Shown here: in pieces, positions 1 through 64,000 of the stretch
How positions within the stretch are numbered: the first letter of the stretch is position 1
Layout of the letters: every line of letters begins with the position of its first letter
The notes under the pieces: model-generated
What the model was told of the DNA's origin: nothing
The model's database searches: none
The model's input: the letters and a program-made list of their open reading frames with translations, nothing else
Made by a program: the position numbers and the translations under genes
Assembly (NCBI GenBank): GCA_043732705.1
Contig: JAYTHE010000032.1
Location: 2,005 to 66,004 of the forward strand
Length of the DNA: 64,000 bases
Source: Candidatus Omnitrophota bacterium
GTDB taxonomy: Bacteria; Omnitrophota; Omnitrophia; Omnitrophales; Aquincolibacteriaceae
Direction: 5' to 3'

Positions 1-13
1 CAAAAAACAAACT

Positions 14-556
14 ATGGCGGGAATTAATTGGAGTGGTATTGCAAACTTGAGTGCAACAGGCGTGAATTGGAACGGAGTCAATCAGGTTGCTGGTCAAATG
101 ACATCGACTTTTACCCTTGCACAGTCAGTGGAAGGAACCTCCTTTAGTATTTTAAAAACAGTCAAGGAATTGCAGGATAAGATTGGCGGGTCTGATTCTG
201 ACCAAACGCTCTTTCAAAAAACGCAGGCAATGCAGTCTTTAATCGAGCAAGTTCAAACTTTGTCGGTTGATATCGCGAAAGATACGAAAGATAACGGCAA
301 AAAGGCGACCGACATTGTCAATAAGCTCGTTGAGCTGGCTAACAAGCAGGCAAAAGACTTAAAATTTGTCGGTGACGGAGTCAAAAAGTTAAGTAAGGAA
401 CAAGAAGAGAAGATGGGTGCGGTTCAGGATAAGTTGGCAGAAGTTAAAACTTATCTCAATGCGATCAAAGAGGCGACCGATTCTCGAGATAAATACAAGG
501 ATGACCAACAGCCGACAACTGCGGTTGTTCAGTCTTGGCTTGAAGCAAGCGAATAG
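14..556 (+). CDS. hypothetical protein with no transmembrane segment
   Basis: 180-aa ORF with an AAACAAACT-ATG start context; I recognise no motif. Confidence 0.35.
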   Translation: MAGINWSGIANLSATGVNWNGVNQVAGQMTSTFTLAQSVEGTSFSILKTVKELQDKIGGSDSDQTLFQKTQAMQSLIEQVQTLSVDIAKDTKDNGKKATDIVNKLVELANKQAKDLKFVGDGVKKLSKEQEEKMGAVQDKLAEVKTYLNAIKEATDSRDKYKDDQQPTTAVVQSWLEASE

Positions 557-650
557 ACTGATAATCAGGAAGAACAGGCTCAAAAAACCCCACATTAAGC
601 CGTTAATATATTAAGTTCTTTTGATTTTAATCCAATTTGAATGGATATGA

Positions 651-2042
651 ATGGTTGCACAGTCAGTTTTTAAAATAACTCATTTTTCAGACGCATCCCG
701 CAGATTTATTTCAGCGGGATTGCTTCTTCTTCTTTTTTTCTTTTGCCGGACTGGACTTTGCGAAGATTCGATTAAGATCAAAATTTTAGCCGTTAATCCC
801 TCCTCGACAAAAAGCCTCAAAACAAAAGTCGTCCAATATCTTCCTCCGGAAGTGGGGCCTGACGATGTGTTGGATAAAGAGGGGTTGGAGATTAAGTATG
901 ACTCCGAAAAAAGATCGTATTTAATTCAAAAAGAGGTTGAGCTTAAGCCCAGTGAAGCGCAAACAATAGAAGTGCGCGTTCGCAATGTTTGGATAATTAC
1001 TCCAGAGCAAATCGATGAAGTTAAATCTCAGCTCAAACAGAGTTCAGATGCGCTTGCCAAGACTAAATTTGCCGCAACAGGAAAACTTCTTTTCGATCGG
1101 GCGAGTGAGTCAATATCGCAAATTGAGGAAAATCAAGTAAAGCCGCTTGGGATTATGCAGAGAATAGATCTTTACCGCCTGAATGTGAAGCAGTTGGAAG
1201 ACTTAAAGCAGAATGCATTGTCGCTTGAAGCGATGAGAAAATTAGAAGAAGAAAAAAAAGCGGGCATCCGCGAAGTTAAGTTTGTTGTGAGCGCCGAAAA
1301 TCCTGCCGCGAAGGAAAAGAAGCTTTCCGTGCGTAGCGATCTTCCGAAGGATGTCAAGGCGGGGGATGTTTTGGAAAAAGGCGATTTCAAGCTTGTGTTT
1401 GACAATAGAAAATCACTCCTTTCGCTTGAGCGTGAAGACACTTTAGGGCCGCATGAAGTCAGAAAATATGAAATTATAATTCGCGACATTTGGTATATTC
1501 CCCAAAGTGAGCTCGATTTCTTAAAAGGAGAACTTGAAAAGCTGGTGCCTCTTTTTGATAAAAGCCCGTATGAAGATTTTGCCGCTAAGCAGAGTGAATT
1601 TGTTACGAAGTCGATTCAAGCCATTGTCGCATTGCAGGCTGAGGTCTCTTCTTCGGCCAGTTTGGATGATCGAATCCGTGCGCATGTTCTCAATGAGCAA
1701 CGCGAGAATTCGGCTAAACGAAGAATCAAGGAACTTCAAGATTTGCTTTCTGAGGTTACTCTCAAGCCCAATGAAAAGGAAGACAAGGGGCAGCTTCAGC
1801 AGATGATCAGAAAGCTGCTTGATCTGAAAAATAAAGTTCTGATCGCGCTTGGTACGCAGCCTAAAAAAACAGTGTTTTGGTGGTTCTTTCTTGGGGTTAT
1901 CTTTTTCTTAGCGGTCGTCACGATTATTTTTTATGGTACATGGCTTAAAAAGCTCCAGGATAACAAATGGGGCGTTCAACCCGCTAAAGGCAATCCCAAG
2001 TCCGAATCTAAAGATGAATCAGCGGCCGAACCTAAACCATGA
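651..2042 (+). CDS. coiled-coil protein with an N-terminal hydrophobic segment and a C-terminal transmembrane helix; translationally coupled to the downstream ATPase alpha gene
   Basis: 463-aa ORF; stop TGA 2040-2042 overlaps the ATG of the next gene at 2039; hydrophobic stretches AGLLLLLFFFC and FWWFFLGVIFFLAVVTIIFYG; charged heptad-like repeats between them. Confidence 0.5.
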   Translation: MVAQSVFKITHFSDASRRFISAGLLLLLFFFCRTGLCEDSIKIKILAVNPSSTKSLKTKVVQYLPPEVGPDDVLDKEGLEIKYDSEKRSYLIQKEVELKPSEAQTIEVRVRNVWIITPEQIDEVKSQLKQSSDALAKTKFAATGKLLFDRASESISQIEENQVKPLGIMQRIDLYRLNVKQLEDLKQNALSLEAMRKLEEEKKAGIREVKFVVSAENPAAKEKKLSVRSDLPKDVKAGDVLEKGDFKLVFDNRKSLLSLEREDTLGPHEVRKYEIIIRDIWYIPQSELDFLKGELEKLVPLFDKSPYEDFAAKQSEFVTKSIQAIVALQAEVSSSASLDDRIRAHVLNEQRENSAKRRIKELQDLLSEVTLKPNEKEDKGQLQQMIRKLLDLKNKVLIALGTQPKKTVFWWFFLGVIFFLAVVTIIFYGTWLKKLQDNKWGVQPAKGNPKSESKDESAAEPKP

Positions 2043-3532
2043 CAGACTTAAAATACAAAGAATACGGAACTGTCAAAGCCGTTAGCGGTTGTATCGCAAA
2101 AGTAATCGGTCTGCAAAATTGTTTTTTGGGGCAGTTGGTCAAGCTCGGAAAAGGCGCGGAAGGAATTATCATGGGTTTCGATTTAGAAATCGCGCAAGTT
2201 TTGATTGTGAAAGAGGCCGAGCCTGTTAGCCCGGGATGTGAAGTGATCGGAACGTTGGAGCCGTTCAATATGCCGGTCGGGGCCAATACGATCGGAAGAA
2301 TCATGAACCCTTTGGGGGATGCGCTCGATGGATTGGGACCGATTTCATTTGATACGCGCATCCCTTACTTTAACGCCGCTCCGGCTATTATGGATCGTGA
2401 AGGTTTGGGCCGATCATTTGAAACCGGAGTGAAGCTGATCGATACCATGCTGCCTTTAGGTAAAGGACAGCGCTCATTGGTGTTGGGCGATAAGATGACA
2501 GGCAAGACAACAATTGGCACGGATATTATTGTGAATCAAAAGGGCAAAGATGTCATTTGCATTTATTGCGGTATTGGAAAAACAAAATCAGCCATGGGAC
2601 GAGTCATTGATATTTTTAAAGAAAACGGCTGTTTTGATTACACAATTATTTTGCTGGCAGCGGCATCTTCTTCGCCGGGATTACAGTATTTAGCGCCCTA
2701 CGCAGCTTGTTCGCTCGGAGAATATTTTATGTACCAGGGCAAAGATGTTTTTATTTTTTTTGATGATTTTACGACGCATGCCTGGGCCTATCGGGAATTA
2801 TCGCTCTTGATGGAAATTCCTCCAGGAAGAGACTCTTATCCGGGTGATATTTTTTATTTGCATTCGCGCATGATTGAACGCGCGGCCCAACTTGATAAAA
2901 AACACGGCGGAGGATCGATGACCTTTTTGCCGGTGGTTCAGCTTTTGGAAAGCGATATGACGGCTTATGTGCCGACTAATCTGGTTTCAATGACAGACGG
3001 ACAGCTCTCGTTAAACGCGCAGCTTTTTAATGAAAATTTTCGCCCGGCCGTGGATGTGGGGTTATCCGTTTCGCGCGTCGGAAGCCGTGTCCAATGGAAA
3101 GCGACCAAAGCGGTGACTAAGTCCTTGCGCATGGAATTCATTCAATATAAAGAATTAGTGCGTATGAGCAAACTCCAATCGGGAGGGTCGGACGAAACCC
3201 GCGAAACTTTGCGTTCAGGAAAAGTGCTTTCGGCGCTTCTCATGCAAGCGGCAGGCAAACCAGTTGCTCTCGAAATGGATATTATTATTTTTTACTCAAA
3301 AGATGTCGGTCTTTTTAAAAAAATGGAAGCCCAGCATGCTCCCGAGTTTCTGAAGGGGCTTGAAGCCTATGTGGAAAAAACAGATTCTTTGCTGCGCAGT
3401 GACATTCGCACCAAAAAAGATTTAACTGACGACTTGAAAGCAAGAATTAAAAAAATAATTGAACCCTATGTGAGCACTGTTATTAAGCAGGTGGATGACG
3501 CGAAAAAAGCCACGTTAGCTCAAATTCAATAA
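2039..3532 (+). CDS. atpA: F-type ATPase alpha-subunit-like, divergent
   Basis: Alpha-type P-loop GDKMTGKTT; N-terminal beta-barrel region resembling alpha (GRIMNPLGDALDGLGPI); full-length 497 aa. Confidence 0.8.
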   Translation: MTDLKYKEYGTVKAVSGCIAKVIGLQNCFLGQLVKLGKGAEGIIMGFDLEIAQVLIVKEAEPVSPGCEVIGTLEPFNMPVGANTIGRIMNPLGDALDGLGPISFDTRIPYFNAAPAIMDREGLGRSFETGVKLIDTMLPLGKGQRSLVLGDKMTGKTTIGTDIIVNQKGKDVICIYCGIGKTKSAMGRVIDIFKENGCFDYTIILLAAASSSPGLQYLAPYAACSLGEYFMYQGKDVFIFFDDFTTHAWAYRELSLLMEIPPGRDSYPGDIFYLHSRMIERAAQLDKKHGGGSMTFLPVVQLLESDMTAYVPTNLVSMTDGQLSLNAQLFNENFRPAVDVGLSVSRVGSRVQWKATKAVTKSLRMEFIQYKELVRMSKLQSGGSDETRETLRSGKVLSALLMQAAGKPVALEMDIIIFYSKDVGLFKKMEAQHAPEFLKGLEAYVEKTDSLLRSDIRTKKDLTDDLKARIKKIIEPYVSTVIKQVDDAKKATLAQIQ

Positions 3533-3543
3533 AGAAGTCTATT

Positions 3544-3822
3544 GTGCCAAAAGCAAAGTTTCCGCTCGAGGTTGTGAGTACGGTGGGAATTATCTTTCAA
3601 GAGGATGTTGAGTCGGTTTATTTATTCGGGGCCGAAGGAGAGTTTGAGTTGCTGCCGTACCATTTTCCGCTTGTCGCCTCGCTGGTTTCAAGCGAGATTG
3701 TGATTCAGGGGTATGATTCTTTACCGATTCAGTCAGGTGTTGTGATGTTCAGGGATAATCAGTGTACGGTTATCGCCGAAATGCAGACTGGATTTAAAAA
3801 ACTAAAAAAGGCATGGTTTTAA
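3544..3822 (+). CDS. atpC: F-type ATPase epsilon subunit, short form with beta-sandwich domain only
   Basis: LEVVS...GAEGEFELLPYHFPLVASL matches the epsilon N-terminal domain pattern; 92 aa, lacks the C-terminal helices. Confidence 0.55.
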   Translation: MPKAKFPLEVVSTVGIIFQEDVESVYLFGAEGEFELLPYHFPLVASLVSSEIVIQGYDSLPIQSGVVMFRDNQCTVIAEMQTGFKKLKKAWF

Positions 3823-4041
3823 ATGGGGCAGAACGGAGCGGTTATTTTAGTCGTGATTTGCGCCGTGTTGGGGCCGGCAGCTGTTATCGCGGTGCTGGGT
3901 GCGGCCAGTATTAAAGCTTTGGGGCGAAATCCTTCCGCGGCGCCCAAAATTTATATGGGTGTAATTTTGATGCTTGTTTTCACTGAGGCAACTTCAATTA
4001 TGGCTTTGATGGTTATTTTTCATATTTTTGGGTCGAAATGA
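3823..4041 (+). CDS. atpE: F-type ATPase c subunit (proteolipid)
   Basis: 72-aa two-helix hairpin; Gly/Ala-rich helix 1, polar loop GRNPSAAP, conserved carboxylate E in helix 2 (VFTEATSIM). Confidence 0.7.
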   Translation: MGQNGAVILVVICAVLGPAAVIAVLGAASIKALGRNPSAAPKIYMGVILMLVFTEATSIMALMVIFHIFGSK

Positions 4042-4063
4042 TTTGTAAGAAGGAACAAAACCT

Positions 4064-4789
4064 ATGATGCTTTTGCAATTTATTATTTTGCAGGTTGTTG
4101 TGTTCGGCGTGGTAATTTTCTTTTTAAAGAAAATATTTCATGGCGACACAAATAGCGCCATTCAGCGTTTAGGGAGTGTGCATCAAGATTTACTTCAAAA
4201 GCAAATCGAGCTTCAAAAGAAGAACGAAGAAATTGAAAAAGAACTGGAATTAAAACGGGAAGAGGCGAATGCTGTCGCCGAAAAAATGAGAGCGGAAGCC
4301 GCGGTCGAAATCCGCAAAAAAGAGGATGAAGTTTTGAAGGTGGCACGCACGCAGGCGGAAGAAATTATTAACAAAGCACAGTTGTCGCGTGAAGATATGG
4401 CTAAGGAAATTGAATCGCAGTTGAGCAGAAAAATGATCGGTTTTTCAGCGGAAGTCGTGAAGAAAATTATGAGTGACAAACTAGCGGCCGTGATTCATGG
4501 CGAGCTGGTTAGTGACTTTATTTTGAAAGCGAAAGGCATGGATTTGTCTTCCGCGGGCGGCGCTAATGAGATTTTTGTTGTTCGTACGCCGGTTCCTCTT
4601 AGAAAAGAAGAAATTGAAAAGATCAACGCCTTGCTTGCGAGTAAGCTCAACCGTGTTGTGCAATTCAGCGAGGTTCCTGACGCGGATTTAATCGCGGGGA
4701 TCGTAATGCAGTTTGGCTCACTGGTTCTTGACGGATCATTAACAAGTTTATTGCGCGACGCAGTCGAAAAAATTCAACAAAAATATTGA
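4064..4789 (+). CDS. F-type ATPase b/delta fusion (peripheral stalk)
   Basis: N-terminal transmembrane helix plus long charged helix (b-like); C-terminal about 100 aa resemble the delta/OSCP C-domain (GIVMQFGSLVLDGSL). Confidence 0.55.
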   Translation: MMLLQFIILQVVVFGVVIFFLKKIFHGDTNSAIQRLGSVHQDLLQKQIELQKKNEEIEKELELKREEANAVAEKMRAEAAVEIRKKEDEVLKVARTQAEEIINKAQLSREDMAKEIESQLSRKMIGFSAEVVKKIMSDKLAAVIHGELVSDFILKAKGMDLSSAGGANEIFVVRTPVPLRKEEIEKINALLASKLNRVVQFSEVPDADLIAGIVMQFGSLVLDGSLTSLLRDAVEKIQQKY

Positions 4790-4813
4790 TTTCTCGGGAT
4801 GAAGAGGTTTTGA

Positions 4814-5719
4814 ATGGGAAAAGCAACCCGGTTAAAAGCTGAGCTTGAAGATGTCGGATCTTTGCTTGAGATTTTAACTGTTTTAAAGGATGTCTCATCG
4901 AACCGTTTTTTGGTTTATTCCGGAAAAAAAATACATTATCGAAGATTTGTAGAAATCTTTATGAGTTTTTTTGAGCTCTTGGACGGCTCTCAGACAACAA
5001 GTCCGATCGTTCATAACAAAAATCAAGGGACTGATATTCTCGTACTGACTTCAGAGCTTGGATTCATGTCGCAATTGAATAGCCGGGTTAGCACGGCGGC
5101 TCTCGAAGAATACAACAAGGATCCGAATTCACGGTTGATTTGCATCGGTCAACGAGGTTCGGAAAAATGTCGGAGTATGGGAATGGTAGTTGAGAAAATA
5201 TTTTCGCCGCCTGCGTCAGACGACCGTACCGAGTTGGCTTACCAGATCCGTGACTATTTGGTGGAAAGAGTAAATAGCGGAAAAACGGGAAAAGTAGCGA
5301 TGGCCTATGTTTGGGCAAAAAGTCTGGGTGTTTTGAAACCGGTGGTCATTCCGTTACTGCCGTTTCATGATGTTCAAGACCATCACCACAAAGAGCATAA
5401 AACAAAGAGAAAAACGGGATCCGGATTACCGCATAATATTATTTTTGAAACTCAAATTGATTCGATAGTCCTGACTTTAGCGAGTATCTGGGTGCATATG
5501 CGTCTTTTTGAAATGTTGAATGATTTGCAGATTGTCGAGGCCGCCGCGCAAGCCCATCAGCTTGAATCCGCAATTGAAAGTTTGAGCGGCGAAAAGAAAA
5601 AGGTGTTAATTGATTTTAGAAAAGCGACGCGCGAGCAATTGAATGCCGCGATGCGCGGAGTCATTACATCAACCAATATGACCAAAGCAAAAATCCGGGC
5701 TAAGGCAAAGCAAGGTTAA
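4814..5719 (+). CDS. atpG: F-type ATPase gamma-subunit-like
   Basis: N-terminal helix pattern ATRLKAELEDV...LEILTVLKDVSSNRF resembles gamma; 301 aa; sits between b/delta and beta. Confidence 0.5.
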   Translation: MGKATRLKAELEDVGSLLEILTVLKDVSSNRFLVYSGKKIHYRRFVEIFMSFFELLDGSQTTSPIVHNKNQGTDILVLTSELGFMSQLNSRVSTAALEEYNKDPNSRLICIGQRGSEKCRSMGMVVEKIFSPPASDDRTELAYQIRDYLVERVNSGKTGKVAMAYVWAKSLGVLKPVVIPLLPFHDVQDHHHKEHKTKRKTGSGLPHNIIFETQIDSIVLTLASIWVHMRLFEMLNDLQIVEAAAQAHQLESAIESLSGEKKKVLIDFRKATREQLNAAMRGVITSTNMTKAKIRAKAKQG

Positions 5720-5723
5720 GTTT

Positions 5724-7211
5724 ATGAACCAAGATAATTCCATTCCCTCTGTTCAAGGCGCTGCCGAAGCAGAGGTTCCACGGCCCATTTCCGCCGTAAA
5801 ACCCTCTGAAATACCGCCCTGTTATGGGAAAATTATCGGGGTTCGCGGTCCTGTCGTGGATGTGCGGTTTGACCGCACAGAAGATATGCCCGCCACATAC
5901 GATATTTTAATCGGGCAGGGTTTTGATAAAAGAAAAATCGTCATTGAAGTCGCCGAACATCTTAGCAAAAATGATGTCCGCTGCATTTCACTCTCCGATA
6001 CTTTAAATCTGCAGCTCAACACCAAAGTCTTAAACACCCGGAAATCAGTCAGCATTCGAACAGGCGATGAGCTTTTTGGGCGAATCATTAACGTTTTTGG
6101 AGACCCAATTGATAATTTAGGGGAATTTAGCGGCGTTGATTTTCGAGTGACCCGTCGTCCTCCTCGTCCGGAACTCTTCAATATCAAAAGTAAATTTAGT
6201 TTGAAGCCTGAAGTGCTTGAAACCGGCATTAAATTTATGGATATTCTTTATCCGCTTTGCAAAGGCGGAAAAACGGGAATCCTCGGAGGCGCGGGCTGCG
6301 GTAAAAGTGTCGTGATTTTGGAATTGATCAATAATATCGTGAAGAAATACGACGGAGCCTGTGTTTTTGTCGGCATCGGTGAGCGTATCCGCGAAGGGAA
6401 TGATCTTTTCTATGAATTGAAAGAAAACCATCTTTTGCATCGCGTTAAACTTGTTTTTGGCCAAATGAATGAGCCGCCGGGTGCACGTTTTGAATGTGTG
6501 AATACCGGAATTACGCTCGCCGAAGATTTAGCGGAACAAAATAAAGACGTACTGTTATTCATGGACAATGTTTTTCGATTCATTCAGGGAGGTATGGAAA
6601 TTGCGGCTCTTTTGGGGCGTGTGCCGGGAGAATCAGGTTACCAGCCGACTTTGCAATCCGAGGTGAACGCCGTGCAGGAGCGCATCCGCTCGATTCCGGG
6701 CCGCGGATCGATTACATCGCTTCAAGCTGTTTATGTTCCTGCGGACGATATGACAGACCCCTCTGTTGTGTCCATTTTTAGCTGCTTGGATGGTGCGTTA
6801 GCGCTGTCCCGCGATTTGGCCCAGCGTGGTTTTTATCCGGCGATCGATGCTTTGAGAAGTTCCTGCACAAATCTTGATGCGCGCATTGTCGGTCAGCGTC
6901 AATACGATTTAAGTCAAAAAATGTTAGCGCTTTTTGCGAAGCATAATTCTCTGAAGCGCATTGTGCAGGTTGTGGGTGTTGAAGAACTTCCCAAAGATGA
7001 TCAATTAGATTATAAACGCGCCGAAAAATTAATTAACTTTATGACTCAACCGTTCACCGTCGGCGAAGCCTTTACAGGAAAAAAGGGCGAGTTTGTAAAA
7101 ACATCTGAGGCGGTTGATGACTGCGAGGCCATCATTAGTGGTGATTATGATAAGCTGGGCGCGCAAGAATTTTATCTTATCGGCCGGGCACCGCAGAAGA
7201 AGATGAAATAA
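5724..7211 (+). CDS. atpD: F-type ATPase beta subunit, divergent, with an N-terminal extension
   Basis: P-loop GGAGCGKSV; catalytic GERIREGNDL; DELSEED-like EELPKDDQLDYKRAEKLINFMTQPF. Confidence 0.85.
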   Translation: MNQDNSIPSVQGAAEAEVPRPISAVKPSEIPPCYGKIIGVRGPVVDVRFDRTEDMPATYDILIGQGFDKRKIVIEVAEHLSKNDVRCISLSDTLNLQLNTKVLNTRKSVSIRTGDELFGRIINVFGDPIDNLGEFSGVDFRVTRRPPRPELFNIKSKFSLKPEVLETGIKFMDILYPLCKGGKTGILGGAGCGKSVVILELINNIVKKYDGACVFVGIGERIREGNDLFYELKENHLLHRVKLVFGQMNEPPGARFECVNTGITLAEDLAEQNKDVLLFMDNVFRFIQGGMEIAALLGRVPGESGYQPTLQSEVNAVQERIRSIPGRGSITSLQAVYVPADDMTDPSVVSIFSCLDGALALSRDLAQRGFYPAIDALRSSCTNLDARIVGQRQYDLSQKMLALFAKHNSLKRIVQVVGVEELPKDDQLDYKRAEKLINFMTQPFTVGEAFTGKKGEFVKTSEAVDDCEAIISGDYDKLGAQEFYLIGRAPQKKMK

Positions 7212-7212
7212 T

Positions 7213-9540
7213 ATGATTTCTACGAACGATCGATCCACATATAAAATTTTATTGGCATCCCAAGCCATTGCTTCCGATATTTTGGAAAAAGCCCTTAAAA
7301 CTGCTGAATCCGGACCGCGTTCCTTTTGGAAAGTGCTGGCCGAATCAAGCGGTTTGGGTGAATCGGGGCTTTATGAGGTTCTTTCCAGGCAAACCGGAAC
7401 GCCGTTTGTGCAGCTCAAGAAAATGACCGTTGAGGCTAAGGCACGCGAAAAAGTTCCCGTTAAAATCGCCTGGTATTATAAATTTTTTCCTTACAAAATG
7501 GAAGAAGGCAAGGTTTGGGTCGCATTTTCTCAAATTCCCGATATTTCTATTTTGGATGAAATTCGATTCGGCATCGGAATTGACGTGATGGTTGCGTTTG
7601 CGCCAGAAAAAGAAATCGAAGAAATGCTGAATAAGCATTATGGCTTGGGCGCGGATACCGTAAATAAAATTATCAGCCAGACACCCGAGTCGGAGGCTCA
7701 CCAGACTTCCAGCTCGACGCATCAGGTGGAAGACATTGAAAAGGGAGAGGATAATGCGTCTATCGCCCAGCTTGTAAATCAAATTATTCTCGAAGCTTAC
7801 AAGAAGCGTGCAAGCGACATTCATTTAGAACCTTATCGCGGCAAAGTTCGCCTCCGTTACCGTATAGACGGTGTTTTGCATGAAGCTCCCGTGCATGCTG
7901 AAATGAAAAAGTTTTTCACTTCCATTCTTTCGCGTATCAAAATCATGTCTAATTTGAACGTCGTCGAAAAACGTTTGCCGCAAGACGGAAAAATGCGAGT
8001 TAAAACCCAGGACCAAAATTTAGATTTACGTGTTTCGTCTATCCCGACCTCGCACGGTGAAAGCATGGTGATTCGAATTTTAACTGGTAAAAATGTTTGG
8101 TCGTTGGATGCGCTTGGATTTGAGCCCCAAAATCTAGCTCAAATTAAAAATCTTTTGCAAAGACCCAATGGGATTATTTTTGCGACCGGACCGACGGGAA
8201 GCGGGAAAAGCACGACGCTTTACGCTTGTTTAACCGCACTGAATTCCGAAGAACGAAAAATCATTACGATTGAAGACCCTGTGGAGTATGAATTGGAGGG
8301 CATCAGTCAGATTCAGGTTGCGAGCGACATCGGGCTGGGTTTTTCGCAAGGATTGCGCAGTGTCTTGCGTCATGATCCTGATGTCTTGATGGTGGGCGAG
8401 GTGCGGGATTTAGAGACCGCGGACATTTCCATTCGCGCCGCTTTAACGGGCCACCTTATTTTATCGACGCTGCACACGAATGACGCGGCAAGCGGAATTA
8501 CACGCTTGACGGACATCGGTGTTGAAAAATATTTGATAGCGTCGAGCGTTGTTGCTTTTATTGCGCAGCGGCTCGTCCGTGTGATTTGTCCGAAGTGCAA
8601 AGTGGTCCGGACAGATTTAGATCAAAAAATTGAAGAACAGATGATGATAAGTTTAAGAATCAGCCCGCAGGATAAAGTTCAGACTTATCAAAGCAAAGGT
8701 TGCGACGATTGTAATGGGACGGGCTTTGCAGGACGAAGAGCCATTCATGAGGTTTTGGTCATGACGGACGAAATACGAAAGCTCATCATGGATGGAGTCC
8801 CTGCCGGTGAAATCAAACGGCACGCCATGCGTAAAGGAATGGCGTCTTTGATGCAGGATGGTTTTCGGAAAGTGCTCCAAGGGATGACGACGCCCGAAGA
8901 AATTATGCGTGTTGCTCCGTCTGACCGCGAGGCGGGGGAATCAACGTATTTGTCCATGGAAGGAATGGGTATTGAACATCTTCCTATTCCAATTAAGTCT
9001 GATGCGGGAAGAGAAAGGGAGTTTTTGGCGTCGGTCGGGGATCAGGAATCGATGTTTGTTGGTGCAACTCAAAAAGAGGTTGAAAGTCAAAGAAAATACA
9101 AAAGAATAGCAATCAGTTTGCCGCTTAGTTATCGCCTGATTGAGTATCAGGCTGAACAAGTTCCGCCGTTGTCAACGATGAAAGAGGCTATTCTTAAAAA
9201 AAACTGGGAAGCGGAAGTTCAAGATATCAGTGCCGGGGGGCTTTTATTTGCAACTGAAAATTTGAGCCTTCACACTAATGAAAAAAAGTCAGAAGCAACT
9301 AATGTCAGCGTGAGCGATATTATTAATGCTGGAAGCGTCTTAGACCTTCGGATTACATTGCCGGATGGCGAAAGTCCGGTCAATTGTATCGGACGAGTTT
9401 TGCGGGTCTCACGTTCCGTGAAAAAACAGGAGTCCACCGAACAATTTATTTTCCATGTTGCCGTGCTTTTTCTTGTGATTAATAGTCATGACCGTTTAAG
9501 AATCGAAAAATTTTGTACAATGGCAGAGAAGAAATCATGA
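7213..9540 (+). CDS. gspE: GspE/PilB-family secretion ATPase with an extra C-terminal PilZ-like domain
   Basis: GspE N-domain; Walker A GPTGSGKSTT; tetracysteine CPKC...CDDC; the final ~200 aa carry RKYKR (RxxxR) and DISAGGLLF (DxSxGG) PilZ motifs; ATG is 2 nt after the atpD stop. Confidence 0.85.
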   Translation: MISTNDRSTYKILLASQAIASDILEKALKTAESGPRSFWKVLAESSGLGESGLYEVLSRQTGTPFVQLKKMTVEAKAREKVPVKIAWYYKFFPYKMEEGKVWVAFSQIPDISILDEIRFGIGIDVMVAFAPEKEIEEMLNKHYGLGADTVNKIISQTPESEAHQTSSSTHQVEDIEKGEDNASIAQLVNQIILEAYKKRASDIHLEPYRGKVRLRYRIDGVLHEAPVHAEMKKFFTSILSRIKIMSNLNVVEKRLPQDGKMRVKTQDQNLDLRVSSIPTSHGESMVIRILTGKNVWSLDALGFEPQNLAQIKNLLQRPNGIIFATGPTGSGKSTTLYACLTALNSEERKIITIEDPVEYELEGISQIQVASDIGLGFSQGLRSVLRHDPDVLMVGEVRDLETADISIRAALTGHLILSTLHTNDAASGITRLTDIGVEKYLIASSVVAFIAQRLVRVICPKCKVVRTDLDQKIEEQMMISLRISPQDKVQTYQSKGCDDCNGTGFAGRRAIHEVLVMTDEIRKLIMDGVPAGEIKRHAMRKGMASLMQDGFRKVLQGMTTPEEIMRVAPSDREAGESTYLSMEGMGIEHLPIPIKSDAGREREFLASVGDQESMFVGATQKEVESQRKYKRIAISLPLSYRLIEYQAEQVPPLSTMKEAILKKNWEAEVQDISAGGLLFATENLSLHTNEKKSEATNVSVSDIINAGSVLDLRITLPDGESPVNCIGRVLRVSRSVKKQESTEQFIFHVAVLFLVINSHDRLRIEKFCTMAEKKS

Positions 9541-10769
9541 AAATTTACCATTATCGCGCTAAAAAAAGCCCGACCGAAGTGAGAGAGGGAACTCTTCAAG
9601 CTGAGACTGAAGAAGAGGTCATCACGAAGGTTAATGATATGGGGTTAGTAGTGGTTCAGATTCAAGAGGTAACTGATAAGCCCGAGTCTGCGGCCTCTGC
9701 GCTTCATACCAATGAGCGCGCGCGTCCGTATCGAGGCCTATTGGGGCATGCCGTGACGCGTTTCTATAAGCAGTTTGGCCGACTCATTCAATCGGGTATC
9801 CCTATACTTCAGGCACTGAAGTTAATGGCTGATCAAACTGAAAGTGTCCGTCTCAAACATATTATTCAGGAAATCCAAAAAAATGTTGCTGAGGGGCTTC
9901 CTTTGTCACAGGCGCTATTTAAATATCCCGAGTATTTTTCCCCGTTTGACCTTGCCATGATCGAGGCCGGAGAATTGGTGGGACATTTGGACGAATCTTT
10001 GAAGCGGATAGCAATTTATCGAGATAGCCAGGAAAAACTGATGTCGAAAATCCGCGGATCGCTTGCATATCCGATTTTTGTGACGGTGGCGGGAGTCGCT
10101 GCGATTGTTTTTATGCTGTCTTTTGTGATGCCTAAGTTTAGTTTGTTTTTCTTGGATTTAGGACAAGAGCTGCCGCTTTTAACCCGGCTTTTAATCGGAG
10201 CTAGTCACATTGCAGAAAAAAGCTGGATCGGAATTTTAGGCGCGGCCGTTGTTTTATTTTTTATTTTCCGACGATCTTTACAGGCGGATGCCAAGCAAAT
10301 GGGGTGGCATCGTTTTTATTTAGGGCTTCCCAAAATCGGCCGCTTGATTGTGTATTCACAATTTTCACGATTTGCGCGAACTTTGAGCCTCTTGCTTGAA
10401 AGCGGAATTCCGCTGCTTAAAGCTTTACAGACTTCTTTGCCCGTTGTTACCAATCAAGTGATCCGCGCGCAATTACAGGTTTGCCACGCCGCGATCGTTG
10501 AGGGCGGCAGTTTTGGGGAAGCTTTGCGCCGCTCGGATCGAGTACCGGTTTTTGTGACCCAATTAATTCGAGCAGGCGAAGAGTCTGGGCGGCTGCAAGA
10601 GTCGTTGAATGATATTTCCGATTGGTATGAACAAGAGTTGCAGGAGAATGCGGAAGTTTTAACCAAACTTTTGGAACCGATTTTAATTTTAGCGGTAGGA
10701 GCGATCTTAGGGCTGATGGTGATTGCGGTGCTGCTTCCCATTTTTAGCATGAATGCGGCGGTTTCTTAA
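9537..10769 (+). CDS. gspF: GspF/PilC inner-membrane platform protein
   Basis: Two tandem GspF domains with three transmembrane segments; ATGA overlap with the gspE stop (the alternative upstream start at 9513 is less likely). Confidence 0.85.
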   Translation: MKIYHYRAKKSPTEVREGTLQAETEEEVITKVNDMGLVVVQIQEVTDKPESAASALHTNERARPYRGLLGHAVTRFYKQFGRLIQSGIPILQALKLMADQTESVRLKHIIQEIQKNVAEGLPLSQALFKYPEYFSPFDLAMIEAGELVGHLDESLKRIAIYRDSQEKLMSKIRGSLAYPIFVTVAGVAAIVFMLSFVMPKFSLFFLDLGQELPLLTRLLIGASHIAEKSWIGILGAAVVLFFIFRRSLQADAKQMGWHRFYLGLPKIGRLIVYSQFSRFARTLSLLLESGIPLLKALQTSLPVVTNQVIRAQLQVCHAAIVEGGSFGEALRRSDRVPVFVTQLIRAGEESGRLQESLNDISDWYEQELQENAEVLTKLLEPILILAVGAILGLMVIAVLLPIFSMNAAVS

Positions 10770-10776
10770 GTTATTC

Positions 10777-10876
10777 TGCCTCTGCGCGAGTAACCGATAC
10801 TGTGATAATTAAAGCCTCTACGCAAAAGCGCAACCGGCACGATCATAATGAATGCCTCTGCGCAAGCGCAACCGGC
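10777..10876. repeat. three direct repeats (GCCTCTGCGCAAGCGCAACCGGCA-like) at 36-40 bp spacing, just upstream of gspG
   Basis: Copies at 10777, 10813 and 10853; the last two are near-identical over about 24 nt; followed by RBS GGAG and ATG 10888. Confidence 0.5.
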
Positions 10877-10887
10877 AAAAAGGAGTA

Positions 10888-11317
10888 TATGAAAATGAAA
10901 GACTTTAAAGAACGAGGATTTACGCTGATTGAGATTTTATTGGTGGTCATTATTATCAGTACGCTTTCGGCAATGGTTTTACCGCGCCTCGTAGGCCGTT
11001 CCGACCAGGCGCGTGTCGCGACGGCGAAAGCGGACGTTCAAGTTAATATTCCTTCGGCATTAAAGCTATACGAACTTGATAATGGATTTTTTCCGTCAAC
11101 GGAGCAAGGGCTTCAGGCGTTATTTTCGAAGTCGGCGACGCAGCCAGTCCCGGAAAATTGGAATGGACCCTATTTAGAAAGAAAACCTATTGATCCTTGG
11201 GGGCGGCCTTACCAATATTTATCGCCCGGAATTAATCGTCCGCATGATTATGATTTATTTTCCATGGGGAAAGTCGCGGATCCAAAAAAGACGGAAGATG
11301 ATATTACAAATTGGTGA
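10888..11317 (+). CDS. gspG: major pseudopilin GspG (type IV pilin-like)
   Basis: Prepilin leader MKMKDFKERG|FTLIEILLVV; GspG-like C-terminus (DPWGRPYQY); the ORF-track start at 10802 would translate the repeat region. Confidence 0.8.
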
Positions 11318-11321
11318 CCGG

Positions 11322-11729
11322 GTGAAATTAAAACCGAAAAGAAAAATAAAAGGTTTTACGCTGATCGAAGTGCTGCTCAGCGTAATGATTCTTTCTTTCG
11401 GTTTGATTACGGTGAATCAAATACTTTTACGTTCATTAAGCATTTTGAGCTATTCACAAACACGTTTTCAAGCCAACCGGGTCTTAGAAAATAAAATTTT
11501 TGAAATTCAAAATCAAACGTGGCATCAAAAACAAGCGCCCTCCTCCCGCGAGGACGGAGTTTTGCTTGGGGACCGCAAAACATTTTCATATAAAATGCAA
11601 TCCGTCAGCGTAAGAGGATCGAAATTTTTATATGAAATTCGTATGGCAATTCATTGGCTTGAATCCGGAAAAGAAAAAGGACTGACGCGAACATTTTATG
11701 CCCGCCTTCCGTACACCCCCCCAGTCTAA
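11322..11729 (+). CDS. minor pseudopilin (GspH/I-like)
   Basis: Prepilin motif KG|FTLIEVLLSVMIL; start ambiguous (ATG 11298 or GTG 11322 five nt after the gspG stop). Confidence 0.55.
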   Translation: MKLKPKRKIKGFTLIEVLLSVMILSFGLITVNQILLRSLSILSYSQTRFQANRVLENKIFEIQNQTWHQKQAPSSREDGVLLGDRKTFSYKMQSVSVRGSKFLYEIRMAIHWLESGKEKGLTRTFYARLPYTPPV

Positions 11730-12339
11730 ATCCGGTTTTACACTGATCGAGCTATTAGTCTCGATGGTTATTGCCGTGTTTGTTGGCGGGGCAATTTTTG
11801 TGACTTTTGCGCAGGGCATTCGGATTTGGCAGGCGGCGGTACGGGAAAGTCAGCATGGCAAAGAAGAGTTTTTCTTCGAAGAGCTGAAATCAGAATTACG
11901 CAATGCTTTCCTCTATAAGAAGTCAGCATTAAATGGACAGAGCCAAATGTTTGAATTTCACACTTTGGCAGCGCAGTTACGCGGAAAAAATAAAAACCAA
12001 AAAATTTGGAAAGTCCCGGCGCAAATTCGTTACCGTTTTGATCCGAGTCAGAAACTCATTCGGAAAGAAGTTACTTTTTATGAGAAGATGCTGACAGAAA
12101 AGGGTGGGGTGGATCAAACCCGGGTTGTTCTTGAGGCTGTCACGGATGTAAATATAGAGTATTATCGACACCCGAAGAAAGGTTCGTCGGCAAGTTGGGT
12201 GCGTCATTGGAGCGACACTTGTTTTCCGGAGGCGGTTAAAATTACAATTGAAACTGAATCCGGCCCTAAGATGAAAGAAGTTCGAATTGTGTCAATTCCC
12301 GCAACTGGGGAATGCACAGAAGAGGAAAGTGCGGTATGA
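11698..12339 (+). CDS. minor pseudopilin (GspJ-like)
   Basis: Leader MPAFRTPPQSKSG|FTLIELLVSMVIAV. Confidence 0.6.
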   Translation: MPAFRTPPQSKSGFTLIELLVSMVIAVFVGGAIFVTFAQGIRIWQAAVRESQHGKEEFFFEELKSELRNAFLYKKSALNGQSQMFEFHTLAAQLRGKNKNQKIWKVPAQIRYRFDPSQKLIRKEVTFYEKMLTEKGGVDQTRVVLEAVTDVNIEYYRHPKKGSSASWVRHWSDTCFPEAVKITIETESGPKMKEVRIVSIPATGECTEEESAV

Positions 12340-13880
12340 GTTTTTGGGAAAAAGCAAAAGACTGTTTAGCGGTTGATTTCTCCGGAAATCAAATGAAGAT
12401 TTTACGTGGTCAGTCCGTAAGCGGAAAAATTGTATTTAAAGACATCTTTTTTAAAAAGTTTTCGCAGGCATCCGATGCGGAAATGATGCGCGAAGTCCTG
12501 CAGTACTTTAAGAAGAATCGTATTTCCACGAAACAAGTTATCTGCACCATTCCTTCAAAATTATTTATCTCTAAAAATGTAGAAATTCCATCGACTGAAA
12601 AAGAAGAGATTGCAAAAATCATTGATTTGCAGGCGGGACGGTTTACCCCTTATTCCCGGGACGAAATTGTGATCGATTTTCTCTGTATGGAAACACCGAC
12701 TCAACATTACACCAGTGTTTTGCTTGTCATTGTTAACCGTACTTTAGTAGACCGCTATTGCCGAATTTTTGAAGATATCGGAATTCCGATTAAGATTATG
12801 ATTGCCTCAGAGGCAATGGTGCTAACCTACCGGGACTTACTGGCGGGTTCTGCGAATAGCTCGGCTGCCCTGGGCGGGCTTTGCATCGGAGAAGACTCGA
12901 CGGATTTTACGGTGATGGACCATAATCAAATGGTTTTTGTGCGTAGTTTGCCGGTTGGCGAGGAGCATTTTCAAGCCGGAAAGGATCTGGCTTCTGCGGA
13001 ATTGATTAAGGAGCTCAATAAATCTCTCTCGGCGTATCAAGACCAGGGGGTAGGAAAACCGGTTAAATCACTTATTTTGACGGGTTTTATTGACGATCCG
13101 AACGGCTTAAAGGCTATGCTGCTAGCCGGTTGTCCTATTTTACAGCGTTTTGAAACAGCTGTGACGACCTTCGGTAAGGCATCTCAGCAATTATTTCAAA
13201 TTAGTGAACAGGCTCTTCAAAAAATAGATAAAGTGAAGCCTGCGTCTTTTATTGAATTGATGATGGTGCTTTCCAAATCTGAGCAGGCGCAAATCGATTT
13301 AATTCCCAAGGAAATTAAGCTTAAGCGCGGTTTCCGCGAACAAAGCCATGAGATTACGAGCTTGGGAATCACGATCATGACAATCTTTATTGTGCTCAGC
13401 CTTTTTCTCTACACCAAAATTTATTTCAAAAATACGCGCATGCAAAAAATAGAGGCCGCCGGCAAAGCCACATTTGACGACGCGCGCATGCTAGAGCGAA
13501 TTTCAACGAAGAACCGGGTGGTACGAAAAATTTTAAAAACACGCGGTAAAGGACTTTCAGCGTTTGATGAGGTAACGGGTTTATTAGGGGAGTCGACCTA
13601 TCTTTCACATATGGGATATGACATTGACGGCAAAATCACTTTAGGCGGAACGGCAGAATCCATGTCCCAGGTGTTTGCCCTGGTGAACCGGCTAGAGGCT
13701 TCGAATCATTATCTGAGCGTCAAAGCGACAGAAACAAAATCACGCCGCGAAGGGACGAAGGACGTCGCGGACTTTGAAATTGTTTGTATTCTGCCGGAAA
13801 GTATCGCGGCAGAGAAATGGGAAGATGAAAAGTCAGGGAAATCAACCGCGTCGACAAGTTCGGAAAAACCCGGCGAATAA
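12336..13880 (+). CDS. GspL-like / PilM-PilN fusion (cytoplasmic actin-like domain, transmembrane segment, periplasmic domain)
   Basis: PilM-like N-terminus (LAVDFSGNQMKILRG); single transmembrane segment ITSLGITIMTIFIVLSLFLY; ATGA overlap with the upstream stop. Confidence 0.55.
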   Translation: MSFWEKAKDCLAVDFSGNQMKILRGQSVSGKIVFKDIFFKKFSQASDAEMMREVLQYFKKNRISTKQVICTIPSKLFISKNVEIPSTEKEEIAKIIDLQAGRFTPYSRDEIVIDFLCMETPTQHYTSVLLVIVNRTLVDRYCRIFEDIGIPIKIMIASEAMVLTYRDLLAGSANSSAALGGLCIGEDSTDFTVMDHNQMVFVRSLPVGEEHFQAGKDLASAELIKELNKSLSAYQDQGVGKPVKSLILTGFIDDPNGLKAMLLAGCPILQRFETAVTTFGKASQQLFQISEQALQKIDKVKPASFIELMMVLSKSEQAQIDLIPKEIKLKRGFREQSHEITSLGITIMTIFIVLSLFLYTKIYFKNTRMQKIEAAGKATFDDARMLERISTKNRVVRKILKTRGKGLSAFDEVTGLLGESTYLSHMGYDIDGKITLGGTAESMSQVFALVNRLEASNHYLSVKATETKSRREGTKDVADFEIVCILPESIAAEKWEDEKSGKSTASTSSEKPGE

Positions 13881-13892
13881 TAAGGTTAGGGC

Positions 13893-14594
13893 TTGATGGC
13901 AAATAAAAAATTTAATATAGGTGAGTTTCTTGGTCAGCGCACCAAAGGCGAAAAGACGCTGGGGCTGGCGGCTGCTATTACTGTTTTTGCGGGATTGATG
14001 TATGGCGTGGTGATCGGCCCGATTTTGACAAAAATGAATGCTATCGACACGGATATTTCAACCAGCCGCGATGAAATTCGCCGCGACAGACGTATTTTAT
14101 CGTTTAAAAATCGAATATTAGAAGAGTATTCCAAGTCTAATTCATATCTGGACTCAACGCAAAAAAGTTCGGAGGAAATTATCGCGACATTGCTCAAAAA
14201 AATTGAGGGTGTCGCAAAGGATAATTCAATTACTGTGAAGGACATTCGCCCCGGAGAAACCGAAATGAAGCCGCAGTTTAAAGTTTATAAAACAAGCATG
14301 GATTGCGAGGGTACTCTCACTAACTTATTGGCTTTAATGAATACACTTGAACAGTCAGACTATCTTTTCCAAATTACTCGCTACAGCTTGGAGCCAAAAT
14401 CAAAAGGCGCGGATATATTGAAAGCCACTCTCGATATCGCCCGTTATCTGATTCCCGCTGAAAAAATCGAGGCTTCCATGCTGGAGACGAACAATATGCC
14501 CGCCGTGCCTGCGGACTCCCCGGCAACGGAAACATCCGAAGTCCCGGCATTTCCGGATATGCCCGGCGATGAACCCAAGCCCAAAAATTCATGA
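13893..14594 (+). CDS. GspM/PilO-like bitopic inner-membrane protein
   Basis: Short cytoplasmic N-terminus, one transmembrane segment, periplasmic coiled region, Pro/Glu-rich tail. Confidence 0.45.
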   Translation: MMANKKFNIGEFLGQRTKGEKTLGLAAAITVFAGLMYGVVIGPILTKMNAIDTDISTSRDEIRRDRRILSFKNRILEEYSKSNSYLDSTQKSSEEIIATLLKKIEGVAKDNSITVKDIRPGETEMKPQFKVYKTSMDCEGTLTNLLALMNTLEQSDYLFQITRYSLEPKSKGADILKATLDIARYLIPAEKIEASMLETNNMPAVPADSPATETSEVPAFPDMPGDEPKPKNS

Positions 14595-15412
14595 ACAAAA
14601 AACGGCTCTTTTTTATTTCTTTTTTTCTTTGCGTAAATTTTATTTTTCCGGTCACCCTGTTTGCGGATCCTGCCGCGCCCGTGGATTCCTCAAGTAATTA
14701 CGAAAAAGCGGTATCCTTTTTAAAAGAAGACCAATACGATTCAGCTATTGAATTTTTTCAAAAAGCATTGCAAGAGGATCACGGCCCCGCCGAACAAGCG
14801 CGGATTTATAATTTGATCGGATTAGCCTATCTCAAGCAAGGTGTTTCAACATCAAGCGCAGTTGGTTCTTTTGAGCAGGCGATTAAACTTGATCCGCAAT
14901 TTGCCGAAGCCTATTTTAATATTGCGAGCGCTTATGCCGGTAATAACGCGCAGACCGAAAAGGCAGCGGAGTATTTTCAGAAAACGATTGAAATTGACCC
15001 GCATTTTTTTAAGGCTTATTTTGGGTTGGGTTGGTTTACTTTGATGCAAAAGGATGATCCCGCTAAGGCCGCTGAATATTTTCAAAAGACCCTGGACCAA
15101 TATCCAGAATTTGCTGAGGCTTATTATGGGATGGGCTTGGCTTATATTCGCACCCACAAACCACATATGGCTTTAGGCGCGGTCTCACAGTTGCGTGGTT
15201 TGAAGCGTGATGATTTAGCCGCGGTTTTGGAGCAGGCGATCAAGGACGTTTCTCCGCCGGCGGATTCAGGAACGCCGGCACCAGCGCAAGCGGTAAGAGG
15301 TGCCCCGGCTACTGCTGCGCCGCAACAGCAGGAAACCGCCCGTCCTAAAGCGCATTCGCCGTTTGAGATGGTGATGAAGGGCCGGCTGACCCCGCCTAAA
15401 AAATCCTCATAG
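14591..15412 (+). CDS. secreted TPR-repeat protein (PilF/PilW-like piloting factor?)
   Basis: Signal peptide; about five TPR units (AEAYFNIASAY, FKAYFGLGWF, AEAYYGMGLAY); ATGA overlap with the previous gene. Confidence 0.55.
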   Translation: MNKKRLFFISFFLCVNFIFPVTLFADPAAPVDSSSNYEKAVSFLKEDQYDSAIEFFQKALQEDHGPAEQARIYNLIGLAYLKQGVSTSSAVGSFEQAIKLDPQFAEAYFNIASAYAGNNAQTEKAAEYFQKTIEIDPHFFKAYFGLGWFTLMQKDDPAKAAEYFQKTLDQYPEFAEAYYGMGLAYIRTHKPHMALGAVSQLRGLKRDDLAAVLEQAIKDVSPPADSGTPAPAQAVRGAPATAAPQQQETARPKAHSPFEMVMKGRLTPPKKSS

Positions 15413-15419
15413 ACCTAAG

Positions 15420-15764
15420 CTAGTCTTTTTTAATTTTTTTCAGTTGATGCTCGAGTTGAGCAACTGCCTGAGCCAAAGATTCCGTGCGGGAGTTTTGCTC
15501 GTTGATATAAAGCGTTAAATGTAAACTGAGAAAAATAACGAAAACAAGCAGCATAAAGAAAATAAAATTACTCGGCAAACTGAAACCCGCCCAATTTGAA
15601 ATTTGAACGAGCAAGCTGTTATTGAACGCAAAAAATAAAGCCACTCCGCAGCCGATAAACCAGTTTGCGGCATATTTAAATGTCATTTTTTCACGGCGTA
15701 TGAGATCTACCACGGCCGCAACGATAATGAGCGCAATGACAATAATCAGGAACTTAGTTTGCAT
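15420..15764 (-). CDS. DUF2304-family small membrane protein (GT2-associated)
   Basis: Four hydrophobic segments; MQTKF start preceded by GGAGAT; classic position immediately 3' of a GT2 polyprenyl-phosphate glycosyltransferase. Confidence 0.55.
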   Translation of the reverse strand: MQTKFLIIVIALIIVAAVVDLIRREKMTFKYAANWFIGCGVALFFAFNNSLLVQISNWAGFSLPSNFIFFMLLVFVIFLSLHLTLYINEQNSRTESLAQAVAQLEHQLKKIKKD

Positions 15765-16479
15765 GTTTGGATATCTCCGGTTTTTTCTTAAGAGCATCGA
15801 TTAGAATGGCAAGTGTTACTTTCAGCATATAATAGAGCGTCGCTAAATAGCGGATGGACGATTGTCCGCCGCGCCGCTCGCGCATTTGGACGGGAATTTC
15901 ACCGATCCGGGACCTGTGGCGCCGCGCTATTTTAATTGCTTCCGGTTCCGGAAAATCAATAGGATAATACTCGGCAAAGCGGCATATCAGGTTGCGGTTG
16001 CAGGCTCTGAATCCCGAGGTTGGGTCCGTGAGGTAGAGGCCTGTCATTAATTTGAGCAGACTACAGAAAAAGCGGATGCCCAGGCGCCGCATCCATGTGG
16101 ATTTAAATGAGTCATCATGAATAATGAAACGGCTGCCGATACAGAGATCCAAATGATTGTCGAGAAGAGGCTGAATGATTTCTTTTAAATAACGCGGATC
16201 ATGCTGGCCGTCGCCGTCAATTTGAACCGCAATGTCATAGCCCATTTCGGCCGCAATTTTGTAGCCGGTTTGGACAGCGCCGCCGATTCCCATATTAAAG
16301 GGCAGGGTCACGACATCGGCGCCGGCTTTGAGAGCCTCAATCTCGGTTTGATCGCGGGATTGATCATTGATGACTAAAATATCGGCAAAAGAAGCGGCCA
16401 AGCGAATTTCCGAGATAAGTCCGGCAATCGCTTTTTCCTCGTTGTAAGCGGGAATAATAATTAAAATTTTAGAGGACAT
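15754..16479 (-). CDS. GT2 polyprenyl-phosphate sugar synthase (DPM1/ArnC-like)
   Basis: IIIPAYNEE...VINDQSRD...DGDGQHDP motifs (DXD). Confidence 0.8.
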   Translation of the reverse strand: MSSKILIIIPAYNEEKAIAGLISEIRLAASFADILVINDQSRDQTEIEALKAGADVVTLPFNMGIGGAVQTGYKIAAEMGYDIAVQIDGDGQHDPRYLKEIIQPLLDNHLDLCIGSRFIIHDDSFKSTWMRRLGIRFFCSLLKLMTGLYLTDPTSGFRACNRNLICRFAEYYPIDFPEPEAIKIARRHRSRIGEIPVQMRERRGGQSSIRYLATLYYMLKVTLAILIDALKKKPEISKHAN

Positions 16480-16495
16480 AGGAAAAATTGAGTAA

Positions 16496-18985
16496 ATGAA
16501 CAGGTTTTTTTTTCAAAAACAAATCCTTTGGTTTTTGGCTTTTTCTATCGCGGTTTTGTTAGGGCTTTATTTCCGCACCTATTCATTGCATCAGATCCAA
16601 ACGCCGCCGCCCGAAAAAATGGCGGCTATTTTTGTTGAGCGCGTGCTCACCAAACAGTTTGAATCCGCTCTTGCTGCGCAAAGTCCAACGCTGTCGGGCG
16701 ATGATAAATTGAAACTGGCGCATGAGCAAGCGCAAAGAATGATTGAGTCGGATCCCGCCAATTATCAAAAAGCATTCAAGCAGGCACTCGATAGGATTAA
16801 TGAGGCCAGGCCGCATGTTTCCGACCGGCATTATTTGCTTGAAGCGGACCCCTATTACTATTTTTATCTTACTGAACAAATTATTCAAAACGGAAAAATC
16901 GCGCAAAAAATAAAAGGCGGCGAATACTTTCATACCTTGATGCATGCTCCTTATGGTTATTGGACCGCGATGACTTGGCATCCTTACCTGGGATACGGGA
17001 TCGGTCGGGTGGTGCATTTATTTTCCCCCCAAATGAATTGGATGGAAACGCTTTGCTGGGTTCCGCTTGTTTTGAGCGTTTTAGCTTGTATGAGTTTTTT
17101 CTTTTTAGCCCGGGCACTTCAAATGGAATTTTTCCAGGTTTTGATCGGCGGCTTGGCTTTGATGCTTTCGCCAATTTTTATGCAGCGCAGCGGATATGGC
17201 TGGTATGACACAGATCCTTATAACTATATATTCCCATTTTTAATTCTTGGGGTTGTTCTCACCGGACTTAGGAGCCAGAAATGGGCCGCCCGGTACGCAG
17301 TTTTAAGCGGCTTTTTAACGGGCCTTTACAGTATGTTTTGGACCGGCTGGGCATTTATGTTTTTACTTGTACCCACCGCGCTTTTGGCTGCCTATATCGC
17401 GGCGCGTTATGTTTTTCGGGTACATCCGAAGCCGTTGAGTATTTTTTTAAAGTATGGGGCGATTCACTTTGCGGCCTCAGGCTGTTTCGCGGCGCTTTTT
17501 TTGACTCCGCATGGACTTTGCAAATCTATTTCACTGGGATGGGAAATTTTGAGGAAGTTTTCTCTCTCGGACGGAGATGTTTGGCCGAACATTTTTCTTA
17601 CCGTAGGGGAAGCAAGGGGCGCCTCACTTAAAAAGCTTATTTATTTGTCCGGAAATTACATCACCTTTGGAATTGCCGTGTTCGGACTCTTGCGCTGCGG
17701 TTTAAAAGTTTACACAGAAAAAAAATCTGAAAATCTTGCCAAGTGGCTTTTTCTGTTTATTTTTTCGATTCCTTTATTTGTTTTGCCGTTTAAAACGGAG
17801 CGTTTCGCAGTGCTTTTTGTTGTGCCGCTTTGCATTTGGGTGATGTACGGGGCCTGTGAAGCGCAGGAACAGCTTAAAAATTTATTCAAAAAAATTATCG
17901 CGAATCCCACCCAGGAAGGCCTGTTAAAAAAGTTGAGTGCGGGGGTCATTATGCTTGTTTTTCTGCCCTTGCCCTTAATTACAGGCCATCTTGTTTCATT
18001 GGGAACAAAGCCGATCATGGACGACGCTTGGTTCGATACCATGCAGGAATTGCGTCAAAAAACTCCTGAAAATGCGGTCGTCAATAGTTGGTGGCCGCCG
18101 GGTTACTTTATTTCGGCTTTGGCGCACCGGCGCGTGATTGTGGACGGGGGAACGCAGCATTTACAGGAAGCTTATTGGGTCGCGCGGATTTTAGCGGCGC
18201 AAGACGAAAAAGAAGCCGGGGGTTTATTGCGGATGCTCAACCAAACAGGTAATGACGCGCTTCTTTTTCTAAAAGGATTCGGCGTTGAAATTTCAGACGC
18301 GATTGATTTAATTTCCTCCGTCGTTTCTGTTCCGCGCGAGCAGGCAATGAAACTACTTCCGCCCGACATGCCGCAGCAAGTAAAAAACCGGTTTTTGGAT
18401 TTAACGCATGGCACGGGAAAGATGCCGGCCTCTTATGTCTTGGTCTACAGTGATCTTATCGAACAAAACTTGGCGGTTACGATGATCGCACGTTGGAATT
18501 TTAAAAAAGCGCGTGAAGCAAAAACTCACCGCAGTTCAAATTATGCCCAAGATTTTATGAGTATGACGAATGGGGTTTTAAAGTACATGCCTGCGGCGGG
18601 AGTTCAAAAACAGGAGGGCAAAATCCTTTTCTTTTCAAGCGGACTGATGATTAACTTAGATTTAATGGATGCCGTTATCAGCTCGCCGCAGAAAAATATT
18701 CACGGCCGGCCGGTAAGTTTGTTTTTTATGAAAGACGGAAATTTGGAAGAAAAGGTTTTTGAAGGGCCGCGGGTCGACATGTCGGCGCTTTTGGTTCATG
18801 ATCGAGACGGAAGTTACCGGGCTGTTTTGGCTGACGCGCGTTTGATTCGTTCACTCCTGTTCCGCCTTTATTATCTTAATGGCGAGGGGCTCAGTTACTT
18901 TAAGCCCTTTTCAAGACAAAAAAATCCGCTCGATAACAATGAAGTGAGCGTTTTTGAATTTAAAAATGAAGCATTTCAATCTTAA
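16496..18985 (+). CDS. STT3/PglB/AglB-family oligosaccharyltransferase
   Basis: More than 10 transmembrane segments; EL1-like EADPYYYFYLTEQIIQNG...YGYWTAMTWHPYLGYGIG; DxD (YDTDPY); C-terminal NSWWPPGYF...IVDGGTQH matching WWDYGY...LVDGGKH of PglB. Confidence 0.7.
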   Translation: MNRFFFQKQILWFLAFSIAVLLGLYFRTYSLHQIQTPPPEKMAAIFVERVLTKQFESALAAQSPTLSGDDKLKLAHEQAQRMIESDPANYQKAFKQALDRINEARPHVSDRHYLLEADPYYYFYLTEQIIQNGKIAQKIKGGEYFHTLMHAPYGYWTAMTWHPYLGYGIGRVVHLFSPQMNWMETLCWVPLVLSVLACMSFFFLARALQMEFFQVLIGGLALMLSPIFMQRSGYGWYDTDPYNYIFPFLILGVVLTGLRSQKWAARYAVLSGFLTGLYSMFWTGWAFMFLLVPTALLAAYIAARYVFRVHPKPLSIFLKYGAIHFAASGCFAALFLTPHGLCKSISLGWEILRKFSLSDGDVWPNIFLTVGEARGASLKKLIYLSGNYITFGIAVFGLLRCGLKVYTEKKSENLAKWLFLFIFSIPLFVLPFKTERFAVLFVVPLCIWVMYGACEAQEQLKNLFKKIIANPTQEGLLKKLSAGVIMLVFLPLPLITGHLVSLGTKPIMDDAWFDTMQELRQKTPENAVVNSWWPPGYFISALAHRRVIVDGGTQHLQEAYWVARILAAQDEKEAGGLLRMLNQTGNDALLFLKGFGVEISDAIDLISSVVSVPREQAMKLLPPDMPQQVKNRFLDLTHGTGKMPASYVLVYSDLIEQNLAVTMIARWNFKKAREAKTHRSSNYAQDFMSMTNGVLKYMPAAGVQKQEGKILFFSSGLMINLDLMDAVISSPQKNIHGRPVSLFFMKDGNLEEKVFEGPRVDMSALLVHDRDGSYRAVLADARLIRSLLFRLYYLNGEGLSYFKPFSRQKNPLDNNEVSVFEFKNEAFQS

Positions 18986-19039
18986 GCAGCAACTCAAGTT
19001 GAGGTCTAGAAAATTCCGATGCCGGCCGATAATCTAAGC

Positions 19040-19387
19040 ATGAAAATTCAGCATTTTATTTTAGTTTTATTTCTTCTTGTTCCCGCTGTTTCTTTTGCGG
19101 CAGATGACAAAAAAGAAAACGAGTCTGTAAAAGTAAACGGCATTGTTTTTAATATCGCCAAAGACCGAAAAATTGAAAAAATCGGCGGAGTTTATGAGCC
19201 GGAAGGCATTGATAAGTATGTGGACCGGCGCATGAGCGAAATGACAGAGCGACTTCAAAGAATTGAAATCCAACTTGATGAGACTAATAAAAAGCTGGAT
19301 AAGGTTTTCACTCAGCTGGCTTCAACCGTATCTGTATCCGCACCCACTTCGGCGCCTATTCCAACGAAAGATAAAACTAAAAAATGA
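19040..19387 (+). CDS. small secreted coiled-coil protein
   Basis: Signal peptide MKIQHFILVLFLLVPAVSFA|ADD. Confidence 0.4.
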   Translation: MKIQHFILVLFLLVPAVSFAADDKKENESVKVNGIVFNIAKDRKIEKIGGVYEPEGIDKYVDRRMSEMTERLQRIEIQLDETNKKLDKVFTQLASTVSVSAPTSAPIPTKDKTKK

Positions 19388-20424
19388 CGCCTGGTTTGAT
19401 TTCTGCGATTGTACTTAACTGGAACGGCAAAGATGTTATCGTTGCCTGTCTCGAAAGCCTTCTCGCTCAAACGTATTTATCCAAAGAAATTATTATTGTG
19501 GACAACGGTTCGGTGGACGGGTCGCTTGAGATGATTCGCTCGCGCTACGCGGGCAGGATCCAATTAATCGAAAACGGAAATAATCTTGGATTCGCAGAAG
19601 GTTGTAATGTCGGGATCCGTGCCGCGCAGGGTGAATTTATCGCGCTTGTGAACAGCGACTCCGTTTTGAGTCCTAACTGGATGGTTGAAATGGAGAAGGG
19701 GATTCAGCTTTCTCCCAAAATCGGAATGTGCGCCTGTAAAATTTATTTTTTAAAATATAAAGGCGTGATTGAAAATATGGGGCAAACCATTTCTCGGGAT
19801 GGTTTCGGGCGCACGCGCGGCAGGCTTGAAAAAGATACGGGACAATATGATAAAAGGCGTGCTGTTTTTTGCCCGAGCGGATGCGCTGCGCTTTATCGCA
19901 GAAAAATGCTGGATAAATGCGGGCTTTTTGACGAGAAATTTTTTGCTTACGCAGATGATATTGATATCGGTTTACGCGGCCGCCTCATGGGTTATGTATG
20001 TCACTGTATTTCCACCGCTGTTGCTTATCACCATCTCTCGGCATCTTTTGGTTTGCTTTCTCCGCTCAAAGCTTTTTTACTGGAGCGTAACAGGCTTTGG
20101 GTGGTCATTAAGTGTTATCCGCTACCGCATTTGCTGGCATCGCCTTTTCATACCCTGATGCGTTATTGGTACCACTTTATCGGGATTTTTCAAAAAAGGG
20201 GCCCGGCCGCGCAATATGTGAAGAAAATTTCTGTTTTTAGTTTGGCTTGGATCATGGTTAAGGTTTATCTTTCCACGCTTTATCACTTACCGCATCTCCT
20301 AAAAGAAAGACGCGAAATTCAAAAGAAAAGAAAAGCGACTACGCGCCAATTTGAACTATGGATGAAGTATTACGGTGTGAACTCCAAAGATACCGCTTTA
20401 AATGAACTTTCATTTCCGGAGTAG
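19384..20424 (+). CDS. GT2 family glycosyltransferase (rhamnosyl/galactosyl-transferase-like)
   Basis: SAIVLNWNG...IIVDNGSVDGS...NLGFAEGCN...VNSDS. Confidence 0.8.
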   Translation: MTPGLISAIVLNWNGKDVIVACLESLLAQTYLSKEIIIVDNGSVDGSLEMIRSRYAGRIQLIENGNNLGFAEGCNVGIRAAQGEFIALVNSDSVLSPNWMVEMEKGIQLSPKIGMCACKIYFLKYKGVIENMGQTISRDGFGRTRGRLEKDTGQYDKRRAVFCPSGCAALYRRKMLDKCGLFDEKFFAYADDIDIGLRGRLMGYVCHCISTAVAYHHLSASFGLLSPLKAFLLERNRLWVVIKCYPLPHLLASPFHTLMRYWYHFIGIFQKRGPAAQYVKKISVFSLAWIMVKVYLSTLYHLPHLLKERREIQKKRKATTRQFELWMKYYGVNSKDTALNELSFPE

Positions 20425-20426
20425 AG

Positions 20427-21425
20427 ATGAGCTCAATTAAAAACCAAAAAGGAAGCTTGCTGATTTTGGTTTTGTTCGCTTTGACAGTATTAAGCCTTTT
20501 AGCTTTCTCCGTCGGATATACGGTGCGTCAGAAGCTTCTTGTTGTTTCACGGCTCGAAGCTCGTGAAAATTTAAGGTTGGCAGCAGGCGCGGCTGTTCAA
20601 CAAGCCTCAACTGTACTTGCTGAAAATGGCGGGGGCTCGTATCAGTCACTTAATCAATTTTGGTCAAGTAACGAGACTCTCTGGAAAAAAGCAAAGATTG
20701 GAAATGTTGAATATTCGATTATGGCTCAGGGCGCCCCTGACGGCCCTGAATCGGTTTATGGATTAACGGATGAAGACCGCAAGATAAACCTGAATACTGC
20801 CGAGCCCGATCATTTGCAGGCGCTTTTTGAAAGTGTTGCGAGTGTTGAAAAGGAACAGGCACGGCGGATTGTAGCCGCGATCAAGGATTGGAAAGATGAG
20901 GATGATGATTTAAATGACGGCGGCGCGGAAAGCAAGGATTACTTGAGACGCAATCCTGCTTATGACGCTAAAAATGAAATTTTTAATGATTTGCAAGAGT
21001 TGCTTTGGGTGCAGGGAATGACCCCGGAAATTTTTTCAAAAGTAAAACCCTATCTCACCTTGGACGCAGCAAAAGTGAATGTCAATACAGCTTCCCAAGA
21101 AGTTTTAACCGCCATGGGGCTTAATTCAAATATTGCTTCAAAAATAATTTCTTTTCGAAAAGGTAAAGACGGTCAGGAGAGCACCGCGGATGACGGTGTA
21201 TTTAAAGATTTGAATGAAATTTCCGAAGTGCTTGGTCGCTATATTTATTTGAACGAGGCGGACACGCAAAGTTTGAATTTAATCTTTTCCAAGGGTTTTT
21301 CCGTGAATTCCACTTTTTATAACGCCGAAGTGGATGCGCAAGTGAATCAGCGTCAAAAAATCAAAGTGAATGCCGTATTAGACGGCGAGGGAAAGGTTCA
21401 GCGATGGCACGAAGAGTTTTTTTAA
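20427..21425 (+). CDS. gspK: GspK-like minor pseudopilin
   Basis: N-terminal transmembrane segment (LLILVLFALTVLSLLAF); two HhH-like NLNTAEP / VNVNTAS motifs typical of GspK. Confidence 0.6.
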   Translation: MSSIKNQKGSLLILVLFALTVLSLLAFSVGYTVRQKLLVVSRLEARENLRLAAGAAVQQASTVLAENGGGSYQSLNQFWSSNETLWKKAKIGNVEYSIMAQGAPDGPESVYGLTDEDRKINLNTAEPDHLQALFESVASVEKEQARRIVAAIKDWKDEDDDLNDGGAESKDYLRRNPAYDAKNEIFNDLQELLWVQGMTPEIFSKVKPYLTLDAAKVNVNTASQEVLTAMGLNSNIASKIISFRKGKDGQESTADDGVFKDLNEISEVLGRYIYLNEADTQSLNLIFSKGFSVNSTFYNAEVDAQVNQRQKIKVNAVLDGEGKVQRWHEEFF

Positions 21426-22558
21426 TAGCCGGATTTTGGGCAGTTGCTGGTTTGTCCGTTTTTGCGGCGCCGCAGGCCGCGCAGGAAACCGGGGATGTAC
21501 TCGAAGAGCTGAAGCTTTTCGCAAAGGCGATGGGGGCGATTCATGAAGCCTATGTCGGGGAAACGAAGGCTCGCACGTTGACTTATGAAGCTATACGCGG
21601 GATGCTTGCGGGCCTGGGGGATAAATACGCCCAATTTTTTGATCCTTCGATGTATGAATTGCTGCAAATGAGTATTCGCGGAGAATATGCCGGGATTGGA
21701 GTGATTCTCCAAATCGTAGATCATTACCCTCAGGTGATGTCGCTTCGCCCGGATGGGGCCGCTATCAAGGCCGGTGTTCAAGCCGGCGATCGGATTTTGA
21801 AAATCGACGGTGTTTCAATTGAAAACAAAGAGCTGCCGGAAGTTGCCCAGCTTTTACGGGGGGAAGCTCGTTCGGATGTTAAATTGTCACTTGCGCGTCC
21901 ATCTGTTAAGCAAGTCGTGGAACTGATCATCAAGCGCGAAAGAATCGAAATTGAATCGGTCAAGGAAACCCGGATTATTTCTCAGGGAGTAGCGTATATA
22001 TCAATTGTTAACTTTCAGGAGAACACTAGCGAGCAAGTGAATCAAGCATTGAGAAAACTTGACAAACAAGGTCTAAAAGCGTTGATTATAGACTTGCGTG
22101 ACAATGGCGGCGGCCTTTTGGAGCAGGCAGTTGATTTAGCTGGGCTTTTTCTTCCCAAAGATAAAAAAGTAGTCAGCGTAACGAGTAAAATCGAAGTGCA
22201 GCAAAAAGAGCATATGACATCCGGGAAGTACGCGACGCGCAAAGAACCCATTGTAATTTTAGTGAATCAAAAATCAGCCAGCGCTTCTGAAATATTTTCG
22301 GCCTGTATGCAGGATTACCGCAGGGCAACGATTATTGGTACGCAAACTTTTGGTAAGGCTTCCGTTCAGTCTGTTGTTCCTCTAGATGAAAAAACGGCGA
22401 TGAAGTTTACAACCGCGCGTTACTTAAGCCCGTTGGGCCGCAAAATTGACGGAATCGGTATTAAGCCCGATGAAGTGGTGGAAAAAAACGAATCAGATAA
22501 ATTGGATTTACAGATTGTGCGCGCTTTAAGTTTTTTGGGTGAACGAGTTAAAAAATAG
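21404..22558 (+). CDS. ctpA: S41 C-terminal processing peptidase
   Basis: Signal peptide; PDZ region (GVQAGDRILKIDG); catalytic region NGGGLL...SASASE...GKASVQ. Confidence 0.85.
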   Translation: MARRVFLIAGFWAVAGLSVFAAPQAAQETGDVLEELKLFAKAMGAIHEAYVGETKARTLTYEAIRGMLAGLGDKYAQFFDPSMYELLQMSIRGEYAGIGVILQIVDHYPQVMSLRPDGAAIKAGVQAGDRILKIDGVSIENKELPEVAQLLRGEARSDVKLSLARPSVKQVVELIIKRERIEIESVKETRIISQGVAYISIVNFQENTSEQVNQALRKLDKQGLKALIIDLRDNGGGLLEQAVDLAGLFLPKDKKVVSVTSKIEVQQKEHMTSGKYATRKEPIVILVNQKSASASEIFSACMQDYRRATIIGTQTFGKASVQSVVPLDEKTAMKFTTARYLSPLGRKIDGIGIKPDEVVEKNESDKLDLQIVRALSFLGERVKK

Positions 22559-22579
22559 GCTACAACAAAAGGAAATAAA

Positions 22580-23065
22580 GTGAAAAAAAATCAAGCCCTG
22601 ATCGGGTTGCTGGCAGTTCTTATTATTGGACAATTTGGATTTGAGTGGGGAACTCAATCCGCAAAAAATAAGAGCGCGCCTCCGGCCGCAGCTGCGGCAT
22701 CAATGCCCACGACAAAGGGCGGCAACTTGCCTTTCCCGCAAATGATGGGTGCGTTGACACAAAATATGACGCTTTGGCCGGCACTCACGCAGGATAATAA
22801 GATGCATGCCGTTGAAGCCGCAGTTTTAATTTTTCGCGACCGTCAAAATTCAGCAATTTTAAGGCCTGCTGAATTTTATGCAACTCAGATTGACCAGGCG
22901 CTGCATGCTAATCCAACCTTACAGCAAACCGATCTCATCTCCATGGTGAAGATGATGGCGGTTATGCAATATGATTTTTATAACGGGCAGGATAAAGATA
23001 AGCTCGCCAAAGAAGTTTTGGGCGAAGCTATGTACGAAAGCATTCGCGCTCATCGCCCCAAATAA
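22580..23065 (+). CDS. secreted hypothetical protein
   Basis: N-terminal transmembrane/signal segment; no motif recognised. Confidence 0.4.
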   Translation: MKKNQALIGLLAVLIIGQFGFEWGTQSAKNKSAPPAAAAASMPTTKGGNLPFPQMMGALTQNMTLWPALTQDNKMHAVEAAVLIFRDRQNSAILRPAEFYATQIDQALHANPTLQQTDLISMVKMMAVMQYDFYNGQDKDKLAKEVLGEAMYESIRAHRPK

Positions 23066-23082
23066 ATAAGATCAACTTAAAA

Positions 23083-23112
23083 AGCCGGCTGCTCGAGCAG
23101 TCGGCTTTTTTT
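23083..23112. terminator. bidirectional rho-independent terminator between convergent genes
   Basis: AAAAAGCCGGCTGCTCGAGCAGTCGGCTTTTTTT: GC hairpin flanked by an A-run and a T-run. Confidence 0.55.
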
Positions 23113-24571
23113 ATTTCAATTGAGGACAAGAATCGACTTTTGAAGCGGGCATCACCATTTGTCCATAAACTTCGAAAGTAAAGACCAGTGCTAGTCCACC
23201 CGCGTGCAAAAGCAGACGTTGTAAGGCTGTTTGAATTTGCCAAACGATTTCATGCGGAGATGTGTGCAAAACAACAAAATATCCAAACAAAATAAGCCAA
23301 GCTAACTGTGCCGATGTACCGCAGTTATTTCTTCTTAGTTTGGGCATGGCAGCATAAAAGAGGCAAGCTGATACAAATAAAGTCCAAAGGTAATTCCAAT
23401 TAGATTTTTCTGTCATGTAGCTTTTGAAGCCAAAGAGAATAATTTTTGTTTTTGACCAATCTAAGATTGAATGCAAATAAGTTCCTGCGCCACGCCCCGA
23501 ACCCAGGTAGTCACCGCTTTCAGCCAATGTAGTTTTAAGCACGAGAACGGCAAGAAGGGGAAGTAGAATTCCGAGGCTTAAATTGATCAAGCAGCTGCGC
23601 CAGCTTGGAATCTTCTTGATGTTTTTTAAAAAAAATAAACCCGCGGTGAATCCAGTCCAGCCGACAAAAAAAAGCCCTTCATTTTTTGTCCAGGCAGAGC
23701 AACCCGTCAACCAGCCCGCTAAGAAGAAAAGGCCTGTGTTTTTTGAACGGAAGGCTTCGAGTAAAAGTAACCCCGATGCTGTAAAAAAAAATAATAAAGG
23801 TACGTCGGCATACTGGCTAACGCCCCAAAATGAAAAAGCGCCAACTGTCATAAAGAAAGAAGAGCCCAATAGTCCGCTCAAAGGATGGATGGTGGCGCCG
23901 AGATACCAGGCTATTAAAAAAAGCGTCGAAAAAAGAAAAACGAATGCGACGACGGAGGGCCATATCTGCATTTCGCTGCCTGCCCAATTCCAGCCCCAGG
24001 CGACGGCTCCCGGTAAAAGCAGGGGGTAGTCAGGGTGGGTCCAGCTCAGAGAAGCGGAAAACATATTTTTCCATTCTTCGGGTGCACGAAAAAAGAAGCT
24101 GGCTTTAACATTCCAAAAAAATCGAGCGTCCCATCCGCCAAAAACATTGTTGATGGAAACCGATTGTAATAAAGTTGTGAATTTTAAAAAAATAAAAAGC
24201 CATAAGCTTAAAAAAATAATCCAAAGATTTTTTTGTGCTTTTGAGGCGGCCCGCCAGCTGAGCGACAAGGATTCGTACCATGATTTTTTCAAGCCGGAAT
24301 TATTTGTGATATTGAATGACGGCGACAGTGTCAACTTCATTATAAAAAAAGCCATGAGCGCCAATGCTGCAAGAGTTGAGAAAAAAGGGCCTTGATTGGC
24401 TTTAAGAAAATAGGATCCGAAAATGAGTAAGGAACAGATTGAGAGTCCTACCGGAAAAGAGAGCGCAAGAACGAAGAAGGGGTAAAAACGAAGATTAGCG
24501 TCTCGAGTTATATTTAAAATAAAAAGAGCGCCCAAAGCACCGGCAAATAAAAGCGGAAAGATGAAGGGCAT
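23111..24571 (-). CDS. polytopic membrane protein (putative GT-C-fold glycosyltransferase or O-antigen-ligase-like)
   Basis: 486 aa with more than 10 hydrophobic helices; context of lipid-linked sugar genes. Confidence 0.4.
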   Translation of the reverse strand: MPFIFPLLFAGALGALFILNITRDANLRFYPFFVLALSFPVGLSICSLLIFGSYFLKANQGPFFSTLAALALMAFFIMKLTLSPSFNITNNSGLKKSWYESLSLSWRAASKAQKNLWIIFLSLWLFIFLKFTTLLQSVSINNVFGGWDARFFWNVKASFFFRAPEEWKNMFSASLSWTHPDYPLLLPGAVAWGWNWAGSEMQIWPSVVAFVFLFSTLFLIAWYLGATIHPLSGLLGSSFFMTVGAFSFWGVSQYADVPLLFFFTASGLLLLEAFRSKNTGLFFLAGWLTGCSAWTKNEGLFFVGWTGFTAGLFFLKNIKKIPSWRSCLINLSLGILLPLLAVLVLKTTLAESGDYLGSGRGAGTYLHSILDWSKTKIILFGFKSYMTEKSNWNYLWTLFVSACLFYAAMPKLRRNNCGTSAQLAWLILFGYFVVLHTSPHEIVWQIQTALQRLLLHAGGLALVFTFEVYGQMVMPASKVDSCPQLK

Positions 24572-24572
24572 A

Positions 24573-25058
24573 TTATTTTTTCACCGCGATGCCTTTGCCT
24601 TCAGCGAGCGGCAGAAGAATGCGGTAGCCTGTTTCATCCATGCGCTTTTGAGCTACGAGTGTATTTGAGCAATAAATGATTGCAGCTCTTTGATCAGGCT
24701 CATGGCTGAGTATGGTTGGCGCAAGATAGCTTTGAGCTGTGTAAAGCCAGCTGATATTCGGCGCATAGGGTGTGAATGGAATGTCCGTAATGAAGCTTAC
24801 TTTTTCACGAGGCGGTAAAAAGGGTTTAAAAATTGAAAAAGGGGATCCAAAAGGAATAAAAGGTGTTTTGCCAAATAAAAGTTCAGCGAAAACCGCTCTA
24901 GGATACGAGGGGGGCACGGGTAACTGAGAGAAGACAGTCAAACAGATGATGACTCCGTGAAAAAGAAGTCCAAGTGTTGAGATTTTAGTCAAAGAAGTAT
25001 TTTTCATCAAGCCAATCTGGATATTGCAGTCAGAGCTTTTTTTAGCTACACTAGTCAA
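24573..25058 (-). CDS. hypothetical membrane-anchored protein
   Basis: One hydrophobic segment; abuts the downstream gene. Confidence 0.3.
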   Translation of the reverse strand: MTSVAKKSSDCNIQIGLMKNTSLTKISTLGLLFHGVIICLTVFSQLPVPPSYPRAVFAELLFGKTPFIPFGSPFSIFKPFLPPREKVSFITDIPFTPYAPNISWLYTAQSYLAPTILSHEPDQRAAIIYCSNTLVAQKRMDETGYRILLPLAEGKGIAVKK

Positions 25059-25076
25059 GTCATCATAGGCAGTTTT

Positions 25077-25496
25077 TTGAAAAGATCAATTAAAATTAGG
25101 AATGCGAAGGAGAATAAAATGAAATTCAACGCGGCGATTCTGATGGTATTGTTTCTTGCATTGTCCGGCTTTACTTGGGGTTCTTCGGACGATGAAAAAA
25201 AAGTGAGCAATGATCCTTATAGCTCGACTTCCTCAACGTCAGCAAAAAAGACAACTAAAAAAATGAAGAAGAATTACGCGTCTTCGATGTCGTCAAATAC
25301 TTCGCAATCAACTTATACACCGGCTGCTGCACCGGCCGCGTCTGGGGATCAGCGCGCGAATGCGATCCGTATTTTGACTGCCGGGGATGAAGCGACTCGC
25401 AAGGCCCGCATGGATAGTCTCACGAGATTGGCTAAATCTCTTTCTGCAGCAAAGCAGGCACAAGCTTCTCAGAACTCCAATAGTAGTTCTTATTAA
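25077..25496 (+). CDS. small secreted Ser/Thr-rich protein
   Basis: Signal peptide; S/T-rich low-complexity region; followed by a strong terminator. Confidence 0.4.
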   Translation: MKRSIKIRNAKENKMKFNAAILMVLFLALSGFTWGSSDDEKKVSNDPYSSTSSTSAKKTTKKMKKNYASSMSSNTSQSTYTPAAAPAASGDQRANAIRILTAGDEATRKARMDSLTRLAKSLSAAKQAQASQNSNSSSY

Positions 25497-25526
25497 TATT
25501 AGCTCGCGCTATTTCCATAGTTAAAA

Positions 25527-25553
25527 GGGAGGCTGAAAAGCCTCCCTTTTTTT
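25527..25553 (+). terminator. rho-independent terminator
   Basis: GGGAGGCTgaaaAGCCTCCC then TTTTTTT. Confidence 0.65.
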
Positions 25554-25639
25554 GTGAGCGGATAAGCAGATTTCCAAATCAAGAACCGCTGTAAACAGCC
25601 GAAAATACAAAGCGTTCGCCTCTCTTTAAAATAATTAAA

Positions 25640-27700
25640 TTGGATGGAAAAGGTACGTCTTTGATGAAAGCGCAGATCGACTTAACAAAAAAAAGCAACG
25701 ACGGGCTGGGATGGCTTTTCTGGCTTGTTTTTGCTTTTAAAGCGGGTGCGTCGTTTTTCTTTGCATCGCCCTATTTGGCGCAACTCTTTATTCCATTTCT
25801 TAGTTGGTTTGTCACGAACCATTTTCATAATCCCTGGGATTTTTTCTACGGTTTAAACGCTAAAATGTTTCCTTATCCCGGACTGATGCTGTGGATTATG
25901 AGTGTGCCGCGGCTTTTATTGGGACCTGTGTTGTCGGGTGATTGGAAAGTGGTGACGCCGCTGCATTTATTCGCGGCGCGTATTCCTTTGCTTGCGGCTG
26001 ATATCCTGCTCTTCCTGCAATTGAACAAATTCTTTCCTAATCAACGAAAAAAAATAATCGGAATTTATTGGTGTTCGCCGATTGTTTTTTTTATTAATTA
26101 TATTCATGGCCAACTTGATATTATTCCCACCGCTCTTTTTTTTGCGGCAATTTACTTTCTCGTGGAGAGCCGCTATCTCGTCTTTGTGCTTTTTTTAGCG
26201 CTTGCGGCCGCGACTAAAAACCATGTTTTGATTGCGGTACCGTTTATTTGGATTTTTCTTTACAAGAAGCGGTTAAGCTTTTTTCAGATGGCGGGCTATT
26301 TTCTTTTATTTGTCGCGGCTTATTTTTCGTTTTTATTGCCTTATTTAAATTCCCCGGCATTTCGACAAATGGTTTTTCATTCTCCGGAGCAAGGACGTTT
26401 ATTTGATTTCGTGATCCCCGTTTCTTCCACGCTTAAATTAATTATTTGCCCGACCGTGATCGCCTTACTTTTCATTAAATTTGCCTCTTATAAAAAGCTC
26501 AACCGGGAAATTTTATTGATGTTCTTAGGGATTGTATTCGCATCGCTTGTTGTCTTTGTTCCGCCAATGCCAGGCTGGTTTATGTGGTCCTTTCCTTTCT
26601 TGGTTTATTTTTATATGCATAACAAGGATTATTCCCGTGCCCCGTTTGTCATTTATAACGCGGTGTATGTGTTGTATTTTCTTTTCTTTTTTGAAAAAGA
26701 AGGTGATTGGATTAACAATCTGCAGGCTACTTTTCCGGTCAAGGATTTTGCGTTATCGATTGTTATGTCCTCAGTCGGTTTTATTGCCTTTTGGATGTTT
26801 AATTTGGGGCTGCGCAAAAATGAAGAATTGAAGGCAGTTGAAGCACCGCTTTTAATCGGAATTGGCGGGGATAGTGGCACCGGCAAGCATACGCTTTTAC
26901 GGGTTTTGCGCAGCCTGGTGGGTAAGTCGCGCTCCATGCCTATTTTGGGTGATGATTTTCATAAGTGGGAACGCGGGAATCAAAATTGGAATGTTTACAC
27001 TCATCTGAACCCATCCGCAAATCATTTGCATAAAGGTGCTAACTTGGCGGTGGCATTAAAAGAGGGCTATGCGATTGAAATGGTTCATTATGACCACCAT
27101 GCCGGAAAGTTTACGCATCCGGAAGTGGTTCAGCCCAATAAATTTGTTTTCTTTGTCGGGCTGCATCCCTTTTATTTGAAAAAAATGCGGGATTTAATAC
27201 CGATTAAAATTTATATGGATACCGATGAGGATTTGCGACGCACTTGGAAAGTTCGACGGGATATGACGAAGCGCGGGCATAGCCAGGAAAAAGTCATTGC
27301 GCAGATTTCAGCGCGCTCAGAAGACCGTAAAAAATTTATTGAACCCCAGAAAGATTTTGCGGATTTATTGATTCGCTACAGTCCTGTCGGGGAAATAAGC
27401 GCAAGCAGGTCCGCGCCTTTAAAAGTTTCTTTCACATTGGATAACAGTTTAGATTTGGACGATTTGATGCTTTTGCTTTCCCGCACCAGCTTGGAAGTGG
27501 AACATTTCTCGACGATTCACAAACAGGAGTTGATTGTGAGCGGCGCGATTTCAGCGCGGGAAGTCATGACAATCGCTCAGCAGTTAGATCTTAACTTTGA
27601 CGAGCTTTTGATTAATCCCCGTGGTTGGGTGAAAAATCATAATGGCATCACACAGCTCATTTTTCTGCTTCTTTATAATCATAAAATGAAAGCACGCTAA
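25640..27700 (+). CDS. fusion protein: N-terminal polytopic membrane domain (GT-C/DUF2029-like) plus C-terminal uridine-kinase/phosphoribulokinase-family P-loop kinase domain
   Basis: About 400 aa of transmembrane helices; then GIGGDSGTGKHT (P-loop) and RRTWKVRRDMTKRGHS...FIEPQKDFADLLI resembling Udk/PRK motifs. Confidence 0.6.
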   Translation: MDGKGTSLMKAQIDLTKKSNDGLGWLFWLVFAFKAGASFFFASPYLAQLFIPFLSWFVTNHFHNPWDFFYGLNAKMFPYPGLMLWIMSVPRLLLGPVLSGDWKVVTPLHLFAARIPLLAADILLFLQLNKFFPNQRKKIIGIYWCSPIVFFINYIHGQLDIIPTALFFAAIYFLVESRYLVFVLFLALAAATKNHVLIAVPFIWIFLYKKRLSFFQMAGYFLLFVAAYFSFLLPYLNSPAFRQMVFHSPEQGRLFDFVIPVSSTLKLIICPTVIALLFIKFASYKKLNREILLMFLGIVFASLVVFVPPMPGWFMWSFPFLVYFYMHNKDYSRAPFVIYNAVYVLYFLFFFEKEGDWINNLQATFPVKDFALSIVMSSVGFIAFWMFNLGLRKNEELKAVEAPLLIGIGGDSGTGKHTLLRVLRSLVGKSRSMPILGDDFHKWERGNQNWNVYTHLNPSANHLHKGANLAVALKEGYAIEMVHYDHHAGKFTHPEVVQPNKFVFFVGLHPFYLKKMRDLIPIKIYMDTDEDLRRTWKVRRDMTKRGHSQEKVIAQISARSEDRKKFIEPQKDFADLLIRYSPVGEISASRSAPLKVSFTLDNSLDLDDLMLLLSRTSLEVEHFSTIHKQELIVSGAISAREVMTIAQQLDLNFDELLINPRGWVKNHNGITQLIFLLLYNHKMKAR

Positions 27701-27701
27701 A

Positions 27702-28514
27702 TTGGCCGCACAGTCGAATCAGGCTCTTCAAGATTTAATAGAAATTTCCAAAAGCGTCGCGCAACATCCGCGGCTTGTGCAGGGCGGCGGCGGTAATTGT
27801 TCGGTAAAGTCCGGCGGCAAACGCTGGGTCAAAGCCTCAGGTTGTTTCCTGGAAGATGTTTCCGAGAAAAAAGGTTTTGCGATTGTGGATGCCGTGAGCG
27901 GCGCACCCTTGGATGAAACCAGCGGCAAAGCATCGATGGAGACTCCACTTCATACTTTGCTCGGCTCTTTCGTTATTCATACTCACCCTGTCGCGATTGC
28001 AGCCTTCACGTCGAGCACCGAAAGCCAGCATTGGTTTAAGCAGCTTTTTTCCGATCCACTTTACGTTTGGGTACCTTACGCGACTCCAGGAAAAAATTTA
28101 TTTGAAAAGGTGCGGTCTATTGTTTCCGCGCAAGATTGTCAAACCGACAAAGTGCTTTTTTTACAAAATCACGGTCTTTTTGTGACTTCTGAATCAAAAC
28201 AGCGGGCGCTTGATTTACATGAAAGAACGGTGTCAAGTGTAGAAAAATTTTTTGAAAAAAATAAAACGCCGGCTGAAATACCTTCTGACCATTTTTTGAC
28301 ACCGGATCATGTGATTTACGGTCAATTAAAAAACAATGCGGTTTCTCTTAAACAAAAAACCGCCGTTGATGAAACGCTTCTACTGGTGGGAGAAGCGCTT
28401 GCGCTTATGCATCAAAAGGGCGGAGCTCCGCATTGGCTTTTAAACAGTGAAGTAGCGCTGCTTTCGAATATGGAAGAAGAAAAACATCGCCGACAGGTTT
28501 GGGAAAAATCATGA
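27702..28514 (+). CDS. class II aldolase/adducin-family protein (TTG start)
   Basis: GGGGNCS and HTHP zinc-site motifs. Confidence 0.65.
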   Translation: MAAQSNQALQDLIEISKSVAQHPRLVQGGGGNCSVKSGGKRWVKASGCFLEDVSEKKGFAIVDAVSGAPLDETSGKASMETPLHTLLGSFVIHTHPVAIAAFTSSTESQHWFKQLFSDPLYVWVPYATPGKNLFEKVRSIVSAQDCQTDKVLFLQNHGLFVTSESKQRALDLHERTVSSVEKFFEKNKTPAEIPSDHFLTPDHVIYGQLKNNAVSLKQKTAVDETLLLVGEALALMHQKGGAPHWLLNSEVALLSNMEEEKHRRQVWEKS

Positions 28515-30838
28515 AAATCATCATTCCAATGGCAGGGATGGGAAAACGTTTTCTTGCTGCAGGTTATGACATGCCAAAAACGCTGATTCCCATCGAAGGA
28601 AAGCCAGTCCTCGAACATGTCGTCCGCCGTTTCTCGCCGGACGATGACTTTGTTTTTGGAATTAATCAAGAACATGACCGGAAAACGCCCATACGTTCTG
28701 TTCTGCAGTCTGTCGCACCGCATGGAAAAATTATCGCTATGCCGTATGAAAAGGGCGGCCCGATCGCGACCGTGAATAATATGGTTTCGGAAATTCGGGA
28801 TGATGAGCCCGTGATTGTTAATTATTGCGATTTCTCCTGGATTTGGGATTATGAACATTTCAAAAAAACGATGCAAGCCACGGAATGTGACGGCGCGGTA
28901 ATTTGTTATCGCGGGTTCCATCCGCATCTTTTGGGGCCCAATCAATATGCCACGCTCGACGCGGACGGTCTTTGGATGAAGGCTATCCGCGAGAAACATT
29001 CCTGGCATGACAATAAAGAAAAAGATTGGACCAGCTCCGGAACGTATTATTTTAAAAAAGGCTGCTACGTCAAAAAATATTTTAAAGAAATTGAAAAGCA
29101 TCATGATTGGCGCATTAACGGCGAGCATTATGTCAGCCAAATTTATCAACTGATGAAAGAAGACGGCCTTAAAATTTTTATTTATGAAATTCCTTATATG
29201 CTGCAATGGGGAACACCGGAAGATATGGAGGAGTACTGTTATTGGGCGGCCTTTTTTGACCTAAAACGGAAATATGATTTTTCGGTTGATCCGAAGGATC
29301 AGAGAAAAAATATGCAAGTATTAATTCTGATGGCGGGGGCGGGAAAGCGTTTTGCGGATGCGGGGCATTTGTTTCCGAAACCTTATATTCCCGTGGACGG
29401 CGGAATTATGGTGGAAAAATCCGCTAAAAGCTTGCCGGGGGGAGATTCCATCCTTTTTGTCACGCGCGATGAATTGCGCAATCCAAAATTGGAAGAAAGG
29501 CTTCATCGTGAATTCGACTCGCCGCGCATTCTTAGTTTGAATCAAATGACTGAGGGGCAGGCGGCCACTGCGCTTTGCGCGAAAGCGCAGTTGAATCTTG
29601 AAAAGCCGCTTCTTATCGGTGCCTGTGACCATCAAATTTTTTATGATGAAAAATATTTTCAGAAACTGACCGCCGAAGGATCAGGCGTGGACGCGCTTAT
29701 CTTTACTTATCGCAATAATCCTAATGTGCGCCGCAACCCGCAGGCTTATGGCTGGGTGGCGGGCGATGCCGCAGGACAGGCTCATTCGGTTTCGGTTAAA
29801 AAAGCTTTGCCGGGAAATCCCATGAAAAACCACGCGATTATCGGTTCATTTTGGTTTCGCAAAGCGCGTTACTTTACGGAGCATACTGAACGTATGATTC
29901 AAGAGAACTGCCGGATTCATAATGAATTTTACATTGATCAAGCGATGAACTATTTGATTCAAGCCGGTTTTAAAGTACATGTTTTTGAAGTCGATGCTTA
30001 TGCATCATGGGGAACACCGGAGGATTTACAGACGTATGAATATTGGCAGCGGTACCATCATATTTCTGCCGCCGACCTTCCGACTCAACCGGCGATGGAT
30101 AAAAAAATATCAATCGTGATTCCGGCTTACAACGAGGCAAAAAACTTACCCGGTTTATTGCAGCGCATTCACGCCTGCGTCAAAAAAAATAGTGTTCAAC
30201 AAAACTCAGAATGGATTTTAGTGGATAACGGGTCCACGGACGAAACTTGGAAGATATTGCAGGAAGCCGCGCAAAAAACGGCTTATATTAAGCCTTTGCG
30301 GATTGAGGTGAATTCAGGCTACGGAAATGGCATTTTAAAGGGTTTAAAGCGGGGAATGGGGCAGGTTTTAGCTTGGACCCATGCGGACTGCCAAACGGAC
30401 CCAGAAGACGTTCTAAGAGCTTTAAATGCCTATACAAGCGAGTCTCAAACAGGCTCAAAAGTGTTGGTTAAAGGACAGCGTCAAAAGCGGTCTTGGATCG
30501 ATTGTTTTTTTTCATTCGGCATGCAAACTTGGGCAAGCTGGGTATTGCGCATCAAACTGCATGAGATCAATGCTCAGCCCAAAGTTTTCCCGCGCGCGTT
30601 ATTGAACGAAATGCAAAACGCACCGCATGACTTTTCACTCGATCTTTATCTCCTCTATCTGGCGCAAAAAAAAGGTTATCGTATCCATGAAATTCCGGTT
30701 GAATTTAAAGTGCGTGTGCATGGCGAAGCAAAGGGTGGCGGGGGAAGCATAAAAAATCGCTGGAAATTGATTCAGCGCACTTTTAAATATATTATGGAAC
30801 TTAATCGCCGGTTGAACGCAAGTTCAGAGGCAAAATAA
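28499..30838 (+). CDS. tri-domain protein: two sugar-phosphate nucleotidyltransferase-like domains plus a C-terminal GT2 (DPM1-like) domain
   Basis: MKIIIPMAGMGKRF...PKTLIPIEGKPVLEHV and MQVLILMAGAGKRF...PKPYIPVDGG (NTP-transferase G-loops); KKISIVIPAYNE...LVDNGSTDET...HADCQTDP (GT2). Confidence 0.7.
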   Translation: MGKIMKIIIPMAGMGKRFLAAGYDMPKTLIPIEGKPVLEHVVRRFSPDDDFVFGINQEHDRKTPIRSVLQSVAPHGKIIAMPYEKGGPIATVNNMVSEIRDDEPVIVNYCDFSWIWDYEHFKKTMQATECDGAVICYRGFHPHLLGPNQYATLDADGLWMKAIREKHSWHDNKEKDWTSSGTYYFKKGCYVKKYFKEIEKHHDWRINGEHYVSQIYQLMKEDGLKIFIYEIPYMLQWGTPEDMEEYCYWAAFFDLKRKYDFSVDPKDQRKNMQVLILMAGAGKRFADAGHLFPKPYIPVDGGIMVEKSAKSLPGGDSILFVTRDELRNPKLEERLHREFDSPRILSLNQMTEGQAATALCAKAQLNLEKPLLIGACDHQIFYDEKYFQKLTAEGSGVDALIFTYRNNPNVRRNPQAYGWVAGDAAGQAHSVSVKKALPGNPMKNHAIIGSFWFRKARYFTEHTERMIQENCRIHNEFYIDQAMNYLIQAGFKVHVFEVDAYASWGTPEDLQTYEYWQRYHHISAADLPTQPAMDKKISIVIPAYNEAKNLPGLLQRIHACVKKNSVQQNSEWILVDNGSTDETWKILQEAAQKTAYIKPLRIEVNSGYGNGILKGLKRGMGQVLAWTHADCQTDPEDVLRALNAYTSESQTGSKVLVKGQRQKRSWIDCFFSFGMQTWASWVLRIKLHEINAQPKVFPRALLNEMQNAPHDFSLDLYLLYLAQKKGYRIHEIPVEFKVRVHGEAKGGGGSIKNRWKLIQRTFKYIMELNRRLNASSEAK

Positions 30839-30912
30839 AAACGCCGCAGGTTGAGCGCAAGCTCAGGGACAAAAATGAAAGCACAACTGATTGGGCGTAG
30901 CCCAGAGGAAAA

Positions 30913-31506
30913 ATGAAGCTGATCCGCCACCGTATCAATACCGTTCAGGATTTAAAAACTGTTTCCCATGAAATGGGAGTTGAGCTGGATTTGCGCGAAG
31001 GCTGCGATGGTCAAAACAGTGGAAAAATTATTTTGCAGCATGACCCGTTTAAGGAGGGTGAGAGTTTCGAAGACTATTTAAAGCAATACCGGCATGGACT
31101 CATGATTCTCAATATCAAAACCGAAGGCATTGAAAGCGCGGTTTTGGAATTAGTTAAAAAGTATAAGGTAAAAGATTATTTTTTTCTTGATGTGGCATTT
31201 CCCGCAATGATGAAATTGGTTTTAAAAGGGGAGAAGCAAATCGCAGTTCGGTTTTCTGAGCATGAGCCGGTAGAACAATGCCTGGCTTTGCGCGGGCTTG
31301 TGGATTGGGTTTGGGCGGATTGTTTTACACGCTTGCCTTTCACGCCTGAAAGCTATACTGCGTTAAAAGGAAGTTTTAAAATTTGCTTGGTCTCACCTGA
31401 GCTGCAGAATCATCCCAAAGAACGGATTTTGGAATTTAAAAATGAACTCAAGCGATATCCCATCGATGCGGTTTGCACAAAATATCCGGAATTATGGCAG
31501 TCTTAA
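30913..31506 (+). CDS. small phosphodiesterase-like protein (GDPD-like pattern)
   Basis: HRINT...GVELDLREG...ILQHD resembles the GDPD HR/E-D/HD pattern. Confidence 0.3.
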   Translation: MKLIRHRINTVQDLKTVSHEMGVELDLREGCDGQNSGKIILQHDPFKEGESFEDYLKQYRHGLMILNIKTEGIESAVLELVKKYKVKDYFFLDVAFPAMMKLVLKGEKQIAVRFSEHEPVEQCLALRGLVDWVWADCFTRLPFTPESYTALKGSFKICLVSPELQNHPKERILEFKNELKRYPIDAVCTKYPELWQS

Positions 31507-32126
31507 CGGATTTGAAGCGGGTCATCGTGGATAAGAAAGCGGTTTTGCTGGATTTGGATAACACCCTTTATGCTTATGACCCTTGTCACGCCTACGCGTT
31601 TAAAATGGTTTATCGTTTTTTTTGTCAACATGTCCAAAAAATAACTCTTACAGATTTTCAAAAAGAATACAGTTTTGCGCAAAAAAAGATTCACAGAAAA
31701 TTTAAAGGGACGGCTTTTTCACATTCGCGTTTGCATTATTTCGAAATGATATTAAGAAAATACAGTTCCGGCTTTCCCGCGTTGAAACTCGAAAAATTTT
31801 ACTGGAATGCTTTTTTCGAGAAAATGAAACTCGCGCCCTGGGTTTTTCCGTTCCTTGCTTTTTGTAAAAAGGAAAAAAAGAAGGTTGTGATTGTGACGAA
31901 TTTAACAACCGCGCTTCAGAAACGAAAAATTAAATTTTTAAATCTAACTTCAAAAGTGGATGCGATGGTGACTTCCGAAGATGCCGGAATTGAAAAACCC
32001 GATCCAAGAATCTTCCGCCGCGCGCTCAAAAAACTGCACGCCAAGCCCTTTGAAGCAATTACAATTGGTGATGATATGAAGTCGGATCGCGTGCCCTTTT
32101 TAGATTTCTTTTTAGTGAAGGGATAA
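31473..32126 (+). CDS. HAD-superfamily hydrolase (phosphatase)
   Basis: Motif I LLDLDNTLY; motif IV GDDMKSD. Confidence 0.65.
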   Translation: MHKISGIMAVLTDLKRVIVDKKAVLLDLDNTLYAYDPCHAYAFKMVYRFFCQHVQKITLTDFQKEYSFAQKKIHRKFKGTAFSHSRLHYFEMILRKYSSGFPALKLEKFYWNAFFEKMKLAPWVFPFLAFCKKEKKKVVIVTNLTTALQKRKIKFLNLTSKVDAMVTSEDAGIEKPDPRIFRRALKKLHAKPFEAITIGDDMKSDRVPFLDFFLVKG

Positions 32127-32131
32127 AGCAA

Positions 32132-33631
32132 TTGGTTGAGTTTCTGTTAAATAAAATAAAAGCCGAGAATGTCAAAAAACTCTCTCTGCGGGATTTATTT
32201 GAGCGATATTATTTTGCCTGCATTTTGTCTTTGATTCTCTGCTTTTTGTGGTGGGTGGGTTCGAATTTATATCATAATTTTTACTTTCACTCGGATGGTT
32301 TTCATTATTACTATGCGATTAGAAACTTTTTGAATGGGCATGGCCTCTATGAAGGGCCTACTTTCGAATATCTTCTTGGCGTTCACTCCTACCTGACATT
32401 TTGTCTGCTGATACCGATTTTTAAAATTTTTCCTACGCCGTTAATTTTGCTAGGGCTGACCCCGCTTTTACATTTATTTTCAGCTTATTTAATTTATCGA
32501 GTGATGAAAGAATTGACGGGTATCTCAAATATTTTTGTAAGAAGTGCTGCCGGGATTTTATATTTACTTTATCCGGTTATTTTTGGCCAGATTTTGGGAA
32601 AAAATTTTTTATTTGAGCCAGATTATTTTTTGCCACCGCTTTCTTTGCTGCTGGTTCTTGCCTGTTTACGCCGCAGTAAAAGGGCGCTTTGCTGGCTGAC
32701 TGTCTTGATAGTTGGCACAAAAGAGGAATATATACCGCTTTTTCCTTTGCTCTTATTCTGGTCACTTTGGCTGTGTCGATTTGCTTCGGGAAATCAAAAA
32801 AGATTGGCTTGGAAGGATCTGTGCGTGGTTATTCCTTATTATGTGATTACAAGTGCGATTGCGCTGGTGGTTTTGTTTTACTTTAAGAATCTAAATTCCA
32901 CCAGCCAAGTTGTTGTAGCGTTTGATATTCGGGCTATTCTTTCTTCCATGGGGCAGGCGCTTTGGTTGCTATTCACAGTGTTAGCCCTCTATCCGCTTGC
33001 GCCGCTAATCTTTGTCGTATTTTGCTTTTGCCGTGACTCAATTAAAGCGGCATTGCTTTTTTGCATTTTAGTATTTGTAGTTGGACGCTTTGGCGCGAGT
33101 TTATTTATTTATGGTTCTCTTGATTTAGAACACTGGACAAATATCGTGTTTCCGGTTCAGTTACTGCTTGTCCTTATTGTGGGTGTTGGCGAGCTGTGGA
33201 AACGGAAAAAAGCATATCTCTATTGTCTTTTATTTGCTGCCGTCATAGGTTCCGTAGGCTTATGTTTGCTGGTTGATAAACAGTCTTCAGCCTGGAAACA
33301 GTTTAAACAGATACTTCAGTCGACGGAGAAAAACCCTGAGAATCAGGAGATTTTAGAAATAGCAAAAATAATTCCCAGCCCCGGAAAGAAGAGCGAATAC
33401 TATTTGACATCAGGATATTACATTTATCCTTTCGTTAAGCGCAGTCATATGTCCTTTGAGTGGTGGAATAATAAATATAAGGATCCTGTGCTTCAAGAAA
33501 AAATCTTAAATGGTGCTCGGTTTGTCGTTGTTAAAAAGACTGATGAATGGCTGCGTTTGACGCAATTTCCTATGCCGGGTTTTCGAGCAATAAAGAATAC
33601 CGAGCATTTTATTCTTCTTTGGCGGGATTAA
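32132..33631 (+). CDS. polytopic membrane protein (putative GT-C-fold)
   Basis: 499 aa with more than 10 transmembrane helices; TTG start. Confidence 0.45.
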   Translation: MVEFLLNKIKAENVKKLSLRDLFERYYFACILSLILCFLWWVGSNLYHNFYFHSDGFHYYYAIRNFLNGHGLYEGPTFEYLLGVHSYLTFCLLIPIFKIFPTPLILLGLTPLLHLFSAYLIYRVMKELTGISNIFVRSAAGILYLLYPVIFGQILGKNFLFEPDYFLPPLSLLLVLACLRRSKRALCWLTVLIVGTKEEYIPLFPLLLFWSLWLCRFASGNQKRLAWKDLCVVIPYYVITSAIALVVLFYFKNLNSTSQVVVAFDIRAILSSMGQALWLLFTVLALYPLAPLIFVVFCFCRDSIKAALLFCILVFVVGRFGASLFIYGSLDLEHWTNIVFPVQLLLVLIVGVGELWKRKKAYLYCLLFAAVIGSVGLCLLVDKQSSAWKQFKQILQSTEKNPENQEILEIAKIIPSPGKKSEYYLTSGYYIYPFVKRSHMSFEWWNNKYKDPVLQEKILNGARFVVVKKTDEWLRLTQFPMPGFRAIKNTEHFILLWRD

Positions 33632-33634
33632 ACT

Positions 33635-35329
33635 TTAGCGCTTAGTGAGAACGTAGAAATAAAAACTGTTGGTGCCGTTGCGCGTTCGTTGGCTTGGGTC
33701 AATTTCAATGTCTGAATCTTTTTCCTCTCGATAAATCATCTTATAGTCTTCCGGATTTCCAAAAGCCATAAAATAGGGTTGATGACGCAGCATTAAAAGT
33801 ACTTTAGTTTTATATTTCCATAAATTGAAAATCTCCGGCGTCAGTTTGTCGCGATGACCGATGAATGCAATTGTTTTAAACGGTGGGGAAGTGTGCGGCG
33901 AATAATTCGATTCGGGTGTTTCATTTTCGAAATAATTTACAGTTTTCAAAACCGACGGCATGATAGCCGGGTTTTGTGTGAAGCTAGTTGTGAATAGCGC
34001 GTCCGTTTGAAAATGTTGAAGGACACTGCAGATTTTCTCTTCATTGAAAGGGTCTTTTCTTTCCTGAACGCGCTGCGGGAAAAAATAAAAAAAGCCTACA
34101 ATGATTAGCCCGAGTAAGGGAATAGTTGCAAACCGCTGGCCCAACTCTTTGCCGGTCTTATGAAGCCGGTCCAATATTAAAATCCAGCCTTCCGCACAAA
34201 GAAAAACCATATAGGGCAGGGCAATTAAACTATGCCGCGTCGGGCTGAGCGTGAGTTTGCTTTTTAAAATTAAATAAGCCCATGCCGCCGCAATCAGCAT
34301 AAAGAATAATCCGATTGTCTGTTTTCGCTGAATATTGGAACGAGCAAGCCTGATTAGCCCCAGGATAAATAAAATAAAAATTATAAAGCGAGTGAATTTA
34401 AAAAGAGGTTTCTCCTCCGGAAGAAATGCCGTTATGCTGCCCAAAACAATATAGAAATTTTTAAGAAAAAACCAAAGGGTTTGGGCGAATCGTGTAATAA
34501 GCGGGGTCGCCTGATTAATAATTAGCTGGAATTCATTATTCGGCCCGGCATTCCAGTGAATTCCGGAAGTAAGCCATTGGCGTTTGAGAAAGGTTAAATA
34601 CATCGGATAAACAAGTTCAGCGAATAGCAATCCCGGAAGAACCAAATTGATCAAAGCGCGCTTTTTATTTTGACCGCCGGACCAGTCATGCCAAAAAACA
34701 GATAAAAAATATGCGGGAGCGAAAAATAAAATCTCATACTGGCTGTGGCTCAATAGCACGACAACGAGAGATCCAATAAGACGCGAAAGAAATGAATTGT
34801 TTCCGGGCCGGATTTGCTCCCATAAAAGCAAAAGCAGTGCTACGGCTGAAAAAACGCCGATTGAATAGCTTTCCATTTGTTTAGCGTAAATAATATTTTC
34901 CCAGGAAAATACGGTTAATACGAGAGCGATTGATACGGCGGGAGTTTGCAGGCCGTCATAGCGCTTATAAAAGTAAATCAACATAAAAAAAGTGAAAACA
35001 CCGAAGATAAAAGATGGGAAGCGTCCCCAAAAAAGAATTTGGCGGTAATTTTGCCCCGAATGCAAAAGCGGAGTCGTAAAAAAGAATTGCAAAGGGGCAT
35101 ATGTCCAATGACGCGGAACAGCAGTATATTGCTGCCAATAAAAGTCACAGAGTTGAATAAGGGTTGCCTGAAGCGGAGGTTTGATTTCTTTCGCGGTCAA
35201 TATTGTTTTTGCGACGCCCAGATCATCAATATGCGAAAAGTGTGTGCCAAGATCAATCAAGCGGACAAAAGTGCCGGCAATAATTAAAAATGTTAAAAAC
35301 AGAAAACGAATTTGAAGTTGCTTATTCAT
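33635..35329 (-). CDS. polytopic membrane protein (ArnT/PMT-like GT-C candidate)
   Basis: 564 aa; first loop HIDDLG; many transmembrane helices. Confidence 0.5.
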   Translation of the reverse strand: MNKQLQIRFLFLTFLIIAGTFVRLIDLGTHFSHIDDLGVAKTILTAKEIKPPLQATLIQLCDFYWQQYTAVPRHWTYAPLQFFFTTPLLHSGQNYRQILFWGRFPSFIFGVFTFFMLIYFYKRYDGLQTPAVSIALVLTVFSWENIIYAKQMESYSIGVFSAVALLLLLWEQIRPGNNSFLSRLIGSLVVVLLSHSQYEILFFAPAYFLSVFWHDWSGGQNKKRALINLVLPGLLFAELVYPMYLTFLKRQWLTSGIHWNAGPNNEFQLIINQATPLITRFAQTLWFFLKNFYIVLGSITAFLPEEKPLFKFTRFIIFILFILGLIRLARSNIQRKQTIGLFFMLIAAAWAYLILKSKLTLSPTRHSLIALPYMVFLCAEGWILILDRLHKTGKELGQRFATIPLLGLIIVGFFYFFPQRVQERKDPFNEEKICSVLQHFQTDALFTTSFTQNPAIMPSVLKTVNYFENETPESNYSPHTSPPFKTIAFIGHRDKLTPEIFNLWKYKTKVLLMLRHQPYFMAFGNPEDYKMIYREEKDSDIEIDPSQRTRNGTNSFYFYVLTKR

Positions 35330-35486
35330 TTGTAGCGATTATGCCCTTTTGGTATAAAATGGCAACTGAGTAATTTATCTCATTGAAATTAGCCCGCACC
35401 GACTTGAATGTTTATATGATGACAAAAACAAAAGGTGATTTATTTTATTAAAGGGGCCATTTTTTCCGGCGCATACAGAAAACAGG

Positions 35487-36242
35487 ATGAAAAGCGAGGG
35501 AGACATTGCTGCGGCTCGCGATGTATTTTTCGACAAGCGCCCCACTAATCTCCGCTTTTTGTTGCATAAAAGATTTTCTTGGATGAATGAATATTGCGAT
35601 GGAAAGGAATCCATCTTAGAGGTTGGTGCGGGAGCGGCTTTCACAAAAGAATATATAAAAAATCCTTTTTTTAAAACCACAGACTACATCAAGCAGCCTT
35701 GGATTGATTTAGAAGTCGATGCTCTTCAAACAGATTTTCCGGATCAATCAATTGATGTCATTATTAGTACGCATATGATCCATCATTTGGCTAAACCGGG
35801 TGTTTTTTTTAGAGAAATGCGGCGAATTTTAAAACCCGGCGGCCTTTTACTGATTCAAGAGATCGAGACAAGGTTATTACTGAGGATATTATTGCGTCTC
35901 ATGCGTCATGAAGGCTGGTCTTATGAAATTGACGTATTTGACGAACGCTCTGTTTGTAACGATCCGAATGACCCATGGTCGGCAAACTGCGCCATTCCGC
36001 AGCTTTTATTTTCCGATTCTCAGAAGTTTGAGAAAAATATTCCGAGTTTTAAAATTTTGCGTAATGAACTTTGTGAATGCTTCATTTTCCCTTTATCGGG
36101 AGGCGTCATTGCGAAATCTAAGATGATTAATCTGCCATGGAAACTGCTAGAGTTGATAGATAAGCTGGATACTTTTTTAGTTTGGCTTTGTCCTTCTATT
36201 TTTGCGATGGGGCGCAGAGTTGTTTTAGAAAGGCGGGGTTGA
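35487..36242 (+). CDS. class I SAM-dependent methyltransferase
   Basis: ILEVGAGAAF (motif I); LKPGGLLLIQE. Confidence 0.7.
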   Translation: MKSEGDIAAARDVFFDKRPTNLRFLLHKRFSWMNEYCDGKESILEVGAGAAFTKEYIKNPFFKTTDYIKQPWIDLEVDALQTDFPDQSIDVIISTHMIHHLAKPGVFFREMRRILKPGGLLLIQEIETRLLLRILLRLMRHEGWSYEIDVFDERSVCNDPNDPWSANCAIPQLLFSDSQKFEKNIPSFKILRNELCECFIFPLSGGVIAKSKMINLPWKLLELIDKLDTFLVWLCPSIFAMGRRVVLERRG

Positions 36243-36244
36243 GT

Positions 36245-37936
36245 TTAGTTTTTTGTTTCCGCGCTTTTTTCTATTACCGCGCAAAGCGGCGCTTGATCAG
36301 CGTTAACTGTATAAACCGCTTGCGGGCCGGGCCATTGATTATTCAATAATAGATGAGGATCCCGGCTGCGGGAAAACTCAAGGCTGTATTGCCACTCATT
36401 TTTACCCTGAATGAAGGGAATATACCGCCGCCCCAAACCTTTGACTAAAAAAGGTACCGCGGAAATAGGTTCGCCGTCCGAGCGAATGATTAAAGGCGCG
36501 GCCTGATTTTGTGAGCGGGCATGGTTCACTAAGGCCTCAGACGCGCGGCGCAGGCAGTTGCCCCAGTAGTCGGTTTCGTAACGGCCATAAGCTCCCCGCA
36601 GGCCGCCGACCAAAGGGTTAAAATAAACGTATTCGTTGGGATGGTTTTGAATCATCCAGCCTAGCGGTTCCCACAAAAAAAGAATTAAAAAAAACGCAAC
36701 CGCGCTTTTCTTGAAAACAGTTTGAGCTAAATCGAAAAGAGTATTCCAGGCAAGCGCCGCCAGAATAATCATGGCCGGATAAATAAAAAGAAAGTGCCGC
36801 CAACTATCATAAACCACTGATTTGCGTAGAATGGCATAACCCAGCGGGAATAGTGCGCAGAAAATGAGGAAGCTCAGTATGGTCTTGCTGTATTTTGAAA
36901 ATAAATTTTTAGCGATGCCGGCAAATAAAAAAAGAGAAAATATAAAAAAAAGCGGACTGGAAATCAAAATCCATTTGGGCAAATAGTACCAAGGAGTTTC
37001 GCCATGCTTATAGATCAAACCTTCAAAAAGCAATTGGCCTTGCGCTCCGCCAAATTGCGAAAAAGCGCCCAAGGCTTGAAGCGGGTGAGTCAGCGGGTTT
37101 AAAAGGCCAAAGGGCCAGAAAATAAGCCCTCCTAAATATCCGCAAAGTGAAATCGGAAGCAGAATTTGAATCAGGCGCATCAAAGAAAATGCATTCGATT
37201 TTTGTTTTTTAGCTTGAAGCCAAATCAAACCGGTAAAAAGCCCGAGATAGCAGAAAAAAAGCAATCCGCCGGCTTTGATGTTGAGCGCCATTGCAATTCC
37301 GAGCGCGGTACCCGCAAGTGTTTTCCAGGTTGGGGCGGGGATTTCCTCGATGAGGCAAATCATAAAATAGGTAAAGATCGCGGCGGCCGTCGCGAAAGGA
37401 ATATCTTTAGGGTTGTTCATGGAATTTCCAAAGAAGCGCGGCGAGAGAATCAGAAATACAAGCGTAAACGTTCCGGCGCGCCATCCGCTTATTTTACGCG
37501 AGGTCAGTCCCGTGAAAAGAATGGCCGTAAATCCGAAAAGAGCATTCACGACGTGGCGCGTGTCATGCCAATGCGGCGCAATGAAATCAGTCTGCAGTGA
37601 ATAGTTAGCGACATTTTTAACACTGTCAAAGAGCGTGCCGTAAATGGCAGCGGTGATTGTGTCAAAGAGGCCGCCGTACAAATACATCGTTTCGCCGAAT
37701 TTTAGTGCGCTTTGATCATGCCCCCAGCTGAGAAGAAATTTAAGTACGAGTTTGCCATATTGGCTTTGAATCCATTCATCCCAAATGATCCCGTAACCGA
37801 GACTAAGGATGGGTATCCCAACTGCCGCGGCGAGAGTAATTGTCCAGAAAGCAGTTTTCCACGAGCACAGATCAAAAAGAGAAAAGCCCGGCTTCTCGGC
37901 TGCGGGAGCGGCAAGTTTATGGGAATTTTTCGGCAT
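36245..37936 (-). CDS. GT-C glycosyltransferase (GT39/GT83 ArnT/PMT-like)
   Basis: 563 aa polytopic; DE motif in the first loop (GIIWDEWIQSQYG). Confidence 0.55.
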   Translation of the reverse strand: MPKNSHKLAAPAAEKPGFSLFDLCSWKTAFWTITLAAAVGIPILSLGYGIIWDEWIQSQYGKLVLKFLLSWGHDQSALKFGETMYLYGGLFDTITAAIYGTLFDSVKNVANYSLQTDFIAPHWHDTRHVVNALFGFTAILFTGLTSRKISGWRAGTFTLVFLILSPRFFGNSMNNPKDIPFATAAAIFTYFMICLIEEIPAPTWKTLAGTALGIAMALNIKAGGLLFFCYLGLFTGLIWLQAKKQKSNAFSLMRLIQILLPISLCGYLGGLIFWPFGLLNPLTHPLQALGAFSQFGGAQGQLLFEGLIYKHGETPWYYLPKWILISSPLFFIFSLFLFAGIAKNLFSKYSKTILSFLIFCALFPLGYAILRKSVVYDSWRHFLFIYPAMIILAALAWNTLFDLAQTVFKKSAVAFFLILFLWEPLGWMIQNHPNEYVYFNPLVGGLRGAYGRYETDYWGNCLRRASEALVNHARSQNQAAPLIIRSDGEPISAVPFLVKGLGRRYIPFIQGKNEWQYSLEFSRSRDPHLLLNNQWPGPQAVYTVNADQAPLCAVIEKSAETKN

Positions 37937-38014
37937 GTGTTTTATTATAGCGATAGTTGCGTTAAATCAAAAAGGTGTTTTAAGATTATTTGCTGAAAAG
38001 CCGATAATGCATTC

Positions 38015-38710
38015 ATGCAAAAAATATCGATTATTATCCCTGCGTACAATGAAGCTCCGACTATTCGTCAGCTGGTTGAAAGAATTTTAGCCGTTGATTT
38101 TAAAATCGCTTACGAAATTATCATCGTGGATGATCACAGCGAAGACCGCACCCCCGAAATTGCCCGCGCCTTGGGCAGCGAATCGGCCGGCAAAGTTAAA
38201 ATTCTGCGCAATGAAGTCAATCAGGGAAAAGGATATTCGATCCAACGCGGCTTTACGCAGGCGACAGGCGACATTGTTATCGTTCAGGATGCGGACTTTG
38301 AATATAACCCGCAGGAAATTCCGAAACTGCTTCAACCTTTGCTGGACGGTCAAGCGCAAGTCGTTTACGGCAGCCGCTTTTTAAAGGGCGACCGTCCGGA
38401 TGGAATGGCGTTCCCAAACTATGTCGCGAATAAATTCCTGACTTGGCTTACCAATGCGCTTTATGGCTGCAAGTTGACAGATATGGAAACCTGTTACAAA
38501 CTTGTGAAGCGGGATATTCTCGAGAGTTTAAATTTAACCGCCCGCCGGTTTGATTTTGAACCCGAAATTAGTTCGAAACTGACGCTTAAAGGGATCGCCA
38601 TTATGGAGCTTCCGATTACTTATCATGGACGTACCGCCGCGCAAGGCAAAAAAATCAAGGCGCGTGATTTTTTTATGGCGATTGAAGTCCTTTTCAAAAA
38701 CCGCCGATGA
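38015..38710 (+). CDS. GT2 polyprenyl-phosphate sugar synthase (DPM1-like)
   Basis: ISIIIPAYNE...IIVDDHSEDRT...VQDADFEY. Confidence 0.8.
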   Translation: MQKISIIIPAYNEAPTIRQLVERILAVDFKIAYEIIIVDDHSEDRTPEIARALGSESAGKVKILRNEVNQGKGYSIQRGFTQATGDIVIVQDADFEYNPQEIPKLLQPLLDGQAQVVYGSRFLKGDRPDGMAFPNYVANKFLTWLTNALYGCKLTDMETCYKLVKRDILESLNLTARRFDFEPEISSKLTLKGIAIMELPITYHGRTAAQGKKIKARDFFMAIEVLFKNRR

Positions 38711-40548
38711 AGCGCGTTATCCGATTGTTAACTTTCGGAATCGCGACTTTTGTTTTAACCGCTTTTTCTGTTTCTTCCACTCAGGCTGAATCGCTTGCCA
38801 TGCGTGAAATTCGAGTTGCTGCCGCAGTGTCACCCGGGTTTCAATCTTTACCGGAATGGAAATCTGATTTTGAAAGGCGTTTGATCTACGCCTCACGAAT
38901 TTTTGAAAGTGAATTTAAGATTAAATTCAAATTGGTTCGCTACGTGAAATGGACGCCTTCCGAGGAAGCCGCGGAAATGACCTCTTTGCTTGAACAATTG
39001 CGCGGGGATATTAACCTGGCTGATGTGGATATTGTGATTGGTCTGACTCATTACAATGTGGCTCCCGACCACCCTGATATGAAGGATTTGCACACTCTGG
39101 GGCAAGCCCGGCCGTTTTCAGGGCATCTGGTGATTCGCTATCCCGCTAATAAGCTTTACAAGGTACAGGAAGAAACCGTGCTTGCGCATGAGCTGGGACA
39201 TGTGTTCGGCGCCGTACATACCGATGACCCCAACAGTATTATGTCGCCAGTGGTAGACCGCCAAATTCCCGTGCGATTTGATGCCGAAAACCGGCAGATT
39301 ATTCTCGAGACGCGGGCCATTAACGTGAATCGCGGCGCTGAATCCCTTCCAACCAATATGCTGCAACGATTATTGCGCTCTTATTTAAAAATGATCGGCA
39401 AAAACGGCTCCTCCGATTTTTATTATTCAATCGGACTTTTTTATTTACAGTTGGGTCAGCCCAATGACGCGATCAAGGCTTGGAAAAGAGCGGTGAGTGT
39501 TGACCCGGAAAATCCCGAGTGGCGCTATAACTTGGGCGCGCTTTATTTCAAATCAGGCGATTTTGCGCACGCGATTCCGGAGCTGAGCCAGGCCGTTTCG
39601 GGATTCCGGTTTGACGTGCAAAAACCAATGCAGGCATCGGCGTTGACCATTTTAGGCGAAGCTTATTTTGAGCAGGACAATATGTTCGCCGCGAATAATG
39701 CGTGGACTCGTGCGTTGGGTTTACAGCCGGGTGATCTCGAGCTTCAAGCGGGCTTGGCGGGAGTTAAATTTAAACAGGGCCAAATCAGTAATGCGATTGA
39801 TGATTTTCAGCGAATTTTAAAGAAGGATCCAAAAAATTTACGGTCTTTGATTTATTTAGGGAAAGCGCTGCATCAACAGCAGAAAATGCCGGAAGCGGTG
39901 CAGTATTTTGAACTCGCGCTCACCGAACTGAACCGCCAGCCGCGTACCCCCGGCCAAGTTCAGCAGTTGAGTACTGTTTACGGAGAACTTGGAAATATTT
40001 ATCTGACGCTTGATAATCAAAAACAAGCCTTTGAAAATTTTCAAGCAGCATGTGATTTAGCCCCTTCCGGCGAATGCCACAAGCAATTGGGTGTGACGAT
40101 GTTTAGTATGCGGCAATGGGGAGAAGCCTCGCGGGAATTTGCGCAGGCTTTGCAGTTTAATAAAGAGGATGCGGATGTTTATGGCATGATGGGAACAGCG
40201 CTCGCGCAGAATGATGACTTTCCCAATGCGGTCGGAGTTTTTAAAGAAGGTTTAAAATACGCGAAGGATCCAAAAATGCAGGCGCGCTTACACCGCAATA
40301 TCGGCAATTTATATTTATCGCAAAAGGGTTATGATCTTGCCGAGCCTGAATTTCAGCTCGCGTTGACGAAAGACTGGAGTGATGTCGACAGCCATTTTGG
40401 CCTAGCGATGGCTCAGCTTGGTAAAGACGAATCCGTTTCGGCGATTGATAGTTTGCGTGACGTTTTGCGTATTGACCCGAGCAATAAACGCGCTCAATCC
40501 ATGCTTGAATCGATTCAGGCCAGCTTAAACAGTCAGCAGCCCGGATAA
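38707..40548 (+). CDS. secreted metzincin-like zinc metalloprotease domain plus C-terminal TPR repeats
   Basis: Signal peptide; HELGHVFGAVH (HExxHxxGxxH) followed by a Met-turn-like SIMSP; more than eight TPR units. Confidence 0.55.
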   Translation: MKRVIRLLTFGIATFVLTAFSVSSTQAESLAMREIRVAAAVSPGFQSLPEWKSDFERRLIYASRIFESEFKIKFKLVRYVKWTPSEEAAEMTSLLEQLRGDINLADVDIVIGLTHYNVAPDHPDMKDLHTLGQARPFSGHLVIRYPANKLYKVQEETVLAHELGHVFGAVHTDDPNSIMSPVVDRQIPVRFDAENRQIILETRAINVNRGAESLPTNMLQRLLRSYLKMIGKNGSSDFYYSIGLFYLQLGQPNDAIKAWKRAVSVDPENPEWRYNLGALYFKSGDFAHAIPELSQAVSGFRFDVQKPMQASALTILGEAYFEQDNMFAANNAWTRALGLQPGDLELQAGLAGVKFKQGQISNAIDDFQRILKKDPKNLRSLIYLGKALHQQQKMPEAVQYFELALTELNRQPRTPGQVQQLSTVYGELGNIYLTLDNQKQAFENFQAACDLAPSGECHKQLGVTMFSMRQWGEASREFAQALQFNKEDADVYGMMGTALAQNDDFPNAVGVFKEGLKYAKDPKMQARLHRNIGNLYLSQKGYDLAEPEFQLALTKDWSDVDSHFGLAMAQLGKDESVSAIDSLRDVLRIDPSNKRAQSMLESIQASLNSQQPG

Positions 40549-40561
40549 AGGTGAGGACTTC

Positions 40562-41278
40562 ATGATTTGTCCCCAATGCCGGTCATCATTTTACTTTTTA
40601 GAATCGAGAACTTTGGCTGCTTCCGCGCGCTGTTTAAAATGTAGTCATCGCGGCGCACCCGTCAAATTTTCATACGATACCTATCATTCCGATCTTTACT
40701 CTTCAAAGCCTTACACCCGCAATCTCCGAACCGACCCGCAAATGAAATGGATCCTTTCGCGTCTTAATATTCAGCCGCGTGATGTGGTGATTGACTTAGG
40801 CTGCGGTGTGGGTGATTACACGCGTGAAGCGCGCAATTTAACTGAGCGGGCTGCGGGATATGACCGAGACGCGAATGCCGCAAAAAGAAAGTATCCCGGA
40901 GTTGCTTTTTTTGAACATGATTTGGATCAACCGATTCCCTTGCCGGACGCATCTGTGGATAAGTTGGTTTCAATTAATGTGATCGAACATTTGGTTGATT
41001 GGGATTTTTTTTTGCGAGAATGTCATCGCGTTTTGCGACCGGGGGGTGTGATTGCGCTTTCAACGGCTAATCGCGATTTTCTTCTGCACGCTTTCCATCA
41101 CGATGCCACGCACTATCACGAATGGACTTTAGATCAATTTGTAAAGATTGCGGAAGCCCATTTTTTGACAATTACGGCAAGAAAAGACTGTGCGATGTTT
41201 AATTACTATCCGATTAATTTAATTTTGAGCCATGTTTTGAAACCGGACCTGTCCTGGATTGGGAGAAAGAAGCATTAG
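40562..41278 (+). CDS. zinc-ribbon plus class I SAM-dependent methyltransferase
   Basis: CPQC...CLKC; VIDLGCGVGDYT; LRPGGVIALST. Confidence 0.65.
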   Translation: MICPQCRSSFYFLESRTLAASARCLKCSHRGAPVKFSYDTYHSDLYSSKPYTRNLRTDPQMKWILSRLNIQPRDVVIDLGCGVGDYTREARNLTERAAGYDRDANAAKRKYPGVAFFEHDLDQPIPLPDASVDKLVSINVIEHLVDWDFFLRECHRVLRPGGVIALSTANRDFLLHAFHHDATHYHEWTLDQFVKIAEAHFLTITARKDCAMFNYYPINLILSHVLKPDLSWIGRKKH

Positions 41279-41281
41279 AAT

Positions 41282-42844
41282 ATGAAGTGGATACAGACAA
41301 GGCATACAATTTTTGTACTTATTTTTCTTGCCACAGCGACTTTGACTTTAAGTTGTCTGGGGGTTTTTAGCACCCCTTTCTTTCGCGACTATGTCATTGT
41401 TTTTGAGGGCGGCTACCGAGTGCTTCATGGGCAAATGCCCTATCGCGATTTTTTTATTCCTACAGGCCCCATTATTTTTTATATGCAGGCTTTTTTTGAG
41501 TGCCTTTTTGGAGTTAATCTTTGGGCGTCGGCGATGCACGCAGGGGGGGTGGCGGCAATTTTGATTTGTAACTTTTACCTTGTGACAGTCAAAAAGCTTG
41601 GAAGTTTTGTCAGCTCTGTAATGAGCCTTTTGTTGTATTTTTCATTTACTGGCTACATCACGTATCCCTGGTATAACACCACGGCTTATTTTTTCTTTTT
41701 ACTAAACGTATTATTTTTAATCCCGCTTCTTGACAAAGAAAAATTAGAGGCCAAAGTTTACTTGATTTCAGCGGTTTTGTGCGTGATGACTTTTTTTTCG
41801 AAGCAAGACGTTGGAGTCTTGCATTTTGCCGGACTGTTTGCATTTTTTTCAATACATTACACCGCTGACTTAAAAAAAATATCGTTCTGTTTCTTAGGGG
41901 CGGCTTTCTTATTGGCCGCGGGCATTGCTTTGTTTTTTCAATTCAACGGCGATTTCTTATATTGGTTTGATCACTGGCAAAAAAAAGATTCACAAGTGAT
42001 GGAGAAGTTGGCTAACGGACATTTCTTTTTGCAGTGGCGACTTTATTGTGTTCTTGCTCTCGGAGTTTCACAACTCCTGTTTAAAATTTCAAAAGGTGTT
42101 CGTAAACGACTTTTTATGCTGGCCTTTTTGCTTGGAGTGCCGCTTGTCACTAAGGTTACTTCCGGGTGTTCGTGGCAAGCCACCTTGCAAGGCATTCCCT
42201 TGGTGCTTTATGTGGTTTATGAAATAGTCGAATCCTTCGGCGGACTCTCAATTCAATTAAAGTCTCAGAGACTCGGAATTAAACTCAGTTTGATTTTGCT
42301 TGCATGCATTTCATCCAATCCGTTTTACTTGGTCGGGCGCTATTTTACCGGGAGTTTCCTGACACGTGGTTCTTATGAAGGGAACGCTTGGGCTGAGGGG
42401 ATGAAACGAAAATTTGACCTTGAGGGTTTTGCCCCGATACCGAATGGAAGTTATAAAAACTGCCTTATTAAAAAAGATCTTTTGCCGGGCTTATTCAAAG
42501 TTGAAAAAGCAATGAGTCTTTTTCCGGAGTCTTTTTTTAATATGTCTGAATATGCATTTTTAAATGTTGATTTTAAGCATATTCCGATCATGAAATTGCC
42601 GCTTTGGTTTGATGAGGGCGTATCTTATTCGCATGCAGACGTTCCGAGGATTATGGCGTATGTGCAAGATACCAAGCCGCGGCTTATTTTTTTGCAGGAC
42701 GCGCATACTAATAAAGATCGCGGTCTGCAGATGTTCTACGCCTATTCGTGGATAAAAAAAGGGAAGTATGCTTCGTTGTTCAAGACTGCGGCGCCCGCAG
42801 GCTGGGACATTCACGTTTTAGTTCTGCCACCCGAGAAGCCGTAG
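41282..42844 (+). CDS. polytopic membrane protein (putative GT-C-fold)
   Basis: 520 aa; about 10 transmembrane segments in the N-terminal two thirds, then a soluble C-domain. Confidence 0.45.
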   Translation: MKWIQTRHTIFVLIFLATATLTLSCLGVFSTPFFRDYVIVFEGGYRVLHGQMPYRDFFIPTGPIIFYMQAFFECLFGVNLWASAMHAGGVAAILICNFYLVTVKKLGSFVSSVMSLLLYFSFTGYITYPWYNTTAYFFFLLNVLFLIPLLDKEKLEAKVYLISAVLCVMTFFSKQDVGVLHFAGLFAFFSIHYTADLKKISFCFLGAAFLLAAGIALFFQFNGDFLYWFDHWQKKDSQVMEKLANGHFFLQWRLYCVLALGVSQLLFKISKGVRKRLFMLAFLLGVPLVTKVTSGCSWQATLQGIPLVLYVVYEIVESFGGLSIQLKSQRLGIKLSLILLACISSNPFYLVGRYFTGSFLTRGSYEGNAWAEGMKRKFDLEGFAPIPNGSYKNCLIKKDLLPGLFKVEKAMSLFPESFFNMSEYAFLNVDFKHIPIMKLPLWFDEGVSYSHADVPRIMAYVQDTKPRLIFLQDAHTNKDRGLQMFYAYSWIKKGKYASLFKTAAPAGWDIHVLVLPPEKP

Positions 42845-42866
42845 AAAGACTTTAATTGTGGCGAGG

Positions 42867-44063
42867 TTACTTTTGGGTGCGTTTTTTTAGCACTTTGAGC
42901 AGTTCGTTTGCCGCGCGGCGGTGATCCGTAAGTTTAACCCCTAGAACATGCACTGCGCCGTCCGGATCAAAAACAAATTCATGTTCACGTGAAATTTCAT
43001 GCGCCGAAACCGTGTGACGGGGTTTGGCAAGTGGGCGAATGCCGGCATCAGTTGAAAGAATTTCAGACTGAGTGAGTTTTGCTTCCGGGAAAAACTTTTT
43101 GACAGAACTGAGGAGATAGCCGATTTCTTCCTGGGTTGCTTTCACCTCATCCGGGTTGGGTTCAAGTCTTTCGGTCGTGCCGATTCGCGCACAATTTTTA
43201 CGATTAATCACAAAGAAAATGCGCTTATCCTCAGCTTGCAAAATAGCCGAATAATTTGTAAATGGAGGAATTTCAACATGCGCGCCCGCGATTGGCACGA
43301 TTAAGTCACTTTTTATGCCACCGGCTTTTTGCCGTACTTTATCCACCCATGCGCCAGAGGCGTTGACAAGATGCTTAGCATGAAAAACTTCGGGAGAGCC
43401 GTCAATCAAGGCTTCGATGACGAATTGCTTGGATAAATTGTCAAAATGGTAACGAGTCACGGGAGTGCGTTCAAACATTTGAGCGCCTTGAATCCGGGCA
43501 TCTTCGGCAATTTGTTTAACTAGCGCCAAATCATCTGTGGTGTGATCCTGAACAATAACGCCACCCACAAGGCCCTTTGGATTCAATCCCGGCTCGAGGC
43601 GAAGCACTTCTTCCGCGGAACCAAGTATGCGTGTACCTTTTTTTGCACCGCCACATTGGGCAAGAAAGCCGTAAAACCAAGTACCAAAAAAAATAGAAAA
43701 GCGGCTTTGTCCTTGAGTTTTGTAAATTGGCATGAGTAATTCGATTTCTGTGATCAAGTGCGGCCATTGACGCGCTAGGCCGTGAGTTTCTTTGAGCGCG
43801 AGAAATACAAAGCGTAAGTTTTTCCAGAACTCGCCCAAATGTCCCGAAAGCAGGGAAGACCAGGCCGTTTCTAAATAACGCAGCCCACCATGAATCAGTT
43901 TTGAGCTTTTGCTGCTGGTTCCGGAGCCAAAAGTATTTTTTTCAAATAGCACAACACTCAGATCATGGAGCCGGCTTTCGCGCGCGATGGCAGCGCCGGT
44001 GATACCGCCGCCAATAATCGCGATATCGTAAACAACAGTTTTTTTCTGATGCGAAGAGATCAA
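42867..44063 (-). CDS. FAD-dependent oxidoreductase (glycerol-3-phosphate / 2-hydroxyglutarate dehydrogenase-like)
   Basis: DIAIIGGGITGAAIA...EKNTFGSGTSSKSSKLIHGGLRY. Confidence 0.75.
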   Translation of the reverse strand: MISSHQKKTVVYDIAIIGGGITGAAIARESRLHDLSVVLFEKNTFGSGTSSKSSKLIHGGLRYLETAWSSLLSGHLGEFWKNLRFVFLALKETHGLARQWPHLITEIELLMPIYKTQGQSRFSIFFGTWFYGFLAQCGGAKKGTRILGSAEEVLRLEPGLNPKGLVGGVIVQDHTTDDLALVKQIAEDARIQGAQMFERTPVTRYHFDNLSKQFVIEALIDGSPEVFHAKHLVNASGAWVDKVRQKAGGIKSDLIVPIAGAHVEIPPFTNYSAILQAEDKRIFFVINRKNCARIGTTERLEPNPDEVKATQEEIGYLLSSVKKFFPEAKLTQSEILSTDAGIRPLAKPRHTVSAHEISREHEFVFDPDGAVHVLGVKLTDHRRAANELLKVLKKRTQK

Positions 44064-44740
44064 TTTAAACCTTGTCTGGGCAGAGGCTGGCTTTCGCTGG
44101 CGAATTTAAATTCAAAGGGTTCGTTGCCGACAGTAACCTTGATGCGGAGATTGGGAGCATAGTCAAAAGCTTTTAAAGCAGACGCGTCATAAACAATCAG
44201 TCCGTGTGTCGCCATTCCGGGCTGCAAAATAACTTCCCGCAAAAGCCCGCTTGATTTTTGAGCCGACTTAAAAAACTTGGAACTGTTTTTCCCAGCATAA
44301 TCAGCAATCGCTTTGGTCGAAGAAATAATGCGATAAGGGTCCACAAACGGAACTAATGCCGCGACTTCACTCCATTTTGACCAGGTATTGCTTTTTTGAG
44401 AAGCTTCGGGCCAGGCCGATAAATTTTTTGATTCGCTTGAGCCTGCGAGTTTCATTATAAAACCTTCTTCGGTTGAAGCTTCGACGGCATCGGGCGAAAC
44501 AAGTACGGGCTGTTCGCTGAAATTGCTGATTTTAACCAGCACTGTTAATTCATTTTTTTTCTTAATTGAAGTTCTTAGGGCGACGCGTATACCGTCTTTT
44601 TCGATTGCCGGTTCGAGGCTTGTTGGGCCCTGAACCAAACGTTGTTCAGCGGTCTGTATAGAGGTTTGCGTCCAGGCAAAGGGGCTTGGAAACATAACAA
44701 CAAAACCCGACAAAATGAAGGCTAATATTTTTTTAAACAT
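44060..44740 (-). CDS. secreted hypothetical protein
   Basis: Signal peptide MFKKILAFILSGFVVMF. Confidence 0.4.
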   Translation of the reverse strand: MFKKILAFILSGFVVMFPSPFAWTQTSIQTAEQRLVQGPTSLEPAIEKDGIRVALRTSIKKKNELTVLVKISNFSEQPVLVSPDAVEASTEEGFIMKLAGSSESKNLSAWPEASQKSNTWSKWSEVAALVPFVDPYRIISSTKAIADYAGKNSSKFFKSAQKSSGLLREVILQPGMATHGLIVYDASALKAFDYAPNLRIKVTVGNEPFEFKFASESQPLPRQGLN

Positions 44741-44949
44741 ATAAGTATTTCCGTAAATCTATTTATCGACCAATTGAGAAGATAAATAAAGTCTTAAATA
44801 TCAGAAAAGTGCTTGACGCATAACTCAATCAAATTAAGATTGCTTTCTAAAGCTATTGCGTACTTAGCTGCTTACGTCATTGATGCTTAGATCACATACT
44901 TTTGTGAATCTTGACTCGAAGAGGCTGAAAATTTGATAACGAGGTAATT

Positions 44950-45558
44950 ATGAATTTATGGGTGATTTTTCAAAAAGGCGGGCCGATTATGTGGCCGCTG
45001 CTGGTGACTTCGATTATTGCGACTTCGGTTGTGATTGAACGCGTCATTTTTATTATGCAGGAACGCAAAAGACGCAGCGCTTTTGTGGTTGATAAAATTT
45101 TGTCGGCGGTTGAAGAAGGCGACTTAGGCAAAGCAATTGATGTCGGACGCAATTCCGAAGATTTCGTAGCCAGAACATTGATTTATGGATTAGCGCATCG
45201 TGAAAGTTCTTTTTCAAATGCGTTGCTGCGTGCCGCGAATTTAGAGTTGAAACGTTTTAACCAGGGAATTGTCGTGCTTGATACGATTATTACGCTTGCG
45301 CCGCTACTTGGATTGCTTGGTACAGTGACCGGTATGATTCACGCGTTCAGTTTGCTTGGCGGAGCCGAACTTGGCGCGCCGATGGCGATTACGGGTGGCA
45401 TCGCGGAAGCTTTGATTGCCACAGGCTTCGGACTTGCGATCGCGATTATCTCTTTGATTCCGTTTAATTATTTAAATTCATTCGCGGAAATCGCGCGACA
45501 TGAAATAGAAGACGCTTCGTCGCATTTAGAACTCCTTTTAATGCAGACGCAGCCATGA
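44950..45558 (+). CDS. exbB: MotA/TolQ/ExbB proton-channel protein
   Basis: Three transmembrane segments; TIITLAPLLGLLGTVTGMIHAF. Confidence 0.8.
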   Translation: MNLWVIFQKGGPIMWPLLVTSIIATSVVIERVIFIMQERKRRSAFVVDKILSAVEEGDLGKAIDVGRNSEDFVARTLIYGLAHRESSFSNALLRAANLELKRFNQGIVVLDTIITLAPLLGLLGTVTGMIHAFSLLGGAELGAPMAITGGIAEALIATGFGLAIAIISLIPFNYLNSFAEIARHEIEDASSHLELLLMQTQP

Positions 45559-45616
45559 TTTGGCTTTTGGGCGTCGCTCAAATCGCGATGCCCGCAACAA
45601 TGAGAGAAAAGTTTTT

Positions 45617-46057
45617 ATGAGAATTCCGACTCATCAACGCAAACGCGCGCGGATTGAAATCATCCCGTTGATCGATATTATGTTTTTTTTGCTGGCGACC
45701 TTTGTCATGGTTTCGCTTTCGATGGTCAAGAATAACGGCATTGCCGTGAATTTACCCGTCGCGTCGACCGGCGCCGCCCAGGAACGTAAAATTTTGACGA
45801 CACTCACCGTTACTGAAGAAGGCTTTTTGTATATTGATAAAGAAAAGATTTCGATCGAGGCTTTGCCTGCGCGCCTTAAAGTACTGAAAGAAACTGATCC
45901 CGATATGAAAGTTTTTATCAACGGCGATGAAAAAGCTTCTTTCGGTGGAGTGATTAAAGTTTTGGATGAAGTTCGTAAATTAGGCATCACGAAAGTCGCG
46001 CTGCAGACAGCTTCTGCTTCTGCGGTTACACCGCAACCAGCGGGAACAAGAAAATGA
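45617..46057 (+). CDS. exbD: ExbD/TolR biopolymer transport protein
   Basis: IIPLIDIMFFLLATFVMVS; start at the internal ATG with an RBS. Confidence 0.75.
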   Translation: MRIPTHQRKRARIEIIPLIDIMFFLLATFVMVSLSMVKNNGIAVNLPVASTGAAQERKILTTLTVTEEGFLYIDKEKISIEALPARLKVLKETDPDMKVFINGDEKASFGGVIKVLDEVRKLGITKVALQTASASAVTPQPAGTRK

Positions 46058-46785
46058 ATATGACCGCTACGTTTTCAAATGAAATGCGCATGAAGCATAA
46101 AATTTCAATTTGGAATAATCTCGCGGATAAAAAAACACCGCGCTTGGCTAGTTTCATCGCGGCACTTTTGTTTCATGCTGTTTTTTTCTTCATTGGTGGA
46201 ATGATTTTGATTAAGGCCCCCCAATACGCTTTGGATAGGAATCAGGGCGGTGTGGATATTTATCTTGTGGCAGCGCCCGTGCCAACAATTTTTGCCTCTG
46301 CGCCGGAGGCGCAACCGGTGGATCGCATTACCCAAAAATCTGAAATGGATATTCCGGTTTCGAAACCCGTAACCGTGAATCTGCGGGAAGTTAAAAAATT
46401 GGTGAATACCATGAAAGAATCCGTGCATCGCGGCGACGGAAGTTCTGCTCTTTCCGGAGAAAATGCGACAACTGTTTCATCCTCCGGTAATGGTCAAACA
46501 AAAGAAAAACCGGGATATTTAAAAAATCCACCTCCGGCCTACCCTTATGAATCGATACAAAGGGGGCAGGAGGGGTTGGTGATGTTGTTAGTTTCGATTG
46601 ACCGTTTTGGACATCCGCTTAAAGTGGAACTGAAGCAAGGTTCGGGATTTTATTTACTTGATCGCTCCGCGATGAAAGCGGTTAAGAAGTGGGAATTCAG
46701 CCCTGCACGGATGGGCGCGCTGGCTGTAGATACGCAAATTACAATTCCGGTTCGTTTTCGCCTCGACGACGTTAAAAAGCGCTAA
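46054..46785 (+). CDS. tonB: TonB-family energy transducer
   Basis: N-terminal transmembrane segment; C-terminal TonB domain YPYESIQRGQEGLVMLLVSID...FSPAR. Confidence 0.7.
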   Translation: MNMTATFSNEMRMKHKISIWNNLADKKTPRLASFIAALLFHAVFFFIGGMILIKAPQYALDRNQGGVDIYLVAAPVPTIFASAPEAQPVDRITQKSEMDIPVSKPVTVNLREVKKLVNTMKESVHRGDGSSALSGENATTVSSSGNGQTKEKPGYLKNPPPAYPYESIQRGQEGLVMLLVSIDRFGHPLKVELKQGSGFYLLDRSAMKAVKKWEFSPARMGALAVDTQITIPVRFRLDDVKKR

Positions 46786-46790
46786 AAATT

Positions 46791-47105
46791 TTGAAATCAG
46801 AATCTGATATCAAACGTTTAAAAATTACGCTGCTAGTTGCGGGACTTATGCTGTGTGTTGCGGTTCTGCCTTCATTGCCCTATTACTTTTTTATTTTACT
46901 TCGCTGCGTGATTTGTGGAGCTGCGGTTTATGCTGCGGTGGCATTGCGAACCGAAGATGCGCCACTCTCGAATCATTTTATTCCGTTGGCGATTCTGGCA
47001 ACTTTATTCAACCCCATGATCCCGGTTCAATTGTCGTATTCGCTTTGGCTGGTGATTGATCTTGGCACAGCGGTTTATTTTTCGATTCTAGTTAGACAAT
47101 TATGA
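46791..47105 (+). CDS. small membrane protein
   Basis: 104 aa with three hydrophobic helices. Confidence 0.35.
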   Translation: MKSESDIKRLKITLLVAGLMLCVAVLPSLPYYFFILLRCVICGAAVYAAVALRTEDAPLSNHFIPLAILATLFNPMIPVQLSYSLWLVIDLGTAVYFSILVRQL

Positions 47106-47173
47106 TGCAAATACTTCTCGTTTCTTGTCAGTCTTTCCATCTGCTATAATTCTTCATTCATTAATTACGATTA

Positions 47174-47290
47174 GAAGGTAACAAAGCATGAAGATACTAT
47201 TGCGCCGAAGGCGCATAAATATAACTGGTGGGTCCACAGTAAAGTATCTTCACTGCGACGGAGTCGCATGAAGATACTTTACTGTGGTGA
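47174..47290 (+). promoter_or_regulatory. leader region with a 27-codon Arg-rich upstream ORF (47188..47271) whose stop overlaps the main start (ATGA), and a ~25-bp hairpin (47234-47259 / 47263-47287) burying the main AUG
   Basis: Leader ORF translates as MKILLRRRRINITGGSTVKYLHCDGVA; RBS GAAGGT; the left hairpin arm can alternatively pair with the leader start region (shared TGAAGATACT). Confidence 0.5.
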
Positions 47291-47993
47291 CAGTCACGAA
47301 GGCGGTCCGGCAAATTACCTGCTGGGCATTTTGAATTATAATAACGCAGATGTGACGCACATTCCTCCAGGAGTTCAGCTTGAGCCGCAAATTTTCAACC
47401 AGCGTTTTGATGCGATTATTTTGAGTGATTATGGCCGCGATTGCGTTTCCGCTAAAGCCGAAGAAAAAATTATTTATCAGGTTTTGTCGGGAACAGGCCT
47501 TCTGATGGTGGGCGGCTGGGGTTCTTTTTCAGGGCCTTTCGGAAATTGGAAGGGTTCCGAAATTGAAAAGCTTTTGCCGGTGGATTGTCTCAAAAAAGAC
47601 GATCGGCATAATTTAGGTTCAGGGCTTTATGTGTTTAAAAAGAAAAACAACCCTATTCTTAAGGGCGTGAACTTAAAGCAATCACCCGTGATTATCGGTT
47701 TTAACGAAGTGAAGCCAAAAGAAAATGCCGACGTGATTTTAACGCTTAAAGCTTTTCAACCGTCCAAAAAGAGTTTTTCAAAACAAGAATATCCACTTTT
47801 AGTGTTAAACAAAAATCCCGAAATTCGCACTGCTGCTTTTACGACCGATTTCGCACCGCACTGGTGCGGCGGACTTGTAGATTGGGGTAATAAGCGCTGC
47901 AAACTTTTCGTATCAAAAGATATTCAAATTGAAATCGGTGATCAGTACGTTCAGTTTGTTTCACAGATTTTGAAATGGGCCGCACGCGCCTAA
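47268..47993 (+). CDS. hypothetical protein, possibly class I glutamine-amidotransferase-like fold
   Basis: 241 aa; no firm motif; first gene of the photolyase operon. Confidence 0.35.
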   Translation: MKILYCGDSHEGGPANYLLGILNYNNADVTHIPPGVQLEPQIFNQRFDAIILSDYGRDCVSAKAEEKIIYQVLSGTGLLMVGGWGSFSGPFGNWKGSEIEKLLPVDCLKKDDRHNLGSGLYVFKKKNNPILKGVNLKQSPVIIGFNEVKPKENADVILTLKAFQPSKKSFSKQEYPLLVLNKNPEIRTAAFTTDFAPHWCGGLVDWGNKRCKLFVSKDIQIEIGDQYVQFVSQILKWAARA

Positions 47994-49435
47994 TGTCTTT
48001 GCCCGCGGCAATTGTCTGGCTGCGCCGCGATCTTCGCCTTGATGACAATCCCGCCCTCATCGAGGCTTTAAAACTATGTGATGTTATTCCTGTCTATATT
48101 CATGACCCTGAGTCAGAAGGTGCTTGGCAACCAGGTGCTGCGGGACAGTGGTGGCTGCATCAATCTCTTGAAAAGTTTTCCCAAGACTTAGCAGCTAAAG
48201 GCTCACAGCTCATTTTTAGGAAAGGGGATTCGCTCTCTGAGTTAAAAAAAATAATTCGAGAGACGAATGCGAAAGGTGTCTTTTGGAACCGCCGTTACGA
48301 GTCTGAAATTATTGAACGGGATAAAAAAATTAAAGAGGCCCTTAAAAAATCAGGCATGGATGTGCAAAGTTTTAATGCCAATCTCCTGAATGAGCCGTGG
48401 ACAGTTCAAACCGGCGGCGGCACACCGTTTAAAGTTTTTACGCCGTTTTGGAAAAAATGTTTAAATTCACCGGAACCAGTTCTGCCTTTAGCGGCGCCGA
48501 AACAAATTCCTGCTCCTGCTGAATGGCCCAAGTCTTGTAAGCTTTCCGATCTCCAATTAATGCCCGCGATTAAATGGTATGCCGGCATGAAAGAAGATTG
48601 GCAGCCGGGAGAAGCGGGCGCGCATGCTGAACTAAAAAATTTTCTCGATGAAAATGGGATACGGTATTTAGACGGCCGCGATACGCCATCGATTCGTGCC
48701 ACATCGCGAATGTCGCCTTATTTGCATTTTGGTGAAATCAGCCCGCGCCGGATTTGGCATGCGGTTCAAAAAAAATCTGCTCAAAGAAAAGAGTCCGGTT
48801 GGATACGTCAAGCTGAAGGTTTTATCCGTCAAATTTATTGGCGCGAATTTGCTTACCATTTACTTTACCATTTTCCTCAGACAACCGATCATCCTTTACG
48901 AAAACACTTTGAAAGGTTTGAATGGAAAAAAGACGCAAAGCTGCTGAAAGCCTGGCAAAAGGGAAACACCGGTTACCCGATCGTGGACGCAGGGATGCGC
49001 GAACTATGGCATACGGGCTGGATGCACAATCGCGTACGCATGATCACGGCTTCCTTTTTGGTGAAAGACTTGCTGATTCATTGGCTGGAAGGAGCGCGTT
49101 GGTTTTGGGATACTCTTGTCGATGCGGACCTTGCGAATAACACTTTGGGGTGGCAATGGGTTGCGGGGTGCGGTGCCGATGCCGCACCCTATTTCCGGAT
49201 TTTTAATCCGTTTACGCAGGGTGAAAAATTTGACGGAGAAGGCCTTTATGTCCGCCGCTGGTGTCCCGAACTTGCCCAGCTTCCCAATAAGTGGATTCAC
49301 CGTCCATGGGAAGCGCCGCCAGAAATTCTAAGTGCGGCCGGGGTGGATCTGGGGAAAACCTACCCAAAACCGCTTGTAAACCATGCGGATGCCCGCAAAA
49401 AAGCCCTGCTTTTATATGACCGCATCAGGGCTTAA
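47975..49435 (+). CDS. phrB: deoxyribodipyrimidine photolyase / cryptochrome family
   Basis: AIVWLRRDLRLDDNPAL; C-terminal FAD-binding region WMHNRVRM...GWQWVAG...PYFRIFNP. Confidence 0.85.
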   Translation: MGRTRLMSLPAAIVWLRRDLRLDDNPALIEALKLCDVIPVYIHDPESEGAWQPGAAGQWWLHQSLEKFSQDLAAKGSQLIFRKGDSLSELKKIIRETNAKGVFWNRRYESEIIERDKKIKEALKKSGMDVQSFNANLLNEPWTVQTGGGTPFKVFTPFWKKCLNSPEPVLPLAAPKQIPAPAEWPKSCKLSDLQLMPAIKWYAGMKEDWQPGEAGAHAELKNFLDENGIRYLDGRDTPSIRATSRMSPYLHFGEISPRRIWHAVQKKSAQRKESGWIRQAEGFIRQIYWREFAYHLLYHFPQTTDHPLRKHFERFEWKKDAKLLKAWQKGNTGYPIVDAGMRELWHTGWMHNRVRMITASFLVKDLLIHWLEGARWFWDTLVDADLANNTLGWQWVAGCGADAAPYFRIFNPFTQGEKFDGEGLYVRRWCPELAQLPNKWIHRPWEAPPEILSAAGVDLGKTYPKPLVNHADARKKALLLYDRIRA

Positions 49436-49476
49436 GTAAGGCTTGTTCTGATTCTTCTCCCTCGATATAATCCCGC

Positions 49477-49608
49477 ATGAGCAAACTTGTCCTTATATCC
49501 CTTTTAGTTGTAGCGGTTTTTATGTCGGGCTGTAAGTCCGCAGCTATTTCTGGAACAGAAGTAGCGAGTTTTAACGGTAAGAAAACCGCGATTCTTCCTA
49601 GTCATTAA
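49477..49608 (+). CDS. 43-aa putative lipoprotein (below the ORF-track size cutoff)
   Basis: MSKLVLISLLVVAVFMSGC|KS lipobox-like. Confidence 0.3.
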   Translation: MSKLVLISLLVVAVFMSGCKSAAISGTEVASFNGKKTAILPSH

Positions 49609-49680
49609 TGTTTTGTTTTGTATCTTTCTGCTAGTTTTAATATCGTCCAAATTTGCACATAGCAAAAGCGTCTGTTAAGT

Positions 49681-51138
49681 TTGGGCTTATCTGTCGGAGG
49701 TTTCGTGTTTTTTTCGTTTTCAAATTTAGATTTTAAAAAGAAGATTATTTTATGCTCCCTCATGTCGGCTCTTTTTTCGCCGATTATTTTTTCTATGCCC
49801 TCCGTTGAAGCCGCACAGGATGACCCGGGTTTGCGTATTCCGGAGTCGCAGGAAATTGCGCCCGACCAGTTTTTGGCGAGCGACGCGAGTAAATACTTTC
49901 AGAACGGAGATTTTGACAAGGCGATGATCGCCCTCAATCAGCTCGAAAAAAGTTTTCCCAATGACGAGTTAATTCAACGTTATCGTGCGATGACGCTTGA
50001 CCGTCTCGGCAAGTCCACTGAGGCGATAGAAATTTTCAACACTCTTCTTGCTAAAAACCCTGAACATGTTCCGACGCGTTATTTTCTTGGTCAGGCTTAT
50101 GCTCGCAGTGGGCGTTATGACGACGCGGCACGTGAGTGGAAGCAAGTCGCGAAAGATGGTGAGGGAACACCCTACGCTTTTTGGGCACAAACAGCGCTTG
50201 AACAAACCGGCAAGCCGGGAGTTAAATCCGAGCCTGCTGGAAAACTTCAGCGTTGGTACATCCAGGCCCGTTACGGTTATGAATTTGATTCCAATGTTAT
50301 TTTGCGTCCCGATGACCGCTCCCTGTCGGATGTCAAAGATCCTAATGCAGGCCGTCACAATCTCGACTTAGCTATTCGTTATCGCGCAGTTTCGCGTCGC
50401 GATACCGCGTTGGATGTCACATATGCGGCACGCCAGAGTTTGCACGATGATAATTTTAATGAATTCAATTACCATTCCGAAGAGGTGGGGCTCAATTTTC
50501 GTCAACGCACGAAGATTGGCGATCAAGACGTTGTGCTGGGATTACGTTATGAATATTTATTGGGCTTTCTCGGAGAAAACCTTTATTCTCAGCGCAATCG
50601 CTGGCATATTTCTGCCGATACAAAATTTACCGAACATACCCAGACGATTTTTTATGATCGTATGACGGTTTCCAATTATGGTCCGGATGGGTTTAATCCT
50701 CCGCAAACTTCGCGCGATGGATTTGAAAATGACACCGGGGTGACTCAGTTTTTCTACGGTCGAAATTTTCAACAGCATCTCTTTTTGCGTGGTGAGTTTA
50801 ATACAGCAGCAGACCGTGGTTCTAATTTTGACTCGGTTGGGTATACCACGCGCGTGGGTTTTCATGCACCTATTCCGCACACAAAAAAGTTTTCATTTGA
50901 TATTTCTTCAGGGCTTGAAAATCATTTCTATCCGCACTTTACTTCCACATCCAGTCTTGACAGGAGCCGGCGCCGTGATCTGGAGTGGGACATATATACA
51001 GCGATAACCTACGACATTACCAAAGACTTTGCAGTGCGCAGCTTTTACCGTTATGTAAACAGCAATAATCAAAATAACTTGTATGACTATCAACGCCAAA
51101 TCGGCGGAATTCAGTTTATTTACAGCCGAGCCGCATAA
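49681..51138 (+). CDS. outer-membrane protein: N-terminal TPR region plus C-terminal beta-barrel-like domain (Slam/DUF560-like or BcsC/PgaA-like)
   Basis: Signal peptide; TPR helices; then about 330 aa of alternating amphipathic strands rich in Y/F/N/D/G/R; start uncertain (TTG 49681, GTG 49705 or ATG 49762). Confidence 0.45.
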   Translation: MGLSVGGFVFFSFSNLDFKKKIILCSLMSALFSPIIFSMPSVEAAQDDPGLRIPESQEIAPDQFLASDASKYFQNGDFDKAMIALNQLEKSFPNDELIQRYRAMTLDRLGKSTEAIEIFNTLLAKNPEHVPTRYFLGQAYARSGRYDDAAREWKQVAKDGEGTPYAFWAQTALEQTGKPGVKSEPAGKLQRWYIQARYGYEFDSNVILRPDDRSLSDVKDPNAGRHNLDLAIRYRAVSRRDTALDVTYAARQSLHDDNFNEFNYHSEEVGLNFRQRTKIGDQDVVLGLRYEYLLGFLGENLYSQRNRWHISADTKFTEHTQTIFYDRMTVSNYGPDGFNPPQTSRDGFENDTGVTQFFYGRNFQQHLFLRGEFNTAADRGSNFDSVGYTTRVGFHAPIPHTKKFSFDISSGLENHFYPHFTSTSSLDRSRRRDLEWDIYTAITYDITKDFAVRSFYRYVNSNNQNNLYDYQRQIGGIQFIYSRAA

Positions 51139-51157
51139 AGCGGCCAAGGAGAAAATC

Positions 51158-52219
51158 ATGAGAAATAAATTTTTGACGTTTGTTGCGGCAGTGATATTGT
51201 TGCCGGCTGCTGTTTTTGCGCAAACCGCACGGGATGCCGACATTGATTCGAAATTAAATGCTGGAACACTTGCCGGCATTGCTCCGCCAACGGGTTCGCA
51301 GTCTGCGCCCGCAACGGCCACAAACAATCAGAAATTTTTAGATCCGTATTTGCCGGCTGCGATTCAGACGGACAAAGTGATTTTGGGTCAGACTGATGGT
51401 AAAGCTCGCGCGTATGAAGTTCAGGGCAATGTGACCGTCGTTAAAAAAGGCAGCCCTGATGAAGTTAAGTTACGAAAAGGCGACATTCTTGAAGCGGGCG
51501 ATAAGATCTATACCGATGCGGGCTCAGCGGTATCAATTACATTTGATGAAAATTATAAAAATGCCGTTCATGTCACAGAAAATTCCAAAGCCGTTTTTGA
51601 AGGAATTGAACCGACGAATATTCGCATTATTAATGGTTCTATTTTTAGCGCTGTTGATGGATTGCCTCAGGGTAGTACATGGAAGGTGACTACGCCAGCA
51701 GCTGTCGCGGCCGTACGGGGAACGCTGTATCTTGTTAATTTTCAAGCGTCAAGCGGCCAGTTTTTTGCCGCAACGGTAAATGTGCCGGATGACGGAAAAG
51801 CCAGTGCGATTGATATTCAAGAAGTCAAAGGCGGCGGTTCAGCCAATGTTGCCGAAGGAAAGGAAATTACGCTCAAGCAGGGCCAGTCTGCAAGCAATTC
51901 GCTCGTGAAAGATTTAGATACAACTGTCTTAACTGAAGTTTTAAATTTTTTTGAAAAATTAATAAAGCTGCGAAATGATGAATCTAATAGCGGTGCACCT
52001 CCGACTGGCGGAGAATTCTTTGAACCGAATACGCTTGATCCGGCTGGCCCGGGAAATGTGGGCGGTGGTAACGATAAGTTAGACGTCAATGATCTCGGAA
52101 CGATTAAAAAGGATGCGGCACCGGAACCAGTAATTACTGAAGAAGGTTCTAATCAATCTCCTGGTGATAAGCCTGGAGATGAGTTTCCAGGCAATGGCTG
52201 CGGAGAAGACTGTAGTTAA
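51158..52219 (+). CDS. secreted FecR-domain protein, paralog 1
   Basis: Signal peptide; FecR-like core KGDILEAGDKIYTDAGSAVSITF...GSIFSAV...AAVRGTLYLV; G/P/E-rich tail ending GNGCGEDCS. Confidence 0.6.
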   Translation: MRNKFLTFVAAVILLPAAVFAQTARDADIDSKLNAGTLAGIAPPTGSQSAPATATNNQKFLDPYLPAAIQTDKVILGQTDGKARAYEVQGNVTVVKKGSPDEVKLRKGDILEAGDKIYTDAGSAVSITFDENYKNAVHVTENSKAVFEGIEPTNIRIINGSIFSAVDGLPQGSTWKVTTPAAVAAVRGTLYLVNFQASSGQFFAATVNVPDDGKASAIDIQEVKGGGSANVAEGKEITLKQGQSASNSLVKDLDTTVLTEVLNFFEKLIKLRNDESNSGAPPTGGEFFEPNTLDPAGPGNVGGGNDKLDVNDLGTIKKDAAPEPVITEEGSNQSPGDKPGDEFPGNGCGEDCS

Positions 52220-52376
52220 AAATTAAGTATTGATATGAAAAAAATCGGCACATTTTTACCGCCGCGTTTTATTTTTTCTTCAGATTGCAGCTTTCGCACG
52301 GAATTACGTACGGGACGCAGACTTTCATCTAAGTGTGTCATCGCGGCGAATAATTAAAAGGTAAGAAAACTAAAAA

Positions 52377-52928
52377 TTAGATCAGATTGCGCCGGGGCTG
52401 GAAATCGGGGTTGTAGAAAATTCCGTCGATCCAGCCCCGGTCGTTTTTACGCTCGGTAAAAGCGGCCCAAATCCATTCGGAGTGAATCTTCGAAAGCACC
52501 CCTTCGATTTTATCCGCATCGTATTTATAAAGTTTTCCGTCGTTAAATACGCGGTATTTTCCGTCTTGTTTAAAAACAGTGACTGTATGCGCGAATTGAT
52601 TTTTTCCGTAAACGCTGACGACTTGGCTTTCAAAGCCCAGCTCTTTAAGTGCCGCATCCGCAAATAAAGCAAAATCTTCGCAGTCGCCTTTTTTGCGGTT
52701 GAGCATTTCTTCCGGGCTTTGCCAGTAATCTATTTTTCCAAAATTCTCCTGATCTTCTACAAATTTAAAATTTTTTCGCATGAATTTTGATAGTTCTTCG
52801 GGCGAATGAACGGGCGCGAGATTAGGATGCAGTAAAAGAAGTGGTGCGGTGGTTTGCATTTGAGCAAACCCAGCCGGGCTCAATAGAAATGTCCATACCA
52901 GAATGAGCGCTAACGATTTTCGGATCAT
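52377..52928 (-). CDS. secreted transglutaminase-like cysteine peptidase superfamily protein
   Basis: Signal peptide; GDCEDFAL (catalytic Cys) ... FAHTV (His). Confidence 0.55.
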   Translation of the reverse strand: MIRKSLALILVWTFLLSPAGFAQMQTTAPLLLLHPNLAPVHSPEELSKFMRKNFKFVEDQENFGKIDYWQSPEEMLNRKKGDCEDFALFADAALKELGFESQVVSVYGKNQFAHTVTVFKQDGKYRVFNDGKLYKYDADKIEGVLSKIHSEWIWAAFTERKNDRGWIDGIFYNPDFQPRRNLI

Positions 52929-53255
52929 TTGTTCCTGTCCGGCAAACCGCAGCGTCGAGTCTTTAAAAGAGGATGAAACCGTCTTTTAGCTCAGTTGGTA
53001 ACCCGACTATGCTTTCATTTTTTTACTCTGGGCTGCGCCCAACCGTATAGTGGTTGGATTCACCCAGAACAGAAATGAAATCGCACCCGTGGCTTTGCGT
53101 CCTACTCTTACGAGCAGTTTGCCTTTTTCAATGTCTATTAGAAGGATGCTTGTGAGAGCTGTAAAATACAAGAGCTAGACAGTAAATAATTGTATGCTAG
53201 ACTATCAACATGATCATTTATGCTATTAATCGATATTCATTGAAGAGGTTTTAAT

Positions 53256-54215
53256 ATGAAGTTAACCACATTGAAAATTGTCCTATTAGGTCTGCTTATT
53301 TGTTTTTATATGACGTCCGCATATGCGACCAACTTACGCGATGCGGCGATTGACGCGCTTGTCTTTTCTCCTAAGCCGGATGGTAGTGAGAAAGATGGAA
53401 TGGCAAAAGTTTATGAGCTTCAGGGGAAAGCGGTGATTACGCCAAAGGGCAGTCCCGAGGAAAGAAATTTAAAAGTGGGCGATGAAATTAATAAGGGGGA
53501 TTCGGTCTTTACCGAAAAGGGCGCAAAGATTTCCATTAGCTTTGATAATCAAAAAAAGAATGCCATTCAAATTCCAGAAGATAGTCGCGCGATATTTACA
53601 AGCATTGAGCCCACGGATATTAAACTTGAGAATGGTTCAATTTTTAGCGTGGTGAATGGCTTGGCGCAGGGCAGCACTTGGAAAGTAACGACACCCTCCG
53701 CAGTTGCTGCTGTGCGTGGAACGGTTTTTCTTGTGCGTTATGAAGCTGCAAATGGAAAAATGTATGCTGCAACGGTGAATGTTCCCGGTGACGGAAAAAC
53801 TTCTGCGATTGAAATTCAGTCATTGAATGGTGGAGCGACAACTGAAATTTCAGAAGGAAAAGAAATTTCAATGAAAGCAGGCGAAGCTCCGAGCAGCGAA
53901 ATGGTTCAGGATTTAAGTCCTGAAGCTGTGTCTGAAGTTCAAAATTTCTTTGAACAGGTGAGTTCGGAAAGTGAAGCGTTAGAAAAATCGGATGATAATG
54001 AAAGTAAGTCAGAAGCAGAATCTGACAATAGTGGTGAAAACCCGCAGGATAAATCCTTAGAGGATACAAATAATTTTGATAATCCAGCTGATGCCGGAGG
54101 CTCGGACATGGAGCCGCCTCCTATAAATCAGGACGACACGCTTAAAGAGCTCGAAGAACCCAAGGCACCGGAAGAAGAGGAATGTAGGCCCGACGGATAT
54201 GGTGGGTGTTTGTAA
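53256..54215 (+). CDS. secreted FecR-domain protein, paralog 2
   Basis: Same core as paralog 1 (GDEINKGDSVFTEKGAKISISF...AAVRGTVFLV); acidic Ser/Glu-rich tail ending ECRPDGYGGCL. Confidence 0.6.
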   Translation: MKLTTLKIVLLGLLICFYMTSAYATNLRDAAIDALVFSPKPDGSEKDGMAKVYELQGKAVITPKGSPEERNLKVGDEINKGDSVFTEKGAKISISFDNQKKNAIQIPEDSRAIFTSIEPTDIKLENGSIFSVVNGLAQGSTWKVTTPSAVAAVRGTVFLVRYEAANGKMYAATVNVPGDGKTSAIEIQSLNGGATTEISEGKEISMKAGEAPSSEMVQDLSPEAVSEVQNFFEQVSSESEALEKSDDNESKSEAESDNSGENPQDKSLEDTNNFDNPADAGGSDMEPPPINQDDTLKELEEPKAPEEEECRPDGYGGCL

Positions 54216-54243
54216 TGTTAATCATTTAGAAAAAGGTAATCTC

Positions 54244-55470
54244 ATGAAAAAGTGTTGTTTTTTTATTTTAACGTTGTTTTTTTGGTGTATTGCAACTATT
54301 TCGTCTGCGGACACTAACCGTAACGCGGCAATTCGTGATGAAGCGGTTGATGCACAGGTCTTTACATCGGTTGGGGATTCAAGCACAAGTGATGGCAAAG
54401 CGATTGTTTATCAGCTCGAGGGTAAAGCGGTCATTACACCCAAAGGTAGTCCGATCGAAAGACATTTAAAGGTCGGCGATCTGATTCAAATCGGAGATTC
54501 GGTTTTTACAGAAAAAGGCGCTAGTCTTTCGATTAGTTTTGATACGCGCAAACAGAATGCCGTGCGTATTCCGGCTGAAACTAAGGCAACTTTCACAAGC
54601 ATTGAGCCGACAAACATTAAACTCGATGATGGAACTATCTTCAGCGTGGTGAATGGACTTGCAAAAGGTAGCACTTGGAAAGTAACCACACCCACGGCTG
54701 TTGCGGCTGTCCGTGGAACAGTTTTTGAAACTACTTATCACGCCGACACTAAAGAGTTTTTTGCCGCAACTCTCGAAGTTTCGGATGACGGAAAAAATTC
54801 AGCAATCGAGGTTGAATCACTTACAGGTGAAGATATGGCTAAGGTTGTTGAAGGTAAAGAAATTTCATTTAAAGAAGGCGAGATCCCGAGCCAACAAATG
54901 GTGCAAGATTTCAGTGCTGAAAAAATGGCAGAAGTGCAGCAGTTTCATCAGGAAATCTCCGCCGAGCGCGATAAAGAATCGGATGACAAATCAAAAGGGC
55001 CAGGAGGTCCGAATGGTCCGGGCGGACCGAATGGCGGAAGTGGACCCGGCAGTACAAACGGAACCGCGGCAAATGCGGCTTCCAATAATACAAATCCCAT
55101 GGCTGCATCGAATCTGATGAATACGGTCGGAAGCAGCGGGGCCAACGCATTGGGCGTGGGCGGCTTAGCCGGTTTGATTGGTACGGAAAGAACCGTCAGT
55201 TTTACTGGCGGAGCTGAAAGTGCCGTTGATGTATCGAACGTGGAGGGGTTAAGCGCCAAGAATGAAGCCTTTAAGGAGTTAATTCAAACCCCCACTCCCG
55301 AACGAATTGATCGGCTTGAAACAACAGGAACGGCCGGCGGGGGAAACTTTAAAACGGTTTATGACCAGACTGTGGGTAATCCCGCGAACGTAAATATTTT
55401 TCCGGATTCGGCGGGCGGCGGCGGATGTGCGAGCGGAACATCCAGGTCTGCTTCAGGTGTATGCGTCTAG
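54244..55470 (+). CDS. secreted FecR-domain protein, paralog 3
   Basis: Core near-identical to paralog 2; tail GPGGPNGPGGPNGGSGPG... ending GGGCASGTSRSASGVCV. Confidence 0.6.
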   Translation: MKKCCFFILTLFFWCIATISSADTNRNAAIRDEAVDAQVFTSVGDSSTSDGKAIVYQLEGKAVITPKGSPIERHLKVGDLIQIGDSVFTEKGASLSISFDTRKQNAVRIPAETKATFTSIEPTNIKLDDGTIFSVVNGLAKGSTWKVTTPTAVAAVRGTVFETTYHADTKEFFAATLEVSDDGKNSAIEVESLTGEDMAKVVEGKEISFKEGEIPSQQMVQDFSAEKMAEVQQFHQEISAERDKESDDKSKGPGGPNGPGGPNGGSGPGSTNGTAANAASNNTNPMAASNLMNTVGSSGANALGVGGLAGLIGTERTVSFTGGAESAVDVSNVEGLSAKNEAFKELIQTPTPERIDRLETTGTAGGGNFKTVYDQTVGNPANVNIFPDSAGGGGCASGTSRSASGVCV

Positions 55471-55495
55471 AAGCAGCCGTAAAAAATTAATTTTA

Positions 55496-55535
55496 GGGCC
55501 GCGGATTATTTTATATCCGCGGCCCTTTTCTGTTT
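55496..55535 (+). terminator. rho-independent terminator
   Basis: GGGCCGCGGAT-loop-ATCCGCGGCCC then TTTTCTGTTTT. Confidence 0.55.
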
Positions 55536-55590
55536 TATTTAGCGATCCTCGACGAGACTCGGTTCGTGAGAACTGTTATATTATTTACCC

Positions 55591-56319
55591 ATGAAAAAAG
55601 CAATTGTGATTGGAACCAGTACGGGAATCGGGAAAGCGCTTGTTTTTGAGCTCCACAAACAAGGTTATAGCGTCGGATTAACCGGGCGAAATCTGGATGC
55701 GATGCAGGCTATTCAAACCGAGCTTGGCGAGCATATGTCGATTGAAGTCTTGGATGTTCGCAATCCCGAAACCGCGATGGAAGCGTTAAAGCGCTTGATT
55801 ACAAAGATGGGTGGGCTGGATCTGATTGTTTTTAATGCCGGCGTACTTATTGCTAATCCTGATTTTGAATGGAAAGCTGAGCGAGAGACGACGGCCGTGA
55901 ATGTGCTTGGTTTCCAGGCCATGGCCAATGTTGCCTGCCATTTTTTTGAGAAGCAGGGTTATGGACAAATAGTCGGAATTTCTTCGATTGCCTCGCATCG
56001 CGGCACGGCACGCTCGCCGAGTTACAATGCTTCAAAAGCATTTGTTTCGATTTACATGGAAGGTTTGCGGCAGCGTTATTTCGGGACAAAAATTAAAATC
56101 ATTGATATCCGTCCGGGCTTAATTGATACGCCCATGACGGAAAAAATCCGACATAAATTTTGGAGTGTGCCGGCGGAGCAATGCGCGCGTGATATTCTCA
56201 AAGCTGTGAAGCAAAATAGAAAAACGGCCTATGTGCCCGCGCGCTGGTGGGGAATCGCGCAAATTTTTAAAATAATCCCTGAATTTATTTACCATAATCT
56301 TTACCGCCGCTATGCGTAA
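55591..56319 (+). CDS. short-chain dehydrogenase/reductase (SDR)
   Basis: IVIGTSTGIGKA; catalytic YNASKAF. Confidence 0.8.
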   Translation: MKKAIVIGTSTGIGKALVFELHKQGYSVGLTGRNLDAMQAIQTELGEHMSIEVLDVRNPETAMEALKRLITKMGGLDLIVFNAGVLIANPDFEWKAERETTAVNVLGFQAMANVACHFFEKQGYGQIVGISSIASHRGTARSPSYNASKAFVSIYMEGLRQRYFGTKIKIIDIRPGLIDTPMTEKIRHKFWSVPAEQCARDILKAVKQNRKTAYVPARWWGIAQIFKIIPEFIYHNLYRRYA

Positions 56320-56841
56320 GTTGACCCATCTCGAACTACAAGCGCGTCAAGATGCCATCCGATCTGATGGTGAAAAAATTCCCCTGATGTTGATATTGAA
56401 TAATATCCGCTCGCTTTATAATGTTGGTTCTATTTTTAGAACAGCGGACGGCATCGGAGCGCAAAAAATCTACTTATGCGGAATCACGCCGATTCCGCCG
56501 GATAATCAAATCACAAAGACCGCGCTTGGGGCGGAAAAAACGGTGCCGTGGAAGTTTTTCGAGTGCGCTGTCGATGCCGTGCGCCAGGCTAAATCAGAAG
56601 GGTATAAAATTATTTTGTTGGAGCAAACGCAAAGCAGCGTAGTTCATCAGAACTTTATTCCTGCGGGGCCGGTTTGCCTGGTGCTTGGAAATGAAAACTC
56701 CGGAGTGAGCGACGAGCTTTTGGCGCTTTCGGATGGTTCGATTGAAATCGAGATGGCAGGTCTCAAGAATTCATTGAATGTCAGCGTTGCTTTCGGAGTC
56801 GTCGGCTACGATTTGCGTAATAAGCTAAAATCTTCGCTGAA

Positions 56842-56845
<4 letters not shown>
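56312..56845 (+). CDS. SpoU/TrmH-family RNA 2'-O-methyltransferase
   Basis: [11 protein letters not shown]...[11 protein letters not shown]. Confidence 0.75.
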
Positions 56846-59150
<2,305 letters not shown>

Positions 59151-59418
59151 TTCACCTAAGGATAGATACATTGGCCGAGGTGGTTTTGAAGCGAGACAAG
59201 GAGCAAGGACGCTGGCGTAGTCGCAACACTACGTTTAGGACGAGCGACGCCGTCGCAGCTCAAAAACGCCCGGCCCTTTTAGGGAAGCCCGAATTAAGAT
59301 CGTCTGCTGCGTTGCTCCTCCTCAACGTGTTACGAGAACACGCTTTTGTCATCGCGCCTTGCATCCAATCTCAATTAAGGCTTCCAATGTGTCCATCCTT
59401 AGATGAATTACCGGTTTT
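59151..59418 (+). ncRNA. candidate structured RNA of unknown class
   Basis: 19-bp long-range helix 59156-59174 / 59384-59402 enclosing a GC-rich segment with several local hairpins (e.g. GCGACG-C-CGTCGC); the overlapping 91-aa ORF has odd composition. Confidence 0.3.
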
Positions 59419-60483
59419 ATGAAAATCAAAAAAGCTTCGGCGAAGATTTGGCGTGCCGAATTGAATCAGCCTTTTAAAATAGCTACCGGCGCTCATTCCA
59501 TTCTTGAAAATGTATTGCTTGCCGTCGAACTTGAAGACGGGACTCGGGGATACGGTGAGGCGCCTGTCGCCACGCATATTACCGGGGAAACAGTTAAGCA
59601 AACGCTTGCGAATCTCAAAAAGTGCGCGGAGCAAATTCAGGGACGCAGTATTTTTGATTATGCGGATTTTTACCCGGCATGGGAAAAGCTTTTCAAAGAA
59701 AATAAATGCGGGATGGCGGCGGCGGAAATGGCCGTATTTGATGCGTTGACCCGTAAATTAAAAATGCCGTTTTGGAAATGTTTTGGGGATAAACCTGAAA
59801 TTTTAAAAACAGATTTGACAATAGTGGTCGGTTCTTCGGAAGAGGCGCGGCTTGCTGCCGAGAAAATTCACGAGCTGGGGATTTTGACATTGAAGATTAA
59901 AATCGGAAAAAATCCCGAGATGGATTTGGAGCGTGTAAAAGCGGCGGCAAAAGTTTCACCTTACAGCCGCATTTACCTGGACGCAAATCAAGGATTTACC
60001 GTGAAATCCATTCTGAAGCTGATTGATGATTTGGCTCAAATTAAAATTATTCCGGAATTGATCGAACAGCCTGTGCCGAAGCATGATTTGAAAGGCTTGA
60101 TTGAAATTAGCCGCAAAACAAAAATTATGATTTGCGCGGATGAAAGTGCTTCATCGCCGGATGATGTTCGGAAGCTGGTGAAGATGGGGTTTAAAGGCGC
60201 GGTTAATATTAAGTTTGTGAAATTTGGTATTCGCGGCGCATGCGAGGCGGTTGCGATCGCAAAAGAGGCCGGTTTGAAACTAATGATGGGGGTGATGATG
60301 GAGTCACCGCTTGCAACGACGGCCGCGGCCCATTTTGCGGCGGCGCTCGGCGGCTTTGATTTTATTGATTTGGATTCACCCTATTTTATGAAAGAGCAGA
60401 TTACTCGCGGTTTCTCAATCGGTGCTGGCGGCGTTTATGACTTGAGGAAGATTAAAGCCGGCATCGGTGTTGAACCTTCATGA
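59419..60483 (+). CDS. enolase-superfamily dipeptide epimerase (L-Ala-D/L-Glu epimerase-like)
   Basis: KIKIG...YLDANQGFT...ELIEQPV...ICADES pattern of MR/MLE enzymes. Confidence 0.7.
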   Translation: MKIKKASAKIWRAELNQPFKIATGAHSILENVLLAVELEDGTRGYGEAPVATHITGETVKQTLANLKKCAEQIQGRSIFDYADFYPAWEKLFKENKCGMAAAEMAVFDALTRKLKMPFWKCFGDKPEILKTDLTIVVGSSEEARLAAEKIHELGILTLKIKIGKNPEMDLERVKAAAKVSPYSRIYLDANQGFTVKSILKLIDDLAQIKIIPELIEQPVPKHDLKGLIEISRKTKIMICADESASSPDDVRKLVKMGFKGAVNIKFVKFGIRGACEAVAIAKEAGLKLMMGVMMESPLATTAAAHFAAALGGFDFIDLDSPYFMKEQITRGFSIGAGGVYDLRKIKAGIGVEPS

Positions 60484-61619
60484 TCTCGATCATCTTCGCG
60501 ATTTTCTTTATTTTGGGGCTCGAAGTCTTTTTGCTGGGCCTTGCTGTTTTTCCGCGTACGAAGAATTGGTTTTCAATTATCCCCGTTATTTTTTGGCTTT
60601 ATTTTCTACCGTCTGTTTTCGCGAAGTTCGGAATTCTGCATATTCCCGAAACTTTGGCTTCATTTGCTTCGAGTTGGCTGCTGCCGCTGGCACTCATTCT
60701 GATGATTGCTCCCGCCAATGTCGGGCAATTAATGAAAATGGGAAAAACAAGTTTCGTAACTTTATGCGCGGTTTATTTTACGGTCTTGACGGGGGGATTA
60801 ATCAGTTTTCTTATTTTTCGTTCGACGCTTGCGGCAGATGCTTGGGAGGCCTTTGCGGCACTCGGCGCAACTTGGACGGGCGGCACGGTGAATATGCTCG
60901 CTGTCAAAGAAATAGTTAATTTAAGCGACAGTCACTTCTCAGTCCTGATTTTAACGGATGCTTTTATATCTTACGGATGGATGGCAATTTTAATGTTGGC
61001 CTTTCGTTGGAGCAAACATCTCGATCAATGGACGGCTTCTGAAGCTTCACAGCAGAAAAGTGATGAGTCAAGCCGGGGCTTGCCTTGGTTTCATTTTTAT
61101 GATGCCGTTTGGGTTTTGGCCGCTGTACTTTTGGTTTGGGGTTCACGGTCGCTTGCTTCCTTCATGCCAGCGACCGAAACGTTTCCGATCAAAGCTTGGG
61201 TTTTGCTTTGGGCTTCAGTCTTGGCGCTGCTTGCGGCAAGTGCGGGCTGGCATAAACTTTTGTGCAGCCGTTTTTCCCGTGAGTTCGGACTTTGGCTTTT
61301 ATATTTTGTTTTAATCGCAATTCGTGCAAACGCAGATTTCTCAATCGGAATTAAAGACTTTATGATCATGGCTGCGGCACTAGTTTGGATTTTAATCCAC
61401 GGTGCTTTAATGCTGGTTTATGCCAAAGTTTTTCGTGTCCGCTTCGCGATGGTTGCGACCGCAAGTCAGGCGGCGATTGGGGGAGTCATTTCCGCACCGG
61501 TTGTCGCCGCACTTTACGACCCGACTTTGATATCCGCTGCGGTGCTTATGGGGATATTTGGTAATTTAGTTGGGACTTATCTGGGCCTTCTTTTGGGGCA
61601 TATCATTCGCTTGCTTTAG
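60480..61619 (+). CDS. polytopic membrane protein (DUF819-like)
   Basis: 379 aa with about 10 transmembrane segments. Confidence 0.45.
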   Translation: MISIIFAIFFILGLEVFLLGLAVFPRTKNWFSIIPVIFWLYFLPSVFAKFGILHIPETLASFASSWLLPLALILMIAPANVGQLMKMGKTSFVTLCAVYFTVLTGGLISFLIFRSTLAADAWEAFAALGATWTGGTVNMLAVKEIVNLSDSHFSVLILTDAFISYGWMAILMLAFRWSKHLDQWTASEASQQKSDESSRGLPWFHFYDAVWVLAAVLLVWGSRSLASFMPATETFPIKAWVLLWASVLALLAASAGWHKLLCSRFSREFGLWLLYFVLIAIRANADFSIGIKDFMIMAAALVWILIHGALMLVYAKVFRVRFAMVATASQAAIGGVISAPVVAALYDPTLISAAVLMGIFGNLVGTYLGLLLGHIIRLL

Positions 61620-61636
61620 GTCTAGCCTCGTAATCC

Positions 61637-61685
61637 TGTCCACCTCCCGGTAGTGGACAAATTGTCCACTACCGGGAGGTGGACA
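61637..61685. repeat. 49-nt perfect palindrome (two 24-nt arms around one centre base), likely a bidirectional terminator or protein-binding site
   Basis: TGTCCACCTCCCGGTAGTGGACAA-A-TTGTCCACTACCGGGAGGTGGACA. Confidence 0.6.
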
Positions 61686-61741
61686 CAGGTATTTCATGTT
61701 GTGTGTTTTAAGATTCGTGATATCTGCCGATAAAGAGCTGT

Positions 61742-62668
61742 ATGATTACAGCTATTCCCAAATCAGGCGAAGTGCATGTTTTGCTCGACCAATTTTCAGA
61801 TTATCTTACTGTTGAAAAAGGTTTAGCGCGCAATTCCATTGATGCTTACCGCAGTGATTTGCTGCATTACCATCAAAGTTTGGTTGAACAAAAAGTCCGC
61901 GATTGGGCTAAGGTTGACCGCGCGCATATTATCCATTTTTTAGCGGATGAAGATAAGCGCGGGCTGGAGGCGACATCTCGCGCAAGAGCATTGGTAAGTA
62001 TTAAACTCTTCCATCGTTTTCTCACCAAAGAACGTTATTTAAAGGAAGACGTAACGAGCGTGCTCGAAGCGCCGAAGACTTGGAAAAAACTGCCGCAATT
62101 TTTGACGCAAACCGAAATGGAAGAAATACTGAAGCAGCCCCGGACGCGGACGCCGCGCGGTTTACGCGATCGCGCAATTTTGGAAATTCTTTATGCCGCG
62201 GGCGCACGTGTTTCCGAAGTAGCAGGTTTGCTGAAAGACAATGTTTTTTTAAGCGAGTCATTTATCAAATGCCGGGGCAAGGGAAGTAAGGAGCGTTTGG
62301 TTCCGCTTGGAAAGACTGCGGTACAATTCGCCAATGCGTACTTGGTGATGCGTGAAGAACTTTATGGCGGCAAGCTTCCCAAATCGACTTGTCCCAATTT
62401 TTTTCTGAATCCGCGAGGGCAGCCGATCTCGCGCCAATTCGTTTGGAAAATTGTAAAAAAATACGCGCTTGCTGCCGGTATTTCAAAATTGATTACACCG
62501 CATACTTTCCGTCATTCTTTCGCGACGCATTTACTTGAAAATGGCGCAGATTTGCGCGTGGTTCAAGAGTTGCTGGGTCATTCGGATATTTCAACGACAC
62601 AAATTTACACGCATGTGTCGCGAGACCGGCTTCGCAAAGTCCATGCTGAGTTTCATCCCCGCGGCTGA
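61742..62668 (+). CDS. xerD: tyrosine site-specific recombinase XerD/XerC family
   Basis: ARNSIDAYRSDL; RHSFATHLLENGADLRVVQELLGHSDISTTQIYTHV. Confidence 0.8.
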   Translation: MITAIPKSGEVHVLLDQFSDYLTVEKGLARNSIDAYRSDLLHYHQSLVEQKVRDWAKVDRAHIIHFLADEDKRGLEATSRARALVSIKLFHRFLTKERYLKEDVTSVLEAPKTWKKLPQFLTQTEMEEILKQPRTRTPRGLRDRAILEILYAAGARVSEVAGLLKDNVFLSESFIKCRGKGSKERLVPLGKTAVQFANAYLVMREELYGGKLPKSTCPNFFLNPRGQPISRQFVWKIVKKYALAAGISKLITPHTFRHSFATHLLENGADLRVVQELLGHSDISTTQIYTHVSRDRLRKVHAEFHPRG

Positions 62669-62804
62669 CCTAGTGTGCGACGCTCGATAAAGCTCGCGTC
62701 GCAAAAGCATCCTCCTATTGCGGAATTTTAAAATTTTTTTTCTAGTTAAAGCCTGCCCTGTAAAATAGTTACGATTTCTATTTTTCCCACTATATCTAGT
62801 GCAA

Positions 62805-62833
62805 TTGACAAGCCATGCCCCTATGGCTATACT
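62805..62833 (+). promoter_or_regulatory. consensus sigma70-type promoter (TTGACA-N17-TATACT) upstream of tRNA-Glu
   Basis: TTGACA at 62805-62810; 17-nt palindromic spacer AGCCATGCCCCTATGGC; TATACT at 62828-62833. Confidence 0.45.
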
Positions 62834-62924
62834 TGGCTCTCTTTTAGAAGGCACAGGTTGAGAGACTTGCTTTCTTAAGTGGTTCGCCTTGAATGAGATG
62901 CGTGCTTTAGCTGAACAATTATAT

Positions 62925-63002
62925 GTCGCTATCGTCTAGCCCGGTCTAGGACGCTGCCCTCTCAAGGCGGAAACACGGGTTCAAGTCCCGTTAGCGATAC
63001 CA
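62925..63002 (+). tRNA. tRNA-Glu (anticodon CUC) with encoded CCA
   Basis: Cloverleaf by hand: acceptor GTCGCTA/TAGCGAT; D-arm TCGTCTAG...GGAC typical of tRNA-Glu; anticodon loop CTCTCAA; T-arm ACGGG-TTCAAGT-CCCGT. Confidence 0.8.
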
Positions 63003-63026
63003 AACCTAAATGGTGGATGGTGCATT

Positions 63027-64000
63027 GTGATTAACCGATATACGCGCCCGGAAATGGGTGCGATTTGGTCTGAACAGAATAAGCTTCAAAAGTGGCTCGA
63101 TGTCGAGATTGCCGCGCTGTATGCACTTGCGAAACACGACTACATTCCTAAAAATATTCCCGCGCAAGTTAAGAAAAAAGCCAAGTTTACTGTTGAGCGC
63201 ACGCTTGAAATCGAAAAAGTTGTGAATCATGACGTGATTGCGTTTCTTACCAATGTTGCCGAGCATGTCGGGCCCGCCAGCCGTTATGTACATTACGGTT
63301 TAACTTCTTCGGATATTCTCGATACGGGGCTTGCTTTGCAAGTTTGGGATGCTTCCAAATTGATTCGCCAGGAAATCGTCAAGTTAATTGATGCTTTGGG
63401 TATCAAGGCACGCGAACATGAAAGAACTTTGATGGTGGGGCGTTCACATGGCGTGCATGCTGAACCGATTACTTTTGGTTTGAAGCTGGCTGTTTTTTAC
63501 GCAGAATTTAACCGCAACTTGGTACGTTTCGATGCGGCGGCGGAAAATATGCGTTACGGACAAATGTCCGGCGCGGTCGGAACTTTTGCGCACATTGATC
63601 CCAAAGTTGAAAAAGACGCCTGCAAGCTTTTAGGTCTTAATCCCGCGCCGGCTTCGACGCAGGTATTGCAGCGTGACCGCCACGCCGAATATATGACGAC
63701 CCTTGCTGTACTTGCGGGGTCATTAGAAAAACTTGCGACTGAAATGCGCGGATTACAGAAAACCGAAACGCTAGAAGTTCAGGAGTATTTTGCTGCCGGG
63801 CAAAAAGGTTCGTCAGCCATGCCGCATAAGCGCAATCCGATTACCTGTGAACGTATCGCGGGATTGGCACGTATTATTCGCGGCAATGCCATGGCCGCGC
63901 TTGAGAATATTGCTTTGTGGCATGAACGCGATATCACGCATTCTTCGGTTGAACGCGTTATTTTTCCTGACACTACTATATTGGTACATTACATGCTCAC
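63027..64000 (+). CDS. purB: adenylosuccinate lyase (partial; GTG start; runs off the window)
   Basis: VINRYTRPEMGAIWSEQNK...GSSAMPHKRNP signature. Confidence 0.85.
   Translation, partial: MINRYTRPEMGAIWSEQNKLQKWLDVEIAALYALAKHDYIPKNIPAQVKKKAKFTVERTLEIEKVVNHDVIAFLTNVAEHVGPASRYVHYGLTSSDILDTGLALQVWDASKLIRQEIVKLIDALGIKAREHERTLMVGRSHGVHAEPITFGLKLAVFYAEFNRNLVRFDAAAENMRYGQMSGAVGTFAHIDPKVEKDACKLLGLNPAPASTQVLQRDRHAEYMTTLAVLAGSLEKLATEMRGLQKTETLEVQEYFAAGQKGSSAMPHKRNPITCERIAGLARIIRGNAMAALENIALWHERDITHSSVERVIFPDTTILVHYML

Follow-up and report, generated by a model that had tools for sequence, protein, structure and literature searches.

In this study, we describe a locus of Candidatus Omnitrophota in which the genes of an F-type ATPase are inserted between those of a giant surface protein and a pseudopilus. 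The window, i.e., the whole stretch of 64 kb that was analysed, holds one of the "symbiotic" F-type ATPase/pilus super-operons known from Omnitrophota. The genes specify an F1Fo-like complex (α3β3, γ, a short ε, a c-ring, and a single b/δ stalk) and a pseudopilus machine (GspE, GspF, pseudopilins G, J, and K, PilMN). We favor, with a probability of about 0.55, the view that the ATPase is an ATP-hydrolyzing motor with no ion channel that works alongside a giant adhesin and a pseudopilus gated by c-di-GMP.

The kind of system found in the window is already known, and the present locus is one further example of a published type. Seymour et al. (2023, Nat Microbiol, PMC10066038) described a "symbiotic", non-respiratory F-type ATPase ("sF-ATP") adjoining type-4a pilus clusters, which was reported in 56 of 111 Velamenicoccia species, lies within 10 kb of the pilus genes on 57 of 66 contigs, was detected in all classes of the phylum Omnitrophota, and shares its genomes with giant ORFs (PMC10066038). 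The window comes from the same phylum, has the same adjacency, and shows nothing different in kind. In the searchable literature, no description was found of the constant loss of subunit a with the c carboxylate and the F1 catalytic residues invariant, of the losses of the ε tail, the δ N-domain, and the δ-binding N-terminus of α, of the position of ε between GspE and GspF in a second clade, or of the fusions that join P460 with the giant protein encoded upstream or with a GGDEF cyclase, and the intact c-di-GMP receptor motifs of GspE. The main text and parts of the supplements of Seymour et al. mention neither the missing subunit a and the retained c, nor the P460 family, the giant-protein tail module, and the c-di-GMP link.

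The ATPase subunits

The gene set α, ε, c, b/δ, γ, β had been proposed in a sequence-only reading of the window. All of these ORFs are in place, with Pfam and NCBIfam in agreement on each, and none of the window genes is frameshifted. The features of the locus are as follows:

2..556, + strand: C-terminal ~185 aa of a large/giant surface protein; frame open to the left window edge
651..2042, + strand: P460, a 463-aa bitopic membrane protein (AlphaFold2 model)
2039..3532, + strand: F1 α, 497 aa (PF00006 and PF00306)
3544..3822, + strand: F1 ε, 92 aa, N-terminal β-sandwich alone (PF02823 over residues 7–79)
3823..4041, + strand: Fo c subunit, 72 aa (PF00137)
4064..4789, + strand: peripheral-stalk b/δ fusion, 241 aa (OSCP profile positions 106–167 of 172)
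4814..5719, + strand: F1 γ, 301 aa, divergent (PF00231 over residues 6–271, 70 bits)
5724..7211, + strand: F1 β, catalytic subunit, 495 aa (TIGR01039, 497 bits, cutoff 463)
7213..9540, + strand: GspE/PilB-type assembly ATPase, 775 aa (T2SSE 442, MshEN 48, PilZ 28 bits)
9513..10769, + strand: GspF/PilC platform protein (PF00482, 191 bits; TIGR02120, 347 bits)
10802..12339, + strand: three pseudopilin genes (GspG-like major, minor, GspJ-like) with T2SSG, N_methyl, and T2SSJ domains; ORF starts approximate
12312..15412, + strand: PilM-PilN fusion (522 aa), 233-aa protein in the PilO position, and TPR protein (PilM_2, PilN, TPR)
20427..21425, + strand: GspK-like minor pseudopilin (T2SSK_1st and T2SSK domains)

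The α subunit aligns with residues 29–510 of E. coli α at 35% identity, lacking about 20 N-terminal residues, those that bind δ, and β is 43% identical to its E. coli counterpart. Both clear the curated thresholds of the ordinary atpA and atpD models (TIGR00962, 499 bits for α with a cutoff of 484; TIGR01039 for β), and their best PDB matches are canonical F1 subunits. The P-loop GDKMTGKT and the Arg finger SVSRVG of α are invariant across the clade, as are GGAGCGKS, GIGERIREG, LLFMDNVFR, and AVYVPADDMTDP in β. The P-loops had previously been regarded as divergent; they are indeed clade signatures, but they meet the Walker A consensus and, being invariant together with the catalytic Glu, the Walker B motif, and the Arg finger, are not degenerate, so that little can be argued from them.

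The remaining subunits depart further from the standard. The ε subunit was correctly recognized earlier as a truncated form: its alignment with E. coli ε covers residues 5–93 of 139, keeping the β-sandwich, and the inhibitory helices of the C-terminal domain are absent; in six related loci the gene is missing altogether. The b/δ protein joins b, with its conserved N-terminal transmembrane (TM) helix and a long helix, to the C-terminal domain of δ (matching E. coli δ residues 113–168), and the δ N-domain is absent; one and the same protein is matched by the Pfam families ATP-synt_B and OSCP in clades B and C. Its best NCBIfam match is the N-ATPase b model TIGR03321 (46 bits, cutoff 224.7, E 5e-12), and γ stays below the cutoff of every NCBIfam γ model. 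In the c subunit, the carboxylate of helix 2 is E54 and the loop reads GRNPSAAPK; both are invariant in all clades.

The lack of subunit a in the 64 kb, already suspected, was confirmed in three ways: PF00119 was not detected among the window ORFs scanned, the sole window protein with at least four TM helices is a DUF819 protein, and E. coli subunit a finds no match in the window at E ≤ 10, with all the other E. coli subunits finding their counterparts. Subunit a is likewise absent from all of the approximately 40 related clusters, across at least four gene orders, and in a MAG with two full copies of the cluster (L028 and L031) it is found in neither.

Surface protein, P460, and pilus genes

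The tail of the giant protein is a conserved helical module ending in AVVQSWLEASE, which is found upstream of P460 in nearly all related loci, in proteins of 3,300 to more than 12,000 aa. P460 has no Pfam family above cutoff and no informative structural neighbors in the PDB. In the AlphaFold2 model (mean pLDDT 80.6), the chain begins with a signal/anchor and ends with a conserved TM helix and a short Lys-rich cytoplasmic tail; the periplasmic part between them consists of two repeats, each a β-sandwich plus a three-helix bundle. The protein is membrane-anchored, as had been proposed, and its gene overlaps that of α by four nucleotides (ATGA at 2039–2042, read directly from the sequence), but according to the model it is not mainly a coiled coil. 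The P460 family comprises 919 representative clusters. In three of its proteins (P0358, P0359, and P0351), P460 is fused to the giant-protein tail, and in locus L043 such a fusion occupies the P460 slot of the cluster. P460 modules are fused to GGDEF in all 11 members tested (610–692 aa), with the GGDEF site intact in 10 of the 11, and in locus L041 a P460-GGDEF fusion fills the slot. We infer that P460 is a membrane anchor and transducer for the giant protein.

Downstream of the ATPase genes, the expected tight junction between β and gspE is seen in the sequence itself: the TAA stop of β (7209–7211) is followed by one spacer base and the ATG at 7213. GspE has an N-terminal MshEN and a C-terminal PilZ domain, and its PilZ motifs RKYKR and DISAGG are intact; of 27 full-length orthologues in clade A, 25 have them intact as well. 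The order of the three pseudopilin genes is the same in related loci, and in clade B the gene following PilMN is a PF04350 PilO. In the window, GspK is split from the rest of the cluster by an insert encoding an STT3 oligosaccharyltransferase and a glycosyltransferase; in loci L005 and L035–L037, it is contiguous with the other pseudopilins.

The arrangement recurs in about 40 loci and is therefore far beyond chance. The order giant protein, P460, ATPase, GspE, GspF, pseudopilins is kept in 27 of 28 species-representative loci, and also in metagenome contigs whose β is 61–91% identical; the gap between β and GspE has a median of 2.5 nt (28 loci). In the clade-B loci L032, L035, L036, and L037, the ε gene is flanked by those of GspE and GspF. 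Synteny is conserved throughout the phylum and beyond. One lineage (L007, a single 6-kb contig) shows a clean deletion from α through β that leaves a 12-codon α remnant and keeps the giant-protein tail, P460, and GspE, and this we count as an indication that the ATPase is an accessory module.

Relation to known F1-like systems

A likeness to the F1-like clusters of mycoplasmas had been noted. They are analogues of the present system, but HMM and PDB similarity does not place them in the same family. By these same scores, the α and β subunits are more like those of ordinary F1 than like the Mycoplasma Type 2/3 proteins with which Seymour et al. group sF-ATP α (PMC10066038). The Type 3 "F1-like X0" ATPase is encoded in an operon with the surface proteins MIB and MIP and is required for the function of this antibody-cleavage system (Berlureau et al. 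2026, PMC12994834; Beven et al. 2012, PMC3369863). Like the window, it has α-, β-, γ-, and ε-like subunits and no subunit a, and its α-like subunit also lacks the N-terminal δ-binding helix (PMC12994834). The 87-kDa X0 protein carries a signal peptide, two globular domains outside the cytoplasm, and TM helices at its C-terminus (PMC12994834), a layout that P460 shares. In contrast, Type 3 has a 12-TM protein in place of the c-ring and no b/δ stalk, whereas the window keeps both ring and stalk; window α and β fall far under the Type 3 model cutoffs (271 versus 520 and 361 versus 570); and the partners are MIB-MIP in one case and the pseudopilus and giant protein in the other.

The Type 2 "G1-ATPase" gliding motor of Mycoplasma mobile, an analogy already drawn by Seymour et al. 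(PMC10066038), is F1-like and ATP-hydrolyzing, and is thought to drive very large surface proteins so that the cell moves over its host cells (Toyonaga et al. 2021, PMC8406192; 2025, PMC11864180). Unlike the complex of the window, G1 has no c-ring and its dimers form cytoplasmic chains. Window β scores 337 bits against G1 β (9io5_A) versus about 400–418 bits against canonical β, and the scores against the NCBIfam glide models fall far short of their cutoffs (375 versus 600 and 402 versus 850).

With the canonical F1Fo (atpBEFHAGDC), the window shares α, β, γ, the ε β-sandwich, c with its carboxylate, b, and all the catalytic residues. It differs in having no a in the cluster, δ reduced to a C-terminal domain fused to b, α without the N-terminal helix, ε without the C-terminal domain, and a rearranged gene order interleaved with pilus genes. 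The N-ATPase (atpDCQRBEFAG) also has a long b subunit and no separate δ gene, but subunit a, AtpQ, and AtpR are present and the gene order is fixed; the window scores against its models are well short of the cutoffs (α 471/750, β 451/752, γ 28/282, b 46/225). The FliI-FliH-FliJ complex offers a precedent for an F1-related ATPase built, with stalk and γ-like proteins, into a secretion machine, although it is a homohexamer of one ATPase and has no c subunit.

A proposed motor for envelope work

Of the two possibilities raised for the locus, namely a rearranged ATP synthase with its subunit a elsewhere or an F1-like motor recruited to another machine, our analysis supports the latter, in line with how this type of locus has been interpreted in print (PMC10066038). 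This reading is favored by the tight β-GspE junctions (28 loci) and the clade-B ε between GspE and GspF, by the fact that subunit a is missing from every cluster although the gene order takes at least four forms, and by the missing ε inhibitory domain, δ N-domain, and α N-terminal helix. The integration of ATPase and pilus genes, judged from gene order and junctions, suggests a joint function, and the Type 3 F1-like X0 provides a possible precedent by analogy. Gene content, conservation, fusions, and intact motifs are direct observations, whereas the direction in which catalysis runs, the contacts between the parts, and their role in the cell are what we infer from here on. A catalytically intact F1 that has lost the ε brake on hydrolysis would burn ATP and turn γ, ε, and the c-ring against the membrane-anchored b/δ stalk. 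With no subunit a in the cluster, there would be no path for ions, and the rotation would be spent on mechanical or conformational work in the envelope rather than on ATP synthesis or ion pumping. P460 would bind the tail module, anchoring the giant protein in the inner membrane, and may relay information across it; in sister clusters, its slot is taken by a diguanylate cyclase. The pseudopilus is proposed to be gated by c-di-GMP, since GspE bears the MshEN and PilZ receptor domains. If the Mycoplasma F1-like motors, which drive surface proteins, are taken as a guide, the whole assembly might help the cell to attach to host or prey cells, to move on them, or to attack them.

The evidence is not all on the side of a channel-less motor. 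The invariance of the c carboxylate and loop in every clade is what one would expect if ion binding, and hence an a-type partner, still mattered, and the closer resemblance of α and β to canonical F1 than to the Mycoplasma motors, as judged from sequence, points in the same direction. A genuine ion-translocating F1Fo ATPase/synthase, with subunit a encoded elsewhere or too divergent and the pilus link reflecting co-regulation only (e.g., local ion pumping or ATP supply during attachment), would account for these observations, for α and β exceeding their equivalog cutoffs and best matching canonical F1 subunits in the PDB, and for the retention of a membrane-anchored b/δ stalk. The atp genes are, moreover, scattered in some bacteria, such as Helicobacter. 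We nevertheless consider it unlikely, since every other subunit has remained linked in the clusters without a, including both copies of the duplicated one, and since E. coli a finds nothing where the less conserved b, δ, c, and γ all match. The three lost domains in δ, α, and ε and the clade-B ε among pilus genes also speak against it, as does, weakly, Seymour genome no. 221, which has the α and β KOs without K02108, c and b being missed there too.

The motor for envelope work that we favor has also to be weighed against an ATPase that would export or unfold the giant protein or the pseudopilins, in the manner of the flagellar/type III FliI-FliH-FliJ, where an F1-like hexamer, a b/δ-like stalk protein, and a γ-like protein dock on a membrane ring. 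FliH is said to combine a b-like N-terminus with a δ-like C-terminus, as Pallen et al. reportedly noted in 2006, and the b/δ fusion would have the same make-up; in addition, the giant secreted or surface protein is always encoded directly upstream, and the cluster lies inside a secretion/pilus operon. Yet α and β are still a heteromeric F1 pair, reaching only 170–200 bits with the FliI/SctN models versus about 500 bits with atpA/atpD, a true c subunit is retained, no export-gate homologue is present, and the usual assembly ATPase is already supplied by GspE, all of which makes this option rather improbable. Scarcely any weight can be given to a decaying, functionless remnant of an ATP synthase operon lying by chance beside pilus genes. 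The missing a, δ N-domain, and ε C-terminal domain, the loss of ε in six loci, and the deletion of the whole module in L007 would fit decay, but the genes are free of frameshifts, the catalytic motifs and c stay invariant down to about 60% β identity, and synteny is kept across the phylum and beyond, a conservation that contradicts it.

The ATPase genes of the window and their junction with the pilus genes

Rotary F-type ATPases are textbook ion-coupled machines and, to our knowledge, the recruitment of F1 motors to other work is well supported only for the Mycoplasma Type 2/3 complexes and, more distantly, for the type III secretion ATPases. Only the system of Omnitrophota, it seems, retains both a true c-ring and a peripheral stalk after an apparent loss of the channel subunit. 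We observe a cluster that encodes an F1 with intact catalytic motifs, subunit c and one b/delta stalk, has no subunit a, and is tightly linked in an operon to, or interleaved with, pseudopilus genes; a giant surface protein and the membrane protein P460 head the operon, and c-di-GMP signalling parts are present. The best explanation, to which we give a probability of roughly 0.55, is an ATP-hydrolysing, non-chemiosmotic motor that works together with the pseudopilus and the giant adhesin.

Genes of the ATPase cluster and the adjoining pilus ATPase gene (window coordinates, strand, product and basis of assignment)
651-2042, +, P460, 463 aa, without a Pfam family
2039-3532, +, F1 alpha (Pfam, NCBIfam)
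3544-3822, +, epsilon, 92 aa, beta-sandwich only (Pfam, NCBIfam)
3823-4041, +, subunit c (PF00137)
4064-4789, +, fusion of the b subunit and the delta C-terminal domain (Pfam, NCBIfam)
4814-5719, +, gamma (Pfam, NCBIfam)
5724-7211, +, beta (Pfam, NCBIfam)
7213-9540, +, GspE/PilB ATPase with N-terminal MshEN and C-terminal PilZ (Pfam, NCBIfam)

Every gene named by the sequence-only reading was reproduced, with its coordinates, by the ORF list, Pfam and NCBIfam, and the two junctions that it had singled out hold as well: the P460 stop and the alpha start overlap in an ATGA read from the sequence, and a single base separates the beta stop from the GspE start codon. Promoter and terminator scans were both at chance level. 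The P-loops had been called divergent; their forms, GDKMTGKT and GGAGCGKS, are indeed clade-specific, but both fit the Walker A consensus, so the point was overstated. Both P-loops are invariant across the clade, as are the alpha Arg finger, Walker B, the catalytic Glu and the region of the adenine pocket, and the canonical alpha3beta3 core with Walker A/B, catalytic Glu and Arg finger is present. With all of its motifs in place, the F1 of the window is predicted to be catalytically intact.

The family placement of alpha and beta was based on curated HMM scores and PDB ranking. The two subunits share 35% and 43% identity, respectively, with those of E. coli, and they exceed the cutoffs of the atpA model TIGR00962 (499 vs 484) and the atpD model TIGR01039 (497 vs 463). 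In the PDB ranking the Mycoplasma G1 beta (9io5_A) reaches 337 bits and so stays below all canonical beta subunits listed, whose scores span 364-418 bits; the G1 alpha is not among the best 60 matches. The Mycoplasma Type 2/3 models give scores far under their cutoffs (375 vs 600, 402 vs 850, 271 vs 520 and 361 vs 570), and the window, unlike these systems, has kept a genuine c subunit together with a b/delta stalk; in Type 2/3 both c and the b stalk are missing and Fo is replaced by unrelated membrane proteins (for the composition of Type 3, see PMC12994834). Membership of these families was therefore rejected; by the HMM and PDB scores, which lie nearer to canonical F1, alpha and beta are best described as divergent F1 subunits outside the Mycoplasma families. 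Membership of the N-ATPases was rejected too, because the scores are far under the cutoffs (alpha 471 vs 750, beta 451 vs 752, gamma 28 vs 282, b 46 vs 225) and subunit a, atpQ and atpR, all genes of N-ATPase operons, are absent from the cluster.

Several subunits are shortened, and the full-length delta and full-length epsilon of a canonical F1Fo are lacking. The 92-aa epsilon is truncated, as had been noticed, to the beta-sandwich alone; it ends at E. coli position 93, and the C-terminal helices, which in bacterial F1 inhibit ATP hydrolysis, are gone. Delta is represented by its C-terminal domain only, fused to b, and alpha begins at E. coli residue 29, without the delta-binding helix, an N-terminal loss likewise found in the alpha-like subunit of Mycoplasma Type 3 (PMC12994834).

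Downstream of GspE lie GspF, three pseudopilins, a PilM-PilN fusion and a TPR protein, with GspK farther on. The core feature set of T2SS/T4P systems is present (T2SSE 442 bits, T2SSF 191 bits), accompanied by the domains T2SSG, N_methyl, T2SSJ, T2SSK, PilM_2 and PilN, and GspE falls just under both equivalog cutoffs (GspE 571 vs 630, PilB 552 vs 676), so that the machine is classed here as T2SS- or T4aP-like. The window ORFs scanned gave neither a secretin (PF00263) nor a prepilin peptidase (Peptidase_A24); two related clusters, L040 and L043, contain secretin genes, and each also holds an AAA ATPase. Between the TPR gene and GspK (15754-20424), the window encodes an STT3/PglB-type oligosaccharyltransferase of 829 aa and family-2 glycosyltransferases. 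As an STT3 gene likewise follows the TPR gene in the related loci L001-L003, glycosylation seems to belong to the conserved gene content of the clade-A super-operon, and the targets might be pilins or the giant protein.

Gene order in related loci, subunit a and subunit c

Related loci were gathered from context look-ups of beta homologues, from species-representative genomes scanned with an alignment of P460 (28 loci) and from later look-ups, about 40 in total, annotated with phmmer. They come from Omnitrophota MAGs, and the closest beta homologues, 60-92% identical, are named Candidatus Omnitrophota or Omnitrophica; some MAGs are labelled 'bacterium', UBP3 or Deltaproteobacteria, and the system may extend beyond Omnitrophota, although such labels are unreliable. 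Among the best 120 beta relatives, those sampled on long contigs all show pilus-linked synteny.

The loci fall into three clades. In clade A, to which the window belongs, the order is large or giant protein, P460, alpha, epsilon, c, b/delta, gamma, beta, GspE (MshEN and PilZ), GspF, GspG, minor pseudopilin, GspJ and PilMN, with tight junctions and median gaps of 2.5 nt between beta and GspE (28 loci) and 9 nt between P460 and alpha. Epsilon is missing from six clade-A loci, and the MAG JACPXL01 carries two complete P460-ATPase-pilus copies (L028, L031), both devoid of epsilon and subunit a. One locus, L007, seen on a single 6-kb contig, has lost exactly alpha through beta: its alignment covers window 2-2058 and then 7213-10336, so that giant tail, P460 and pilus genes are retained and the alpha start codon with the first five codons survives in a 12-codon remnant directly before GspE (3040-3080). 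L038, whose P460 is close, was considered as a second such case and rejected, as its ATPase is present; the variant is that of L007 alone.

Clade B, largely Omnitrophota and including the complete genome CP070837.1, has the order giant protein (up to 12,503 aa), one-module P460, Peptidase_MA, c, b/delta, alpha, gamma, beta, GspE, epsilon, GspF, pseudopilins, PilMN and PilO, b/delta standing ahead of c in L032 and L036. Epsilon is thus placed between two pilus-motor genes, GspE and GspF, in all four clade-B loci inspected. Clade C (L041, L043) has two alpha paralogues beside one beta, and L040 also has two alpha genes; the order is alpha', alpha, epsilon, c, b/delta, gamma, beta in L041 and epsilon, c, b/delta, alpha', alpha, gamma, beta in L043, followed in both by GspE and GspF. 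The second alpha of L041 is without the SxSR(V/I)G Arg-finger motif.

The statement that no subunit a is encoded in the 64 kb stands after a profile scan, a TM screen and a query with the E. coli protein. PF00119 is absent among the window ORFs scanned and from the Pfam lists precomputed for about 40 related loci, 10-kb flanks included. When E. coli proteins were searched against every stop-to-stop ORF of the window and 38 loci, subunit a gave 0 matches at E≤10, whereas the counterparts of c, b, delta, epsilon, gamma, alpha and beta were all recovered. A hydrophobicity screen for a divergent subunit a, which covered ORFs of 120-450 aa and required four or more TM segments, yielded six candidates, none with a PF00119 match and most of them antisense ORFs inside giant genes. 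One of the six is a DUF819 protein, and the gap of about 760 bp between b/delta and c in L032 proved to encode a Peptidase_MA_2 protein instead. The subunit a of a canonical F1Fo, with its ion half-channels and essential Arg, is accordingly missing from the window and from the flanks of the loci.

The membrane-embedded carboxylate of a canonical c subunit is present in the window (PF00137, E54), and neither this helix-2 Glu nor the GRNPS(A/S)APK loop varies in any clade. In L005 (6286-6531), and likewise in L006, a second c paralogue of 81 aa adjoins the first; that of L005 keeps the helix-2 Glu and not the RNP loop, and its sequence suggests a mixed c-ring.

P460, the giant protein and c-di-GMP

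The upstream 463-aa protein had been taken for a coiled coil, which it is not for the most part: structure prediction gave a good model (mean pLDDT 80.6) that begins, at the N-terminus, with a hydrophobic helix. A unit made of a beta-sandwich and a three-helix bundle follows twice over, then a TM helix in which Trp, Gly, Phe and Tyr are invariant, and finally a Lys-rich tail. From the charge distribution, the bulk of P460 is probably periplasmic, and none of its structural neighbours in the PDB is informative. An exhaustive profile search recovered 919 representative clusters, with members of one or two modules, and the P460 module also occurs C-terminally in proteins of 1,167-3,399 aa.

Window 2-556 encodes the conserved tail of the upstream large protein. 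This tail of about 190 aa, ending in ...V(K/Q)(S/A)W(L/M)E, is conserved in nearly all loci, and in three P460-family proteins (P0358, P0359, P0351) the tail motif is followed, after four residues, by the first strand of the P460 module, which continues to the P460 TM helix; in L043 a fused tail-P460 protein of 1,851 aa occupies the slot of giant protein plus P460. Given these fusions, the split form of P460 is most likely a membrane anchor that binds the tail of the giant protein. Many contigs of L008-L031 start just 1.4-5 kb upstream of P460, an indication that assemblies break in the giant gene and that short-read MAGs therefore under-report its link with the cluster.

A second kind of fusion connects P460 with c-di-GMP. 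All 11 P460-family members tested in the 610-692 aa range carry a C-terminal GGDEF domain, with an intact GG(D/E)EF site in 10, and in L041 such a fusion fills the P460 slot. In the GspE of the window the PilZ domain (PF07238, 28 bits vs a cutoff of 22.5) has the motifs RKYKR and DISAGG, and the corresponding RxxxR and (D/N)xSxxG are intact in 25 of the 27 full-length clade-A orthologues; by its motifs it is of the c-di-GMP receptor type and is predicted to bind the nucleotide, and the MshEN domain of the same protein is presumably c-di-GMP-binding as well. The GGDEF fusions, together with PilZ and MshEN of GspE, point to the P460 position as a transmembrane input and to the pilus ATPase as a c-di-GMP-controlled output.

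Signalling genes were also seen inserted in the ATPase gene set of two related clusters: in L035 (5746-6642) a gene for a GGDEF response regulator separates Peptidase_MA from c, and in L037 (7205-9979) gamma and beta have a gene for a Cache-HAMP-PAS sensor protein between them. Besides GspE, the window has a second c-di-GMP-responsive element, a c-di-GMP-I riboswitch (52994-53133, minus strand; Rfam RF01051, 58.3 bits vs a gathering score of 35), which precedes a gene for a transglutaminase-like cysteine protease (52377-52928, minus strand).

A motor model, its rivals and earlier reports

In the model that we favour, the complex would hydrolyse ATP, because the epsilon brake is gone and no ion path is in view, and gamma, epsilon and the c-ring would be turned against the b/delta stalk, the work on the envelope partners being mechanical or conformational rather than chemiosmotic. 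P460 would hold the giant adhesin and relay its state, GspE would be gated by c-di-GMP, and the apparatus might serve to attach, to move over surfaces or to attack host cells, a role that by analogy would parallel the Mycoplasma G1 and F1-like X0 motors acting on large surface proteins. The more specific proposal of a new class of envelope machine, in which a c-ring rotor without an a-type channel couples its torque or conformational cycle mechanically to the P460-giant adhesin and the c-di-GMP-gated pseudopilus, is offered tentatively and with less confidence. If true, it would describe a dual-motor attachment or predation apparatus with a bona fide c-ring in non-chemiosmotic use.

First among the rivals comes an enzyme that is truly ion-coupled and has its subunit a encoded elsewhere in the genome, which we regard as rather unlikely, though to be taken seriously. 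Its chief support is the invariant c-subunit carboxylate: judged from sequence, so strong a conservation speaks against a simple loss of ion coupling and is the main fact left unexplained. Against this has to be weighed that through at least four rearrangements subunit a is never in the cluster, all other subunits being kept there. Three genomes are informative for subunit a in the available part of the genome-by-KO table of Seymour et al. (PMC10066038), where one genome has the alpha and beta KOs without K02108; this is the sole published hint and a weak one, because the KOs for c and b are missing from the same genome too, and genes may be hidden by divergence. Among 176 complete Omnitrophota genomes, a 2026 preprint (bioRxiv 10.64898/2026.06.07.730766), which gives F-type counts for alpha, beta and gamma, reports alpha and beta in 125 and gamma in just 30 under strict thresholds, as well as subunits of the V/A-type ATPase in 70-99% of most Gorgyraeia; these counts fit an F-type set that is divergent and non-chemiosmotic and is accompanied by a separate enzyme of V/A type.

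An export-ATPase role like that of FliI-FliH-FliJ we regard as improbable; alpha and beta score far below the FliI/SctN cutoffs, and membership of that family was rejected. That the cluster is a decaying ATP synthase remnant, as the lost helices and the missing subunit might be read, is the least credible of these explanations by far, and such a pseudogene remnant was rejected. Should subunit a be truly absent, one has to ask what role a carboxylate in the c-ring plays when there is no channel, by what means rotation crosses the membrane, and how the giant surface proteins are anchored and driven.

The earlier suggestion of an F1-like motor recruited to another machine was sound, and the same interpretation had been published: this type of locus was reported by Seymour et al. 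2023 (PMC10066038) as the 'symbiotic' F-type ATPase (sF-ATP) of Omnitrophota, with both gene sets within 10 kb in 57 of 66 contigs and an alpha placed by their phylogeny in a clade separate from the 'respiratory' one of the phylum, so that the kind of system and its interpretation have been known since 2023. The window conforms to this description, as it belongs to an Omnitrophota genome and its ATPase lies within 10 kb of a T4aP-like cluster, GspE following 1 nt past the beta stop. West-Roberts et al. 2023 noted secretion-system genes near giant genes and did not mention an ATPase. The searchable literature yielded no mention of subunit a, the c-ring or P460, nor of a channel-less cluster with an invariant c carboxylate, the coordinated stalk and epsilon truncations, the clade-B epsilon between GspE and GspF, the P460-giant and P460-GGDEF fusions or the L007 ATPase deletion. 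For a system widespread in an abundant, uncultured and probably predatory phylum, the P460 fusions, the position of epsilon in clade B, the intact PilZ and the ATPase deletion turn a one-paragraph genomic remark into testable hypotheses.

Two other features of the window deserve mention. An ExbB-ExbD-TonB set and three consecutive FecR-domain proteins (44950-46785 and 51083-55470) were left out of the cluster, because its relatives do not conserve them with it. A XerC/D-type tyrosine recombinase gene adjoins a tRNA-Glu(CTC) at 61742-63002, a site that could be an integration hotspot or a housekeeping xerC/xerD.

Follow-up and report, generated by a model that had tools for sequence, protein, structure and literature searches.

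Two routes are known by which c-di-GMP reaches the ATPases of type IV pili (T4P) and of systems for type II secretion (T2SS), namely N-terminal MshEN domains and separate partners of the PilZ/FimX type, and how either of them alters the hexameric motor is poorly understood (review PMC11656802). In MshE, PilB and PA14_29490, c-di-GMP acts directly on the motor, being bound by two 24-residue RLGxxLLxxGLLxxxxLxxxLxxQ motifs of the N-domain (Wang et al. 2016, PMC5013675). In the Xanthomonas citri PilB-PilZ-FimX system, a PilB-type ATPase has lost its MshEN motifs and is served by a PilZ-fold regulator; this PilZ is a separate protein that carries neither RxxxR nor DxSxxG and does not bind c-di-GMP, and the EAL domain of FimX is the sensor (PMC8389850). 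PilF of Thermus thermophilus, likewise of the PilB family, contains three N-terminal GSPII/MshEN domains, among them binding and non-binding ones, and no PilZ domain. PilZ domains that act on molecular motors in the c-di-GMP-loaded state are found in Bacillus subtilis MotI/DgrA (YpfA) and Escherichia coli YcgR, which are stand-alone two-domain proteins working in trans on the flagellar stator/rotor as a brake or clutch. In the 4p00 system, a C-terminal PilZ domain is fused to the enzyme that it regulates and the RxxxR linker relays ligand binding to the catalytic domain, but the output is a membrane glycosyltransferase and not a hexameric AAA+-like ATPase.

The gene described here, gspE::pilZ (positions 7213-9540), is located in a 64-kb stretch of DNA from an uncultured bacterium of Candidatus Omnitrophota, referred to below as the window; all coordinates are those of the window and of its forward strand unless otherwise stated. 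The ORF encodes a 775-aa protein in which an MshEN-like domain, a T2SSE ATPase and a PilZ domain follow one another (Pfam scores of 48.3, 442 and 28.1 bits, respectively; pLDDT of the full-length AF2 model, 87.2). This architecture had already been flagged automatically by Pfam. The protein shares with MshE, PilB and PA14_29490 the ATPase family, the ND0+ND1 fold of the N-domain and a putative action of c-di-GMP directly on the motor. Compared with the X. citri system, its PilZ domain is covalent, C-terminal and intact in its motifs, so that one polypeptide would be sensor, adaptor and motor; compared with MotI and YcgR, a single PilZ domain is joined to a secretion ATPase. PilZ domains fuse readily to other proteins, and a PilZ-fused GspE is not a new principle. 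At the same time, no described GspE/PilB-PilZ fusion was found in literature searches, and such a fusion as the c-di-GMP wiring of a secretion/pilus motor is apparently undescribed so far.

The N2D and C-terminal ATPase domain (residues 179-566, 7747-8910; Pfam T2SSE, PF00437) matches PilB and GspE structures in the PDB with E values of 1e-130 to 1e-110. By motif position it carries Walker A, GPTGSGKS (residues 326-333, 8188-8211), which is kept in all 234 full-length relatives, the Asp box IEDPVE (residues 353-358, 8269-8286), Walker B, DPDVLMVGEVRD (residues 388-399, 8374-8409), the His box GHLILSTLH (residues 413-421, 8449-8475) and the zinc tetracysteine motif CPKC/CDDC (residues 459-462 and 497-500, 8587-8598 and 8701-8712), whose C459, C462, C497 and C500 are invariant in an 84-sequence alignment. 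The catalytic and zinc motifs of a GspE/PilB-type ATPase are thus intact. An earlier sequence-only reading had described this ORF as a GspE with a zinc tetracysteine motif, an EEIMRV end and about 200 extra residues, and this description holds: EEIMRV occupies residues 562-567 and 208 residues follow it. The NCBIfam scores, 570.9 bits for TIGR02533 (GspE) and 552.2 bits for TIGR02538 (PilB), are below the respective equivalog cut-offs of 630.25 and 675.65, and the protein is therefore a member of the GspE/PilB superfamily that reaches the equivalog level of neither T2SS GspE nor T4aP PilB.

The same three-domain architecture was present in every one of the 234 full-length relatives retrieved, which answers the survey of GspE homologues proposed together with the sequence-only reading; all named relatives among them belong to Candidatus Omnitrophota. 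The fusion is the norm in this phylum (at least 234 protein clusters). This distribution bears on the suspicion that the gene is an artefact, in which misassembly or a frameshift has joined an ordinary gspE to a separate pilZ gene downstream. Such a join might be read from the short contig L007 (676 bp, 1.1x coverage), in which the two parts lie in different frames, but this exception is best explained by sequencing error on a low-coverage contig, since the ATPase and the tail share one frame in L001-L006 and L008 and the architecture recurs in 234 full-length protein clusters, which are independent of one another and come from many samples. An artefact is thereby effectively refuted. The narrow tail alignment (A2) recovered six GTDB loci, and a word-index search for homologues of the isolated tail gave only one fragment. 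The short top matches of the tail profile (110-170 aa) were considered as stand-alone PilZ paralogues; the only one of them examined, P0128 (again on the contig of 676 bp and 1.1x coverage), turned out to be the same gspE-pilZ-gspF locus with a frameshift, so these short matches were not counted as stand-alone genes.

The N-terminal region has the fold, and not the ligand residues, of an MshEN domain. A four-helix bundle equivalent to MshEN_N (ND0, residues 4-61, 7222-7395) was delimited in the model and by HMMER alignment, with helices at residues 4-16, 21-33, 38-45 and 49-61 and pLDDT of 87-95 over the block. It is followed by an alpha/beta sub-domain equivalent to MshEN_C (ND1, residues ~62-155, 7396-7677), in which PF05157 matches residues 62-145 and the alpha/beta module itself is modelled at residues 75-155 (pLDDT mostly 87-96, about 73-84 over residues 141-155). 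Homology to the N-domains of PilB and PilF begins at residue ~6-12, and the best PDB match of the N-domain is Thermus thermophilus PilF. In the HMMER alignment to the PilF domain, DKRLGAALLDAGLL stands opposite DRSTYKILLASQAI, and the motif in the window protein is degenerate: S-T-Y replaces R-L-G, while G10 has become Q and Q24 has become A. The strict MshEN motif consists of two tandem 24-residue repeats, RLGxx(L/V/I)(L/V/I)xxG(L/V/I)(L/V/I)xxxxLxxxLxxQ. Even the motif in its relaxed form, [RKPN]hGxxhhxx[GAS]hhxxxxhxxxhxx[QNKRYWST] (Wang et al., PMC5013675), was matched by none of the 119 relatives of a first set and by one of the 234 of the larger set; the control PilB proteins, taken from Geobacter and Myxococcus, did match it, as did an MshEN protein that is encoded on its own in L008. 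By its residues, the domain should therefore not qualify as an MshEN-type receptor, despite its fold. The sequence-only reading had placed c-di-GMP control on the PilZ-like tail rather than on an MshEN-type N-domain. This needs to be corrected insofar as an MshEN domain is present, although the contrast stands for its c-di-GMP motifs, which are degenerate. ND1 has a role in binding GspL/PilM and PilZ (PMC8389850), and by analogy it is expected to be the contact site for a PilM/GspL-type platform here as well.

The C-terminal tail is identified by several approaches. PF07238 matches residues 626-768, scoring 28.1 bits when the complete protein is searched and 32.4-33.5 bits for the tail alone (E = 1.2e-7), above the gathering score of 22.5 although modest for the window protein, and homologous tails matched the PilZ HMM by themselves in 40 of 40 cases. 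The AF2 model of residues 617-775 (pLDDT 92.1, pTM 0.84) shows a beta-barrel with a C-terminal helix, and a Foldseek search of the PDB with this model gave nothing but PilZ domains among the 24 best matches (E values of 3e-5 to 1.4e-2, probability 1.00). The top matches include MotI/DgrA, YcgR, MrkH, BcsA, PP4397, MapZ, PlzA and VCA0042, most of them crystallised with c-di-GMP, and 4p00 is among the matches; MotI/DgrA and YcgR are the closest in structure and sequence (5vx6, 5y6g). The TM-scores of only 0.43-0.60 are low because of two insertions. An insertion of ~22 residues in the barrel (residues ~684-706, 9262-9330) is visible in the alignment and in a lower pLDDT of 72-75; it is particular to the sub-clade of the window protein, and shorter family members (~712-740 aa) do not have it. 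The domain was accordingly assigned to residues 626-775 (9088-9537), comprising the RxxxR loop, the barrel and the C-terminal helix. The three computational checks suggested with the sequence-only reading, an HMM search, structure prediction and the survey of homologues, have thus come out in its favour.

The two signatures named in that reading, RKYKR and DISAGG, are found at the canonical positions. The RxxxR motif R627-K-Y-K-R631 (9091-9105) is located at the end of the tether, directly before strand beta-1, which starts at residue 632 in the model, and the (D/N)xSxxG motif D671-I-S-A-G-G676 (9223-9240) forms the beta2-beta3 turn between the modelled strands 665-672 and 676-682. The second signature had been written as DxSxGG; this form is not the canonical one, which is (D/N)xSxxG, but the sequence itself fits the latter. 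The tail profile also aligns to the PilZ domain of MotI/YpfA, with the NISAGG of MotI opposite the family motif. The two motifs are spaced 39 residues apart, seemingly more than in textbook examples of the domain. Q626 of the window protein stands in the place of a third Arg that most relatives have, the family consensus being RRKYxR; according to work on PP4397 and VCA0042, the missing third Arg could reportedly alter ligand stoichiometry or affinity.

When the tail was shuffled 20,000 times with its composition preserved, an RxxxR followed by [DN]xSxxG 15-50 residues further on appeared in 156 cases (0.8%), so the pair alone is suggestive. However, among 84 homologues that are 43-82% identical, R627, R631, S673 and G676 are the sole invariant residues of the tail, R627 and R631 are also invariant in a set of 40 sequences, and the pair occurs in 223 of the 234 relatives (seven of the 234 have no pair detectable by regular expression). 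Together with the HMM match, this family-wide invariance puts the PilZ motifs well beyond chance. By HMM, motifs and predicted fold, the tail is a PilZ domain of the canonical type and a putative c-di-GMP binder.

Two alternatives in which the tail does not respond to c-di-GMP were weighed against these data. According to the first, it is a ligand-independent PilZ-fold adaptor similar to PilZ of Xanthomonas and Pseudomonas, constitutively bound to the N-domain, with motifs that are purely structural. PilZ proteins that do not bind the ligand are known to dock on PilB through its N-domain, which is MshEN-like and degenerate (PMC8389850), and the N-domain of the present protein is degenerate too. 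Nevertheless, PilZ proteins of this type lack RxxxR and DxSxxG, have an incomplete barrel and do not bind c-di-GMP (10.1101/814665; PMC8389850), whereas in this family both motifs are present and provide the only invariant residues of the tail, and the predicted barrel is complete, with the RxxxR loop at its N-terminus. We consider such an adaptor very unlikely. The second alternative, a PilZ-like tail that binds another ligand, for example another cyclic dinucleotide, appeals to the fact that binding specificity is not revealed by sequence alone. It appears still more improbable, close to negligible, given that RxxxR with (D/N)xSxxG is the established c-di-GMP signature (PMC5013675), that the closest structures are all c-di-GMP receptors and that a riboswitch in the window (see below) shows c-di-GMP to be in use.

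Between the ATPase and the PilZ domain, residues 574-625 (52 residues, 8932-9087) form a flexible tether with pLDDT below 50 in the full-length model; in the family alignment its conservation is weak and its length varies, and disorder is predicted for it. It is much longer than the linker of the 4p00 system. The length and predicted disorder of the tether leave room for a reading in which the tail binds c-di-GMP but acts mainly in localisation or recruitment, for example by tethering the protein to the PilM-PilN/GspF platform or to another partner, and not allosterically on ATP turnover. A long disordered tether would let the barrel reach partners beyond the hexamer; a protein interface is suggested by family-specific residues that are conserved on the surface and do not belong to the ligand motifs (C725, R731, F753, L754 and R761); and ATP hydrolysis by Clostridium PilB2 in vitro is unchanged by c-di-GMP binding (review PMC11656802). 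On the other hand, recruitment and allosteric control are not mutually exclusive, and a role mainly in recruitment seems to us rather unlikely.

The reading that we prefer, and regard as probable, is that a T2S-like (type IV filament) assembly ATPase gained a tethered, ligand-competent PilZ domain, that its MshEN-fold domain lost the c-di-GMP residues and that the PilZ domain switches assembly. According to this scheme, c-di-GMP would be bound by R627 and R631 of the RxxxR loop and by S673 and G676 of the DxSxxG turn. The tether ends in the RxxxR loop, and the ligand would make this loop ordered around the nucleotide, as happens in other PilZ proteins. Ordering of the loop would shift the seating of the barrel on the hexamer of the ATPase, on the N-domain or on the PilM/GspF platform, and this shift would switch pseudopilus assembly, so that secretion or filament extension would respond to c-di-GMP. 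For PilB, a PilZ protein that docks on a degenerate N-domain of the MshEN-like kind is already known (PMC8389850). Ligand binding is here an inference, as are its consequence for assembly or for ATPase activity and the direction in which it works; activation at high c-di-GMP may be slightly favoured, by analogy with MshE/PilB and with the relief of auto-inhibition in BcsA. A covalent PilZ fusion shared by an entire phylum would offer biochemistry and cryo-EM a simple one-protein system for PilZ gating of a PilB/GspE hexamer.

A more specific and only tentative version, which we would not expect to prove right, is a receptor swap, in which the ancestral MshEN site decayed and the tethered PilZ took over, the c-di-GMP-loaded PilZ docking in cis or on a neighbouring subunit onto the degenerate N-domain. 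If this were the case, the fusion would condense the PilB-PilZ-FimX relay of Xanthomonas into a single polypeptide and be a natural 'Rosetta stone' for PilZ-fold gating of PilB-type hexamers, and the canonical MshEN protein neighbouring the fusion in L008 would be a second c-di-GMP input in some lineages.

The gene lies in a tightly coupled, conserved operon with the order ATP-synthase/gspE::pilZ/gspF/pseudopilin/pilMN, which is its constant setting and is syntenic in seven loci; L002-L006 and L008 share the gene order of the window. The ATG of gspF, the platform protein (9537-10769; Pfam T2SSF, 191 bits), overlaps the stop codon of gspE (ATGA). Downstream are a GspG-type major pseudopilin (10802-11317; T2SSG, 105 bits), a pseudopilin with an N-methyl motif (11190-11729; Pfam N_methyl), a GspJ-type pseudopilin (11698-12339; T2SSJ) and a PilM-PilN fusion of the assembly platform (12312-13880; PilM_2 and PilN), which is kept in L004, L005 and L008 and probably partners the N-domain of the ATPase; a GspK-type minor pseudopilin is encoded at 20427-21425 (T2SSK_1st and T2SSK). 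The cluster thus combines pseudopilins of the T2SS type with a PilM-PilN platform. Within the 64-kb window, no secretin, second GspE/PilB or PilT was found, nor were other PilZ proteins, MshEN motifs elsewhere, or the GGDEF, EAL and HD-GYP signatures of diguanylate cyclases and phosphodiesterases. In L008, a separate stand-alone MshEN protein that matches the motif is encoded beside the fusion locus.

T2SS-like machinery of Omnitrophota has been linked to giant adhesin-like proteins and to a proposed predatory or host-dependent lifestyle, and GGDEF domains and pilZ genes have been reported in the phylum (10.1101/2023.11.21.568195). The fusion points to c-di-GMP as a possible regulator of this machinery. 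Additionally, the window contains a c-di-GMP-I riboswitch (52994-53133, reverse strand; it matches the full model 1-87 of Rfam RF01051 with 58.3 bits, the gathering score being 35), so this genome does use c-di-GMP. The riboswitch lies about 43 kb from gspE::pilZ, outside the operon, upstream of an ORF for a transglutaminase-like/BTLCP protease (52377-52928, reverse strand).

The gspE::pilZ gene is an uninterrupted ORF (7213..9540, + strand) encoding 775 residues, in which Pfam recognized an MshEN/T2SSE_N domain (residues 62-145, 48.3 bits) and a T2SSE ATPase domain (residues 179-566, 442 bits). The ATPase part is complete, with all of its motifs located: Walker A GPTGSGKS (residues 326-333), the Asp box IEDPVE (353-358), Walker B DPDVLMVGEVRD (388-399), the His box (413-421), and the tetracysteine pair CPKC (459-462) and CDDC (497-500). 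The EEIMRV sequence (residues 562-567) is followed by 208 more residues up to the C-terminus, so that the ORF and the C-terminal extension claimed in the sequence-only reading were borne out.

That reading had assigned the tail to the c-di-GMP-binding PilZ type from two signatures. Both RKYKR (RxxxR motif, residues 627-631) and DISAGG (residues 671-676) are indeed present, although the second motif, written there as DxSxGG, should be (D/N)xSxxG. Since RxxxR followed 15-50 residues on by [DN]xSxxG was also found in 0.8% of shuffled tails, the motifs alone are weak evidence for a PilZ domain. The suggested profile and structural checks both agreed with the assignment. PF07238 matched the isolated tail with 32.4-33.5 bits (E about 1e-7) and residues 626-768 of the whole protein with 28.1 bits against a gathering score of 22.5, and each of 40/40 homologous tails individually matched the PilZ HMM (best E = 4.6e-16). 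The AlphaFold2 model of residues 617-775, obtained with a 40-sequence alignment as input (mean pLDDT 92.1, pTM 0.84), shows a beta-barrel that leads into a long C-terminal helix. The first 24 Foldseek PDB matches to this model were PilZ domains only, most of the structures containing bound c-di-GMP (E 3e-5 to 1.4e-2, probability 1.00); the matches include MotI/DgrA 5vx6, YcgR 5y6g/5y6f, MrkH, BcsA 4p00, PP4397 3kyf, MapZ, PA0012, PlzA, and VCA0042. TM-scores were moderate (0.43-0.60) because the tail domain is interrupted by two insertions, one a helical segment lying between beta-1 and beta-2, the other a sub-clade-specific stretch of ~22 residues (residues ~684-706). The best PDB match of the tail profile was MotI/YpfA, whose NISAGG aligns to the family niSAgG. 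In the full-length model, RxxxR lies directly before strand beta-1 (632-644) and DxSxxG at the turn joining strands 665-672 and 676-682, which are, as modelled, the canonical PilZ positions. The tail of the gspE::pilZ product is a PilZ domain.

Homology searches with two queries (the window protein and its most distant first-round relative, 120 clusters each) yielded, when pooled, at least 234 different full-length proteins, 701-805 aa in length. Walker A was found in 234/234 of the listed relatives and the RxxxR...[DN]xSxxG pair in 223, with a variant first residue in 4 more and no pair detectable by regular expression in the other 7; the proposed survey of homologues thus did reveal this architecture, and all of the named ones are from Candidatus Omnitrophota/Omnitrophica MAGs. 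When 84 sequences sharing 43-82% identity with the query were aligned, R627, R631, S673, and G676 were the sole invariant tail positions, a pattern that would be expected under selection for ligand binding; the window protein carries QRxxxR versus RRxxxR in most relatives. Among the conserved positions listed for this alignment, C725, C768, R731, F753, L754, and R761 (window 9088-9537) are family-specific and nearly invariant; a conserved Cys lies in a C-I-G-R-V-L-R strand, and a conserved F-L-x-I-x-S-x-D-R-x-R-[IL]-E-K-F-C segment runs into the C-terminal helix. These conserved non-ligand residues are candidates for a protein-protein interface. An artefactual origin of the fusion was rejected, given that the ATPase and tail share one frame in seven independent loci. 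Just one entry, P0128, looked split, with the two parts in different frames; it was attributed to a frameshift on a 676-bp contig with 1.1x coverage.

Homology to the MshEN/PilB N-domain extends over residues ~4-155, which were confidently modelled as a four-helix bundle (4-61) and an alpha/beta module (75-155), with pLDDT mostly 87-96 and about 73-84 over residues 141-155. The sequence-only reading had placed c-di-GMP control on the tail rather than on an MshEN-type N-domain; an MshEN-fold domain is present after all, but its c-di-GMP motif is degenerate, and the substance of the claim holds. In the HMMER alignment, PilF DKRLGAALLDAGLL stands opposite DRSTYKILLASQAI of the query, and the family has A/T/K, S/A/C, Y/F, and A/S at motif positions 1, 2, 3, and 24, respectively, with the hydrophobic scaffold retained. 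The relaxed MshEN pattern of Wang et al. (PMC5013675), which does match control PilB fragments from Geobacter and Myxococcus, was found in 0/119 first-round relatives and 1/234 listed relatives overall. A distant Omnitrophota locus, L008, encodes a separate 161-aa MshEN-domain protein (L008:9473-9958) between atpD and the degenerate-MshEN/T2SSE/PilZ gene, carrying the textbook motif RIGEILVEKGWITEAQLHDALVEQ, the 5-residue spacer KLSDK, and a second near-canonical repeat, FLGTILINKGLINDHNLMEALSLQ. Such a stand-alone protein, absent from the window, might feed c-di-GMP signals into this machine by a second, separate route. Because canonical MshEN sites exist in the phylum, it is significant that the ATPase N-domain lacks them, and the PilZ tail rather than the N-domain is plausibly the c-di-GMP site.

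In characterised PilZ proteins (YcgR, VCA0042, BcsA), the RxxxR loop wraps c-di-GMP and re-orients the adjoining domain. Here, RxxxR forms the extreme end of a tether (residues 574-625) that varies in sequence and length and is disordered in the full-length model (pLDDT 31-38). By analogy, the most economical model would be that c-di-GMP binding orders the tether end, altering how the PilZ barrel contacts the hexamer or its platform partners and thereby gating pseudopilus assembly; PilZ might also dock in cis on the degenerate N-domain, for which a Xanthomonas PilZ-fold protein sets a precedent. Activation is slightly favoured by analogy with MshE/PilB and BcsA, whereas analogy with MotI/YcgR would point to a brake. 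The c-di-GMP-PilZ interpretation of the tail is supported computationally.

There is precedent for GspE/PilB ATPases responsive to c-di-GMP, for PilZ proteins that partner PilB, and for enzymes bearing a C-terminal PilZ domain, and PilZ control of a PilB-type ATPase via fusion is unsurprising in principle. In the literature searched (surveys of PilZ domains, the MshEN paper, reviews on c-di-GMP, a 2024 PilB cofactor review, and Omnitrophota genomics), no description was found of a putatively ligand-competent PilZ domain joined covalently to the GspE/PilB C-terminus together with decay of the MshEN site. Pfam picks up the architecture automatically in public databases, where source names ignore the PilZ part. 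The Xanthomonas/Pseudomonas PilZ is non-binding and lacks both motifs (10.1101/814665; PMC8389850), in contrast to the tail described here, whose invariant residues all belong to them. In Xanthomonas, a PilZ-fold protein docks on the degenerate MshEN-like ND0/ND1 of PilB, leaving the PilM interface unblocked (PMC8389850). The fusion, being clean, natural, and spread across the phylum, could open PilZ control of PilB-type motors to experiments.

No GGDEF or EAL proteins are encoded within the 64-kb window. A full-length c-di-GMP-I riboswitch, one stem of which is enlarged by a ~60-nt insertion, was detected (52994-53133, - strand; Rfam RF01051, E = 8e-9, 58.3 bits versus a gathering score of 35), and downstream of it lies a 183-aa transglutaminase-like/BTLCP-type cysteine protease ORF (52377-52928, - strand), of the family that includes c-di-GMP-controlled LapG. 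Three FecR-domain ORFs are located nearby on the opposite strand (51083-55470). GGDEF domains and small pilZ genes near T2SS-like loci were reported for the phylum in a preprint on Omnitrophota giant genes (10.1101/2023.11.21.568195), and together with the riboswitch this indicates that c-di-GMP is in use.

The gene sits in a tightly packed same-strand cluster, after F-type ATP synthase genes alpha (2039-3532), epsilon (3544-3822), c (3823-4041), b/delta (4064-4789), gamma (4814-5719), and beta (5724-7211), all on the + strand; this ATP synthase set (2039-7211) lacks an a subunit, and nothing is encoded between beta and gspE, whose ATG follows the beta stop codon after a 1-nt gap. The gspF ATG overlaps the gspE stop (ATGA), and a GspG-type major pseudopilin, two more pseudopilins (one GspJ-type), a 522-aa PilM-PilN fusion (12312-13880; PilM_2 and PilN domains), and, farther downstream, GspK follow. 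The fusion, GspL-like in architecture and PilM/PilN by domain scores, also occurs in L004, L005, and L008. The order atp genes/gspE::pilZ/gspF/gspG/pseudopilins/pilMN is kept in the related loci L002-L006 (ATPase identity 56-81%) and L008; the ATP synthase-T2SS linkage is common to these loci and the window, with the order epsilon-c-b/delta-alpha-gamma-beta in L008 (4472-9460) versus alpha-epsilon-c-b/delta-gamma-beta in the window. The ATPase scored 571 bits as GspE and 552 bits as PilB with NCBIfam, both below the equivalog cut-offs; no secretin (GspD/PilQ), PilT, or prepilin peptidase was detected among the Pfam-scanned ORFs, and the 64-kb window has no second GspE; the system is therefore called T2SS-like, of the type IV filament superfamily, not a bona fide T2SS. 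The outer-membrane part, if any, is encoded elsewhere.

Between pilMN/TPR and gspK, this cluster also contains an STT3/PglB-like oligosaccharyltransferase gene (16496-18985) and two family-2 glycosyltransferase genes (15754-16479, - strand; 19384-20424, + strand), whose products might glycosylate pseudopilins or secreted substrates. In L008, a giant gene (L008:1-4179, its 6,633-residue product running off the locus edge) adjoins the ATP synthase/T2SS-like cluster upstream, which is consistent with the reported link between giant genes in this phylum and T2SS-like loci; the window has no giant gene. At the other end of the window, a tyrosine recombinase gene (Phage_integrase and SAM-like N-domain, 61742-62668) precedes a tRNA gene (62925-62999); this region (61742-62999) may be a hotspot for integration, or the recombinase may be a XerC/D homologue.

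Follow-up and report, generated by a model that had tools for sequence, protein, structure and literature searches.

The principal finding of this analysis is that an 829-aa protein, encoded within a type II secretion/type IV filament-like gene cluster in the 64-kb stretch of Omnitrophota DNA under study (the window), is by its modelled fold a true structural relative of the asparagine-glycosylating oligosaccharyltransferases (OSTs) of the STT3/AglB/PglB superfamily (GT66), with a catalytic centre that appears intact from the aligned residues and a Ser/Thr-reading acceptor pocket that has changed in its Omnitrophota subfamily. The best explanation, on which we judge the balance of probability to be even, is that this protein is an active, periplasm-facing STT3-family GT-C enzyme with a rebuilt pocket, acting as an accessory of the filament machine and receiving its donor from the adjacent GT2a/DUF2304 pair. 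The features on which this reading draws are collected in Table 1.

Table 1. Genes and motifs discussed in the text, with positions numbered from the first nucleotide of the window; residue numbers refer to the 829-aa protein.
Feature	Position	Strand	Basis
GspE with MshEN and PilZ domains	7213-9540	+	T2SSE 442 bits
GspF	9513-10769	+	T2SSF 191 bits
GspG	10802-11317	+	T2SSG 105 bits
I-like pseudopilin	11190-11729	+	Pfam
GspJ	11698-12339	+	T2SSJ 34 bits
PilM-PilN fusion	12312-13880	+	PilM 48 bits, PilN 33 bits
PilO-like protein, weak assignment	13893-14594	+	PF04350 15 bits, cut-off 22
TPR protein	14591-15412	+	Pfam
DUF2304 small membrane protein (GacJ/Rv3632 family), 125-aa ORF	15420-15797	-	PF10066 69.6 bits
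GT2a, 241-aa soluble-type polyprenyl-phosphate sugar synthase-like (PpgS/GacI/AglJ/DPMS/ArnC)	15754-16479	-	Pfam GT2 69.7 bits
16-bp divergent junction between GT2a and STT3-like start codons	16480-16495	.	cat aggaaaaattgagtaa atg
STT3-like GT-C glycosyltransferase, Omnitrophota 'WWxPG' subfamily, 829 aa	16496-18985	+	Pfam, AF2, alignment A1
D118, first DXD-motif Asp, external loop 1, EADPYYY(F)	16847-16849	+	invariant 57/57
D238-T-D240, second DXD, GWYDTDPY	17207-17215	+	both Asp invariant in A1
T369-V-G-E372, TIXE/SVSE-type motif, external loop 5	17600-17611	+	alignment A1, AfAglB
R436 (TERF), putative lipid-phosphate-binding Arg	17801-17803	+	invariant in A1; aligns to AfAglB 'QNRF'
W532-W-P-P-G536 in place of WWDYG	18089-18103	+	column-for-column alignment with STT3A SWWDYGY, AfAglB SWWDYGH
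D550-G-G-T-Q-H555, DGGK-like, Lys to Thr	18143-18160	+	alignment A1
D653-L-I-E656-Q-N658-L-A660, presumed DK/MI position	18452-18475	+	predicted kinked helix after strand 646-651
Small exported protein, 122 aa: signal peptide, conserved core, coiled coil	19019-19387	+	synteny
GT2b, generic GT2, 346 aa	19384-20424	+	Pfam GT2 95.6 bits; generic GT2 PDB matches
GspK-type minor pseudopilin	20427-21425	+	T2SSK_1st 73 bits, T2SSK 45 bits
S41 C-terminal processing peptidase	21404-22558	+	S41 Pfam 183 bits
161-aa exported protein	22580-23065	+	synteny
PMT_2/ArnT-like GT-C, 486 aa, without globular domain	23111-24571	-	synteny; AF2
161-aa protein	24573-25058	-	synteny

Membership of the STT3/PglB/AglB family had been claimed in the original prediction, and the Pfam search suggested there bears it out, as the 829-aa protein matches STT3 (PF02516) at 75.5 bits (cut-off 24.5; E 7.6e-21) and STT3-PglB_core (PF21436) at 27.2 bits (cut-off 23). 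Both domains are also precomputed for homologues of the protein, and the Pfam matches at this locus far exceed chance. An AF2 model (pLDDT 92.4, pTM 0.88) predicts a GT-C membrane domain with a C-terminal periplasmic globular domain, and every one of the top 19 Foldseek matches of this model is a PglB, AglB or STT3 structure (E 7e-18 to 2.5e-11), with PglB the best (E 7e-18, TM 0.67-0.70), followed by AglB and STT3; profile alignment to solved OSTs places the protein in the same superfamily. A better fit to a GT-C family outside the OSTs, of the ArnT/PMT/YfhO type, had been named as the case against this assignment and was rejected, as ArnT and PMT match the model at E values of just 1e-3 and 3e-3, and even DPY19 (1e-6) and AftA (2e-5) fall far behind PglB. 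Among NCBIfam models the best match is archaeo_STT3 (TIGR04154) with 56.5 bits, below its subfamily cut-off of 450, while the PglB equivalog HMM NF050801 gives 15.8 bits against a cut-off of 1300.

Conservation within the STT3-like family was counted in an alignment of 57 members (A1). An STT3-like external loop 1 and a YDTDPY DXD motif had been recognised beforehand, and both were upheld when the catalytic residues were aligned to those of A. fulgidus AglB (AfAglB) and human STT3A, with D118, D238, D240, E372 and R436 all invariant. D118 aligns to the Asp of AfAglB 'GNDPWYY' (D47 in the printed coordinates) and of STT3A 'EFDPYF' (D49), and D238-T-D240 aligns to AfAglB 'GFNDHH' (D161-H-H in the printed coordinates) and STT3A 'GSYDNE'. 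In the TIXE-type motif G371 is invariant together with E372, T369 and V370 are conserved in at least 90% of members, the GE aligns to AfAglB 'NGE', and the pLDDT falls to 64-83, as expected of a flexible external loop 5. The Arg of AfAglB to which R436 aligns is one that we take to be R426. AfAglB R426 is located near the phosphate site (PMC8342417). We infer that the 829-aa protein is enzymatically active: that its acidic residues, Arg and peptide-pairing TIXE-type strand stay invariant among sequences only 30% identical speaks for catalysis having been kept, with a peptide-like amide as the acceptor.

STT3-type OST homologues are uncommon in bacteria generally (PMC4973528), and the original prediction is correct in this respect, yet within the Omnitrophota such proteins proved to be widespread, the 'WWxPG' family comprising 1,223 clusters at 50% identity, nearly all of them from this phylum. 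The location of the gene inside a pilus/secretion locus, also noted at the outset, is real and by synteny conserved across the phylum: at least three T2SS-like genes adjoin STT3 in 31 of 41 well-flanked genome loci, in two gene orders, and the typical context is a GspEFG-pseudopilin-PilMNO-TPR-GspK cluster. When the search was started from PilM-PilN, all class A loci with enough flank carried the STT3-like gene, and more distant related clusters (class C) were without it, which indicates that the gene is a clade-specific accessory, dispensable to the machine. Where distant relatives have kept WWDYG, they show no link to T2SS-like clusters.

In the window, the upstream type II secretion/type IV filament-like block spans 7213..15412 (+), and the ATPase, the platform protein, major and minor pseudopilins and the PilM/N alignment proteins are all recognised by Pfam, with PilO below the cut-off. 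Among the ORFs scanned across the 64 kb no Pfam match to a secretin or a prepilin peptidase was found, and both may be encoded elsewhere in the genome. Downstream of the STT3-like gene lies the 122-aa exported protein, which belongs to no Pfam family, is syntenic in 26 genome loci, in clade A is always immediately 3' of STT3, and has the core GV..N.A.DR..E..GG.Y.PEGLDKY. It is followed by GT2b, found in a minority of loci only, and by GspK, for which the NCBIfam model T2SS_GspK scores 104 bits, below its cut-off of 130. A conserved downstream module defined by synteny (21404..25058) includes the 486-aa PMT_2-like protein, whose homologues carry PF13231/PF02366 and whose AF2 model (pLDDT 93) matches GT-C folds only, and weakly. 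The window also has two weak PMT_2-like proteins, a DUF2079 protein and a second small GT2.

The assignment of the divergent neighbours of the STT3-like gene as a polyprenyl-phosphate sugar synthase and its DUF2304 partner agrees with the Pfam, NCBIfam and PDB matches. GT2a scores 104 bits against PpgS, 84 against AglJ, 43 against dolichyl-phosphate hexose transferase and 29 against ArnC, all below the equivalog cut-offs (370 for PpgS, making GT2a a relative of that enzyme and not an orthologue), and its best PDB matches are Pyrococcus DPMS (1.3e-13) and ArnC. An independent gene call starts DUF2304 at an inner ATG (114 aa, 15420-15764), reducing the overlap with GT2a from 44 to 11 nt. The predicted spacing of 16 bp between the GT2a and STT3-like start codons is exact, and a promoter scan of this junction returned nothing above chance. 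GT2a and DUF2304 occur together in every locus having either gene, and in the cases of GacJ and Rv3632 the DUF2304 protein is a stimulator of the GT2 with which it is paired (10.1101/180810).

The pair is a plausible source of donor for the STT3-like enzyme, other routes being possible, and it may instead be that its sugar is used by the PMT_2/ArnT-like GT-C of the downstream module, or by another GT-C of the region, with the STT3-like enzyme taking a different lipid-linked glycan whose synthesis is encoded at another place in the genome, a possibility that we regard as real if somewhat doubtful. GT-C enzymes of the PMT_2/ArnT type usually consume polyprenyl-monophosphate sugars in three-component systems (10.1101/180810; established knowledge), the PMT_2-like gene is syntenic in many loci, and the additional weak PMT_2-like, DUF2079 and GT2 proteins mentioned above would fit such a scheme. 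Furthermore, no GT2a adjoins STT3 in clade B or in loci L004, L027, L043 and L079, and in L051 the GT2a/DUF2304 pair is in place with STT3 3 kb away, so that an exclusive tie of the pair to the STT3-like enzyme is not supported. Against a PMT_2-type consumer, GT2a adjoins STT3 in approximately 25 genome loci, six of them without the PMT_2-like GT-C; among the 26 well-flanked loci this arrangement (6/26) is set against just three showing the reverse. The pair again accompanies STT3 in a rearranged clade B locus (L028), the closeness of the two start codons points in the same direction, and the example of euryarchaeal AglB (PMC8342417, dolichol-phosphate complex) shows monophosphate-linked donors to be usable by enzymes of the STT3 family.

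The acceptor pocket departs from that of known OSTs. In these enzymes the W-W-D of WWDYG binds the hydroxyl of the Ser/Thr at sequon position +2, and the Ser/Thr pocket which it forms with the DK/MI motif is completed by a kinked helix bearing D-x-x-K-x-x-x-M/I (DK) or M-x-x-I (MI); a further motif reads DGGK in PglB and euryarchaeal AglB and DNXTZNX[T/S] in eukaryotes and TACK/Asgard archaea (PMC8342417). A C-terminal WWxxGY...DGGxxH block had been noted in the 829-aa protein, and this block (SWWPPGYF...DGGTQH) is found at residues 532-555 and does align with WWDYG; its Asp, however, is missing, which leaves canonical N-OST activity doubtful. W533, P535 and G536 are invariant in A1 and position 534 is Pro in 52, Ser in four and Ala in one, so that none of the 57 members has the WWD Asp, which is missing too from 195 of 197 fetched relatives, where WW[P/S/C/A/T]PG stands instead (WWPPG 147, WWSPG 22, WWCPG 6, WWAPG 5). 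The Asp is kept only in the distant matches P0065 and P0066 and in the T2SS-unlinked loci L039 and L047, and a few family members have lost the first Trp also. In the DGGK-like motif D550 and G551 are invariant, position 553 is Thr in 48 and Ser in five of the 57, and Q554 (54/57) precedes a conserved His. An M-x-x-I motif was not evident, and the D-x-x-E-x-N helix at 653-660 (D51/E6, E40/D11, N54 and A52, n=57) is, judged by order and secondary structure only, presumably the DK/MI equivalent. The absence of the WWD Asp across the family together with an apparently different DK/MI position renders a classical N-x-S/T OST doubtful, and these motifs suggest that the enzyme probably glycosylates something other than classical N-x-S/T sites.

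It is unlikely, in our estimation, that the protein is an ordinary PglB-like general N-OST which transfers an Und-PP-linked oligosaccharide to N-x-S/T (D/E-x-N-x-S/T) sites of many periplasmic and surface proteins and owes its operon position to co-regulation. The conserved catalytic residues, the PglB-like fold, the mostly retained two Trp and Gly of WWDYG and the D-G-G are all in keeping with such an enzyme, and E656 or N658 on the neighbouring helix might in principle replace the lost Asp and so maintain Ser/Thr recognition. The pocket changes, however, speak against it, as does the score with the PglB equivalog, and no PglC/WecA, Wzx or PglK-type genes were present among the ORFs scanned in the window. 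The sequon scan of pseudopilins and neighbouring proteins, from which the original prediction had expected glycosylation targets, also went against it: no N-x-S/T site is conserved in these proteins of the STT3-like clusters, and GspG has a sequon density of only 0.12 per 100 aa. A conserved Ser/Thr/Pro-rich tail was likewise not found among the cluster proteins, nor was an Asn specific to STT3-linked clusters. That the protein no longer glycosylates proteins, and acts on a lipid, an envelope glycan or peptidoglycan or serves as a structural assembly factor, would accommodate the degenerate sequon-reading pocket, these fruitless acceptor searches and a passage through the envelope left unexplained by a locus with no secretin, yet we consider it very improbable given the invariant catalytic and peptide-pairing residues, and we know of no STT3-family member with a non-protein acceptor.

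We return to the reading of the 829-aa protein as an active STT3/AglB/PglB-superfamily GT-C whose catalytic centre would face the periplasm. In the Omnitrophota subfamily the pocket for the +2 Ser/Thr would have been rebuilt, with WWD becoming WW[P/S/C/A/T]PG, DK/MI becoming D-x-x-E-x-N and DGGK becoming DGGT, and the gene would now be a clade-specific accessory of the type II secretion/type IV filament-like machine. Its most likely task would be the glycosylation of a protein that the machine assembles or exports, with a short glycan passed from a polyprenyl-phosphate carrier to a non-classical site. In the clade of the window the donor would most simply be a polyprenyl-monophosphate sugar made at the cytoplasmic face by GT2a/DUF2304, in the manner of GacI/GacJ and PpgS/Rv3632, and optionally extended by GT2b; a monophosphate donor would mirror euryarchaeal AglB. 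It is conceivable, and we put this forward tentatively, that a phylum-wide STT3 branch has stopped reading N-x-S/T and acquired a new acceptor specificity, which may lie in a different amide or neighbouring context, and is dedicated to T2SS/filament proteins and fed by a GacI/GacJ-type synthase. If true, this would represent an unrecognised class of bacterial protein glycosylation, one in which a pseudopilus operon has incorporated STT3 chemistry; no description of the 'WWxPG' variant was found in the searchable literature.

Among known systems, Campylobacter PglB is likewise a single-subunit enzyme with a GT-C membrane domain and a periplasmic globular domain, and shares with the 829-aa protein both DXD motifs, the TIXE-type Glu, the Arg and the D-G-G. 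The two are just ~13-14% identical, however, and the Omnitrophota protein has WWPPG rather than WWDYG and DGGT rather than DGGK, its gene lacks nearby pgl-type genes for PP-linked glycan assembly, and it is located in a T2SS-like operon whereas PglB resides in a pgl locus. The catalytic motifs also align with those of archaeal AglB by profile alignment, and the GT2 adjoining the 829-aa gene resembles AglJ, which initiates euryarchaeal pathways with dolichol-monophosphate donors. AglB differs in having retained WWDYG and DK/MI and in its recognition of N-x-S/T, and the host of the 829-aa gene is a bacterium. The genes for AglB are general-purpose ones that are not known to belong to filament operons. 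AglB glycosylates type IV filament subunits, archaellins and pilins (PMC5131992), which parallels the operon context described here. In the GacI/GacJ(/GacL) and PpgS/Rv3632(/Rv3779) systems a GT2 and its DUF2304 partner act first and a GT-C then carries out the extracytoplasmic transfer of the sugar (10.1101/180810); the soluble-type GT2 and DUF2304 lie side by side as they do here, and PpgS is the best NCBIfam match of GT2a, but the GT-C of those systems is PMT_2/ArnT-like with polysaccharide acceptors, while the adjacent GT-C of the window is STT3-like. As a GT-C dedicated to a filament, TfpW of P. aeruginosa offers the closest functional analogy. Encoded at the pilin locus, it arabinosylates type IV pilin in the periplasm, with a polyprenyl-phosphate sugar as donor (10.1101/2020.04.19.049825); TfpW is an Emb/Aft-like O-glycosylating arabinosyltransferase whereas the 829-aa protein is an STT3 homologue, and both GT-C enzymes are encoded within a filament gene cluster.

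In silico analysis of the locus by ORF mapping and Pfam searches established that the genes and motif-bearing ORFs of the original prediction are real (see table), and the 16 bp said to separate the divergent start codons of the GT2a and STT3-like genes could be read off the sequence as cat-aggaaaaattgagtaa-atg. An independent gene call on an identical contig returned the same gene set, the DUF2304 gene being started at an inner ATG to give 114 aa, while promoter and terminator scans about the divergent junction gave no signal over shuffled expectation. The upstream genes were assigned by Pfam to GspE (with MshEN and PilZ domains), GspF, GspG, two more pseudopilins of which one is GspJ-like, a PilM-PilN fusion, a protein with a weak resemblance to PilO, and a TPR protein; scanning of ORFs over the 64-kb window turned up neither a secretin nor a prepilin peptidase. 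ATP synthase-type genes abut the start of gspE.

Features of the STT3-like locus and of the remainder of the window
Feature	Coordinates	Strand	Description and basis
ATP synthase-type genes	2039-7211		two alpha/beta-family, OSCP-like, gamma-like
GspE	7213-9540	+	MshEN and C-terminal PilZ domains, Pfam
GspG	10802-11317		Pfam
PilM-PilN fusion	12312-13880		522 aa, Pfam
DUF2304 protein	15420-15797	-	125-aa ORF, ORF map and Pfam
GT2a	15754-16479	-	241-aa ORF, Pfam GT2
STT3-like enzyme	16496-18985	+	829-aa ORF, Pfam STT3 and core domain
small122	19019-19387	+	122-aa ORF, ORF map
GT2b	19384-20424	+	346-aa ORF, Pfam GT2
GspK (T2SS protein K)	20427-21425	+	332-aa ORF, Pfam
PMT_2-like GT-C (probable)	23111-24571	-	486 aa
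Sugar-activation and glycosylation-like genes	25640-33631
Weak PMT_2-like membrane protein	36245-37936	-
Second DPM1-sized GT2	38015-38710		231 aa
Metalloprotease-TPR repeat fusion	38707-40548		613 aa, reprolysin/M12-like
Weak PMT_2-like membrane protein	41282-42844	+
FecR-domain protein	51083-52219
Transglutaminase-like cysteine protease gene	52377-52928	-
c-di-GMP-I riboswitch	52994-53133	-	58 bits, over gathering
FecR-domain protein	53256-54215
FecR-domain protein	54199-55470
tRNA-Glu(CTC) and adjoining tyrosine recombinase/integrase gene	61742-63002

The 829-aa protein had been predicted to belong to the STT3/PglB/AglB family, a call that was borne out by profile, fold and catalytic motifs alike. 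It scores 75.5 bits against PF02516 (STT3; cut-off 24.5), the profile proposed for checking it, and 27.2 bits against PF21436 (STT3/PglB/AglB core; cut-off 23) in Pfam, and an AlphaFold model built from 57 relatives (pLDDT 92.4, pTM 0.88) retrieved C. lari PglB as the first PDB match in Foldseek (E 7e-18 to 3e-16, target TM 0.67-0.70), followed by A. fulgidus AglB (AfAglB) and human and yeast STT3. A better fit to a non-OST GT-C family of the ArnT, PMT or YfhO type, the alternative foreseen in the original prediction, was ruled out by this ranking, in which DPY19 (1e-6), AftA (2e-5), ArnT (1e-3) and PMT (3e-3) lie far lower. Profile matches, fold and the four catalytic motifs described below thus place the protein in the GT66/STT3 superfamily. 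Since WWDYG is absent in the OST motif tests, the DGGK and DK/MI motifs are at best ambiguous, and the scores stay far below those that the PglB and archaeal STT3 equivalog models require, it is classed as a new subfamily and not as a PglB or an AglB.

The catalytic residues were mapped by aligning both sequence and profile with solved OSTs and combining the outcome with a 57-sequence family alignment, and the expected correspondence to PglB and AglB was found at each position: D118 (EADPYYY) aligns with the Asp of 'GNDPWYY' in AfAglB (D47), D238-T-D240 with the second DXD motif, E372 of T-V-G-E with the TIXE Glu, and R436 with the Arg of 'QNRF' in AfAglB, which we take to be the residue near the lipid phosphate (probably R426). 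None of D118, D238/D240, E372 and R436 varies among the 57 sequences, at identities down to 30%, and the EL5 region is modelled by AlphaFold with lower confidence, as would be predicted for a flexible loop. As the aligned catalytic residues are invariant, the centre is judged from sequence to be intact and the protein very probably is an active glycosyltransferase.

The N-x-S/T sequon is regarded as the near-universal acceptor rule of STT3, AglB and PglB enzymes and is set by the pocket formed by WWDYG and DK/MI. The motifs that define OSTs are two DXD motifs, TIXE/SVSE, WWDYG, DGGK or DNXTZNX[T/S], and DK/MI, and the sequon's +2 Ser/Thr sits in a pocket that WWDYG and DK/MI build together (PMC8342417). 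The WWxxGY...DGGxxH block noted in the original prediction does align with WWDYG, SWWPPGY taking the place of SWWDYGY of solved OSTs, but the sequon-reading Asp is gone and the DGGK position reads D-G-G-T-Q-H. W533, P535 and G536 are invariant in the family alignment, position 534 being Pro in 52 sequences, Ser in four and Ala in one. A census of 197 fetched relatives returned WWPPG (147), WWSPG (22), WWCPG (6), WWAPG (5) and WWTPG (2), with the first Trp missing as well in a few (SWPPG, SWSPG, GWSPG), and WWDYG only in the two distant relatives P0065 and P0066. The family further has D653-x-x-[E/D]656-Q-N658-L-A660 on a predicted kinked helix after strand 646-651, a helix which, from its order and secondary structure, may correspond to the DK/MI position. 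The two genome relatives that diverge most, at loci L039 and L047 (~24% identity), both retain WWDYG, and neither has T2SS genes in its neighbourhood, the context of L039 being poorly sampled on its short contig. The operon-linked clade is therefore marked by loss of the WWDYG Asp, a derived trait.

Bacterial STT3/AglB/PglB homologues are described as few, as nested in euryarchaeal sequences and as acquisitions from Euryarchaeota (PMC4973528). All 64 of the database relatives that bear a name are labelled Candidatus Omnitrophota or Omnitrophica, and when one genome was scanned for each GTDB species, 48 loci came up, almost all labelled Omnitrophota and a few with other or generic labels. Among 1.84 billion cluster representatives, a profile search gave 4,055 matches, 1,223 of them (clusters at 50% identity) at E <= 1e-30, and the best 150 scored ~600 bits or more, each over most or all of its length, so that the STT3-like family is large and diversified rather than a stray gene. 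One groundwater Omnitrophota MAG, JACPXL01, carries two complete cluster copies (loci L034 and L041) with an STT3-like gene in each.

The predicted placement among pseudopilin genes and gspK proved to be conserved when the 48 genome loci were searched with the window's proteins: 41 loci have 5 kb or more of flanking sequence on one side, and in 31 of these at least three T2SS-like genes adjoin the STT3-like gene. The order of clade A, that of the window, is GspE-GspF-GspG-pseudopilin-GspJ-PilMN-PilO-TPR-(DUF2304-GT2a, reversed)-STT3, continuing as small122-(GT2b)-GspK-S41 peptidase-p161-(PMT_2-like GT-C and p161b, both reversed), where p161 and p161b are 161-aa proteins. Clade B (29-33% identity) has GspE-F-G-I-J-K-PilMN-PilO-TPR and then a convergent STT3 gene, on the far side of which a search for conserved partners found none. 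PilM and PilN form one fusion throughout the cluster family, which served as a machine-specific probe in a reciprocal test, the PilM-PilN profile recovering 80 metagenome loci. Class A loci (PilMN at least ~39% identical to that of the window) with enough flank all have an STT3-like gene with WW[P/S]PG, while a distant PilMN class (30-35% identity; order E-F-G-(I)-J-K-MN-O), which includes L091, L093-L095, L097-L101, L107, L111, L117, L122, L123 and L126, has no STT3 within 8-10 kb; altogether 18 of 31 well-flanked PilMN loci bear the gene. Two STT3 genes lie in tandem at L055, and L111 is a tandem pair of T2SS-like clusters that are both STT3-free. At L051 (13033-19983), which stands closest to the window among the long relatives (PilMN 68% identical), GT2a and DUF2304 are in place with no STT3 behind them, and a more divergent STT3-like member (WWSPG) follows p161 at the usual site of the PMT_2-like GT-C. 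Given its presence in class A and its absence from the distant PilMN class, the STT3-like gene is a conserved, clade-specific accessory of the machine rather than a component of its universal core.

It had been suggested that filament or secreted proteins are glycosylation targets, and a scan for N-x-S/T or D/E-x-N-x-S/T sequons had been proposed. An N-OST acting on N-x-S/T sequons of pilins finds only partial support, the missing WWDYG Asp and the absence of conserved sequons speaking against it. The exported domains of GspG, the I-like pseudopilin, GspJ, GspK, small122 and p161, and likewise of the PilO-like, TPR, PilMN, S41 and other orthologues, contain no conserved N-x-S/T, which speaks against a classical-sequon acceptor among the cluster proteins; sites that recur often are limited to p161 N62 (11/22) and a cytoplasmic PilM site, and GspG has 0.12 sequons per 100 aa. 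No common non-canonical motif emerged from an unbiased look at conserved Asn contexts in the cluster proteins, N-x-A at small122 N45 and p161 N90 being at chance level, and differential conservation revealed no Asn specific to STT3-linked as against STT3-free clusters. Ser/Thr/Pro/Ala-rich tails of O-glycosylation type (PilO-like, TPR, small122 and others) occur in the window's proteins and are not conserved. In a comparison confounded by phylogeny, STT3-linked GspG has Ser67, Gln102 and Gln138 where STT3-free GspG has Gly, Glu and Lys, and T54 also differs, in the transmembrane segment; these three, beyond which no exposed S/T/N/Q difference between the clades was found in any cluster protein, are conceivable modification sites. 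The invariant TIXE-type strand, together with the acidic residues that activate the amide, points to a peptide amide as acceptor. The rebuilt pocket speaks against any need for Ser/Thr at +2, and from the operon context the acceptor would be one of the machine's subunits, assembly proteins or cargoes.

As predicted, GT2a resembles polyprenyl-phosphate sugar synthases, its best NCBIfam matches being PpgS (104 bits), AglJ (84 bits) and dolichyl-phosphate hexose transferase, all under equivalog cut-offs, and its best PDB matches Pyrococcus DPM synthase and ArnC. The DUF2304 proteins GacJ and Rv3632 bind and stimulate GT2s that make HexNAc-P-polyprenol, which serves a GT-C working outside the cytoplasm (10.1101/180810). 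GT2a and DUF2304 would accordingly make a polyprenyl-monophosphate sugar, which GT2b may extend in some species and the STT3-like enzyme may use as donor; euryarchaeal AglB, crystallised with dolichol-phosphate (PMC8342417), resembles such monophosphate use. PglC/WecA, Wzx and PglK genes were absent among the ORFs scanned over the window. The nearby polytopic 486-aa protein has no Pfam match of its own, but its homologues carry PMT_2/PMT domains, its AF2 model (pLDDT 93) matches GT-C enzymes only, and weakly, and it has GGWDAR and HPDYPLLLP motifs and no globular domain; it is a probable GT-C glycosyltransferase. PMT_2-like GT-Cs are the usual users of monophosphate-linked sugars. This one is syntenic with the cluster in many species, 26 well-flanked loci have both it and GT2a (9), GT2a alone (6), the GT-C alone (3) or neither (8), and clade B is mostly without an adjacent GT2a, except at L028, where the GT2a/DUF2304 pair is again beside STT3. 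The donor link from GT2a to the STT3-like enzyme is thus circumstantial and evenly balanced, while a locally encoded supply of polyprenyl-phosphate sugar is plausible.

Elsewhere in the window, the genes at 25640-33631 look like an unusual sugar-activation and glycosylation pathway: a 686-aa protein, in which a polytopic membrane domain is joined to a phosphoribulokinase/uridine-kinase domain, precedes a class II aldolase, a 779-aa protein with two nucleotidyltransferase domains and a GT2 domain, a HAD hydrolase and a DUF2079 membrane protein. The region 36245-42844, with its further PMT_2-like proteins, second GT2, metalloprotease fusion and two methyltransferases, is unusually rich in GT-C/GT2 pairs. 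The riboswitch, just upstream of the cysteine protease gene, and the MshEN and PilZ domains of GspE suggest c-di-GMP control of surface functions. Three FecR-domain proteins are also encoded, and the tRNA-Glu(CTC)/integrase site is a possible integration hotspot.

The best-supported picture is that of an STT3-family enzyme, presumably active, with a remodelled acceptor pocket, that is an accessory of an Omnitrophota T2SS/type IV filament-like machine. Omnitrophota are uncultured nanobacteria and possibly predators, and their secretion and pilus loci have already come under suspicion of a role in prey contact. One bacterial phylum holds a large STT3 branch that has kept the catalytic residues, lost the sequon-reading Asp and become linked to a pseudopilus/secretion operon; if active, it would add a specificity class to an enzyme family central to glycobiology, provide glycoengineering with a new scaffold and give a first biochemical handle on Omnitrophota surface machinery, while a plain N-OST would be a useful but ordinary widening of where OSTs occur. 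Our literature search found no work tying Omnitrophota or pseudopilins to STT3 or any OST, and two preprints on Omnitrophota genomics, both of which treat secretion and pilus loci, make no mention of an OST. The nearest analogies are archaeal AglB, whose N-glycosylation substrates include archaellins and pilins (PMC5131992), and TfpW of P. aeruginosa, a GT-C whose gene lies in the pilin locus and which uses a polyprenyl-phosphate donor to glycosylate pilin (10.1101/2020.04.19.049825).

Follow-up and report, generated by a model that had tools for sequence, protein, structure and literature searches.

In Escherichia coli, the translation of iraD is coupled to that of an upstream ORF (uORF), ORF27, and this coupling has been established experimentally (Park et al. 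2017, PMC5574718); the uORF has 27 codons, its own Shine-Dalgarno (SD) sequence and a stop codon overlapping the iraD start, and a structure sequesters the SD of iraD. Translation of iraD depends on translation of the uORF, by unwinding of this structure and/or by reinitiation; CsrA represses the uORF, on which all regulation is exerted (PMC5574718). The RNA-unfolding and reinitiation models of translational coupling have been reviewed, and the classical coupled cistrons with an inhibitory structure include f1 genes VII/IX, MS2 coat-lysis and rpmI-rplT (PMC12548453).

The photolyase operon described here resembles iraD/ORF27 in being preceded by a 27-codon uORF that has its own SD and a stop codon overlapping the downstream start, and in having a structure, here a predicted one, that blocks this start. 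We propose, with a probability of roughly 0.55, that these elements form a lineage-specific translational gate on the operon, which operates via obligatory coupling of the operon to its leader ORF.

The window, by which we mean the whole 64-kb stretch of Candidatus Omnitrophota DNA that was analyzed, contains the leader between the DUF6804 gene and the operon (Table 1). The GATase1_like gene truly starts at 47268, because the protein starts of 24 homologues align with MKILYCGDS, the N-terminus of the 241-aa ORF (25 family members in total); D8, S9 and G12 are invariant in the family alignment, and the main reading frame is open back to 47175. We place the probable transcription start, judging from the sequence, near 47157, 7 nt past the putative promoter element TGCTATAAT, and the RNA predictions below assume a transcript starting at ~47157. 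This element was not called by a consensus promoter scan that needs a -35 match; a -10 element (TGnTATAAT or TATAAT) is located 20-36 nt before the first start codon in the relatives' loci L001, L005, L008, L015, L016, L019 and L020.

Table 1. Coordinates of the leader, the hairpins and the neighboring genes (positions in the window).
Feature	Position	Strand	Description
DUF6804 gene	46791-47105		upstream neighbor; last of the exbB-exbD-tonB-DUF6804 cluster
Probable extended -10 element	47142-47150	+	TGCTATAAT; read from the sequence, putative promoter
SD of leader ORF	47174-47178	+	GAAGG, 9 nt before leader ATG; predicted P(unpaired) 0.73 at 37 °C
Direct repeat, copy 1	47186-47198	+	GCATGAAGATACT, 13 nt; 100% identity to copy 2, 80-nt spacing
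Leader ORF	47188-47271	+	27 codons + TGA; ATG 47188, TGA 47269-47271; peptide MKILLRRRRINITGGSTVKYLHCDGVA
Small hairpin h1	47201-47215	+	UGCGCC-GAA-GGCGCA; four Arg codons form both arms; extendable to 47194-47222
Main hairpin, left arm	47234-47258	+	leader codons 16-24; reverse complement of the main ORF's first 20 nt
Main hairpin, loop	47259-47263	+	CGGAG; holds main ORF SD GGAG (47260-47263), 4 nt before ATG
Main hairpin, right arm	47264-47287	+	last 4 nt before main AUG, AUG, codons 2-7; includes ATGA 47268-47271
Direct repeat, copy 2	47266-47278	+	GCATGAAGATACT, 13 nt
First operon gene, GATase1_like (PF07090)	47268-47993	+	241 aa; start set by family alignment
Second operon gene, DNA photolyase (PF00875 + PF03441)	47975-49435	+	19-nt overlap with the GATase1_like gene

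Several features of the neighborhood recur in relatives. The overlapping GATase1_like/photolyase pair (19 nt) is conserved in the window (47268-49435), in L001 (3189-5362) and in L019 (234-2383), and the conserved gene pair suggests, from gene order, a functional link between the GATase1_like (PF07090) protein, whose function is unknown, and photoreactivation. The DUF6804 gene, which encodes a small membrane protein, directly precedes the operon in the window, L001 and L005, where it comes after exbB-exbD(-tonB), and is ~2.2 kb upstream in L002. The gap of ~245-300 nt between the photolyase and TPR genes (window 49436-49740; L001 5363-5658) is ~82% identical over aligned positions, which equals the conservation of coding sequence; the reason may be a small gene that escaped annotation, a TPR ORF that starts earlier or a regulatory RNA.

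The initial annotation of this DNA had described a 27-codon leader ORF with its own ribosome binding site, ending in an ATGA on the main start, and a stem of ~25 bp burying the main AUG together with the first seven codons; the sequence confirms the former, and RNA folding bears out the latter. At the ATGA junction (47268-47271), the leader TGA overlaps the ATG of the GATase1_like gene (47268), and the leader ORF spans both arms of the main hairpin (47234-47287). In this hairpin, 47234-47252 pairs perfectly (19/19) with 47269-47287, and an inner stem of 5 bp (47254-47258/47264-47268) follows beyond the bulged C47253, giving 24-25 bp overall. The hairpin alone has a predicted folding energy of -38 to -39 kcal/mol; the 161-nt region has a z score of -6.84, and 0 of 200 shuffles fold equally well. 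At 37 °C, the predicted probability of being unpaired is 0.014 for the main AUG (47268-47270) and 0.68 for the leader AUG; at 15 °C, the value for the main AUG falls to 0.002. In the folding model, the hairpin sequesters the main AUG and spontaneous opening is not possible.

The 19-mer and its reverse complement are unique in the 64-kb window, where 0.01 chance matches are expected, and just 5 inverted repeats there reach 16 nt and have arms separated by no more than 60 nt. A repeated or mobile element was considered and rejected, both the insert and the hairpin arms being unique in the 64 kb. An Rfam scan of the whole window at gathering score gave no match at the leader/hairpin region, and at the hairpin just sub-threshold microRNA-precursor models appeared, on the minus strand, fitting a generic long hairpin. 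Other structured elements are found elsewhere in the window. The strongest hairpin is a perfect 24-nt inverted repeat, TGTCCACCTCCCGGTAGTGGACAA/TTGTCCACTACCGGGAGGTGGACA, at 61637-61685, which has 1 nt between its arms and no T-run and is intergenic between the plus-strand ORFs 60480-61619 and 61742-62668. A c-di-GMP-I riboswitch aptamer (RF01051, 58.3 bits vs. a gathering score of 35) is located on the minus strand at 52994-53133, downstream of a FecR-like gene region, and a GC-rich palindrome flanked by A-/T-runs, AAAAAGCCGGCTGCTCGAGCAGTCGGCTTTTT, at 23079-23110 looks like a bidirectional intrinsic terminator.

The leader ORF and the operon share sequence at their starts, each copy of the direct repeat GCATGAAGATACT holding one start codon, the leader ATG in copy 1 and the main ATG in copy 2. 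The MKIL that opens both the leader peptide and the downstream protein, which had been read as mimicry, is indeed present but is a by-product of this 13-nt repeat. The first 17 nt of the leader match the family start sequence with a 2-nt gap; the idea that the whole leader is a diverged copy of the gene's 5' end was rejected, as beyond ~17 nt the similarity has p = 0.06 and 0.38. A further inverted repeat (47189-47198/47243-47252) joins the leader start to the left arm of the main hairpin. The corresponding duplex has a predicted energy of -18.4 kcal/mol, and it is present in the minimum free energy (MFE) fold of a transcript that ends before the right arm (-28.0 kcal/mol). The three-element switch that was initially suggested thus has its geometry in place, but it does not hold as an equilibrium switch, because the main helix (-38 kcal/mol) outcompetes the alternative once the right arm exists; in these predictions, the alternative pairing can matter just as a short-lived co-transcriptional intermediate.

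The upstream DNA was compared at 15 relatives' loci (L001-L005, L007-L010, L012-L014, L015/L016 and L018-L020); L006, which is the same contig as L001, L017, which duplicates L016, and L011, which is without the gene's 5' end, were left out. The 241-aa protein shares 75-83% identity with its closest homologues. Among these 15 loci, the leader is carried by L001 alone, a syntenic locus in the Omnitrophota MAG GCA_043718225.1 with 82-83% protein identity. The other 14 loci, which include relatives at 75-84% protein identity, have a -10 element, a weakly structured UTR of 20-36 nt, an SD and an ATG, and no leader; start-codon sequestration as a general property of the gene family was rejected in view of these weakly structured UTRs. 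A genome scan with the protein returned 9 loci, with the leader in L001 (= L006) alone, and eight lookups of the closest proteins (75-83% identity) gave one leader carrier. Metagenome scans with back-translated MKILLRRRRINI and with GGAGnCGnATG plus the conserved N-terminal codons returned nothing, and a protein search with the N-terminal 90 aa gave 3 distant matches and no further carriers.

The leader SD and ATG occupy the position of the gene's own SD and ATG in the leaderless relatives, and for this reason we regard the leader and hairpin together as an insertion of ~80 nt, which, judging from the alignment, is placed after the gene's 11th nt and recreates the start further downstream. In the protein tree, the clade at 75-84% identity is nearly star-like, and gain and loss of the element cannot be put in order, because L019 groups with L001 but is without the leader; a clean gain/loss story was rejected, a single gain being inseparable from a gain plus a loss. 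In another of these relatives, L020, the GATase1_like gene is apparently frameshifted near its start (1218-1260), where ATGAAAATCTTATATTGTGGGATAG is one base short compared with ...TGTGGTGAYAG, and the called protein begins at an internal TTG; this could be an assembly error or a pseudogene.

Comparison with L001 indicates what has been maintained in the leader. Between the window and L001, the nucleotide identity of coding sequence is 70-77%, and that of third codon positions is 50-54% and of synonymous sites ~53%; in the leader region, 86% of the aligned positions are identical. The L001 leader, MKILLRRRRINIVGGKIAIKYRDGAA, has 26 codons and an SD (AGGAG) before its ATG; the ATGA junction is kept, and the indels between the two leaders, +3 and -6 nt, preserve the frame. 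The motif CGACGGAG(Y)CG(Y)ATG is also conserved in L001, where it occurs twice. Codons 1-12 carry four substitutions, all of which (4/4) are synonymous transitions, leaving the peptide MKILLRRRRINI identical; synonymous transitions account for 10 of the 36 possible, and the chance of 4/4 is ~0.006. We consider the leader ORF to be probably translated, because L001 keeps synonymous-only changes in codons 1-12, frame-preserving indels, an SD of its own and the ATGA. Within h1, a single pair, 47205:47211, accounts for two of the four substitutions (47205 C>T and 47211 G>A), the C-G of the window being replaced in L001 by U-A, a compensatory change. At codons 1-12, the constraint on the peptide and that on the RNA are, from these sequences, inseparable.

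In the C-terminal half of the leader, the peptide is not conserved between the window and L001 and the pairing is, and this half appears to be dictated by base-pairing and not by the peptide. The window pairing CCACAG:CUGUGG corresponds to UCGCAA:UUGCGG in L001, in which two pairs are changed on both sides, and on the right arm these changes alter the Tyr and Cys codons of the main gene synonymously. A further pair with both sides changed is found in the inner SD hairpin, which reads GCGAC-GGA-GUCGC in the window and ACGAC-GGA-GUCGU in L001. Across the stems, both partners differ in three pairs, and in four others a change on one side alone retains the pairing as G·U, which argues for constraint at the RNA rather than the DNA level, because G·U pairs work on the plus-strand RNA alone. 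In total, 28 of the 30 homologous pairs are kept in L001, in a comparison that leans towards the window fold, the structure being derived from the window sequence, and whose chimeric alignment understates the change in the inner SD hairpin. The leader and pairing that were expected to be conserved in orthologous loci are thus kept in L001 but absent from the 14 others, and covariation, to which the initial annotation had also pointed, is seen as the three two-sided changes but comes from two genomes (n = 2), with 57 of 500 column shuffles doing as well.

The stem itself is far less secure in L001. Its long-range stem has a constrained fold of -21.3 kcal/mol vs. an MFE of -22.6 kcal/mol for a different fold, and the long-range duplex has -11.4 kcal/mol (p = 0.03 vs. 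shuffles). In addition, L001 has a tandem duplication of 24 nt at 3177-3224, CGACGGAGCCGCATGAAAATATTA|CGACGGAGTCGTATGAATGTATTG, whose copies are ~79% identical and comprise the SD-hairpin, the ATG and the first four codons. The duplication adds a second SD and an in-frame ATG, and thereby an extension of 8 aa, MKILRRSR, in the annotated protein P0003; the extra AUG overlaps the leader stop and has a predicted probability of being unpaired of 0.84. Because the long stem is weak in L001 and the duplication gives an accessible in-frame start, the tight lock looks, on these folding predictions, specific to the lineage of the window rather than a conserved requirement, and L001 looks loosened or bypassed.

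If the gate operates as we propose, the operon mRNA would begin ~30 nt upstream of the leader ORF, with the leader SD and AUG reachable and the main AUG locked, such that no de novo initiation would take place there. A ribosome translating the leader would cross both arms and unwind the stem, and would terminate at the UGA of the AUGA overlap, where GGAG lies 4 nt before the main AUG; the same ribosome would then reinitiate, or a second one would load before the stem refolds. Translation of the operon would amount to the leader initiation rate multiplied by the coupling efficiency, so that any regulation would act on the leader initiation region. What we infer here is leader translation, its coupling to the main gene, and a limiting or conditioning of photolyase-operon expression; most likely, the gate would serve to hold translation of the operon down or to tie it to what happens at the leader initiation region. 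A programmed -1 frameshift was rejected, as no slippery heptamer (XXXYYYZ) is found within the leader in any frame.

The coupling mechanism is left uncontested by one rival reading, which disputes its purpose: the element may be a non-adaptive relic, in which the first ~20 nt of the gene were duplicated in direct and inverted orientation and inserted at the 5' end, a frameshifted leader arose from the original SD and ATG, and constructive neutral evolution has retained the arrangement, with leader translation rescuing expression fortuitously and nothing being regulated. We consider this reading unlikely, although it has much to commend it, as it is consistent with the 13-nt direct repeat and the perfect 19-nt inverted copy of the gene start, the match of the leader's first 17 nt to the family start, the ancestral SD/ATG position held by the leader, the lack of the element at the 14 other loci and the 24-nt tandem duplication at the same spot in L001, which partly bypasses the lock. 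It is harder to reconcile with a leader region conserved well above synonymous sites, with changes in codons 1-12 that are all synonymous, with compensatory changes that preserve the pairing of the stems, and with the finding that, past the start repeat, the leader does not significantly resemble the 5' end of the gene. A ribosome-stalling sensor, in which MKILLRRRRINI or the rare Arg codons CGA/AGG would slow or arrest the ribosome according to the supply of Arg-tRNA or the presence of a small molecule, and in which the stall would set the time for which the hairpin is open or closed, seems to us distinctly improbable. The perfect conservation of the codon 1-12 peptide through synonymous-only changes speaks for it, as does the clustering there of rare codons (ATA, three times in the leader and 8.9% of Ile codons; CTA, 3.2% of Leu; CGA and AGG, 10% and 5% of Arg), and an RRRR run is present in none of the 31 long ORFs of the window. 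However, a ribosome stalled at codons 6-9 (47203-47214) would be short of the left arm at 47234, leaving the operon off; arginine is without a link to the GATase-like or photolyase genes; no intrinsic terminator is predicted between the leader and the gene, where no U-tract is present and the stem is followed by UGACAGUCACG; and the leader runs on through the stem, unlike erm-type or cat-type leaders. The translation- or Arg-tRNA-dependent control suggested in the initial annotation therefore survives in its first part, the leader being probably translated, but the Arg run need not be a sensor, because the four Arg codons also build the conserved h1, whose compensatory change explains the conservation of the same nucleotides by itself. 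There is likewise little prospect that the leader is a recently evolved sensor, made de novo by the direct and inverted 5'-end duplication, in which pausing at the strictly conserved, poly-Arg and rare-codon-rich MKILLRRRRINI tunes translation of the photolyase operon. The parts of such a sensor would be similarly doubtful: a pause by the nascent chain or the codons that sets the ribosome dwell at the AUGA junction, a sensing of translational status (e.g., charged Arg-tRNA, cold or stress), and a short-lived duplex between the leader start and the left arm that orders events during transcription.

Other readings address the hairpin as such. About two helical turns of double-stranded RNA is the size class of RNase III substrates, and the nearly perfect 24-25 bp of the stem would suit an RNase III-type processing or decay site, at which cleavage would destroy the main start and leader translation would protect the mRNA. 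This idea is compatible with, and not exclusive of, the coupling model, but the L001 stem is short, interrupted and G·U-containing, so that such a role would not be conserved; we regard it as a slim chance. A feature acting at the DNA level, that is, a regulator operator, a cruciform or a recombination site, is very improbable: the perfect 19-bp inverted repeat with its 16-bp spacer has the appropriate form, but it is ~90-140 bp downstream of the -10 element, within translated sequence, and is unique in the window. Moreover, the L001 arms match via G·U alone, which would be mismatches on the other strand and in DNA half-sites, and the right arm has drifted where the codons of the gene allow synonymous change, with the left arm compensating. 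The thermosensor that was also suggested initially, a hairpin melting on warming to expose the start codon, can be excluded for the main stem and is scarcely credible for the element as a whole. The AUG is sequestered, as in RNA thermometers, but heating to 80 °C is predicted to leave the stem intact throughout (-10.4 kcal/mol), and up to at least 90 °C it would stay folded, with most of it still paired at that temperature; the label of the L001 MAG, GFS_12873, which we take to mean glacier-fed stream, suggests a cold habitat; and just the weak pairing of the 5' UTR with the leader start (-7 kcal/mol), which is not conserved, is in a thermometer-like range.

To our knowledge, the Omnitrophota are uncultured and no gene regulation has been characterized in the phylum. 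If the model of a coupled gate is true, photolyase-operon expression in Omnitrophota would be limited post-transcriptionally, and a gene start would have been turned, by direct and inverted duplication, into an obligatorily coupled leader-hairpin gate. The sister lineage would then show an intermediate or escaped state, and the two together would provide a snapshot of uORF control arising and later being bypassed. Because the mechanism has good precedents and the element is confined to two MAGs, its general importance is modest; it stands out mainly for a stem that is extremely stable and is built as an inverted copy of the gene start, and for how it contrasts with the sister lineage.

Among attenuation systems, the erm/cat leaders are similar in that a leader peptide precedes a start-hiding hairpin and alternative pairings exist among three or four segments, and the trpL/hisL/pheL leaders in that a short leader ORF contains a run of codons for one amino acid. 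The erm/cat leaders, however, end before the hairpin, and drug-dependent stalling re-pairs the segments, whereas here the leader would be translated through the hairpin; attenuation of this type was rejected, as the leader (47188-47271) spans the arms and the alternative pairing is ~20 kcal/mol weaker. A trpL/hisL-type attenuator was rejected as well, given the absence of a terminator with a U-tract and the presence downstream of GATase1_like and photolyase rather than arginine genes. The resemblance to attenuators seen in the initial annotation thus falls away, a leader that runs through both arms pointing to coupling and not to stalling-dependent refolding. Classical coupling is closer, with the -4 nt spacing (AUGA), a hairpin silencing the downstream start, and unwinding followed by 30S or 70S reinitiation, although in the classical cases the upstream cistron is a real protein gene that sets stoichiometry and here it is a 27-codon leader. 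With iraD/ORF27, there is no sequence relationship. The iraD structure hides the SD, whereas here the SD is in the loop, and the AUG and codons 1-7 are buried in a far more stable stem that repeats the start of the gene in inverted form; L001 has such a blocking structure in part alone. iraD has CsrA, and no trans-acting regulator is known here. Taken together, the locus is a new, lineage-restricted instance of the known uORF-mediated coupling with a start-sequestering hairpin.
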